A DNA stretch of 51,366 nt, the filler included, from Jimgerdemannia flammicorona (lineage: Eukaryota), in the NCBI GenBank assembly GCA_003990765.1. It is 2 parts of 2 records of this genome, joined end to end, with 100 filler letters (N's around TTAATTAATTAA, not from the genome) between each part and the next. Parts side by side here need not be neighbours in the genome. Positions count along the whole stretch, not along the records: positions 1 to 25,634 come from RBNJ01000808.1; 1 more part is not named here. One strand, given 5' to 3'. Below are positions 1 through 51,366 of this stretch, piece after piece. Both the position numbers and the translations under genes were made by a program. The first letter of the stretch is position 1. Each line of letters opens with the position of its first letter. Below the pieces are notes generated by a model, which saw nothing but the letters and a program-made list of their open reading frames with translations, made no database searches and had not been told where the DNA came from.

Positions 1-147
1 CTAATAGCTATAGCAAGATAGGTTCTAGTTTATAAGTCAATTTTTGAATTATTCATAATTATTTCTAGGTATTCTCCTGTTTAAGATTAGATCTAGATCT
101 AACTTATAGAAGAGTCTTAATATTATCTTAGTTTGGCTACTAAGTTA

Positions 148-577
148 TAGTACTCAGAATAAATTGAATTAAATCAAATTTGTCTCTAATTTAATTTAAT
201 TCAAAATATTTGAACCAAATTAAGAGTCAATTTTATTTAAATTGAATTAAGGTCCAATTTGATTCAAAGTTCAATTCAAACCTAATTTTTCAAAATTCAA
301 TAACTTGATCAAAATATATCCAAATTTAATGAATTTAAGCTTATTCAATATATCTTATGATAGAGAATTTAATATAATAAAGAATATTAAATTTAGACAT
401 ATTTCTATTAAGTTATTATATTTTGAATTTAGAATAAATATTTTAAATCAAATCAGATCTTAATTTAATTTGAATTTAATTTGATTCAAATTCAAAAATC
501 TTCAATTTGATTTAATTTAAATAACTCTCAATTTAATTCAATTCAATTCAAATTGATTTGATTGTTTAGAAGTACTA
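148..577. mobile_element. Non-autonomous hAT-like MITE (430 bp, AT-rich, non-coding)
   Basis: Starts TAGTACT (148) and ends AGTACTA (577), with imperfect subterminal inverted AATTG/CAATT-rich arms. Flanked by a perfect 8-bp direct repeat CTAAGTTA (140-147 and 578-585). An 8-bp TSD with TAG-initiated TIRs is typical of hAT. A second copy starts at 23226. Confidence 0.75.
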
Positions 578-740
578 CTAAGTTATAATAATATTTATTC
601 AACCTCTTTTATATTCTTAGATAACTTAGATAATAAGGTATTAATTAGAGACTTAACATATATATATCAAGAAGCCTTTCAATTGTTCTTTTACTTAGTA
701 ATATTTACTAAGATTTGAAGAAGTACTATTTCTTTATAGT

Positions 741-743
<3 letters not shown>

Positions 744-802
<59 letters not shown>

Positions 803-3800
803 TATAATTACTTGGACTTCAACTTTATTACTACTATTATAATGACAAATAATTATAAACTGCTACTGTAACTTAATATATATAGGTAGAGTTGTTTAGC
901 CAACTCTTTCTCTCTATCTAATACAACAATGATCCCATCTGATAACTACTATAATTCTAAAGTACAAAGAAGGGCCCATCAGCTCACACCTTCTCTCCAC
1001 CACACCTCTGTCATCCAGCACCAGGTGCCTGCAACTCCTCTGCACAATGTCCTGTATCTTCCTCATGGCTCTTAACTAATGTCTCTTCTTCTGATACTAC
1101 CACCCTTGCACCACTTCTAGAAGTAACTATCTCTACTACTCTACCAATTCACCAATTCCTATCCAGAACACCTATCACCAGTACACCACCATCAGGACCC
1201 AGATGCCAAGAATACAGCCTAGGCCCCCCCACATGTCTCCAGTCTCTCTCACTAGTCACTACTTGACTACCTGACTAGTGGGGCCCCCTGATCACTCACC
1301 CTCATAACCCCAATAACCTTCCAATATCTGCCAATATCCTTTAACCCCCGGATATACTACTAAGACATGATCTGGCATCTGTACCATACCTCCATCTATC
1401 TCACAACACCATTCACATTCTCTTATACCTTCTACCTCCATCCATTCTGTCCAGTACTCTAATATTACATTTCTCCTCAAAAATCTCCACCATACTATCC
1501 AAAACTTCAGTAGTACCACCTTGAGCAAAGAGGCCCCCTAACCCCATATCTGACTCTACTCCCAATCTTCACCAAACCCAGCCTTCTGCCAACCAACTGG
1601 CCACCTCTCCAGTGGATCTGTCCTGATCCATTCCATTGCCCCAGACAGAAAGTATTCCCCCAACTAGTGATAACTAACATGAAGGTCTCCTAGTCATCAC
1701 CATTTCTACTCTGGGTCCTCCCCTTCACCTGGCTCCAAACCTGTAAGTTCTATTGCCAGCCAGGCCTCTATAATTCTCCACCAGAACCCTCTGTAATGCA
1801 ATCTGCTAACTCTTCTCACCTAAAGCAAACCTCACATATTCTTTCTTACCTCACCATAGAGGCAGAACCTGACCTCCCAATTGTCCATAGCCAGTCTGCC
1901 CCAACTATCCACACCTAGTTCTGCCAATTGACAATCCCACCAGCCCCTAAGTGCCTTCAACCACCTCCTAAAGTCTACTAGCCCCAGACTACTATCTAAT
2001 GTCCACATTACCACTGTCTTCCAACTAATCTGTGGCCACCTCTCTTGCTATAGCCATCCTTCTACTATCTTCTTCAGTCACCATACCACCTATCCAGAGA
2101 AGTCCAGATGATATCCCAGATACCACAACTTAGGCAACTAGTATACATTCAATACTACAACCCTTCCGACCAAAGAGAAGCCCCTCTCTGACCAGTCTGT
2201 CAAAGCACTCTCCCACTTCTGTATCATATCACACCACCACTCCTTCAGCAGCACTGTTCCATACACTGAAAACCAGATACCCAAATATCAGACTGCCTCT
2301 CCTATACCCACTGTTCATCCAAAACATCCATTCTCTCCAAGTCCAGCCCCAAGCTCCATAGTCTCACACTTGCTCTAATTAAACTTTGCCCTTGCTAGCC
2401 TCTCATATTGTCCAACCCCTTCCTGCAGGCTTTCAACATCTGCCATATAGTCTAACCCAACCACTATGTCATCAGCAAAGGCCTCCAACTTCTAGACCAC
2501 ATTCCCCATCTGCAACCCAGTCAGCCTCTCCTTCAGCCAAGTCAATAAAGGCTCCAAGGACAAAATATAGAGCAGGGGTAAAAGAGAATCCCCCTGTAGT
2601 ACACCTCTTCCCAAGGCAAACTCTGGGTCACACCACTCATTCATCAGTACTACCACTTGGCAGTCATGCACCAGGCCTATTAAATTTTGAGCCTCCACTG
2701 CACCAAACCCTACTCTCTGCAATACTGTCTCCAAGTAGTTCCACCTTACTCTATCATATGCCTTTTCTTGATCCAGAAAGACCATCCACCTATTGATTTG
2801 TCAACTTCTACAGCCCTCCAAAATATTTTACACCCAGGCAGTACTGTCTCAAATCTGCCTCCCCTTTATAAAACCTCACTGATCCTCACCCACCAATTGG
2901 CCAATCCACCACTACATCCTCTCTGCCAAAATTTTGGACACCAGCTTTCTATCTACATTCAGTAATATGATTGGCCACCAGTTCTACCACATATGTCAGT
3001 CTCCTTTCTTCTTATATAATAGAGAGATCAACCCTAAAGAACCATTACCAATCCAGCAGCCTTCTCTTAATACAAAGTTCACTATTTCAACTAGCTATTC
3101 ACCAAACTCAGCCTGGAACTCCTTCCAGAACTCTCAAGGCAGTCCATCCTCCCCTAGTGATGAACCAGCCTGCACATTCCTCAGCACCTCTAATACCTCT
3201 TCAAGGGCCACCATGCCCACTACTGTCCTATCTATCTCAGGCACTGCTACCACTGATCAGCTGCCAACCAAATTGTCATTATTCTTCTATAAGACCTCAC
3301 TCCCCACTGGCCCTCCTTCATCCTGCCAGAGGGTGTGCCATTGACTGGAGATCTCATCAAGCATATATATCAGCAATATTAGTAACCTCAACCCCATCCT
3401 TCTGCAGTACTGAAGCCCAGCTGTGCTGCACTCTTCTGGCTTTTAAGATTTCTGATAAATATTTAGTGGGCCACTCTCCTTCTTCCAAATGCCTTATCTG
3501 TAATCTCACTAATAGACTATCTATCATCCTATCTCCAGCTACTCTCAAATCTAATTTCAACTCAGCCACCTCCTTGGCCAACTGGCAGAGCCACTCTCCT
3601 GATAATTCCTCTCCTTCCAACAAACTCAGCCACCATTGGAGTCCTCACTCCACTCTCCTCTCTCTGTTATTCTACTCTCTCCCAGCTATATCCCCTACAT
3701 CATACCAGTAAGCACCTGCCAAATATTTAAATTTACCCCACCACTGCTCTATTGGCTGTCCACTGTTCTTTCACTATATCACTTTCTGTCTCGCAATTGC

Positions 3801-4923
3801 CACAAATTGTTCTCGCTCTGCCTGTCTTTTGAGTAGAGCTACATTAAGTCTCCAGTGATCTCCACCTCTGCCAATCGCCTGAAATCTCTCATACACTTTG
3901 ACTCCCCAGTGGTCTGACCAAGGACACCACCATACTTCCACTGAATCCAACATATTACCCCAGCATTCTACCACCAGAATCCAATCAATCCTCATTTCTA
4001 CCAAGTTTTCACCAACTGAGTGCCACCTAGTAAAGGGCCCTAGCCTCTTCTCATGACATTGCTGTACCCCATCAACTAATCTCATATCTCTCTCAACCTG
4101 AAGTCATTGCAAGAGTCCTACTGACACAGCTACACCCATCCCACCATCAGATCTATCTAGTGTCCTGTCATGCACTATATTGAAGTCCCTCTCTAGAATG
4201 TCCAGCCCAATCCCCTCTCAGTCTCCCCAAGTCAGCCAGCCCTCCACCCATTGGTTTTGCTATCTGCCAACTACTGGCAAGTAAGCAGAGCCTACAATAA
4301 GCCCATCATCTGCTCCTCCTTTTAATCTCCCCCAAATCAATCAATCATCATAAACCTCAGTCTCTACCAGCTCACCTCTCCCCAAGCCAACCAAGATGTC
4401 CACCTGCTTATTCCAACCTGTACTGCCATACTATTCTTTGCTCCATTCTATATAATCTTACTCACCATAGGCTCAAACATCCTGAAGAAATACCACATCA
4501 TACCTTCTGATCTTCAGCCAATGAAATAGGTACTTTCACTTTACTCCATCACATAAACTATTGACATTTAGCAATAAGATATGTAGACTGTTTATCATCA
4601 TTAATAAAAATGTTTAAAGCTCCACCAGAATTACCACTACCTTTTCAGTCCAACCACAGATTATTTCCTTTTGTTCCTTGCAGATGACTCTCTAGATATG
4701 GGCACTATTTATACTGCTGCAAAAGATATCTACTCTCTCAGATACTACTTTCCTAATATCAGCCATCTGGGCCTCGTCTACCTCATATTCTTCATCATCC
4801 AGAAATACTACCACTATTACTATCACCAGCTTTGGCCCCTGTAATACAATGTTGAGAATTTCTTCCCAAGCCTCCTGGGATCTATTAAATATATCTACTT
4901 CCTTAATATCCTCCTCCGCAAGT

Positions 4924-4928
<5 letters not shown>
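744..4928 (-). mobile_element. LINE A, 3' part (L1/Tx1-like non-LTR retrotransposon, degenerate): poly(A) tail, ~490-bp 3'UTR, ORF2 and end of ORF1
   Basis: Poly-T 744-801 is the poly(A) tail on the minus strand. ORF2 fragments include APE endonuclease (LLLNVN, RIDWILV, WSDH), RT (FLDQEKAYDRV, GVLQGDSLLP) and a C-terminal C-x2-C..H motif. Interrupted at 4928 by LINE B. Confidence 0.92.
1292..4601 (-). pseudogene. LINE A ORF2 (AP endonuclease + reverse transcriptase), many stops/frameshifts
   Basis: Start MINSLHILLLNVNS near 4598-4601. ORF-track pieces 3774-4085, 3357-3623, 2492-2785, 1832-2014 and 1292-1528 are collinear with L1-clade ORF2. Confidence 0.9.
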
Positions 4929-4984
<56 letters not shown>

Positions 4985-5164
4985 GTTCCTTGGACTCTGC
5001 CATTTATTACCAGTCTATTAATAAGTTTACAGTATATTCTCCCACTACCCGATCCCCATAGAGGGGCCACTTCCCACACCCTCACAAACAAAGACCACTC
5101 TCTCACCCGCGACTCCAACTCTCCCCCTACTCTGTCTATAGATTTTCTCCACCAAATGATGCCT

Positions 5165-8100
5165 TCAACTACCCTGCAACCCCCAGCCAAGCCACCAGTC
5201 TGTCAAGGTATCTTCCATAAGGCTATGCCACCACAGCAGCCTGACCTCTAAGCCTAGTCTCCTCCCATCCTCAAAAACAAATAACCAGTGACTGGCCAGC
5301 CCCACCCAAATGGCCAAAGCCCAGCCTAACATAAGCCATTCCTTTCCCACCCCCCCCACCAATCTATTCCTCAAATCCTCCCACTGCATCTGCATGCCAG
5401 CTCCCCTACACACTACCCTCAAATGATCCCCAATGGTCTGCCAAAAGGTACTAAGTACCTCACACTCTCCTAGCCAATGTTCAGGCATCTGCATATATCC
5501 CCCTTTCTGCCCTACATTATAACACTCTTCACAGTCAAAGCAACCTTCCTTGATAAGATGACCAGAGCGGAAGTTGAGCATGACATTCTGCCTCAGCATG
5601 CGCCACCAGGCCAACCAGTACTTTGGTGGCATCCACCTCCTCACCTCAGCACTCTAGGCCCAAATGCTACACCAGTCCCACTCCTCACCGATTCCTACTC
5701 CTTGCTAACTGCTAGGCCACAGATCTTGGCCTAGTCTCCATTGGTATTCGATCTCATCACTAATGTTAAACTCAATTAAGGGAATGCCACCCAGCAACAC
5801 TTGGTCCCATCTCCACATTACCAGGTCTCAAGCTGTCTCCCCTTCATTCCCCTGCCACCGAATTCCAATGCAATGTACCCCCTCCACCACCCCCCACCAG
5901 AAGCCTTTATATTGCAATTGTTCAGTACTCCAAAGGCCAACAAATGCTAGGAGGTTGCTAGTCGAACCTCTAGGTGAGGACCTCATCTCCCAGACTTTCT
6001 ACAATAGGAGGACCCAACCTCCCCCTCTCAACTCCACTGCTCTCTTCAGCCACCATGCTCTCAAGTAGTGCAGCCTCTTAGGAAAGTCAACCAGCCCAAG
6101 TCTACCACTTGCCACCAGTAAGGACAAGACCTTCCAGCTGATCTGACTCTGTCTTCCAGCCCAGATCCACCCTTTGGCCAGCTTCATCAATCACTTCACC
6201 ACCCAAGCTGGGAAGTCCAGATGATAGGCCAGATACCACAACTTTGGCAGCCAATAAACATTCAGAATTGAAACACGCCCTGCCAGAGACAATTGGCGAC
6301 CCCCCCAACTCTGCAGGGCCTCCTCCCAGATTCCAACCTGCTGTTTCCACCAAAGTCTGGGTAAAACTGACCCATATACCAACAGATAAATACCCAAGTA
6401 CCGCACTGCCCCACCAGCAGGGACGATGGTTCCAATAATCTCTCCTCCCACCAGACTATTGCCTAACACTATTATTTCACACTTATACCAATTAAGCTTA
6501 GCCCCCGAGTTCTTCTCATACCACTCCACTGTTTTCTTGAGCTTCTCAACATCTATAATGGATCCCAGGCCAACCACCATGTCATTTGCAAAGGCCCTAC
6601 TTTCCACCCAATGCCAAAGATAGAGAGCCCCACTATCTTCTTCCTGATTCTATCCATAAAGGGCTCCAGGGAAAGAGCATACAAAATGGGTCCCCCTGGG
6701 GCACCCCCCTATCCAGGGGAAATGCTACCCCTCTGTGTCCATTACACATAAGCGCAGCCCTACTTCCTTCCAGTAGGCTGACCATGGCTGACCTGAACTG
6801 GTGCAGGACCCCAATCCTATTTAATACTTTCACCAGCCAGACTCGCCGCACTCAGTTATAAGCCTTCTCCTGGTCCAAAAAGACCAGTCGCCCATCCAGT
6901 CCACTGACTCACACCCCTTCAATAACTCCATAAACCCAGGCTGTGCTATCCCTAATGAGCCAGCCTCCCACAAAGCCCCTCTGCTCATCACCCATGACTT
7001 GCTGGGCCACCTTTTGCAGCCTTGTGACCACCACCTTGGTAACCAACTTTCTGTCCATATCCAATAACATAATTGGCCTCCAGTTCTTCCAGTCCTCTCA
7101 CCTTCCTTTGTTCTTATAAAGTAACATCACCAGCCCCAGATCCTATTCCCCCACCCATCTCTTCATCTATAGAATCCAATCATACAGTGCCATCATCTCA
7201 CCCAGTACTCCTGGAACTCCCACCATCTTCTTCTAGAAGTCCCAGGGCAGACCATCCTCCCCAGGCACTATACCCAGTGTTGTTGCAGCAAGAACCTGGT
7301 GGATCTCCTCCTCTTGTACTGGCAGCACTAAGTCACCCAGCCCCTCTACTTGTGTAGGGTGCCAATCCTCCAACACTTGGTCAATGGCTTCTGCATCTGC
7401 CCCCCCCTCCTCCTCACTCCACAATCTACTCCAACACTCCTTTAACGATCCAAGAATGTCTTGTATACCATGCATCAATATACCATCAGTGTTAAGCACC
7501 CCCTCCCACCTTTGTTGCACCCTTCTCACCTGAAGGGCTCTTGTGAGAAACTTTGAGGGTCTCTCCCCTTCCTCCAACCCCTGCCAATGAAGCTGCACCA
7601 CCAGACCTTGTATCCTTGCCTCTTCCTCTTTCTACAACACCTGTATAGTTCCTCAATCTCCATTTTTGCTCTTATCAATCTCCAATCCTCCTCTCCCTCC
7701 AATGTCACCAGTCTTGCCCAGTCCTCCAAGAGTCTAGACAGTCTACTAGAAGCCCATCGCACCCATCACCTCCTCTATTTCCCAGCCTCCTTACCAGCCT
7801 CACTCTAGTAGGTCCTGGCCATCTCCTTCATCCTCATCTACCAAATACCAACTGGGGCACCTTTCTGCCTCCAGCACTCTACTCTCAGTTGAATGTCTTC
7901 AGCCCACTCATCCTACCAGATCTTATCATCTAGTAAGGAGGAATTGAGACACCAATGTCCAGGCCCATCTCCACTCCCCCCAAAATGTCTCTGCTCTAAA
8001 AGCCCCCAATGATCCGACCAAGGACACCATTCCACCTCCAGTGACTTCCAAACATCCAAGCCCCAGCAGCTGGCTATTAGAATCTAATCAATCCTTGTCC

Positions 8101-8689
8101 CCAGGCCCCCAGCCCAGTGTGTGTATACCCTCCTATCCCCCCAACACTCTCTACCCACATCCATCAGAGCACTCAATCTTTCCACTTCCTCCCATGCTAC
8201 CAGTCCTCCACTCTGACCCTCAGCTCCCTGTTCTCCATCAGTTCTATCCATCAACACATTCTGGACCATATTGAAGTCCCCACTGAGCATATCCACCCCA
8301 ACCTCCACAAGAATTCCACTCTTCTGTAGGCCCTTCACCCAATCCACACACTCACCCCATACCGCAGAGCAGTAACAGGAGCCCACCATGACTGGCTCCC
8401 AACCTGTGCATATCCACTCTCCCCAGACCAATCTATCCCTCTAGCTCTGCATATCTCTTATCTCTTCTCTGTCTTTCTGTACCAGAATCCCAACCTTGCC
8501 TTTCCAAACTGCCTCACCTCCCCATTCCTTTGTCCATTCCAGTCTATCCAAATTATCCTTACACCTGACATCCTACAAGAAGAAGAGATCAGCCTCCAAT
8601 CTCTTCAGTTAAGTAAAAATGTTCCTATATCAATAAGCGCCCCATAACCCATTCACATTCAAAGAAAAAATATTGGTTGTACTATTCAT
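5165..8689 (-). pseudogene. LINE B ORF2 (APE-RT-C-terminal zinc finger), degenerate
   Basis: Start MNSTTNIF..NVNGL at 8689. Motifs GDFN, TRID, WSDH, PGEDGLPWDF, GVPQGDP, FANDMVV (FADD decayed), LSLAGRVSILN, CEEC..MPEHWLGEC. Confidence 0.92.
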
Positions 8690-8714
8690 AATGAAGAATG
8701 GTGTGTTATCAAGT

Positions 8715-9397
8715 CCTTCCCTACTGCTCCATGTTTATCTCCTCCTGCACCAAGTCCAAATTATGTTCTGCAGTCACCACCTCCTCTTCAGCCCTCTGAG
8801 CCTCCAATCCAGCCAACAGCTCATTCATCTCCCCATCTGCCTTCTCCTCAAATTCCTCTCGGTACTCCAGGCAGACTTCCTACCAGAGCTGCAATCTATG
8901 ATGCTTGGTCTAGCAGTATTCAGCCCTCTCTCTAGCGACTCCCACCAGCTCTGCCTCCTGCTCCTTATCCACCTCATAGCCTTCCTCCTTCAGATATACT
9001 ATAAGAATTTCCACCTTCAATGCCATCACCACCCCATCCCCCTGCAGGATCTGCATCTAATACTCATTGCTCATTACTCTCAAATCCACCTCTCCCAGCT
9101 CCTTGGCCATCAGGTTGTTCATCATCCTATACATCCAAAGTAGGTTCCTCACCTCCTTTCCTCCAGGGGTCACTGGCCTCTCACCATCCAGCATTGTAGT
9201 ATCAGCTCTAGTACTCGCAGCCTCATCCCACTTCTCTGGGACATCCACCAGTTTCTCCTCACTGGCCGCCACCACTTGTCCCCCTTTTGCTACCTCTGGA
9301 ACTCCAAATTGTACTCACTGTACTCCCCACATTGGCATATCCTCCACTACCCTGCTTTAGGAAGCTGGGCCTTACCTGATAAGGGGAGTAGGGTAGG
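8715..9397 (-). pseudogene. LINE B ORF1, C-terminal part
   Basis: Acidic segment EEKLVDVPEKWDE..MAKELGEVDLRV is homologous to LINE D ORF1 (36.6-37.2 kb). The reading frame rejoins 18934+ once the Gypsy is removed. Confidence 0.8.
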
Positions 9398-10910
9398 TAT
9401 AAGAGGGTTACTTTTTAGAGGAACCATTATGTAGTTCTGGAAGGGTTTTCTGGAAGTTCTGGATATTCTGGAAGACTCTTTTCTTATAGTCAAGATCAAT
9501 TTCGTATGGAGTATATCCTCTATGCTTATTGATTTCAAGATCAGGTTGACATCTCAACCAAAGTCCTTTTTCAGACTAGTTCTGGATGTTCAGGATTTTC
9601 CATATTTCAGGAAGTTCAAGAAACTAAGACCAGCTTAGTTGAATCAGCGTATCACTGCAGACAATACCTAATTAGGAAACTTCATGATGGAGTTAGGAGT
9701 GGGACCTAATGGGGAGTGGATTTACTTAAGAGTGATTTGTGGGTTATTAAATAGGTTTATTCGCTATTTATAATATTGCTATACTAAGAGTAGTTATGTA
9801 AAGGGATATTGTGGGGAAGTGCTCAGGAGTTGTGTTCAGATGGTTCAAGTGTTCAAGTCTGTTTAAGTCTGAGATTCTGAGGTCTGGGGGAGGGAGTATT
9901 TATACTAGTGAGGGGCTATCTGGACTATGCTAAATATGGATGTAGCACTTAGTGCCTTGCTGAGTTAAAATGCAGTCATGTCATACAAGAGTGGTCTGAT
10001 ATGTCAAGAGATCATCTGACTGCTGAGTCAGTTCACAATTATATCATATAAGGCTAATATAACTATACTATGACTGCTAAGCTATTTATAGATTTAGATG
10101 CTGTCTGGTTAGTCTTTGATGACATCACTATTAATGACATCATCTCTGGCAAAGTCTGAGCAGTTTTCTGACTTCTGACATTATCAGTTTCAAGGTGTTG
10201 TCACTTCTACCTCTTGCAAGATTAAGGCTATCCTTGGTGGCGGTAGTTGTACAAGAATAACAGGTCTTGGTTCTCTTTTTTTTTTGGCTTGCTGGCATAT
10301 TTATGAGGACTGGTCATCCTTGTCTAGGGCAAGGACTCCCAATGTCGTGGCTGGGGGTTTGAACCTCTCAGAAATGATATTTTCTGTAATCTGAGGCAAT
10401 TTCTAATAGTAATATCTGTCACATGGATGGCTTGAGATTGGTTTCGACGATGTTGGCTTTCTTGAGTTCAGATGAAGCATCTGTCACTCTCCAACAGAGG
10501 TGATACAGATAGAGCAAATAAAGTTATTCAAATGTGTTTTGCTTCTGCTAAGTAATGAGGTCTTGTATAGTCGCAGTATATCTTGGTCTTGAGTTTGATA
10601 AGTGCAGTTCATGAACTCTTAATAGATGAGATAGGGTCCTTCTTGTCTCAGTTTGAGTTTGGTACTTTCGGTTTCCTTTTTGTAATAGTACAATACACTA
10701 GACTAGTTATAGAGGTTTAGAGTCAGTTTTGTGGTTATAGTACTTCTTCTGATATTCTTATATCTTAGCAGTAGGTTCTCATGTTTGCTGGCATATTTTG
10801 TGTAACCATATGATCTCTTCAGTAACTTGTTTTGTAGTCTCGCATGTGGTTTCCAAATTGGTTCTGAGGATGATATGTGATTTTGGTGGCTTAGAGGTTG
10901 TGCGCTTACA
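9398..10910 (-). repeat. Gypsy-1 3' LTR (1513 bp)
   Basis: Aligns end to end with 17422-18933. The + strand starts TATAAGAGGG (TG>TA decayed) and ends CTTACA. Confidence 0.95.
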
Positions 10911-10924
10911 ACTCTCTCCTTCTT
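10911..10924 (-). promoter_or_regulatory. Polypurine tract of Gypsy-1
   Basis: The minus strand reads AAGAAGGAGAGAGT immediately before the 3' LTR. Confidence 0.85.
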
Positions 10925-11359
10925 AGCTTTCAATATCCTCATTGGGGCCTTCTAATTTTATTCTAGTATTAGTATACCATTTGGGAGGTCAAAAGTCTGA
11001 TGAAGTCCATTTTTCTCAGAAAGTGGCATACTCATAGTATAGTTGCCTAATATATTGGATTCATACGTTAAAGGGTCATGTGTTCAATACCATGCACTAG
11101 AAGTGATTCTGACATCATTCACTGCTGGAGAATTTCCTCTAAGGAATCTTCTTAAATATCTACACCTTGTTTCCCACCAGTGGTACAGGGAGAATAGGCT
11201 TGCTTTCAGTTTTGCTAATTTTCCAGAGAGTCAGTGTTCTATTATCTTAACTTGCTGAGTTCTTGATTTTATTCATGATAATTATAATATTTGGGAGGGT
11301 AATATATGATATATACTGATAGGTGTTGGATATTCGGTTTTAGTTGTTCAAGGAATCAT

Positions 11360-11520
11360 ATTCCTGAACTAAGTCAGTAGCATTCTAGAGATTGGTCTTG
11401 GGTTCTCATGTTGCATCATGGATTAGATAACCTTTCCATTTGACAAAGTACTCAGGGCAATCCTTGTGGCCACGTTTGTTGAGGATTTATTCAACTTCAT
11501 ATTCTTCTTGGTCATTAATA
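11360..11520 (-). pseudogene. Chromodomain at the integrase C-terminus (Gypsy-1)
   Basis: Manual translation EEYEVE*ILNKRGHKDCPEYFVKWKGYLIHDAT*EPKTNL matches the chromodomain consensus YEVExI..YLVKWKGY..TWEP. Confidence 0.9.
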
Positions 11521-14500
11521 ATGATAGGTATAGGTGGTTCAGTGGTCTGGTTTGGGAATAGCTCGTCATCATTTTCATTATATTGCTTGAGATGTTGAAC
11601 ATTAAAGACTGGATAGACCTTAATGGTGTCTGGTAGCACTAATTTATAGGAGGTCAGAGAGACTTGTGCAATGACTTCAAATGGTCCAATGAACTTACTG
11701 TTCAGCTTTATAGATAGTCTGTGCTTGAGGTTGTCAACTCGGTATCCTCGGATGTCCAGTAGAACTTTTTCTCCAATATCAAAGGTTTCTTCTCGGCAGT
11801 GTTGGTTAACATACTGTGACTGTTGTTCTTGAGCACAATAAATTCTTGATTGCGATCTGGCTTAAGTTTCGTATTTGCAGTAGGAATTCTTCAACAGCTT
11901 CGACTGTAGAGGGTTCCTCAGTGGTTTGGATAAGTGTCAGAGGGGTGTTTGGGTTTTGTCCTATATTGGTGAAGAATGGGGTCATTCCAAGAGAGGCTTG
12001 CTTGCTATTGTTATAGGCAAACTTGACTGCAGTGAGGTGTTCATGCCAATCATCTTGTCTGTAGGAAACATAGTTCTTTAGCATTTGTTCTAGAGTTCGG
12101 TTCATTCTTTCAGTTTGGCCATCAGTTTCAAGATGAAAGGCTGTGGATAGTGCGAGTTTCATTCCAAGGTATACATGGAGGGCTTTCTAAAAATGGCTGG
12201 TGAATTTCAGGTCTCGGTCACTAATAATGATCTTAGGAAGACCATAATAGTAGAAGATGTTGTCAAACAAGAGTGTAGCTATGTCTGGTGCTGTTGCGGT
12301 GGTAGTAGTTGGTACAAAGTGGGCTTGTTTGCTGAGATAGTCCACAAAGACAACAATTGCATCTTTCCTATTCTTGGTTCAGAGTAGTTGTACAATGAAG
12401 TCTATAGAGATTTGTTCCCAATTAGCAGATAGTACTGGAATTGGGTAGAGTAGACCAGGTTTTGCTAGTGTTGAGGACTTGTTCCATTGGCAGACATCAC
12501 AGGAAGTGATATGTATAGGTCTTTAGCTGATCTGTCATGCAAGGCCAAAAGAAGTTTCAGGAGATAACTTCATAGCATTTATCAAATCCTAAATTTCTGG
12601 CTATAGGGGCATTATGATATTCAAATAGGATAGTCCTTCGGAGGTCTCAGTTGTTTGGAACATACAATCTATCCTTATAGTAGATAGCATTGTCCTTCAG
12701 TTGGATTGGTTGTACTAGGTATGCTTGTCAGTATCATCATCATTCAGAATTTCTCAGAGTACTTGAGCTTCCTTATTATCAGCACATACTGTGATAATTT
12801 GTTCCATGATAGAGTTTGTAACCAGGGTGAGAGTTTGGATAACTTCTTTGATTGGTGGTCTGGAGATTGCATTGGCAATAATATTTTCCTTATCTGGGCG
12901 ATACTGGATTTCATAGTCAAAGTTGGTGAGGACTTTCATCTATCTGGCTTGCTTTCAAGAAAGGGTAGCCTGGGTCTTGATGTTGACTAATGACTTGTGG
13001 TCAGTCAATATGGTGAAGTGTGCTTCTTCTAAGTATGGTCACCATTTGATCAGAGTGTCTATGATAGCTAGTATTTCCTTTTCATAGATTGCATAGTTGA
13101 TTTTAGCATCATTGAACTTGCAAGAGTAATAGGCCACAGAGTGTCCTTCTTATATGAGCACTGCTCCAAGGGCTAGATCAGAGGCATCAGTAGTAACTTC
13201 ATATGGCAGGGCAGGGTTTTCCACTTGAAGTACTGAAGTGGTTACCAAGGCATCCTTCAGTACTTGAAAGGCAGTATCTTGCTCAGGTCTCCAATTTACA
13301 AGATTGTTGAAGTCTTTCTCTTGTTTCATGGTCCAGGGCTGTTCTTCTTTCTTGTTGTGCTTGGTCATTTGGGTAAGAGCAGTAGTGATTTTGGTAAAGT
13401 TGGCAATAAATTGCCTATAATAGTTTGCTAATCTCAGGAATAACTGGAGGTCTTTCAGCTTCTTGGGTCTGGGCCAATCTTTGATTGCAGAGATTTTGCT
13501 GGAGTCCACTTTGATTCTATTTAGTGTAACAATGTATCCAAGGAATTGAATTTCTTTCAGGAGAAATTCACATTTGCTGAGTTTTGCAAAGAGTTGGTTT
13601 TTTTGGAGTTTCAGTAGTACTAGTTCAAGGTGTTCAAGATGTTCCTCCAGGGTTTTGCTGAAGACTAGGATGTCGTCAATATAGACAATAATGAATTTGT
13701 CCAGGTATGGGTGCAGGATGGTGTTCATTAGTATCTGAAAGGTTGCAGGAGCATTAGTTAAGCCAAAGGGTATAACCAGGAACTTGAAGTATCTATAGTG
13801 GGTTCAGAAGGCTGTCTTGTAAATGTCTTCTTCTTTCATGGTAATTTGCCAGTAACTATTTCAAAGGTCAAAAGAGCTCATGAACTGTGGGTTGGTAAGC
13901 CTATCAAATATTTCATCGATTCTGTGCAGTGGGCAACAGTTCTTGATGGTCTGTTCATTGAGGTCACAATAATCAATATACATTTATAGGTCTCCTCCTT
14001 TCTTTACAACAAAGAGGACTGGTGCATTATAGGGTGATACACTGGGTCTGATGAATCCTTGTTCTAGGAGTTTGTCGATTTCTTTCTTGAGTACATTGAT
14101 TTCTCTTGGCGATATGTGGTAGATTGATTTGAAGGCTGGCTTGGCATCTGGGATGGTCTTGATTGCATGGTCTACTGCTCGTTTAGGAGGTAGGCCTTTT
14201 GGAAGCTTCTTTGGAAATATGTCTCGGAATTTCTAGAGTAGTGGTCTGACATAGCTGTCAACTTTGGAAAAGTCTTCTTCAGAGTTCTCAGGTTCTCTTT
14301 TGGATGGGCAGATGGAGATAGCAAAGAGAGGGTATTTCTTGGCCAATTTCTTGAGCTGTAGCTTGTTGATGTGGGTGATCTTTAGTCCAGGGTCACTAGA
14401 ACTGAGTGGATCCTTTTCACCTTGCAGTTTGAAGTTGTGGCATCCTTTCTTGATAGTTAGAGAATGGTTTACCCAATCGATCATGGGGTTTTCTTGTTTT

Positions 14501-14800
14501 AACCATGGAGTTCCAAGGATGATTTCATTGTCTGGAAGTGGTATGATCTGGAGGGTAATATGTACTCAGTAGTCACCAATTCGGAAGGGTAGATTGTGGA
14601 CTTCTTTACTAATAACATGGGAGATTCCATCAGCTGTGGCAACTGCTTGAGTTTGTTGTACTGGAGAGGTGAAGACCTTGAGTCTGTTGGCTGTTTCTTC
14701 ATTGATGAAGTTGCCTGAGGCACCACTGTTTATCATAATCTTGACAGGTGCTCAGTTGACAAAAGCTTGAAGTATAAGCAGTTTGTCTGATCCAATAGTG
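11520..14800 (-). pseudogene. Gypsy-1 pol: protease, RT, RNase H, integrase
   Basis: PR IMINSGASGNF (DSG decayed, ~14700-14740). RT VYIDDILVFS (~13680). RH TTDASD..LGAVL and ENIIANAISR. INT TAFHLETDGQTERMN, with a GPF motif near 11690. Confidence 0.95.
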
Positions 14801-14999
14801 GTGATTTCGGTTATAGGGGCTTTCCTTCTGTTGGTTCTTCTTTGAGCTAGTTTATTGACACAAGAGAAGCAATCATCAATCATTCAAGAAGAGTACATTC
14901 CAATACTATGGGGGCATTGGCCACTTGGTATATATCCATCTTCGATTTTCTTATAGAATTGTTCCTCTTTGTTCATAGTAGGTTGGGCTGAGGTCTTGT

Positions 15000-15411
15000 T
15001 TGATGAGCCAAATCCTTTGGATCCTTGGATGGTGGGCAGTAGTTCAGGGACTTCCTTGACTGTCAGAGTTGACTTGATTTTCTCAAATAGAATCTGGGCA
15101 ATGCAGAAACCAATGGGGATCTTGAAGAGTGTCCAACTGTGGTTTCGGATGAGGACAATAATTTCACCTGTGTAATCTTCGTCAATGACTCCTCCTTCTA
15201 CTGAGAGTCCTTTCAATGCTAGGCTGCTGCAACAGCATATTCTTCCAACATGTCCTTTAGGGATTTGGATACTGATTCCTGTATAGACTTGCTTAATTTC
15301 TCGGTTGGAAACTGTAGTTTCTTCAGCTACATACAGGTCATATCTAGCTGCCTTTTGACTTCCTTTGGTTGGGGCCTTGGCAGTTTGTCTTAACTTGACA
15401 AAGTTCAGTAT
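15000..15411 (-). pseudogene. dut: Trimeric dUTPase domain within the Gypsy-1 polyprotein
   Basis: Translation gives all five motifs: AARYDL (I), ICCCSSLA (II, RSG decayed), GGVIDEDYTGEI (III), FCIAQI (IV), QGSKGFGSS (V). It is in frame with the upstream zinc knuckle and the downstream protease. Confidence 0.93.
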
Positions 15412-16480
15412 TCTGGTGGTCAGGTTATTGAGGTGGTGCAGAGTAGTAACAGTTGCTCATGTTGCTGTTCAGGGTTTTTGGTTAGGACAGGCACTGGCCA
15501 TATGTCCTGTCTTTTGGCAATAGAAGCATGCTCCGCTTCTTTGAAGTTCATTTCTTTCTCCTTCAGTGAGTTTCTTGAAGGTACTCAGCTAGGTGGGTTC
15601 ATGATTTCTGGGTGTCCAAGAGGTGGATGTGGAGGGAGCTTGGGATGCTTCATGGGTTCTTCTTTCTTGGTCCAAGTCTTTTCCTTATTGTTGAATTGTC
15701 TTCAGGGCAGAATTGGTCCAGCTGTTAGGATTCGCTTGACCATAGTCTTGATTCTTGCTAGGCACCATTGTTGGTGATTACAACCAACTGGGCAGCCTTG
15801 TTCTTGGATTTTTCTAGTAAGCCATTCAGGTAGGGCATCAAATAAATGGTCTGCTCTTATTCCATTTCGTGTTTCGTCATTGGCAATATATCCTAGGCCA
15901 ACAGTGTTCAGGAGTGACTCGAGTTTTGTACAGAAGGTTTCAAATTCTTCTTTGCCATATATATCGAATTTGAGATTATGAAGTTTGACTCAAGATTTGG
16001 CAATCATGGTTTTGCTGCAGTATTGAGCAATCATGAGTTATTTGAGTCCAGGGGCTGCAGGATGGGCTCCATATCCTGGGGCATTGTTTGCTGCATTTTG
16101 GGCAACCACTGCAGGTCGGGTATCCCATGTGAGGGGTTTTTTAGGAAGAGTTTGCCACTATTCTTTGGCAAGTCCTCAGAAGAATGTAACAACTCAGCAG
16201 ACATAGGCCATAGTGGTAGCAAAGAGTTGTTCCAGAGTATGGTCTTAATTGTTTGTCAGAAAGTGATCAGCAACTTGCTCATTGGTCTATTGATTGGCTT
16301 CGAAGTTGGTATCAACTACACTAATGAAGCTTTGGACTTCTTGTGCAGTACCATTGAAGGTAGGTAGGCTCAGATTTTTGATAGGTTGGGTCTGTTTGGC
16401 TAAGGCAGTAATGGTTGCTGCCATTATTGCTACCTGAGCTGTAAGGTCTAGAATCTGTTAGTTTACCATGTTGTTTACTA
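15412..16480 (-). pseudogene. Gypsy-1 gag with CCHC zinc knuckle
   Basis: CFYCQKTGHMASAC at 15487-15528, preceded by a decayed gag-like frame. The N-terminal boundary is uncertain and may extend to ~17.3 kb. Confidence 0.75.
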
Positions 16481-17406
16481 GAGGCAGTTAGACTGCTGGT
16501 AGTGGTGTTACTGGTACTACTTGTGATACTAGTGCAGAGTGTGATGGGGTTCTTTGGGTCTGTGTAAGTTGCTGGAGTAATAGTTGTAGGTCTGGAGTAA
16601 GGGCTCGATAGATAGCTGTTTGTTGCTGTGTAGGTGTGTTCTGTCCTGATGGAGGTATATCTCCTTCGGTGGTATATCTGGGATCGAATTCACTGAGATA
16701 CTCCTCCTTTTCTTCGGTTTGGTCCCTATATAATTAGGTTTGCTCAGCATCAAAGTAGATAGAATCAGTTGTATATCTGATTTTGGATGGACTTAATTCA
16801 AAGTCAAGTTCTGGTTCAGTATTGGTTTTAGGTTCAGGTAGGGCTGTAGCTGGGCCTGCTTCAGGTTCAGGGTCAGAAGGGTTTCTCTCACTTCTTCCTT
16901 AAGAATATGGCAGGTCTTACTATTCTGGAATCAGTAGTATAATGTGGTCTTAGTCCTGGTGCGGTGAAAGTCGATAGAGTTGAGCCACTTGGCTACAGAG
17001 GCTTGGGCTTTGTGAGGAACTAAGGCTAGAAAGACTGCTGATGGTTGTCCTAGGTTACTTGGATTTAAGGAGCTGACAAAACTCTTGTTGAGAAGAGTAA
17101 AGAAGGCTTCAATAAGACCTTCTTCATCTTGACTTACTGGGTGTAGAGTAGGGAGTTCGGTGAATAGGGTTTCACCTATTTGCTGATTTAACTAGAGTAT
17201 TTCTTTCTTTAAATGAAGTTTGTCCCACTTGTTATAGGTGTGGAGGTCAAATTGTCCTTGTACATCAGGTTCAATTCTCTCCAGATTGTCAGATGGTTCA
17301 GGATAAATTCCAGTTCAGAGGTTGGGCTTTATACCAACTTGTAGGAATTCACAGAGGGGTTTGTAGTGGGGTGAGGAAGCATCTTGAAGCAGAATTGGAT
17401 TGTAAA

Positions 17407-17418
17407 CCACTGCTACCA
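17407..17418 (-). promoter_or_regulatory. Primer-binding site of Gypsy-1, initiator-tRNA-Met-like
   Basis: TGGTAGCAGTGG lies 3 nt inside the 5' LTR end. TGGTAGC is the usual complement of the eukaryotic tRNAiMet 3' end. Confidence 0.8.
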
Positions 17419-17421
17419 AGT

Positions 17422-18933
17422 TGTAAGAGGGTTGCTTTTTAGGGTAACTGTTACGTAGTTCTGGAAGGGTTTTCTGGAAGTTCTGGATATTCTGGAAGAC
17501 TGTTTTCTTATGGTCAAGATCAATTTCATATAGAGTACATCCTCTATGCTTATTGATTTCAAGATCAGGTTGATATCTCAACTAAAGTCCTTTTTCAGAC
17601 TTGTTCTGGATGTTCAGGATTTTTCATATTTTAGGAAGTTCAAGAAACTAAGACCAGCTTAGTTGAATTGGTGTATCGCTGCAGACAATATCTAATTAGG
17701 AAACTTCGTGATAAGGTTAGGAGTGGGATCTAATGAGGAGCAGATTTACTTAAGAGTAGTTTGTAGGTTATTAAATAGGTTTATTCGCTATTCATAATAT
17801 TACTATACTAGGAGTAGTTGTGTAAAGGGATATTATGGAGAAGTGCTCAGGAGTTGTGTTTGAATGATTCAAGTATTCAAGTCTGTTCAAGTCTGAGATT
17901 CTGAGGTCTGGAGGAGGGGATATTTATACTAGTGAGGGGCTATCTGGACTATGCTAAATATGGATGTAGCACTTAGTGCCTTGCTGAGTCAGAATACAGT
18001 CACATCATACAAGAGTGGTCTGATATGTCAAGAGATCATCTGACTGCTGAGTCAGTTCACAGTTACATCATATAAGGCTAATCTAACTATACTATGACTG
18101 CTAAGCTATTTATAGATTTAGATGCTGTCTGGTTAGTCTTTGATGATATCACTATTGATGACATTATCTCTGGCAAAGTCTGAGCAGTTTTCTGACTTCT
18201 GACATCATCAGTTTTAAGGTGTCATTACTTCTACCTCTTGCAAGATTAAGGCTGTCCTTGGTGCAGGGGTTATACAAGAATAACAGGTCTTGGTTTTCTT
18301 TTTTTTTTGGCCTGCTGGTGTATTTGCAAGGACTGGCCATCCTTGTCTAGGGCAAGGGCTCCCAATGTCATGGCTGGGGGTTCGAACCTCTCGGAAATAA
18401 TATTTTCTATAATCTGAGGCAATTTCTAGTAGTAATATCTGTCATATGGATGGCTTGAGATTGGTTTTGATGATGTTGGCTTTCTTGAGTTCAGATGAAG
18501 CATCCGTCACTTTCCAACAGAGGTGACACAGATAGAGCGAACAGAGTTATTCAAATGTGTTTTGCTTCTGCTAAGTAATGAGGTCTTCTATAGTTGCAGT
18601 GTATCTTGGTCTTGAGTTTGATAAGTGCAGTTCATGAACTCTTGATGGATGAGATAGGGTCCTTTTTGTCTTGGTTTAAGTTTGGTACTTTTGGTTTCCT
18701 TTTTGTAATAGTACAGTATACCAAATTAGTTATAGAGGTTTAGAGTCGGTCTTGTAGTTATAGTACTTCTTCTGGTATTCTTGTATCTTGGTAGTAGGTT
18801 CTCATATTTGCTGGTGTATTTTGTGTAACCAGATAATCTCTTCAGTAACTTGTTTTGTAGTCTCACATATGGTTTCCAAATTGGTTCTGAGGATGACATG
18901 TGATTTTGGTGGCTTAGAGGTTGTACACTTACA
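17422..18933 (-). repeat. Gypsy-1 5' LTR (1512 bp)
   Basis: TGTAAG...CTTACA termini, direct repeat of 9398-10910, adjacent to the PBS. Confidence 0.95.
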
Positions 18934-20285
18934 GTAGAGGAGTCCTCCCATATCTCCTCCCAAATCTCAAGTGAACTATCAGCATATGGATCATTGCCAG
19001 TCGCCTCCCTGTTCTTGCCAGTCCTCTTCTCAGCACTCCTACTACCCTCGCCTGCCCAGATACTTGCTTTGGCCCCCTCTGTGTCCACCATTCTACTCAT
19101 ATCCTTTGGAGACCTGCCTGCCATCTTCACCAGCAGTTCCTTCTGTCTCTTACATCCCTGATCTCATTCTCACTACTCCTTGTTCACTCGAATCTACCTC
19201 CCATCCACCACCTCCAAGTGCGTCACCTCCTCAAAGGCCTTCCAAGCCTTCGCCTGCCACTCCACTGTACTACTCAACTCCTTCAGTACTTCCAATAAGT
19301 CCTCTTCCTCCTCCTCACTCCCCTTCACCCTTGTCACCTTGTACAAGATTGCCCCCCAGACCATCTCCAAAGGCCAGTTCCTTGCCTTCCCAGTGGCCTC
19401 TTTCCCTGCCAACTGAATCCTCACATCCACATCCCCAGTCCTGAGCAAGGTCCCCTCCCAGACTCTGAATCTAATATCCACCACCTCTCCATACTCTGCC
19501 ATGACCTCCTCAACTCTCCTTCTTGTCTCCACCACCATCACTGTGGGCACCCCTTTCATCAGTAATTGGACCACCCTGGGATTCCATTTCAGGCAGCATG
19601 CCATCAGAACACATACCTCCCCAACTATCAATCCAACCTTCAGCACTTCCTCCAAAGGCTCAGCCTCCTCAAAGCCCACCTCCACTCCCTCCAGTCCCTT
19701 CAAAAACTTTACAGATGCTGCTCCAGCCACCTGCTTGGCAATCAGCCCCAGTACTATTTTCACCATCACTACTAGGCCCCGGAAGTACAGTGTCACCACG
19801 AATGCCAAGATCGATTTCTTGAGTAACGGTGTCACCACCAGGCCTGTTACACCATCTGTCAAATTTCCTTATCTTCCAAGCCCCAGTCACTCAGCCATGC
19901 CATCCACAGTTACATCTGGATTTTTTTTCAGATTAGCAGTCCTGTCTTCATCAGCCATCATGCCCCCCCCAGCCACTACACCTCCAGCCCTACCACCCTT
20001 TCTACCAAGGGCTACTCCCCCTTGTACTGCTGCCTTCTCTGTTTCCTTGTCTTTTCTCAGCCAACCCTCCAGCCCCGATGTCTGCCTTCTCTCCTTTACC
20101 ATCTCTGCAAAGCTTGCCCTCCCAGATCCCTGTCCTCTACTACCGCCTCCTCACCTTCCGTGTCTACCTGCCAGCAGCCCCCTCATATCACCTCCCAGGC
20201 CAGGGCCTCTCCCTACCTACTGCCAGTCGAATGTGCTTGGGCCACTCTGTTCAGTACACACCTCAGTTTGCCAGTCAGTCACCAT
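18934..20285 (-). pseudogene. LINE B ORF1, N-terminal part (Gly/Arg-rich N-terminus + RRM-like domain)
   Basis: ORFs 19887-20102, 19194-19862 and 18934-19130. WNPRVVQLLMKGVP..EYGEVVDIRFRVWEGT..RTGDVDVRI is shared with the ORF1s of LINEs A and D. Confidence 0.85.
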
Positions 20286-20385
20286 GTCACTAGTCTCTTT
20301 TCTCTAAAAACAATATTGTAGTTGCTTTCCAAAGGTCATGTAACCCAAGTGGTACTGGAGAGGGAGCTGCCTCCACAAGTTCCTC

Positions 20386-21556
20386 AAGTACTGCCTGATA
20401 TCAGTCATCAGCAGTTATCACCAGAGGTCTAGAGGTGGCAGGCCTCAGGGTCCTACTCAGCTCTCTCTATCTACTAACATATCAGAGATCATGTCCACCA
20501 GATCATCCTTCTCAGCATCCTTCTCCAGCCACACCACCTCACCTGCCTCTGGATATTCCCAATGAATATTTGCTGCTTCTGCTATGTGAACATCCTCCAA
20601 CTGGATCTCAGACACTACCTCAGCAATATCCTCAAAACCCCCTTCACCTACCTCCTCCTTATCAGCCCACTTCCCCTTCACCAGTGTATGAGCTGAGTTC
20701 TCCACATCTACTAGTTGTGAAAAGGACACCTCAGCCATCTCTATCTTCTCCATCTGACTCTTGGCTATCTCTGCCCTCACTTCTTCTTCTATTTTGGTAC
20801 CCTGGAGGACCATCTGCAGGCACTCTCAGTTTGTCCTTTACTATCTCTTCCTCCTTCCATCTGTTGCAATCCAGATCCAGTCCTTGGTGAACTCCTCCTA
20901 TCTTCTCTTTTGCAGTTCCTTTGCAGCCTCTCTCTCCTCCAGAGTAAGTAATAATTCCTCCTCCTCCTGTTCAGATCCTTTCCTTCTCCATACCTTTATA
21001 CTCTTGTTCTTCAACACAAATCACCTCTAGCCAGTCCCTTCCTAGCCCCATGGCCTCCTTGCCCTCCAGCCTCACTATAATCTCACAGTTGCTATTCCTC
21101 AGCTTCATTCCCTCCCAAAACATAAATCTGAAGTCAACCATCTCACCAAAGCCTACCAGTGCCTCTGCCACTATCTCCTTAGTCTCCTGTCTCTCAAGAG
21201 TCAGCAGCCCTTCAACCACCAGATGTATAGCACATGGATTCCACCTCAGATACCTCATTATTCCAACCTTGATGCTCTTGACTACCAACTCTTTCTCCAG
21301 GGCCTTCATCATCTCCTCCTCCTCTATAAAGCCAATCTCCACTATCTCTGCTAATGGAATAAACTTCAGAGACTCTGCACCAGCAATCTCCTCACCCACC
21401 AGCCACAAAACCTCTCTGGCAGACAAACCCAGTCTCAGAAAATTCGCTGAGATCACCTATATTGATACCAATTTGTGGAAAAAAGGATACACCACTAGTT
21501 CTCCAAAGCCAGCTACCATCATTGCCTTCCCCTTACCTCCTGAGACACTAAGCATT
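20386..21556 (-). mobile_element. LINE A, 5' part (ORF1), truncated at ~21556
   Basis: Resumes right after the second TSD copy. ORF 20971-21456 (WNPCAIHLVVEGL..FGEMVDFRFMFWEGM) is an ORF1 paralogue of LINEs B and D. Confidence 0.85.
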
Positions 21557-22460
21557 TTTCAGTAATTAATTCTTATAATGTTATCCCTCAAACTAAGGAG
21601 TGACCTGGCTATTAACTTAATGATGCAGTTCTTTGCAGAGTATCTATTGTTCAATACTAATGGTTCACAAAAATAAGACTAATAACTGGAATAATCAATT
21701 AATAGCAGATGGTACAGAGATGAACAATATCTTCAAAAATCAGATGATAGTCTATATAGTGGTTTGTTTGTTATTTTTTTTAGGTGGTAGTCCATATAGC
21801 AATTTATTCATCTTCTTCAAAATTAGGTAGCAATGGTCTATACAGTGGTCTATATGTTGTTTTCTTTGGGCAGTAGTCCATACAGCAGTCTGTTTACATA
21901 GCAGTTTATTCAGTATTTTTTAGTAATTAATTCTTATAATGTTGTCCCTCAAACTAAGGAGTGACCTGGCTATTAACTCAATGATATAGTCCTTTATAGA
22001 GCATCTATTGTTCAATACCAATAGTTCACAGAAATGAGACTGACAACTGAAATAACTAATTAACAGCAGATGGTGCAGAGATGAACAATGTCTTCAAAAA
22101 TCAGATGATGGTCTGTATAGCAGTTTGTTCATCTTCTTTAAAATTGAGTAGCAATTGTCTATATAGTAGCCTATATATTGTTTTCTTTGGATATCTATAT
22201 AGCAGTTCATTTGTATGGTAGTTTATTTGGTATATTCCATGATTAATTCTTGTAATATTGTCTCTTGAACTAAGGAGTGATCTGGTTATTAACTCAATAA
22301 TACAGTTCTTGCAGAGTATCTATTATTTAATACTGATAGTTCACAGAAATGAGACTGACAACCAGAACAACTAATTAACAGCAGATGGTATAGAGATGAA
22401 TACTATATATAATAATCTATACAGTGATCTATATATCTTCAAAATTGAGTAGTAATAGTT
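21556..22460. repeat. Tandem array of ~3 diverged 320-360-bp units, probably the internal leader of a decayed LTR element
   Basis: The unit anchor ATTAATTCTT(A/G)TAAT..AACTAAGGAGTGA(C/T)CTGG recurs near 21564, 21925 and 22243. Lies directly inside the PBS/LTR at 22510-22928. Confidence 0.85.
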
Positions 22461-22521
22461 GTTCATTTTTTAGCTTAAAAGTGAGGATTCATTTTGAATT
22501 ACCAACCAATAGACACCAAGT

Positions 22522-22928
22522 TGTAATGTAGTAGACATGGGTCTTAGTAAGTTGGTAGAATTCTGGATTTCATATAAAAGGGGAGAGAAAGGATATATAA
22601 AGAAGACTTTTTTGACTGAGCTGAACTGACTGAGGTTTATTCACTCTAAAATACTGAGTTATTTATACAGATTTGTGTACTAATTCTACTACTAAATATA
22701 AGGCTAAGTAATAAGTTATTTTATGTAAAATTTCAAGTAGAATTCCATCTATATCTCAGATAGAATCTCATATGAAATCCTATCTAAAGTTTATAAACAT
22801 AACAATAGTTTCACTAATAATGTTTTAGATATAAAGATAATTTCTACATTATAATAAAACAGGAAATTAGATTCAGATACCATAATCAAATGTCTATTTT
22901 CTATTTCTATTTCATACTATATATCATA
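22522..22928 (-). repeat. LTR of a third LTR family (5' LTR with adjacent PBS-like TGGTGTCTATTGG)
   Basis: The + strand reads ACACCA-AGT-TGTAATG, the same geometry as the Gypsy-1 PBS/LTR. The minus strand has TATAAATAACTCAG..GAATAAACCTCAG (TATA + polyA signal). Homologous to 24433-24620 and 28088-28526. Confidence 0.7.
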
Positions 22929-23225
22929 TTATATAAGATTTTAAAAAAAGATCTGAAAATAAAAAAAAAGTCAAAAGAGTAGTTCTTAGTAAAGATAATA
23001 AATAAGATTTTATAATATTTTAAAGATTTTTATAATTAGCTAAAATAAGATACTTAGTACTGAGAAAAGATAGAAAAAGGCTAGAGAAAAGATATAAAAA
23101 TATACTATAACTAATCCAAGAGATTAAATATTATATATATATATAATTTAAACTTATACTGTTAGTTTTTAAAATAAACTAATAATAGAGTTGAATATTT
23201 TATTTTGATAAAACTATCTCTTAAA

Positions 23226-23510
23226 TAGTACTCAGAATAAATTGAATTAAATTAAATTTATCTCCAATTTAATTCAAAGTCTAATTCAAATCTAATTTTT
23301 TAAAATTTAATAACTTGACCAAAATATATCCAAATTTAATGAATTTTAGCTTATTAAATATACCTTATGATGGAAAATCTAATATAATATAGAATATTAA
23401 ATTTGTATATATTTTTATTAAGTTATTATATTTTGAATTTGAGATAAATATTTTAAATCAAATTAGACCCCAATTTAATTCAATTTGAATAACTTTTAAT
23501 TTAATTTAAT
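23226..23510 (+). mobile_element. Second, 3'-truncated copy of the hAT-like MITE
   Basis: TAGTACTCAGAATAAATTGAATT.. aligns with 148-480 with an internal deletion. The right TIR was not found. Confidence 0.8.
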
Positions 23511-24260
23511 TATAAAAAAACATTAAATTTATAAAAAAAAAAAACAAATTTATATATTATATTTATAATATAAAAGATATAATATTATCAAAATAATTTT
23601 GGAGATTAATAAAAAGTTATTAAGATTACTAATTTCTACTTTATATATTATTAATAATAAAGAATATTCTTTTAAATAATTAATAGATATAAAGTAGAAT
23701 ATATTGTTTAAATATAAAAATATTATATTTATTTAATATTTTTAAATACTTATATTATTTATAATAATGAGTTTATTAGTTTAATAGTTTTTTTTTAATA
23801 TTATAAAAGATCTGATAATCTCTTATATTTTAAATATAATTTCTTTAATATCCTATAGAAACTAATTAAGATTATATATTTAGATTAATATACCAGTATA
23901 TTATAGATATATTTAAAGAGAAAAAAAAATATAATTTTATTTATTTTTAAAGATATTTCTTTAAGATTTTAATTTAATTATTAAATAAACTATTTTAGTA
24001 TATAATAGTACTGATTTTATAGACTATCTCAGACTATAATATTAAATATTAATACATAGTTAATTCTAATATAATTTAGCTTTATAATATTAATAAAATT
24101 ATAGACTAATTTAACTTAATATTATTGATCTATTTTTAGACTAAAACTATAGTAAGATTAGTGATATTATTAATTAAACTAATATAGAAACTAGTATGTA
24201 TAATTACTATAATATTACTAATATCATAAACTGAAATTAGTATAAAATTATTATAATCTC

Positions 24261-24298
<38 letters not shown>

Positions 24299-24432
24299 AG
24301 ACTTCTGTATTTATTACTAAACCAATCTATACTATTAAAATATATAACAATTAAATCTCCTATCTAATATCTCCTAAGAGTCTCTCTCCCCCCTATCTTT
24401 TACTCTCTCATATTGAAATACTATCTGACTAT

Positions 24433-24620
24433 TGTGATATATGGTATGAAATAGAAACAGGAAATAGACATTTGATCATGGTATCTGAATCTGATTTCTA
24501 ATTTAGTATAATTCTTTACTGTGGACACTGCATCTAAAATATTATCAGTGAAACTCTTATTACTTTTATGAATTTCAGATAGGATTTCACATAAGATTCT
24601 ACCTGAGAATTTCACTATGT
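24433..24620 (+). repeat. Truncated LTR fragment, inverted relative to 22755-22928
   Basis: TGTGATATATGGTATGAAATAGAAACAGGAAATAGACATTTGATC is the reverse complement of the 22880-22928 end. Similarity runs ~180 bp. Confidence 0.75.
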
Positions 24621-25634
24621 TATACTATTAATAATTGCAACCCTCTTATCACTTTTCTTGTAGACCCTCTCTACCAGGTAGTGATAGCAACCCCCTTGAG
24701 ACTCCACCCACACTACCAATCAAATATAATGTCTACCACCAATCTCTGTTATTAATTCTTTTAGTATATAATCTTATTGTTGATATAAATTTGATAATAT
24801 TATATTTAGTGATATCATCATTATGATATTAGAGTATAATTTTATTATAGAAAGATAATTTTAAATAATATTTATATTATCTTAATTAAAATATATTAGT
24901 GATATATTTAAAGTCAAAGAAGATAGATTAAATACTAGCAAATAATAATTTTGGATCAAAAATATATTAGAAAAAAATCTTTTCTAATAATTAATATTAC
25001 TTCAATTTAAATTATATAAAGCCCAGATGCTGCTTTATTATTGGTTAGAATTTGGGTAAATTTTATGCATTTTTAGGCCACAATATATTTTTTAAAAAAA
25101 ATAATAACACATTGGAAAGGTTTTGTCCCTCACTGTATTTACAGCACCTACTTGCTCTCGATAATGCCGATGGCTGGATTCCCGACGCTCTTGATGTCGA
25201 GCCCGCTTGAGAGGATGGCACTCTGAGAGAATATTGTCACCATGCCCTTCTTGAATTCGTCAGTTACATTCTGGGCAGTTCATGGATAGACCAAGTCTCT
25301 TCCCTCAGGACGTTGTAGAATGTGGTAGCATCATGTCTGAAAAAAACAACCAAAAATATCTGGCATAATGGATGATAGAAGGTAGATATAAGAGCTTGGT
25401 AACTGTCCCGATGGTGTGGACAGCATGCATGGGCTACTGAGAGCTTCGTTCCAAGAATACAACATGCGGATATCAAGTCCTAATTATCCTGCCATCTTCC
25501 AATACGTGGAAGCGTTCTCAGCAATACTGTGCACACCATTGGGACGTGTAAAACAGAAAATGTTTCTATCTTCTATACCAAAAAGTAGGTGGAGATGGTG
25601 AATGACAAAGTGGTCTTTCATTGGGAGGGGGTGG

Positions 25635-25734
25635 NNNNNNNNNNNNNNNNNNNNNNNNNNNNNNNNNNNNNNNNNNNNTTAATTAATTAANNNNNNNNNN
25701 NNNNNNNNNNNNNNNNNNNNNNNNNNNNNNNNNN
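25635..25734. other. Assembly gap spacer (44 N + TTAATTAATTAA + 44 N)
   Basis: Exactly 100 bp with an all-frame stop linker; artificial contig join. Confidence 0.97.
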
Positions 25735-25750
25735 AAAAAAAAAAAAAAAA

Positions 25751-27427
25751 AGAGGATATTCAGACTCTCAGTTTTCAGGATTGGGTGGAAAGTTGGAGCC
25801 TTTGTAGATAACATGGTGGTCAGCCTGAGGTCAATCACTGATGTTGAGGAGCTCAAGGAGATAGTGGAGTGGTATAAGGTGCACTCTGGGGCTAAACTCA
25901 ATTGGTACAAGTGTGAAATGATAGTATTAGGCAATGGTCTGGTGAGAGGAGATGACATTGGAACCATTGTTTCTGCTGGGGAGGCAGTATGATACTTGGA
26001 TATCTATCTATCAGTATATAGGTCAGTCCTACTGAGACCTTGGTGAAAGTAGAGGGTTATAATCTAGGGGGAGGTCCTGCAGAGTTGGAGAGGACACCAC
26101 TTGTCTCTGATAGGACATGTTTCGATTTTGAACATCTACTGGCTGCTGAAGCTATGGTATTTGGTATATCACCTGGACTTCTTAGCCTGAGTGGTGAAGA
26201 GATTGATGAAACTGGCCAAGGGGTGGATCTGGGTCAAGAGAAGGAGTCATATCAGCTGAGAGGTCTAGTCTTTACTAGTGACTAGAGGGGGCCTTGAGCT
26301 GGTTGATTTTCTGAAGAGGCTGTACTACCTGAGAGCATGGTGGCTGAAGAGAGTAGTGGAATTGCAAGGGAGTAGCTGGGTTCTCTTGATGCAGAAAGTC
26401 TGGGAGATAAGGTCCTTACCAAGAGGCTCTACAGGAGATCTACTGTCCTTGGTTGGGCTTCAGAACATTGAGCACATGCAGTATAAAGGCTTCTGGTGGG
26501 AGATAGCAGATGGAGTGCACTGCATTGAAATTCGCTGGTGGGGAAATGAAGGGGAAGAGCCTTGGGACCTAGTGATATAGAGATGGGACTGGGTGTTATT
26601 GGGGGGCATCTCCCTGGTTAATTTCAATATTTAAAAGGGTATTGAGTGCCAGAGGGGGCTGGGACAGGATCTATGGCCAAGCAGATGGCAGCTGACAGGT
26701 ATTGGAGAGGAGTGGAACTAGATCAGGGCTTGGGTCTGGAGTGCTAAGGTAAGGCAGTAAATGCTGCTAAAGTACTGAGTGGTCTGGTGGCATATGCTGC
26801 AGAGGAATGTCATGCTCAACTTCCACTTAGGACACTTTGTTGAGAGGAGAAGCTTTAAATATGAGGAGTGCTACAATGTAGGACAGGAAGAGGGATTTGT
26901 AAAGATACCAGAACATTGACTGGGAGAGTATGAGATACTTAGTAACTTTTGGCTAGTAGTTGGGGATTGATTGGGTATCATATATAGGTGAAATGGTAAG
27001 TGGGGTTAGTGGGAGAATTTGAGAGATAGATTGGTGGGGGGAAAAGAATTGGCTTACTTTAGGTTGGATATTGGTAGTTTAGGTGAGGTTGGCAGGTCAC
27101 TAATTGTTTGTTTTTGAGGAAGAGAGGAGTATGGGTTTGGGGGTGAGGCTGTGAGATGACAAGAGCTAATAGAGGACATTATGACAGGCTAGTGGCTTGG
27201 TTGGAGCTTGTAGAGTGGCTGGAGGCATTGCTTGATAGACAAAATCTGTGAGCAAAGTGGGGAGAGAGTTGGAGTAGTGGGTGGTAAAGTAGTCTTCAAA
27301 TATGAAGATATGGAGGAGGGCTCCCCTATGGAGATTGGATAGTGGGAGGAGATACTGTAACTATATTGATAGACTGATAATAAATGATAAAGTCTGAGTG
27401 ACTATAAAAAAAAAAAAAAAAAAAAAA
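25751..27427 (+). mobile_element. LINE C: 3' 1.7 kb of a LINE-B-family copy
   Basis: WKVGAFVDNMVV (FADD decayed) and RGGLELVDFLKRLYYLRAWWLKR are near-identical to LINE B. The 3'UTR matches LINE B. Poly(A) at 27406-27427. Confidence 0.92.
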
Positions 27428-28087
27428 GAGAATATAAGCCTTGCAACTGAACATATAAATGGGCTTAGTTTTGCTTTTAATTCTTTAGAGATAAAATCAT
27501 TATCCCTGAAATGCTTATTGTTATATATTATCAGACTTCTTATTGAGCACTCAAGAAATATATTGATTGCAGATATATACTATCATATTAATGGCTTTGG
27601 CATAATATAAATACTATAATATAGTTGTATTAATCATTGTTTAAGTCATTTTAATGATTATATAGTTAAATTGCTCAGTAAGACCATTTTGCTAGAGTGT
27701 ATAAAAAACTGTTATTTGATGATATATACTGCACTTTTTTAGAAACTGCTTGAATATATTATTGATATATATATAACTATTATCCAATCATATAACATAC
27801 ACTCTATATCCTATTTCATTTCAGTAATTGCTTTGAATTCTTTGAATTTAATTAAGACTTTGTTCTTCACTAATAGAAAATATATATATATCTTATATAT
27901 ATGATCATTGATGAATATAATGAAATATTTCTCCTCAAAGTATGATAATATATATATCAGCCTATATATATCCATATATATAGGGTTAAGAATCTCAGAT
28001 ATATAGTTTAATTATTTCTTAAATAGTTACTGAGAAGCTTTATTTTCTATATATATCTTATAAAAGTTATCCTTCAGATATATATAG

Positions 28088-28526
28088 TGTAATGGTAGAA
28101 CTAAATTTGGAAGAAAGAAATAGGGAATAGACACTTGATCACCACTAGTTCTAAATTAGCATAGCCTTATAGTTAGCAGTCTCTGATTTCAATTATTTCT
28201 AAATATTTCGAAAGATTTAAAATTGATGACCTGATCATTTCAACATTGTTGAAATATTTCAATACTTTTTAAATGACTCATAACTTAGCCACCTACCTCA
28301 TAGCTAGCAAACTTATATAAATAACCCAGTATCTTAGAGTAAATAAACCTCAGATTGAAATAGTTTCAAGTAAAGAGAAAGTAAAGGAACTAGTAAGCCT
28401 ACAGGCAGATATACTTTGAACTTATCCACCTTTATATCCTGAGGACTCTGCAGAGTCAAGGAAGATCAAGTTTTCATGATACAGAAATCCAATATACTTC
28501 CAAGGTTAAGCATCTGCTACATTATA
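28088..28526 (+). repeat. Solo-LTR-like relic related to the 22.5-kb LTR
   Basis: TGTAATG...CATTATA termini. Internal TATATAAATAACCCAGTATCTTAGAGTAAATAAACCTCAG matches the reverse complement of 22630-22670. No convincing TSD. Confidence 0.65.
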
Positions 28527-31500
28527 ATATATTAGTAATCCATTTACCAAGTTACTTCAGATCATACTTCTGAGGCTTGATTTGCTAAAATATCCTAATT
28601 ATTGATATCATATATTAGATATATTAGATATAGTTATTACTTATATTGAGACTTTTACACTATTCAGCATCTTATTGATTATGTAAAGATTGCTATATTT
28701 TGAGACTACTATTAGTTCATTGTTATTTGAATTATATACTATTATATCCTTTGAATATATATATATCTCTTTATTGCTATGAAATATTATCTTGACATTT
28801 TTACTAATTTCTAAAGTATATAGAACATCTAGGAAGATATCAGCAGATTCTATATTATTGTTATAGAGATATATCCCTACATTTTTCTTTTCTTCAGTAT
28901 AGATGACATTGTTATCTTCTAGTTTAATAAGTATAGAGTACTTGAAAGGCTATATATAGAGAACTATTTCCTATATAGCATCATATGTTGTATAACTCTA
29001 GAATCTATTAATCAGATGTCATTGTTATCAGCTATATTTAAAGTATATTCATTAGATATATAGCTGATGTCATTCCTACTTTTCATCAGATAAAAAGTGC
29101 TTTTCTGACCAGAATTAATAGATGATGGGTTGGTGGATTTGATAGTAGTAGAACTACATATAGATATAGATCTTATACTAGCAGAACTAGTAGTATAAAT
29201 ATAGTCATCTATATATATTATTTATATGAAGAATATATTACTATAATTAGTTTTAGTAGTATTTGTATTATTATACTTCTCTTTGCCTATCTCTATATTA
29301 CCAATACTGGCTTATATATTATTGCTTTTTATTACTCTGGTTATTTTCCTAGCAATAATAATGGTATTTCCTATATTCCTACTTACTACAATATTTATAG
29401 TAACTATCATACTTAGTTAATTAGCTTCTATTATATTGACTTTGAGTTTGGGTTTATTAGTCTTGTTGCCTGTACTTTTGATCTCATTTTCCACCACATC
29501 TGCAAGATCTATAGAAGGTATTTTCATCATCATCACTATAGTTTCCTTAGTGTATTTCCTCACTTATGAGGCTCATTATCATATAGATATAGTTCATAAG
29601 TCTACTACTCTTACATATAGCAATAATATCAATATTATATATGTCTGGAAGTTCTCTTATAAGTGCTATTACCTTATCTTTATTATTAATATAATCTATA
29701 GATATACTGAAAGAATTCACTTAATTTATCAGATTATTAACATAGCTATTATATTTGCAAATACTTTTCTTAAGCTTTATTAATAGATTGAATAGCTGAG
29801 ATTTTAGGTGAAATTGATTTAATATAGATTCTTGCAAGTGATAATTGTATAGAGTCTTCTATATCTTGTAAGCCATTACAGCATACATTATAAGCTTTGT
29901 TTATAAATTTGACAATATGAATATAATCTTATATAATGCTCTGTAATTGTTTATAGTATTGTAATCTTGAATTAGTACTTGTGACTTCATATACTCTACT
30001 AAGCTATATTTGTCAAGAAGATTAATTATATAAAATATCTAGATTATATAATCTTTCTCATTGAAGATTGAGATAGACCTCTTGGCTACATTTATACTTA
30101 TAACTAGAAACTGTGTATTCTGTACTTATTGTAATTATATCTATAAGAATGCTCATGATTAGTATATCTATATTACTAGGCTGATCATTATCTGATATTT
30201 CTAGTATAGTATATATTTAAAGAAATGTTTATTTACTATAACTACTTAGTACTAGTAGGACTCATAATCTTTATTTCAAAAGAGATTAATTTTTATTGAA
30301 GTTGCATAGGTTATATATTTCATATATTACTAATGAATAATATAAAACTAATAAAATAGCATAATCAAATATTGATATTTCAAGTTACTATCCCAATAGT
30401 AATTTCTATAAAAATTATCATCAGAAATTTCATCTGATTTATAATTTATTATAGAAGTATTATCTAGTATATATCTTTATTAGAAACACAACTAATTTAT
30501 AATAAAAGAATACTATTAGTTTAGATAAACTATATGTATATATATATAATCTATGAATAAAATATTTTATTATTGATTTGAACTTAATTCTTTAAATAAT
30601 ATATAGATAATTAACCTAATTTCTTATAAGAGTATTCAAAGTTTTGTTCTTAGAAAAAGAAGAAAAATCTTAAAAATAGAGTAATCTGAATATAAAAGAA
30701 GATAAAAGTATAGATGTAGATATAGAAGATATCTATAGATATTAAAATAATTACTAAAGAATAGTCTGAGATATATAGACTATTTTTTAATATAAAATGA
30801 TGCATTAAACAATACTTAATATAGTTACTTTTTATAGTTATTTATATATTTTACTAATTTATATAAATAGTAAGATATATCAAATTGTGATTTTCTGTCT
30901 ACTGATAGAATATTTATCTTCTGAGACAATATCTATTCTTTAAAGAAACAAGAGATTAAATCTTTTATAATTATTTATAATATTACTAAATAGTAACTAG
31001 AGTTAAATAAATAAATCTTGATATAAATCTAAGGTAAAAGGTAAAAGACACATCTATTTATAATTTACTTTAAGAGATATACTTATTGAAAATAACTTAA
31101 TTAAGAAAAGAATTATAATATTTATAAAAAATATCTAGTCAAGACCTATAGTTAAGGAGATTATAAGCTACTATATATCTGATTTTACTCTAGTTTACTT
31201 TCTAAAAGTAAGTTATATATATTTTAAGATATTTTACATTTGATCTACTTACTAGATTAAATTTGAAGATTATTACTAAGTTCTAAATATATAATTCTAT
31301 CTTTTTATAATTATACTTAGATCTATTTAAGATAAACTATTAAATATTTCATTATTTTTTTAAAAAGAAACTAGAGGCTTAAGCAAATTTATATTACTAC
31401 TCTACTTTTGTAATTTATCTCTATTGAGCTAATATATTATACTATATACTAATGATATATTTTTCTTTAAGTTTTCAATTTTTAGATAAGAAAGAATATT

Positions 31501-32354
31501 AATCATTTCACTAGTTATAATGTAGAGGTGAAAAATAAAGCTTCTATTATCTATAAATAGCTTTTAGTATTGATAAGTGATAAGTATTCGAGAGTAAGAT
31601 ATTCTAGATATCTAAATATATATAATAGTTAATATAATCTTTTATATGATATATATTTGATATAAAAGTAACTTAAGACTTATCTAATTCAATAGGCTTT
31701 ATTAATTATATTTAGAGTAGTCTATCTAATTTCTATAAAGTAGTAGAGTAATTAACTATAAATATTTTTCAGAAATTTAGATTTAGTAGTAGAGTTAATA
31801 ATAATTGATCAAATATTAATAGATATAGTTATAAATAATAAAGAATATATTATATATATTATAGATTTTTATATTTATTTATTGTAGTTCTTAGATTTAG
31901 TATATAGTAAGTTTAGTTTATATATTATACTATTCTTTATTAGTAAGATTTTATATTATTAGTTTTAACTATTACAAATTTCTCTAAATTTACATATATA
32001 GTTAAAATTTTATTAAAGAGATATTTAATAATCTTATTATTAATACTATTCAAAAAATTTATCAAATATATAGTCTATTTAGAAGATCTCCATATAAATC
32101 AAAAAGTAATTTAGAAAATTTTAATATTAAATAATAATATCTTTAATATTAAAAATTAAAAAAAAAATCCATAAACTATGAAAAAGATATTATATTTATT
32201 TGTTAATATAAAGAGATACACCAAATAAATTGGCTTATTTATATTACTATTATTTCTATTATGTTTTTTATAATTTTCTTATAATAATATTGTGGCTTAG
32301 TGAATTCGACATACTCTTCACTCTTCATATTCGTAATTGTCGCCGTTGTCACAA

Positions 32355-35187
32355 ATGATACTCTCTTGCAATCGACATACTGGCTTCCCTTTAAGAAAAA
32401 GCTCAAACGTGAGAACCGACCGATGTACTCCTCTAACAATTTCTTATCTACGTTACTTGCGCGAATAGTTTTACATTAACTTGTAACACTTGCTCTATTC
32501 AGAAATTTTCCGAACACCTCTCCCTTTTACCGAAACGCACCACCTTTATCAAAAAGCCCTTTATTGGCCAAGCGCGACCCTTCGCTACGAAGAAGCATTA
32601 CAGCCTGGCCAACATCGAACTGAACTGCCTAATTCGCGGTGACACCCCTGCCGCCAAGCATGTTTTTCCTGTCGAAATTGCAAGGTCCAGACTTGTCGGA
32701 TCCCTCAAGGAGCAGATCATACAAAAGAACCCGGATGTTTTCAAAGGTGTTGGTGTTGCCAGACTCATGCTCTTGGGGGTCTCCATCCCTCTTGACGACA
32801 ACGCCGACATCGTGCTCAGGCAACTTGTGTTTGAAGATAACGAACCCAAGGGCATTCGAAAGTTGCTCCCAGCAAAAAGATTGTCAACATACTTCTCTGA
32901 CAAACTTGCCGACGACCACGTCCACATTATTGCTGAGCCGCCGATTGGTGATTGACAAAAATGCGATACTTCTGATTTTATTTCTTGACCATTCACTCTT
33001 ACTCTTTCTGACGCGTTTCTTCCTCGCTATCAATCTTTGTTCTTTGTGGATAGCATTGGTTCCAGCGCTGGTGGCTCTTCAAGGTATGATTACGTTCGAA
33101 TATCCTTTCTGATTTGTTCAATATCACCATATTTCCGTGCTCTTTTACTTATTACTAGTGCCACTTTCGCTGCCAGTGCCATTAGAACTCGAGAGAAAGA
33201 GAAAGGCCGAAGAATATCGTAGGTAGCCGTTTCCCCTTTACAATTCTATGCACTCTCTAGATATAGCTAACTCGCGCAAATTTCTATTCCCTCAGTTCCG
33301 GAGAAAGGGGAGAAAAAGAAGTTCACTGTCAATGGAGCAATCAGAATGTTTGAAGTGCCTTACGTCTACTATGTGGATCCGGCGGAGAACGAGGAGAACG
33401 AGAGATTCCTGACTAACATCAAGAGTCGTCAATTGCTAATGCTCATGGGTGCGCGGGCATCTGGCAAGTCAACGCGACTATTCCGGCTCAGGTCACAGCT
33501 GGCTAGGGACGGCTATCGTTGTTATTAGTAGGTTGACTCTTTATCATGAATGCACGACGTATATGGTACCATGCACTAATTCGATTGTTGTCTTTATTCT
33601 TCAAATTAGTGTATCACTTGAGGAAATTACCGTCGGTGAAAGTCAAAATTCTTTCTGGACATCTCTAGGCGATGCTCTTCAATCCAACTATGATGAGGAT
33701 GAGCTCAAAGACATTGGGTCTTCGCGTGATTTTCTCAAAGCTTTCATCCGATTTGCCAGGAAAGAGGAAAAAATCGTCCTCTTCATTGACGAATTCGATA
33801 AATTGTATAATGCAACAGAGAATGTTCGCGACGAATGTCTGGAGACTTTCCGGGCAATCAGAAACAACAATGAAATCTACGCGATTCACAGTATCGTTGC
33901 CTGTGGGACTTTCAGCATCCGGCATTTGAACGCGACAAATGCACGTATATCCCCCTTCAACGTCGCTGAGTTCCTCACAAACCCGTACTTCAGCGCGCGG
34001 CAGACGCAGCGCCTCTTCGGTGAATTCGCACGGGACCATAAAATTACAATAGATCAAATTATTGTTGATGATATTTACCTAAACTCGAATGGGTATGTTC
34101 TGCAGCGTAAATGGTATCGCATAGTCAAAATCTCACTAATAATATATTTTTGCTAAACCCTTTTAAAAGGCATCCCGGCATGATTTGCCTCTGTGGGCAT
34201 GCAATTGCCGAAAGCATTCTCACGAAAGTCGACCGCCAAACGAGGAAACTCGCCTACAAAACCTGGCTAGACTTCTCCACCCGCCAGCTGGATGAAAGGA
34301 TTCACTCTTACCTCACCTTTAGAAGGATGGTCGATTCGCTCCAGAGTGAGGAAGCCACCGATGCTGTCACTCTTCTTCGATCTGACTTCATAGGATTTCT
34401 CGGCGACGTTTACATCGATGACGATAAGGAAATAAAGCAAGCTGATTTCCTAACGGCCGAGGGAGTGCTACTGAAACCTGAAATAGACGAAAATCGCTAC
34501 CGTATGGCCTCGGCTCTCGTAGACTCGTTTATCCGGCGACACGTTATTCCTCAGAAGTACCCCAACGCCCCTTCAACGCCTATCCCAAAGCATTACCGAA
34601 CTGGACGCTTGGACATTCTGGAGATCTTGAAGGAATCTCTCAAATTCTTCGACAAAGGCCTCATTGAACTAGCGGAGCTTCGCTCATACAAAACACCATC
34701 GGTGAGAGTGGACTGTAATCGCAATACTCAAGTCCCTCGAGAGAGTGTATACGATACAGAGCTAATGAGGATCTTGATGAACTGGCTTGGCGGGCTGGAA
34801 AAGTACAGGGTCACTGGACAGTGGCATCTTCGCAGCGACGATGGAATAGACAAATACAGCTACATAGTGATCGATAAGCCCAAAAAGGCGACGGTGATTC
34901 TGGAGCTTTTGGCCACCGGAAACTCTAGCTTTATCAAGAAACATATTGACAAGGTGCCTTATTACAAGAATCTTCTCGTCGCAGAGGAGTCCTGGGTCGT
35001 TCACTTCACTCGTGAAGATGGATATCTTGGGCATCCTAACTGGCAGTCCGATGATCAGATTAACGAAGGTGTTAATGTGGTGCACTTCTGGCACGACAAG
35101 AACTTTAAGACTGTGCGGATGAGTGCCCGCTGGAAAGATGTGGAAGGCAATATCCAGAAGATGGACGATCAGCAGTTGGTTCATTGA
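32355..35187 (+). CDS. Crinkler (CRN)-family effector-like protein: CRN N-terminal ubiquitin-like domain + AAA+/P-loop NTPase + PD-(D/E)XK restriction-endonuclease-like domain
   Basis: Manually spliced, phase-consistent GT-AG model: 32355-32408 (tentative), 32503-32947, 33054-33083, 33159-33218, 33296-33527, 33610-34092, 34170-35187. CRN-N motifs IELNCLIRG..VFPVEI..VGSLKEQI..HVHIIAEPP. NLS-like ERKRKAEE. Walker A GARASGKST, Walker B LFIDEFD, SNGHPGM. C-terminal ESVYDTEL..IVI..LELLAT. No internal stops and CpG retained. The start codon and first exon are uncertain. Confidence 0.88.
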
Positions 35188-35661
35188 GGTGTGTGATTCT
35201 CTAGCCAGGTGGTTCTACGATTGCTTCTATTGTTTTGTATTGTCCTAATCTATTTTGACGACAAAAATATAGGTTTTGTGTTGCTGGGCCGAACAAGTTG
35301 GCGATTACCAGATGTGGGTTGAAAGTGATGAGTTTCTAGTGATCTGGCAGATCTGAATGCAATTTTTTGCTTCCGCCAGTTGTATTTTCAGTTTGAGCCT
35401 TTCAGTTGTAGTATTGACAAAAACGTCGTGGATCGTGGTTCGCGAACCAAAAAAAAACTCCCTTTTCCCAAATTCTCTTATATACATGTTGGGATCATAT
35501 AATAATGTTGTAGATTTTAACGTGGTGGAAACGGGAAGAGGAAGAGCATTGTTTATTGATTCGTTGGAATCAGTTACGTAACTCAAGTGACGTAACTCGA
35601 GTGACGTAGCCATACAAGCCATAAATTATCAAGAACACTCCTGCTCAATGAGAAAATATGT

Positions 35662-35764
35662 CCCCCCTAGGGGGATCGGATAGGGGGTGGGATCACTGTA
35701 TTTATATGGGATAGATGGGTATTAATAAAGGAACGGAGTCCAAGTGACTATAAAAAAAAAAAAA
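35662..35764 (+). mobile_element. ~100-bp 5'-truncated LINE insertion (3'UTR tip + poly(A))
   Basis: Perfect 15-bp TSD AATGAGAAAATATGT (35647-35661 and 35765-35779). The body resembles the LINE B/C 3' ends (..AATAAA..AGTCCAAGTGACTAT-An). Confidence 0.9.
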
Positions 35765-35949
35765 AATGAGAAAATATGTACAGCTCCTTTCTCCACTACC
35801 ATACCAGTCACAAGGTTGGTGGGCAACCTTCCAAGTCCTTTTTCCCTTATTCTTCCCCTACTATCTCAGGTTGGTTTGCTGTGCCTATATAGGTATAGTG
35901 AGAGAGAGACAATGGTGATATGTTGCCCTTTTATCAGTATTGGATCGTG

Positions 35950-37200
35950 ATGGTTGGTGGAGTTGTGGTATCTATAGCCCGGTGCATGTGCTGGGACCCC
36001 CGAGTGGTGCAGTTGATAGTGTTGGACCTCCCGATGGTGTCAAAGGAAAGAACCAGGGAGTTTGTTGTAGAGGTGGTCAAGGAGTATGGTGAGATTGTGG
36101 ATGTTGGGTTCAAGGTCTGGGAGGGCATGGAGCTTAGAACTAGCGATGTTGATATCAGGGTGAGGCTGGCTGGGAAGGAGAATATGGGGAAGTCAAGGGA
36201 CTGGCCAGTGGCACTAAGGTGGGGACTGGTGGAGTATAAGGTCACCAGGATGAAGGGGACTCTGGAGGAGGAGGAGGACCTGTTGGAGGCACTGGAGGAC
36301 CTGGAAGGGGCAGTGGCGAGGAGGAAATTGGCCTGGAAGGAGTTTGAGGCCAGAATGGTGGTTGGGGAGGTGGATGGGAAGAGGGTCTGGATAGAGAACG
36401 GGGCCTGGGAAAAGATGCAGGGGAGGAGGATCCAGAAGGAGCTGTTGGCGAAGTTGGGCAAGGGTGGGGCTAGTGGAAGCTCGGGGGAGGGAGTTGCAGG
36501 GTCACGGGAGAGCGCCTGGGCTGAGGGGGGAGAGATGGCCCAGGGCAGAGTTCGGATTGGCAGTGGGGAGGGGAGGGAGGGCAATTTGGAGGTAGATGCC
36601 GAAATGGGTGAGCGTGTGCACCTGCAGTATAGTGTTCCGGATGGGGCAGAGGGAGAGGAGGAGCTGATGGATGTGCCAGATGAGGAGTGGGATGAGTCGG
36701 TGAGAAGGAACATGCTGGTGGACCCCGAGGTGGATAGAGGACAAATTGCTCAGAGGGCGGCAGAGGCAGTGGATGAGGAGAAGTGGATGTAGAAGACCTT
36801 GGAAGGGGTGGTGGCTGAAGAGCTGGGGGGTGAGGACTTCAGGGTATTGGAGGAGAAGCATTGGGAGGAGATCCTATGGGGGGAGGAGGTGCCGAGGAAG
36901 ATGAGGAATGAGATCCTAGTGGTTCTCCTGGAGTCAGTTGAGTATCAGGTTGATGATCAGAGGGAGGAGGAACTTAGGAGAATTGTGAGTGACAGAGCAT
37001 TGTTCTTGTGGAATTCGAGGAAGGGACTGGAGAAGTGGTGCACTATCTGCTTGGAATACAGGGCTGATATGGAGGAAGTGGACAGAGTGGAATGTCAGGA
37101 AATCTTGGGAGCACTGGATGCTCAGGATGATGCCGAGGGTGAAGTGGAAGCTGAGCAATGCTTGGATCTGGCAGGAGATGAGATGAGCATGGAATTATAG
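35950..37200 (+). pseudogene. LINE D ORF1 (RRM-like + acidic C-terminus)
   Basis: ORFs 35920-36792 and 36799-37200 are in the same frame, separated by one stop. Homologous to LINE B ORF1. Confidence 0.85.
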
Positions 37201-37231
37201 ATTGGGGTCTCTATTGCAACATTTCTTCAAT

Positions 37232-40200
37232 ATGAATAGTACAACTAGGATTTTCTCATTAAACGTTAATGGGCTATGGGGGTCGGCTAGGAGGAAGTAT
37301 ATTTTTGGTTAGCTTAAGGGACTGGATGCAGACCTCTTCTTACTGCAGGATGTTCGTTATGAGGCAGATGTGGACTTACAGGATTAGACTAAGAAATGGG
37401 GGGGCACAGCAGTTTGGAGGGGCAAAGTGTGTATTCTCATTCGGAAAGGGATGGGGGACATTGGGAACATTGGACATTGGGGGTCTCGGGTGGTGTGGGG
37501 AGTGTGGAGGAGGCCTGGATGGGGCCCGCTGATGGTTGGGTCCTGTTACTGCCCAGCTGAGAGAGGGGAGAGAGTGGAATGGATCCGCGGATTGAAGGAG
37601 GCTGGTGTGTTGGGAGAAGTTGGGTTAGACTGTATGGGGGGTGACTTCAATATGGTACGAGATAAGGAGTTGGACAGAACTGATGGAGGGAGAGGCATGC
37701 GGAGTGAAAGTGGTGGGTTGGGTGACTGGTTAGAGATGGAGCGGTTGTGTTCTCTAGTAGACTCAGGAAGACATTTTTGGACTGATCGGCAGATATACAC
37801 CCACTGGGTGGCAGGACTGGGCTCTAGGATTGACTGGGTTCTAATGGCAGAGTGTTGGGGGACAGATGTCTGGTCAGCACTGGAAGTTGTATGGTATCCA
37901 TGGTCTGATCACTGGGGGCTGCTTGGAGGGAGGAGGTTTGGGGGAAATGAGGATGGGTCTGGATACTGGTGACTGAATTCTTCCCTGTTGGAGGATAGGG
38001 TGTTGTGGGAGGGATGGGAATCGGAGGTGGTTGGAAATATAGGCAGGTAGTGGGAACAAGGACTGGAGATTGGGGACTGCTGGAGAAGGCTGAAGGTGAA
38101 GGCTCAGGAGTATTGGAGAGAAGCAGGGAAAGGAAAGTGTGCCCAGCGAAGGCGGCGGGTGCTGTGGGCCTCGCGGTGTCTAGCAGCACTCATGGAGAGG
38201 TGGGCAGGTGTGCTGGAGGATGGAGCCATGACTGATTGATGTATTGCGAGGATCCAGCAGGAGGTAGAGGAGCTCAAAGGGGTACTATGCAGGGAGGAGG
38301 AGGAGTAGTTGCGGGGAATGGTGGCCTGCCTGTGGTGGCAGGGGCTTGAGGAGGGGGAGAGGCCTACCAGATTCTTGTCATGGTTGTTACAAGCACGACA
38401 TGCAAGGCAGTGGTGGGAGGGAGTTTTGGACGAGAATGGCGAGCTGGTGGTGGGGATGCCGGCAATTCTGGACCTACTGTGAACCCGGTGGGGGAATCTT
38501 TGGAGTGAGGAGGATGGGGAATTGGATGCCCTGAACATTGAAAGACAGCTGGGGGATTGGTACCTGGACCCTGCGATGGGACTTGGGGCATTGGGGGACC
38601 CTGTGAGTGGTGAGGAGATTTGCAGGGTAGTGGCCTCAATGAGTAAGGGGACAGCTCTGGGAGAGGATGGGCTCCTCTGGGACTTTTGGCAGAAGATGGC
38701 TGGGGTGGGTGTAGTGCTAGAGAAAATGACTGCTATGTGTGATGGAGTTCTTCAGTCTGGTGCCTGGATTGGGGGACAGCACTTAGGGCTGGTCTCTTTG
38801 CTCTTTAAGGACATGGGAAGGCATGAGAACTGGAAGAACTGGCAGCCGATTATGCTTCTCGATATGGACTGCAAATTGGTGACGAAAATCTTGGTGATGA
38901 GGTTGCAGAGCATCGCCCAGCAAGTTCTTGGTGTGGAGCAATGTGGGTTTGTCGGGGGTCGGTTGATTCGAGATGGGACAGCCTGGGTTCATGGAGTGAT
39001 TGAAGGTGCCCAGGCAACAGGGGTGGATAGCAGATTGGTATTTCTGGACCAAGAGAAGGCTTATGATAGAGTATGGAGATTATGGCTGGAAGGAGTGCTG
39101 AAGTGGATTGGCATCTCACCAGGGGTCCAAAGAGCATTAATCAGCCTCTTGGAGGACAGTCAGGTGGTATTGGTCATCAATGGCCACCGGGGGGTGACCT
39201 TTCCCCTGGGACGCAGGGTACCACAAGGGGACCCCTTGTCACCCATATTGTATGCTCTTTCCCTGGAGCCACTACTGGACAGGATTCAGTGTAAGATTGG
39301 AGGCTTGGACATTTTAGGGGTAAACTGGAAGGTGGGGGCCTTTGCTGATGATATGGTGGTCGGGTTGGGCTCCTTGGGAGATGTGGGAGAGTTACAGAGG
39401 ACTGTGGAATGGTATGAGCAGGGTTCTGGTGCTAAACTTAACTGGCACAAATGCGAGATGCTGGTGCTGGGTGCTGGAATTGTTGGTGGCGATGTTATTG
39501 GAATGGTGGTGCTGGCAGATGAACCAGTGCGCTACTTGGTGATCTACTTCTCAGTATTCGGATCTCTTCTTCCCCAGGCATGGTGGAACCATAAACTTCT
39601 GGAGTGGGGTAATGTTTTGCTGAGATAGGTAGGCCGGCATATGTCCCTGGCCGGAAGGGTGATGGTGTTGAATGTGTACTGGATGCCGAAGCTGTGGTAT
39701 ATTGGATATCATTTGGATTTTCCAACCTGGGTGGTTAAGGAGTTGTTGAAGATGGCGAGGTCATGGATCTGGGGAGGATGGTGAAGCCAGGTTGGTTGGG
39801 AGGTGCTCACACTACCCTTGGAAAGAGGTGGGCTGGGCTTAGTAGACTTTACTAAGCAACTTCTATGTCTGAGGGCCTGGTGGCTGCAAAGGGCGAGCGA
39901 GCTCAGGGGGAAGGAGTGGGTGTCCCTCATGCAGAGGTTGTGGGAGGTTCGGTACTCCCCACGTGGTGGCTCCAGGGATCTGCTTGCGATGGTGGCCATA
40001 GAAGGGAGCAGGAAGATGCAGTTTACAGGCTTCTGGTGAGGGGTAGTGGATGGTGCTAAGAAGATTGGACTTCAGTGGTGAGGTGATGAAGCCGAGGAGG
40101 ATTGGAGACCGTGGATGTGGCAGTGGGACAGGCTTCTATTGGGTGGGGTCCTGGTGGAGGACCTTCAGCTTGGTGAGGGTCTGGAGTGTCTGCGGGGCCT

Positions 40201-40771
40201 TGGTGGGGACCTGTGGCCAGAAGCCTGGCAGGGGGTTGGAATTGGGGAGGAGTGGGATTGGAATGAACTCTGGCTTTGGAGCAAATGGGTGTGGCAGTGG
40301 CTCCCCCCCAAGTTCTGGGTGGTGTGGTGGTGGGTCCTATGGCGGAATGTGATGTTGAACTATCAGTCTGGACATTTGGTGGATGGTTGGGTATTTGAGT
40401 GTGAGGATTGTTTCAATGTTGGTCAGAAGGGAGGAGTGATACAAACGCCTGAACATTGGCTTGGTGAATGCGAGGTTTTGGGGGAGTTTTGGAGAGGTGT
40501 TATAGACAGGGTAGGGCTGGGGGCCAGGGAGAGAGAGGAAGGGGGGAGGTGGAGAGAGCTCCACCGGCATCTGGTGGTTGGAGTTAGGAATGAATGGCTG
40601 ACCCTTAGTTGGGCTTTGGCTATGTGGGTTGGATTGGCAGAGCACTGGGTTTATGTATTTGAGGAAGGGTGCTGGGTCGGGGTTGGTGACAAGATGGCTA
40701 GGTGGGAATGGTTGATGTTGGATATTTTGAATAGTTGTTGGCAGGGTTGGGGGATGAGTGGGGGGTACTGA
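37232..40771 (+). pseudogene. LINE D ORF2 (APE + RT + C-terminal zinc finger)
   Basis: MNSTTRIFSLNVNGL, GGDFN, SRIDW, WSDH, FLDQEKAYDRV, VPQGDPLSPILY, AFADDMVV, CEDC..TPEHWLGEC. A few in-frame stops. Confidence 0.95.
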
Positions 40772-40990
40772 AGGGGTCTGGTGCAGCGTATCACCCAGAA
40801 GAGTGGTGGGAGGGTTCGGGTAGTGGGTAATTGGGTGGTGCTCGGGCAGGGAGAGGATGAGAGGGAGGGTTTGGGCCCCCAGGGCATTGGTTGAGGACAG
40901 GGGTGATATTGTATTGTATACATTATAGACTTCGGTAATAAAGGGCAGTCCAAGAGACTTTAAAATAAAATAAAATAAAATAAAATAAAA

Positions 40991-41124
40991 TAAACATACT
41001 ATTTCTGATATCTCTGGCTAAATATACAAGTTGGCACAGTAAAGCTGTCTCAGCTACTTAGTATACTAGATATGGTATATGGCTAATTTATAAATTTGGT
41101 GGTACAATTCTATTGCTCATCATA
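40991..41124 (-). repeat. Remnant of the Gypsy-2 3' LTR, cut by LINE D
   Basis: TAAACATACTATTTCTGATATC...TGCTCATCATA matches the end of the 5' LTR at 49717-49849. Confidence 0.88.
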
Positions 41125-41659
41125 TTAGCCCCCACAAAAGGATGGTTTGTCTTCAGACAATCCTTTGTCATCATTCCAATATACATAAGCATCTTCAGTA
41201 TCAATACCTGAACCAATATCTTCATTTGGATCAGAGTTACTCTATTTGACAGATTTTTCCTCTTCCTCTGGAAACAGGATCTCAACATGGTTGATAATGC
41301 TCTAGTAGGTGGCAGGATTCATGTTTTGAATATCATTTAGGAGAAATTGTACCTATATCAGTACTGTGACATTTCATTTGTAGATTGTGTATAATCTGTC
41401 TGCAGTAGTGGTATTTTTCCAGATGAGGCCAGTAGAGTTTCTGATGTAGGTCAGGTCTGCTACTGGCTAGTTCTGCAACTGTTCTCCAATTGCATAGTAG
41501 GCCTGTAGCTGGTGGACTTGTAGTAAACATCTGGCCAAGATGAGGTTCTCTTGATGGGTCTGAATTCACTAAAGGGGGTTTTCATTGGCTTGTTGAAATT
41601 GTGGAAGGGGAGCTGGCAGTGATTGGAATGAACTCAAAATAAGAGTTTAGAGGTGCTGG

Positions 41660-44150
41660 TCAATTGTCTGATTCATGATGGGAGAGATATATCTTGAGGC
41701 AGTTGATGTATACTGGTGTTCTGAGGGTCCATCTATCCATGCTTCTTAAATAGATACTGTTTCTTCTAATGTTATATATAAGATAAGATCCTTCCCATTT
41801 GGGCTCCAGTTTGGTAGCAAAATTTGTTTTAATCATGCTTCTCCAAACTAGTACTTGATCTTCAATCTTGATCTCCTGATCCTTCTGCTTTTGGTCATAG
41901 TATTTCTTTTGTCTTTCTTGAGCTTTAATAATCTGAACTTGAGCCTGATTATATAACTGTTTTGTCTTCTTGAGGAGGTCCCCTAGATGCTTATGATCAG
42001 CAGTTCTGGTTCTCTTGGTAAACACTATTTTGAATGGCTTTTGTTTGGTAGAGGCAGTAGGGGTGTTCCAAATTTCCCATAGGATCTCAGATAAGCAGAG
42101 GTCCCAGTTGGTAGGATTGACTAGGGCAAGTTCTTTCTTGATGGTCTGATTCATTCTTTCTATTATACCATTGGTCTGGGGGTAATATGGTGTGGTCTGT
42201 TTGAGGTGGATCTTGTGAATTTGGATATAACTTGTGATTATATTGTTGATGAATTCTGTGCCTCCATTAGAGATGAGTTCTTCTAGGGGTCTATATCTGA
42301 GAGTGAGTTTATAGAGAAGGCCTACAATGGTTAAGGCATCTGTGATTTCTATTGAGAAAGCCTCATGTCACTTAGTCAGATTTTCTAAAAATATAAAAAT
42401 ATATATATTTCTTCTTAGTGTAACTGGTAAAGGTCTAATTATATCTACTCTCCATTTCTGGAAGATATTGTCAGATGGAACAATTTGATGTAGTTGTGCT
42501 TGGTAGTTCTTTCTTCTTTAGTACTTCTGATAGGTATTATACTACTTGAGTATATCTCAGACTTATGTTCTGAGATTGGGCCAAAGTTGGTGTATTGTTT
42601 ATAACTTTTCTTCTATGTTTACCTGTCCTTGATGGGCTTTCTGATGTTCTTTCCAGATGAGGTCTTCTTGTGCCTTAATGATCTGAGATGCTTCCTTTAG
42701 GGTGTAGTTCCTCAGAACACCCTTCTTCCAGTATATTGGGGTTGGTGGGAAAGTATATCAACATTGTTGTGAGCTTTTCCTGCTTTGTAGATGATAGTGA
42801 TTTTGTAATTCTGGAGGATGAGAATCCAGTGGACTAGAATTCCAGTAGGTTCTTTATGATTGAATAGCCATTTGAGAGCTACATGGTCAGTTATCAGAGT
42901 GAACCTTTTTTCAATAAGATAATGCTTGAACAGAGTCACTGCCTATATGACTGCAAGGCATTTCAATTTGGTACTGCCATAGTTCATCTGCTGCTGATTG
43001 GTAGCTCAGCTTATATAAGCTACTACATAGTGCTATTGGTCAGATCCTTCTTGGGCCAGAACTGCTCCAAGGCCATCTTTGGAAGCATCTGTGTATAAGA
43101 TGAATGGCTTCTGTAGATTGGAGCATACAAGGATTGGTGCTGTGGTCATACAGTTCTTAAGTTCTTTGAAGGCTCTTTCTTGTGATTCCATCCATTTGTA
43201 AGGCACTTCTTTCTTGAGAAGAACTCGGATTGGGGCTGCAATTTGGGCAAAGTCCTTGATGAACCTTCTGTAGTAGGATACTAGTATTAGAAAGTATAGT
43301 GTTTCCTTTGGGGCCTTGGGTACTGGCCAGTTTTTGATCTTCTCAGTTTTCTTTAGATCTGCATAGGTTCCTTCTTTTGAAACTATAAATCTAAGGAATT
43401 CAAGTTTCTGTTTCCCAAAGTAATATTTCTTGGCATTGAGTCTCAGGTGTTTCTTACAGGTGAGTCTGAAGGATTCTTCTAGGTGATGTAGGTATACCTC
43501 AAAATTTGCTGAATAGATGTTGGAATTGTCTATGTATATAATCAGACAGGAAAAGATCAGGAGGGTATAGGCTGAATTCATCATCCTCTGAAAGGTGGGG
43601 GGTGTATTGCAAAGTCCAAAGAGCATTCAGAGGTATTCAACCAGTTTTCCTAGGGCAAGGAAGGCTGTCTTCTGAATGTCTTTTGAGTCCATAGGGATCT
43701 CATGGAATCCTATGAAAAGGTCCATACTGCTGAAGTATCTGGTATCTTGCAACTGGTCTAAGAGGTCATTGATTCTGGGCAAAGGATAGATATCCTTTTT
43801 GGTAACTGAATTGAGTTTCTTGTAATCTATATAGAGTTTTCATCCTCCTTTCTTTGGTACAATAAGTATAGGACTGGCCCAGGGACTAGTTGAGGGTTGG
43901 ATGACTCCATTGTCTAAGAGTTCTTGAATGTGCTCCTTTTCAAATATCTTTAAGTGATGGGGTATTCTATAGAGTTTCTGCCAGATGGGTGTTGCATTTC
44001 CTGTATTTATGCTGTGGTGATATGATGGATTGTAAGGCAGGTTGCCATTGTCTATAGTGAAGATATCTTGATATTTGTTGAGGAGTTCTACTAGTTGTTG
44101 CCATTGCTGAGGTGTCAATTCTTCTCCAATGTTGGTGGAAGGCTTCACTG
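41660..44150 (-). pseudogene. Gypsy-2 RT, RNase H and integrase
   Basis: PSTSPWASPILIVPKK, MLFGLCNTPPTFQ, IYIDNSNI (YIDD decayed), LYTDASKDGLGAVL, LITDHVALKW, TTPYYPQTNG, QERQKKYYD..KLEPKWEGSY. Confidence 0.95.
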
Positions 44151-44557
44151 TCTACTGGGTCACAGAGGGGCCTTTTCTTTCTTCTGGAACCTTTTGCCAT
44201 TTTCTGATAAGTTTAGTTTATATACTTCTCTATAACTTCTGTTAAGAAAAGGCACCAGATGTCCTATGATGGTTCCTTTTGGCAAGATGATGGTTTCCCA
44301 ACTTTGGATGGTTGCTCAGGAGTGCACTGGATTCATCTTGTTGGGGAATGTGTGTCCTTCAATGTCCAGATGTGGGATATCTTCATTGGGTTCAAAGAAG
44401 AGGTCTCTGGGGTTGGGTGGTGCAAAGATTTCGAAGGTGGTTTGCTCTCTAGGCTCCAGGATGAGATTCTTGTACAGTTTGACTGGTTGGCAGTATACTT
44501 GCTAGGGAACATTCCTCTTAAGGAGATTGACCTGATGGAGGTGAACTTTCTTCTTGT

Positions 44558-44965
44558 CTGAGCTTTCAAATCCTTTGGCTTGCCTTGTTCCTTCAGTCAA
44601 TTTGAAGACTTTTTGTAATTGTGGGGTTTTGATCATCATGAAGACTTCTTGGGAAATCTTCTGTCCTCTTATGATTTAGTGCCATTCTGTACTGCTGTTG
44701 TGCAGGATGACCTTGATTTCACCTGTATATCCTGGGTCAATAGTTCCTCCTTCTATGGTTATTCCTTGTCTGGCAAGTCCAGACCTTGAGGTCAGTTGAA
44801 TGTAAGTTTTGGGGTGGCTGCACATGGCTAGTCCAGTTCTGATTATGAATGTTCTTCCAGGCTTGATGGATTCATCCTCCAGACTGTGAAGATCATATTC
44901 TACATCTTCTCAGTGAGCTTTGGTCAGGGGCTTTACCTAGGGATGTAGCAGGGCATACTGGGCAA
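44558..44965 (-). pseudogene. dut: Trimeric dUTPase domain within Gypsy-2 pol
   Basis: Manual translation: DVEYDL (I), LTSRSGLARQG (II), GGTIDPGYTGEIKV (III), GQKISQ (IV), TRQAKGFESS (V). The sister copy at 51300-51335 reads FGSSG. Not listed in the ORF track because of stops. Confidence 0.92.
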
Positions 44966-46229
44966 CAACCTTGCTGAGTTTGGGCTGTCCTTGGGCTGAA
45001 GCTCCACTAGCAGAGAGTCTCCAGACTCTGAGGTTGAGGTGTGGCCATCTGGCTTCTATAGAGGGGTCTCAGAGGTAGTTGATTCCTCTTTCTCCTATAG
45101 GGTCTAGGGTTTCATGAAGTTGATAGCATCTTCTACCCAACCTTGGTAGGTTGTATGTCTGATGAGAGCTAGGATGTTTTCTCCTAAATCATTGATCTTG
45201 AGACCTTCTTCCTGTCTTCTTGGTCTGGCTTTTTCAGATCTAGCTTCTGTTAACTTCTGTAAATTGAAACATCATGACTGAGGTGAATCTTCTGATGTCT
45301 ACAGTCTCAGCAGTCTGGATGTCTTCCATGGTTACAATATCCCATTGCTTGGAAATGCTGTTCCCAGTTGTTGATCTCTTATTGTCTCAGGAATTGGTAT
45401 CCAACTTGGTCATAAGTTGGGGGGAAGAGTGGATAAGGGGTATACTTCTGTTCAATTGAAGAGACCTTGTTCTCTAAATCGACTTTGCAACTTGGTATAA
45501 CTTTTTGGAAGGTAGTTGACTGTGCAACTATAGTTGGGGGTTCTGGTATTTGGGCTCTCTATCTTTCCTGCTGATCTAGTAGGTGACACTGATAGCAGTA
45601 GTCTTGGGGAGAGTGGAAGACCATTTGGTGTAGACATCTTCCTAGCCAAAAAACTCATTTCTTGGTAAGTTTCTTTCTTGGAAATAATGGAGATTATGCT
45701 GAGTCCTTCTTCTATATTCCAGGGGTCATTATCTTCAGGTGGTGTCCAGTGAGGGTCATCCCAGGGAATGAGTTCAGGGACTTCTTCTCCTTTGGGTACT
45801 TCTTGTTCAGGAACCTCCTGTTTGTGAGTTTCTTCTTCCTCTGATGACTCTTGACCCCAGATTGCTTCTACTTCTGCAGCTTCAGCTGTAGGTATCTCTG
45901 GAATATGTCTATATTTCTTCTTCTTCTTTCTGCACTCAGGAATTTCTTGTCTCAATGATCTTGGAGGAGTGTTCAGGGCACTTATGTCTCTTGAGGCAGG
46001 TAGGGCATCCTTTCATTTCTCCTGCAATTGCTCCAATAGTAATAGGGATAGTGTTCTTGGCCCACACATTGTCTTCTGGCCTGTAATCCACCAGATTGAT
46101 TTGGGGATTGAGTCTGGAATCATTTTCATCTTCGGATTCCTCTTCCTCTTCTATGGTAGATTCTTTACTGCTGGCATATTCTTCCTAGATAGGGACCTTC
46201 TTCTTTGATTGCTCATAGCTGGTCACCTT

Positions 46230-46600
46230 AACTCTGTACTTCTTGCCTCAGTAGGTAAACTTGAGTACTTGTTGACTGATATCAACAACTGCATTCATTT
46301 TCTTCATCCAGTTAGTACCAAGGATCATGTCATAGATGATAGCTTTAGTGACAACAGCTTTTGGGATGGAGAACTAAATATGTCCAAGAGAGATAATAAT
46401 GTTTCATATTTCTCTAAAGGGTTGAGTTTGGGCTCTATCTGCTACTATGATGCTGAGATTGAATAGTCCATCTATGGTCCAATAGAGGGTGTCCAGGAAT
46501 TGTTTAGCAATGATACAGACAGCTGCTTCTGTATCTTTAAAGATTTTTGCCTTTTGTCCTTCAATATCTCCATATAGGTAGATGCTGATATGTCTCTCTA
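46230..46600 (-). pseudogene. Gypsy-2 aspartic protease
   Basis: IYLYGDIEGQKAKIFKDTEAAVCII (DTGA decayed), flap IIVAD, and downstream DMILGTNW. Confidence 0.85.
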
Positions 46601-47099
46601 CAGCTTGGATAGATGTAGGAGCTGGCTCTTGCTGTGGGATGGGGACTTGGCCATTGCTAGACCTTGTGGTCCTCAGCAATTTATTTCAGACTCCAGCTAG
46701 TATCAGTTGCAGGAATTGCAGGAGAGAGACTTCTATCCTGGCTTCTTGGATCTTCTGCCAGACTTTATTGTAGATATCTCTGGGCATGGTCTTTGGGGCA
46801 TACTTCTTCTTGGGCTTTGGGACAGCAGGTTCCCATTCTTCTTGTTCCATTTTTTCATCCTCTAGTGGCAACTCATTTGTCTTAGAGACAAAAGATAGAG
46901 AAGTCTGAGGAGGTGTTTCTACTTGTTCCTCTTCATATTCTTCGTCTTCTTCTTGGACAATCCTTCTGCTGCCTTCCTATAGGTCTCTTTCTTTTCTCTG
47001 CTGGGTAAACTGTCTTTGGGTCATGACTTTGGCTGGGTACAAGTCCAGGTTACTATTGTCTTCACTGTTACTTCCTTCCCCAAAATCTTTGACAGGATG

Positions 47100-48079
47100 G
47101 GCTTCAGTCTTCTTGTACTGGGTGTCATTCCTTCAATTTAGTAGTTCTGAGTCCCTTCAGTCACTTCTTTTGTTATCACATTCAGTAGCATAGTGTCCAA
47201 ATTGTCTACAGTAGAAGTATTGGACTTGGGTTCTATCTTTGACAGGATATCTTCTTTCTTCTTATTGGTAGTTCTTATTATCTCTTAGTGAATAACTTTG
47301 GCTCCTTTGTGGTGATTATCCTCTGTTGTCTTGATAACTCTGATTTTCACATATGGGAAGCTTTTCAATCTGTCCAACCAATCAGTCTAACTTAGAGCTG
47401 AGATCTTAGATTTTGCTCCTGTCATTCTTTCCTTCTTTGGCTGGCCTTCTTTCTTTGGATCTCTCTTGTGCTTGAAGGAGTCCTTGTAGAGTGTTGACCA
47501 GGATATCTTCTTTATCACCCTTCTTATCATAGTCACTCCAGGTAGTTCCTTATCTGACATCAAAAAATCCTTATGCTGTATCTACTTACTCTTTAGACCT
47601 TCTGATGCCTAAAGTGTGGATATACTGGGCAATGTTTGGGGAAATTCCATTTATGAAGATCATTGGATCTATGATGTCTTGGTTGATGGCATTGAACCTG
47701 GCTATATGCAATCTCTTCTGGATTCTTGTGCAAAATTCTCTAGGCAATTCTCCAAGGTTCATCTTCATCCCCATAATGGATTCTTAGCCTTGTGATGGGT
47801 TTCATTTCCTGCATATTTTTCAATGAGCCAGTGGGTCATAGCTATATATTCTAGCTAATAGGATGCTGCTTCATATATTTCTGTTGCCAGTTCTGAATTT
47901 GGATTATGTGCTGTTCAGTGGAAAATTCCTGTGACTGGTCCTCTGAGCTGGGCCTTATAGAGAGTGATTTTTCTTTCATCTGAGAAATTCCTCATGGCTG
48001 CAATTCCTTCAATTCAATTAAGGAATTTGCTGGGGTCTTCCTCCAGATATCCTGCAAAGGTTGGCAATGAGGTGGCCAT
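47100..48079 (-). pseudogene. Gypsy-2 gag with CCHC knuckle
   Basis: MATSLPTFAGYLEEDP.. near 48079, MIFINGISPNI, and YFYCRQFGHYATEC near 47179-47220 (first Cys decayed). Confidence 0.8.
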
Positions 48080-48967
48080 TTCATTATCACTTCCTTCTAA
48101 TTCCAGTTCTGGTCTAGATTCAGATTCAGATTCTGACTCTGTTTCACTTTCTGAACTGTCACTGGAGATGGGGGTGCTTGAGTATCTTGAGGATGGTGTT
48201 CTGGATCTTTGATGAAATGGAATAAGCCTAGGTATTCTTGAAGGAGCTGCTTCCAGGTCTGCAAGGGCTGATGGTAAGGGTTTAATGGGTGATATTGATT
48301 GAACTGCTGTGGGGTACCTGGCTACAGGATTTTGGGCTTATATAATAAGAACTTCTAGTTCTTGGGCAAGTTCTTCAAAGTCTCCAAAAGGGCCACCTGT
48401 GTTATCTAGTTGATCTGGTTGGGGATTTCAGGTTGTATTAGCTTTTAGTTGGGATCCTTCTTATGCTGTATAGTTGATAAGTCTTGAAGTAATTACTTCT
48501 CTTCCTGTCTAGATGCTGGTAATGACTGGTTCTCCTGTAGTGGAGGAAATTGATATTGTATGAAATATATCCCATTTGACTCTAGGTTCTTGTGAGATAA
48601 AAAGTTATGATGATTTTGAAATCTTCCCAGTTGAGCCTTCAAATGTAATATATCTGACTCAATCGAGATAAATTACAATATTAGAGATTGGTGAAGTTTG
48701 TCTTGAGCCCTCAGTTACTTTGTTAAAGGCAATAAAATGTTCTTAGTATTTAGTGGTATAATAGTCAAAGCTGGATATCTGCAAGTGATTTGTATATCAA
48801 TTTCCTTATTGGGATGGTTCTTCTAGAAGTAGCAGTGATTTGTATGTAAGTGATGGTCTGGTAATTTAGCAGTTTTTCTTATATGATTTCTACATGATGA
48901 TCTCTTGTATAGTGGGATGGTCTCTGTATAGTACAGTGGATTTCTTATGTGTGATGTTCTGCCAATT

Positions 48968-49849
48968 TGGCAGATAACTCAATTTGACATAGATTCTCCT
49001 AAATTGACTCACTGGGAATTACACTAGTAGCAGATTCTTCTCACTAAATAACTCAGATTGTGTAGATCACTCAGATGTCATGGATAATTGAGATAACTCA
49101 GGTAACTTGGATATTGCGGATAATTCAGATAACTCAGATAACTCAGATGTCATGGACTTTCTTGAGCAAAGTTGCATCAAGACTGGCTTCGTTTGAATAG
49201 AGTTGTATTGTTAGACTGGCTCTACTGTGAAGTTGCATCAACAGACTGGCTTTGTAGCAAGGATAGTGAGCTTTCTGGAAGTACAGATAACTTGGAAATG
49301 GCAGCTTATTTCTTAAGCAGTGAATTACTCAAATGGTGGTTAAGTCCTTCCTTGAACTTGGCAGCAAACTCAGATTCTTCAGAGATATCTGGCAAGCAAA
49401 CCAAAAACATAACAAACTCTTCTTTATATCAGGAAGTAGACCAGAGTAGAAAGAAATGCTTTGCTTACAATCTTCTAGTAATAGCTGTAGAGTTCCTCTT
49501 GAAGTGTGGTAGGCAGACTTGACATTTGCTTTGGATTCAATTTGGACTGAGGTTTATTCCCTCTTATCTCTGAGATATTTTATACAGTTGTAGTTACTAC
49601 TGGTTACTATGTTGCTAACTATAGATTGCTATCTACAGAAAGTATTCCTAGAGGATACAGTATACCTTGAGGGTATGGTGTATCTTGGGGGCATGGTGTA
49701 TCTGAAGGATACAGGTAAACATACTGTTTCTGATATCTTTGGCTAAATATATAAGTTGGTGCAGTAAAGCAGTTTTGATTGCTTTGTGTACTAGATATAG
49801 TATATGGCTAATTTATAAATTTTGTAGTATAATTCTGTTGCTTGTCACA
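48968..49849 (-). repeat. Gypsy-2 5' LTR (outer end firm, inner boundary uncertain)
   Basis: The outer end TGTGACAAG (minus) is defined by the 41124 copy. Contains TATAAAA..GAATAAACCTCAG (minus, 49548-49588) and 9-bp AGATAACTC tandem units at 48970-49150. Confidence 0.65.
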
Positions 49850-51339
49850 CTATATATAAGATGAATGACTTTTATAGATCAGGATACACAAGGATTAGTA
49901 CTGTGGTCATGTAATGCTCAAGGGCTAGTACTTGTGATTACATCTATTTATATAGTATTCCTTTCTTGAGAAGAATCCAGATTGGAGTAGCAATTTGTGC
50001 AAAGTCCTTATTAAACCTTTGGTAGTAAGATACTAGTATTAAGAATGATAGTATTTTCTTTAGGGTCTTGAGTACTGGCCAGTTGTTGATTATCTCTATT
50101 TTCTTTATGTCTGCTTGAGTTCCTTCTTTTGAAACTATAAATCTAAGGAATTCAAGTTTCTGTTTTCCAAAGTAGTATTTCTTAGTATTGAGTCTCAGGT
50201 AGTTCTTGTGAGTGAGCTTAAAGAATTCTTTTTGGTGGTGCAAGTATTCCTTGAAATTTGCTGAATAACTATTGGAATCATCAATATATACAATTAGGCA
50301 GTGGTAGATCAGTAGACCTTAGACTGAGTTCATCATTCTCTGAAAGATGGGAGATGTATTGCAAAGTCTAAAGAGTATTTAAAAATATTCAAACAGGTTT
50401 CCTAGGGTAAGGAAGGCTATCTTCTGAATGTCTTTGGGATCTATAGAGCTCTCATAGAATTATATAAAAAGGTCCATATTGCTGAAGTATCTGATATCTT
50501 ATAACTGTTCTAAGAGGTCATTGATTCTCATCAAAGAATAGATATCCTTCTTAGTGACTGAATTGAGATTTCTGCTATCTAGAGTCTCCATTTCCCTTTC
50601 TTTGGTATAATAAGTAGTGGGCTGGCCCAAGGGCAAGTAGAGTATCAGATGACTCTATTGTCTAAGAGTTCTTGAATATATTCCTTTCAAATGTCTTTAA
50701 GAGATAGGGTATTCTATAAGGTTTCTACCAGATAGGTATAGTATTTTCTGAATTTATACTGGATGATATGATGGATTATATAGTAGGTTACTATAATTAG
50801 TAGTAAAGATATCTTGATATATGTTGAGGAGTTCTATTAGTTGTTATCATTGCTGAGGTATCAATTCTTCTCCAATATTGGTGGAAAGCTTTATTGTCTC
50901 CTGGGTTACAGAGGGGCCTTTCCTTTCTTCTGAGACCTTTTGTCATTTCCTGATAGCTTTAGCTCATAGACAACTTTGGTTTTGGTTAAGGAATGGTACT
51001 AAATGTCCTATGATGGTTCTTTTTGACAAGATGATGCTTTCCCAGCTCTGGTTGGTTGCTTGGAAGTGTACTGAATTTACCTTATTAGGGAATATATGTC
51101 TTCTGACATCCAGGTTTGGGATATCTACATTGGGTTTGAAGAAGAGGTTTCTGGGGTCGGGTGGTGCAAAGATTTCGAAGGTGGTTTGCTCTCCCAGCTC
51201 CAGGATGAGGTTCTTATACAGTTTGACTGATTGGTAATACACTTGCCAGAGGACATCCTTCTTGAGATAGTTGATCTGAAGAAGATCTACTTCTTTCTTA
51301 CCTGAGCTTCCAAATCTTTCAGCTTACCTTGTTTCTTAA
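49850..51339 (-). mobile_element. Older copy of the Gypsy-2 family (dUTPase end, spacer, RT, start of RNase H) that hosts Gypsy-2
   Basis: Collinear with 43090-44595, with many transitions and a small deletion. ORFs 49944-50243 and 50964-51242. Confidence 0.92.
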
Positions 51340-51366
51340 TTTTTTTTTTTTTTTTTTTTTTTTTTT
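51340..51366 (-). repeat. Poly-T run, probably the poly(A) tail of a further LINE beyond the window edge
   Basis: Abruptly interrupts the dUTPase coding sequence, like the LINE tails at 744 and 4929. Confidence 0.6.

Follow-up and report, generated by a model that had tools for sequence, protein, structure and literature searches.

A dead chromovirus with a dUTPase domain in frame between the nucleocapsid knuckle and the protease, and its relatives of the same layout

Retroelements in the window

The window, which is the whole stretch of DNA that was analysed (51,366 nucleotides), contained on its minus strand an LTR element at 9398-18933 (element 1), in the order LTR, gag, CCHC, dUTPase, Cys/His linker, protease (PR), reverse transcriptase (RT), RNase H, integrase (IN), chromodomain, LTR. 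The 5′ LTR (17422-18933) starts with TG, ends with CA and forms a direct repeat with 9400-10910; the 3′ LTR, of which the ends and flanks were read, occupies 9398-10910. The two LTRs, each about 1.5 kb long, were 91.7% identical over 1511 bp. The putative target-site duplication (18934-18938 and 9393-9397) matched in four of its five bases, with a C/T transition as the mismatch. A tract resembling a primer binding site (PBS) was found 3 nt downstream of the 5′ LTR (17407-17418), and a purine-rich, PPT-like tract directly upstream of the 3′ LTR (10912-10922). The structural hallmarks of a chromovirus (LTRs with TG and CA ends, target-site duplication, PBS-like and PPT-like tracts) were thus all present, the duplication with its one mismatch. 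We take the PBS-like tract to resemble the 3′ end of the initiator tRNA-Met. No tRNA genes were found within the window, hence there were none to match against it. A possible integrase C-terminal remnant within the LTRs gave only a very weak SH3_Tf2-1 match in one LTR (E=0.053) and nothing in the other. A second copy of element 1 was not found within the window.

The minus-strand frame from 15798 to 11802, whose conceptual product is labelled P0001, has 1332 codons and 26 in-frame stops, and there are no frameshifts inside it. Knuckle, dUTPase, PR, RT, RNase H and IN all lie in this one frame. The Gag body (15720-16463) is in another frame, separated from that of the knuckle by one frameshift between about 15570 and 15702. 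It had no Pfam match, and was recognised by its similarity to the gag of protein P0004 (35% identity over 248 aa, E=5e-44). The CCHC zinc knuckle of the nucleocapsid (15481-15531, P0001 residues 90-106) matched PF00098 zf-CCHC with E=3.9e-4. The dUTPase (15001-15381, residues 140-266) matched PF00692 with E=2.2e-29 and is full length, spanning profile positions 3-128/129 with 102 bits against a cut-off of 22 bits. Between the dUTPase and PR is a linker (14839-14979) with a Cys-x-His...Cys-x2-Cys pattern, which no Pfam model matches; the pattern is common to protein P0190, in a colinear BLASTP HSP. PR (14443-14793, residues 336-452) matched RVP_2 (E=2.6e-9) and gag-asp_proteas (E=2e-9), and the alignments have Asn at its active-site Asp position, where P0190 and P0279 have Asp. 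From the knuckle to the end of PR the frame is broken by five stops (codons 110, 114, 305, 349 and 411), all of them TGA. The single frame through these three domains and its restriction to TGA stops had both been proposed in an earlier note on this DNA, and both were confirmed.

Downstream of PR are RT (13528-13968; RVT_1, E=1.1e-29) and RNase H (12919-13293; RT_RNaseH_2, E=1.8e-26; RT_RNaseH, E=1.7e-25). The integrase core (12154-12414) gave an rve match of E=1.4e-3, under the curated cut-off, and was colinear with the integrases of P0190 and P0279. The Pfam coordinates on P0001 gave the Gypsy-type order PR-RT-RNase H-IN and not the Copia order. A second frameshift, near 11800-11900, puts the C-terminal SH3 domain of Tf2-1 type (11580-11774; PF24626 SH3_Tf2-1, E=1.2e-14) and the chromodomain (11355-11501; PF00385, E=1.1e-11) in another frame. 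The chromodomain region shared 48% identity with the P0190 C-terminus across 171 aa, and lies 444 bp from the 3′ LTR. The integrase thus ends in a chromodomain, as the earlier note had stated, once this frameshift is passed, and the profile matches to PF00692 and PF00385 bear out both domains that it had named.

A second Gypsy element, unrelated to element 1, was found on the minus strand at about 41700-47400 (element 2). Its dUTPase (44559-44927; PF00692, E=3.6e-19, P0006 residues 825-947) is located after PR (46302-46571, residues 277-366, a weak match with E=0.003) and before RT. The RVT_1 and RNase H matches are at 42805-43860 and rve is at 42125-42460, all on the minus strand. The dUTPases of the two elements were 31.7% identical. 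A third retroelement copy, also on the minus strand (49855-51337), is truncated and belongs to the family of element 2; it was 79.7% identical to 43094-44593 and comprises RT and the last dUTPase codons.

Decay of element 1

This copy of element 1 is dead: it carries the 26 in-frame stops, the two frameshifts and four damaged positions in the dUTPase motifs. The four substitutions, judged against alignments to solved enzymes and to the intact relatives P0190 and P0279, are Gly to Arg in motif 1, Arg to Cys in motif 2, Arg/Lys to Cys in motif 4 and Arg to Gln in motif 5, according to the five-motif numbering as we assume it. P0190 and P0279 keep the usual residues at all four, and the Asp residues of motif 3 are retained in element 1. 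The presence of all five motifs, as claimed earlier, therefore holds for the outline of the domain and fails at four conserved positions.

The decay is by CpG deamination. Transitions make up 115 of the 124 differences between the LTRs, and 9 of 10 and 8 of 9 CpG sites of the LTR pair show a transition difference. The observed/expected CpG ratio is 0.17 in element 1 and 1.05 in a neighbouring gene, and the dUTPase domain has decayed at CpG as much as the remaining element. Stops of element 1 sit on Arg, Gln and Trp columns; in the RT-integrase region, the TGA and TAA stops at codons 605, 646, 665, 920 and 948 coincide with alignment positions at which most or all relatives have Arg. An origin of the stops as CGA to TGA changes, suggested earlier, thus stands in general and for the RT-integrase region. 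It is not readable for the five TGAs between knuckle and PR, since the aligned columns there are variable. Classical RIP was weighed as the cause and set aside: it is the CpG sites that are saturated, and the (CpA+TpG)/(ApC+GpT) index stands high at 1.37, a pattern consistent with methyl-CpG deamination.

Relatives of element 1 and the origin of its dUTPase

When the decayed stretch of element 1 from knuckle to PR served as query, a word-indexed search detected only two proteins among 3270 candidates, and an exhaustive HMMER search with this stretch was hence made, yielding 19680 matches at E<=1e-3. Among the 141 of the best 150 of these matches that were scanned with Pfam, 11 had the dUTPase upstream of PR, 10 had PR upstream and three were Copia-type. 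In P0190 (1964 aa) the dUTPase (566-693) precedes PR (826-955), followed by RT, RNase H, IN and chromodomain. P0279 (1767 aa) has gag, CCHC (327-343), dUTPase (494-621) and PR (626-743), and continues onward to a chromodomain. P0004 has CCHC at 505-521, dUTPase at 872-998 and PR at 1021-1109, and P0170 and P0217 also have the dUTPase before PR. The intact relatives of element 1 have gag-pol in a single open frame. P0001 aligned with P0190 in one colinear HSP over residues 57-1325 (about 1270 residues, 38% identity). Judged from these sequences, the dUTPase-first layout is the trait of a lineage whose intact members are present in public data, and not of one copy or one genome. An insertion confined to one copy, a reading the earlier note had left room for, is contradicted by the same order in P0190, P0279, P0170, P0217 and P0004.

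The highest RT identity to element 1 was found in P0169 (54% over 409 columns), and no close relative was found. P0169 possesses gag, PR and a chromodomain and lacks a dUTPase. Element 1 nests among RT matches most of which carry PF00385 (among the best 120 listed), whereas PF00692 is carried by only three of the same 120. The number of captures was approached with three trees. The 42-row RT tree was built under a mixture model with a quick search; it included 33 of the 120 listed RT matches and left out 87, the selection depending on the presence of gag and PR annotation. In this tree the four intact dUTPase-first elements cluster with an SH-aLRT of 90. Constraining element 1 to group with the other dUTPase-first elements gave the best tree found, 19.24 log-likelihood units above the free search (p-AU 0.756); a p-AU above 0.05 means that a single origin is allowed under the mixture model, and is not in itself proof of the clade. 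In the 124-row quick RT tree (LG+G4) element 1 is on a long branch away from P0170 and P0190, and the starred branches require the dUTPase-first label to have arisen two or more times. This tree was not relied on, since both the mixture-model tree and the AU test contradict it. With an RT branch length of 0.87-1.38, element 1 is a long and decayed branch, and its placement by RT is therefore unreliable. The dUTPase-domain tree (145 rows, 144 columns), from which ten rows were left out for their shortness (P0019, P0051, P0037, P0050, P0047, P0043, P0010, P0048, P0151 and P0038), had stars on 12 of its 142 inner branches and set element 1 apart from the other dUTPase-first rows. Its resolution is so poor that it identifies no donor and gives no count of captures.

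Against solved structures, the dUTPase of element 1 matched cellular and poxvirus-type enzymes with E-values of about 1e-24 to 1e-22, lentiviral PDB entries with 1e-14 and 7e-12, and 2d4l with 1.3e-7. We take 2d4l to be the M-PMV enzyme, and the virus identities of the compared PDB entries are likewise our assumption. The solved cellular enzymes thus match far better than the retroviral ones, so that a capture independent of retroviruses, as proposed in the earlier note, is supported by this comparison.

Shared descent, or exchange, with the betaretroviral pro-dUTPase would turn the common gene order into homology. The domain does have the same place, in frame and N-terminal to PR, in the betaretroviruses described in an excerpt of PMC2238898, and a feature search with P0190 500-960 listed HERV-K-like dUTPase-protease clusters with scores of 0.75-0.82, which are leads only. 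However, the E-values above rank the retroviral enzymes, 2d4l included, well behind the cellular and poxvirus-type ones, RT, integrase and chromodomain of element 1 are of chromovirus type, and the relatives have a single gag-pol frame in place of separate gag, pro and pol, all of which makes such descent very unlikely. The idea of a chimera confined to one copy, in which a fragment of a host dUTPase gene or an assembly artefact was placed in a family that normally does without the domain, draws on the rarity of PF00692 among the listed RT matches, on its absence from P0169, the protein most similar in RT, and on the single copy in the window. This is extremely improbable, given that the dUTPase is in frame with both neighbouring domains and shows the same degree of CpG decay as its surroundings in the element, that five independent intact or partial proteins have the same order, and that P0190 is colinear across knuckle, dUTPase, linker and PR.

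Repeated captures at the same site, with element 1 separate from P0190, P0279, P0170 and P0217, would agree with the LG+G4 tree and its two or more origins, with the position of element 1 outside the dUTPase-first group in the dUTPase tree, and with an excerpt of PMC2864245, which suggests that fungal elements gained the domain independently and from more than one source. We consider this rather unlikely in view of the constrained single clade, which was the best tree under the mixture model, the unreliable placement of so long and decayed a branch, and the Cys/His linker common to element 1 and P0190. It is also conceivable that the lineage has kept the dUTPase fold for a structural or regulatory, non-catalytic role in Gag-Pol. 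Members of the lineage depart from solved enzymes at conserved positions: Thr replaces the Arg of motif 3 in P0190, P0004 and element 1, and P0004 also has Val for the Arg of motif 2. Thr at this motif 3 position occurs in active lentiviral dUTPases, however, and P0279, P0170 and P0217 match PF00692 with 3e-35, 4e-35 and 2e-35, while P0279 and P0190 hold the usual residues where element 1 has lost them; a non-catalytic role is accordingly quite improbable.

Element 1 is a complete, dead chromovirus (a Ty3/Gypsy LTR retrotransposon with a chromodomain), and its lineage encodes a dUTPase of trimeric type, in frame between knuckle and PR, that was most probably captured from a cellular source once and independently of retroviruses. 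The domain would have been acquired from a cellular gene, most likely a single time in this chromovirus lineage, and other Gypsy and Copia lineages, element 2 included, would have taken or placed a dUTPase elsewhere. By analogy with retroviral dUTPases, active members are expected to make the enzyme within Gag-Pol and to enclose it in the particle, where it would hydrolyse dUTP, so that reverse transcriptase would place less uracil in the cDNA. The benefit would be greatest in cells in which host dUTPase is scarce. On this analogy, the proposal of the earlier note that the enzyme would limit uracil incorporation is a sensible one. Much more tentatively, and with considerable doubt on our part, the dUTPase-first chromoviruses (element 1, P0190, P0279, P0170, P0217 and P0004) might form one clade, as such undescribed, with its home in early-diverging fungi (Mucoromycota), in which knuckle, dUTPase and a conserved Cys/His zinc module would be released jointly as a nucleic-acid-bound dUTPase. 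Were joint release true, the lineage would have converged in function, and not in gene order alone, with the NC-dUTPase fusion protein of betaretroviruses.

Comparison with known systems

The interpretation in the earlier note is partly supported, and its implied novelty did not survive comparison with the literature. An excerpt of PMC2864245 describes chromoviruses of the fungus Postia placenta (PosPlaTy3-3, -4 and -5) in which the dUTPase takes three different places, one of them the amino-terminus of Pol, and cites earlier dUTPase elements from Phanerochaete chrysosporium and Tuber (Tmt1). Like element 1, they belong to Ty3/Gypsy, carry a chromodomain and have a dUTPase added to Pol. PosPlaTy3-3, with its dUTPase at the Pol amino-terminus, has the position seen in element 1, a likeness of described layout, and the architecture was thus already catalogued in kind. 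The Postia placenta families described in that excerpt differ in dUTPase position within one genome, like elements 1 and 2 here. On lead-level evidence the host here looks like a member of Mucoromycota and not of Dikarya, and our literature search for dUTPase-bearing elements in Mucoromycota found no paper.

Fungal chromoviruses with a dUTPase have been in print since 2008-2010, and the layout is unusual but known. Taken alone, element 1 carries little weight, since it is a pseudogene and elements of its type were described in fungi more than 15 years ago. Two unrelated Gypsy families with the dUTPase on opposite sides of PR, in one 51-kb stretch, show how frequently the enzyme is picked up. 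Should the host belong to Mucoromycota, dUTPase-bearing elements would have a wider host range than was known. The intact relatives would be handy natural material for probing whether a retrotransposon dUTPase does protect cDNA from uracil.

The LTR elements Juno, Vesta and TelKA of bdelloid rotifers have a dUTPase in Pol between PR and RT, according to an excerpt of PMC5408684. This is the place found in element 2 and not in element 1, and the elements are described there without a chromodomain. Juno, in the same excerpt, has an extra zinc knuckle after the dUTPase, which recalls the Cys/His linker of element 1. The cellular trimeric dUTPases (3p48/3f4f, 1q5h/2hqu, 3lqw and 2okd) share the Pfam family of the element 1 domain along its full length (E=1e-24 to 1e-22). 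They are encoded by free-standing genes, whereas the domain of element 1 sits in a polyprotein and has lost four conserved motif residues.

Betaretroviruses such as MMTV, M-PMV and HERV-K encode their dUTPase within the pro frame, on the N-terminal side of PR. The betaretrovirus-like gene order named in the earlier note is borne out by the description in an excerpt of PMC2238898, and the likeness of the betaretroviral arrangement to fungal chromoviruses had already been noted in PMC2774666. Betaretroviruses and element 1 are alike in the order of knuckle, dUTPase and PR and in having the dUTPase in frame with PR. Unlike betaretroviruses, element 1 has no room for env in the 444 bp between chromodomain and 3′ LTR, has a chromodomain integrase and an RT nearest to those of chromoviruses, has relatives with one gag-pol frame and no separate gag, pro and pol joined by frameshifting, and possesses a dUTPase much nearer to cellular enzymes.

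Structure and decay of element 1

Element 1, the decayed minus-strand chromovirus that bears the dUTPase (9398-18933), is bounded by direct repeats at 9400-10910 and 17424-18933 (1511 bp, 91.7% identity). These LTRs start with TG and end with CA once extended by two bases, and are flanked by a 5-bp target-site duplication with four of the five bases alike, the odd one being a C/T transition. On the same strand, the 5′ LTR is followed after 3 nt by a PBS-like tract, and a purine-rich tract adjoins the 3′ LTR. At its start, on the U3 side (minus strand, 10550-10999 in one copy and 18570-19022 in the other), each LTR has a translation resembling the C-terminal SH3 of another Gypsy integrase, with a Pfam E-value of 0.053 in one copy and no match in the other.

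The main frame runs from 15798 to 11802 without a frameshift (1332 codons, 26 stops). In its translation (P0001) Pfam recovered, in order, zf-CCHC (residues 90-106), dUTPase (PF00692, residues 140-266), aspartic protease (336-452), RVT_1 (611-757), RNase H (836-960) and rve (1129-1215). The dUTPase match has E=2.2e-29 and covers profile positions 3-128 of 129. Beyond a frameshift near 11800-11900, an SH3_Tf2-1 domain is followed by a chromodomain (E=1.1e-11). The Gag body occupies a third frame, distinct from the knuckle-to-integrase and chromodomain frames. It had no Pfam match and was 35% identical over 248 residues (E=5e-44) to the gag part of P0004, a database protein with dUTPase before protease. 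The dUTPase-protease linker (14839-14979, minus strand) matched no Pfam model. It carries a Cys-x-His...x12...Cys-x2-Cys pattern, shared with the intact relative P0190, and could be an extra zinc module.

The earlier note had reported knuckle, dUTPase and protease in a single frame interrupted only by TGA, and an integrase ending in a chromodomain. Since the domain order and coordinates agree and each of the five stops from the knuckle to the protease end is TGA, this observation was correct. Its derivation of the stops from CGA is supported in general, because stops in conserved columns stand against Arg (five), Gln (one) or Trp (two) in most or all aligned relatives, but the five TGAs of this stretch sit in variable columns. 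A dUTPase with all five motifs was likewise only partly borne out. The PF00692 match is full-length, but this copy has lost four residues that solved enzymes and intact relatives keep (Gly>Arg, Arg>Cys, Arg/Lys>Cys and Arg>Gln).

Element 1 is a pseudogenised copy, with two frameshifts in addition to its 26 stops and with Asn where the protease active-site Asp is expected. Transitions made up 115 of the 124 LTR-LTR differences, and CpG sites differed at nine of ten and eight of nine positions, against 0.05-0.26 in other contexts. The CpG observed/expected ratio was 0.17 in element 1, 0.02 in element 2 (a second Gypsy element), 0.09-0.29 in non-LTR elements and 1.05 in a neighbouring Crinkler/AAA gene (32437-35187). 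The decay is point-mutational and fits methylated-CpG deamination in transposons. Classical RIP was considered as its cause and rejected, as the pattern is CpG-centred.

Other features of the window

Element 2, at about 41700-47400 on the minus strand, belongs to Gypsy as well but is unrelated to element 1. A zinc knuckle and a weak protease match are followed by a spacer of ~450 residues without a Pfam match, a dUTPase (E=3.6e-19), then RT/RNase H and lastly integrase; neither a chromodomain nor LTRs were found. The two dUTPases share 31.7% identity. A truncated copy of the same family (49855-51337) is 79.7% identical to 43094-44593, and retains just the last dUTPase codons before a poly(A/T) run at the window end (51366).

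Non-LTR (LINE-like) retroelements occur as minus-strand ORFs at 1000-9000 and 19000-21500 and on the plus strand at 35900-40770, with RVT_1 at 38483-39628 (E=4.9e-26) and a weak endonuclease match at 37388-37972. Copies are 65-74% alike. The GC skew of these elements is very strong, at about 0.4-0.58, with G abundant and C scarce on the coding strand. The Crinkler/AAA gene-like stretch (plus strand) encodes a Crinkler N-terminal domain (E=3.8e-18) as well as an AAA-type ATPase portion, and has a C-terminal ORF of 358 aa. It is not CpG-depleted, in contrast to all transposons of the window, and its closest eukaryotic Atlas clusters are Mucoromycota. The background is very AT-rich, with extreme blocks at 22000-25000 and 28000-32000 (12-27% GC per kb, CpG observed/expected 0.0-0.04). 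Taken with the Mucoromycota clusters, this composition hints tentatively at an early-diverging fungal host. Two stretches of N cover 25635-25678 and 25691-25734.

Relatives with dUTPase before the protease

The knuckle-to-protease stretch of element 1, searched exhaustively with HMMER, matched 19680 proteins at E<=1e-3, 15 of them at E<=1e-30. A Pfam scan covered 141 of the best 150. The dUTPase lay upstream of a retroviral-type protease in 11 of these (three also with CCHC or gag upstream) and downstream in 10; three were Copia-type polyproteins bearing a dUTPase, and 117 had no such pairing, being mostly single or tandem dUTPases. Many matches (P0012, P0013, P0015, P0017 and others) carry two or three tandem dUTPase domains per chain, an arrangement that has no bearing on element 1.

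Among the 120 best RT matches listed, three carried PF00692 (P0170, P0190, P0217), all in the order dUTPase, PR, RT, RNase H, IN. The 1964-residue polyprotein P0190 is open, has a terminal chromodomain and aligned to P0001 in a single colinear HSP (residues 57-1325, 38% identity) spanning the dUTPase-protease linker. A further search yielded P0279 (1767 residues; gag, CCHC, dUTPase, PR, onward to a chromodomain), together with the protease-first P0280 and ten Copia-type dUTPase proteins. The earlier note had allowed for a one-off insertion; the dUTPase-protease order recurs in P0190, P0279, P0170 and P0217, and by sequence comparison the layout is not a one-off.

The dUTPase-domain tree gave no resolved branching. 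A quick RT tree of 124 rows (LG+G4) placed element 1 on a long branch away from the other dUTPase-first rows. In a 42-row mixture-model quick RT tree the four intact dUTPase-first elements grouped together (SH-aLRT 90) and element 1 fell within a polytomy. Forcing all five into a clade scored 19.24 log-likelihood units above the free search (p-AU 0.756). On this basis one dUTPase-first chromovirus lineage including element 1 is the best-supported reading, though not a proven one.

Prior reports and origin of the dUTPase

The newness implied by the earlier note did not stand. PMC2864245 describes Postia placenta chromoviruses with dUTPase at the Pol amino-terminus (PosPlaTy3-3), at the carboxy-terminus (PosPlaTy3-4) and between PR and RT (PosPlaTy3-5). 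It cites earlier reports from Phanerochaete chrysosporium and Tuber melanosporum, suggests that the domain was acquired independently and offers a non-dividing-cell rationale. The likeness of betaretroviral to fungal chromovirus dUTPase has also been noted (PMC2774666). Elsewhere, dUTPase lies between PR and RT in rotifer LTR elements (PMC5408684), PF00692 is enriched along with retroviral proteases in Entomophthora muscae (PMC11105155), and a vertebrate metavirus carries dUTPase (PMC11011659). Literature searches on dUTPase with mycorrhizal/Mucoromycota terms found no report for Mucoromycota. The architecture is thus already catalogued for fungal chromoviruses, and element 1 is a decayed further member.

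The element 1 dUTPase matched solved cellular and poxvirus-type enzymes (E 1e-24 to 1e-22) far more strongly than lentiviral entries (1e-14 and 7e-12) or PDB entry 2d4l, the M-PMV enzyme (1.3e-7). The convergence proposed in the earlier note is sensible: capture independent of retroviruses, with convergent placement, is supported, because the dUTPase is closer to cellular/poxvirus-type enzymes and because element 1 differs from betaretroviruses in its chromoviral RT, integrase and chromodomain, in the single gag-pol frame of its relatives and in having no space for env.
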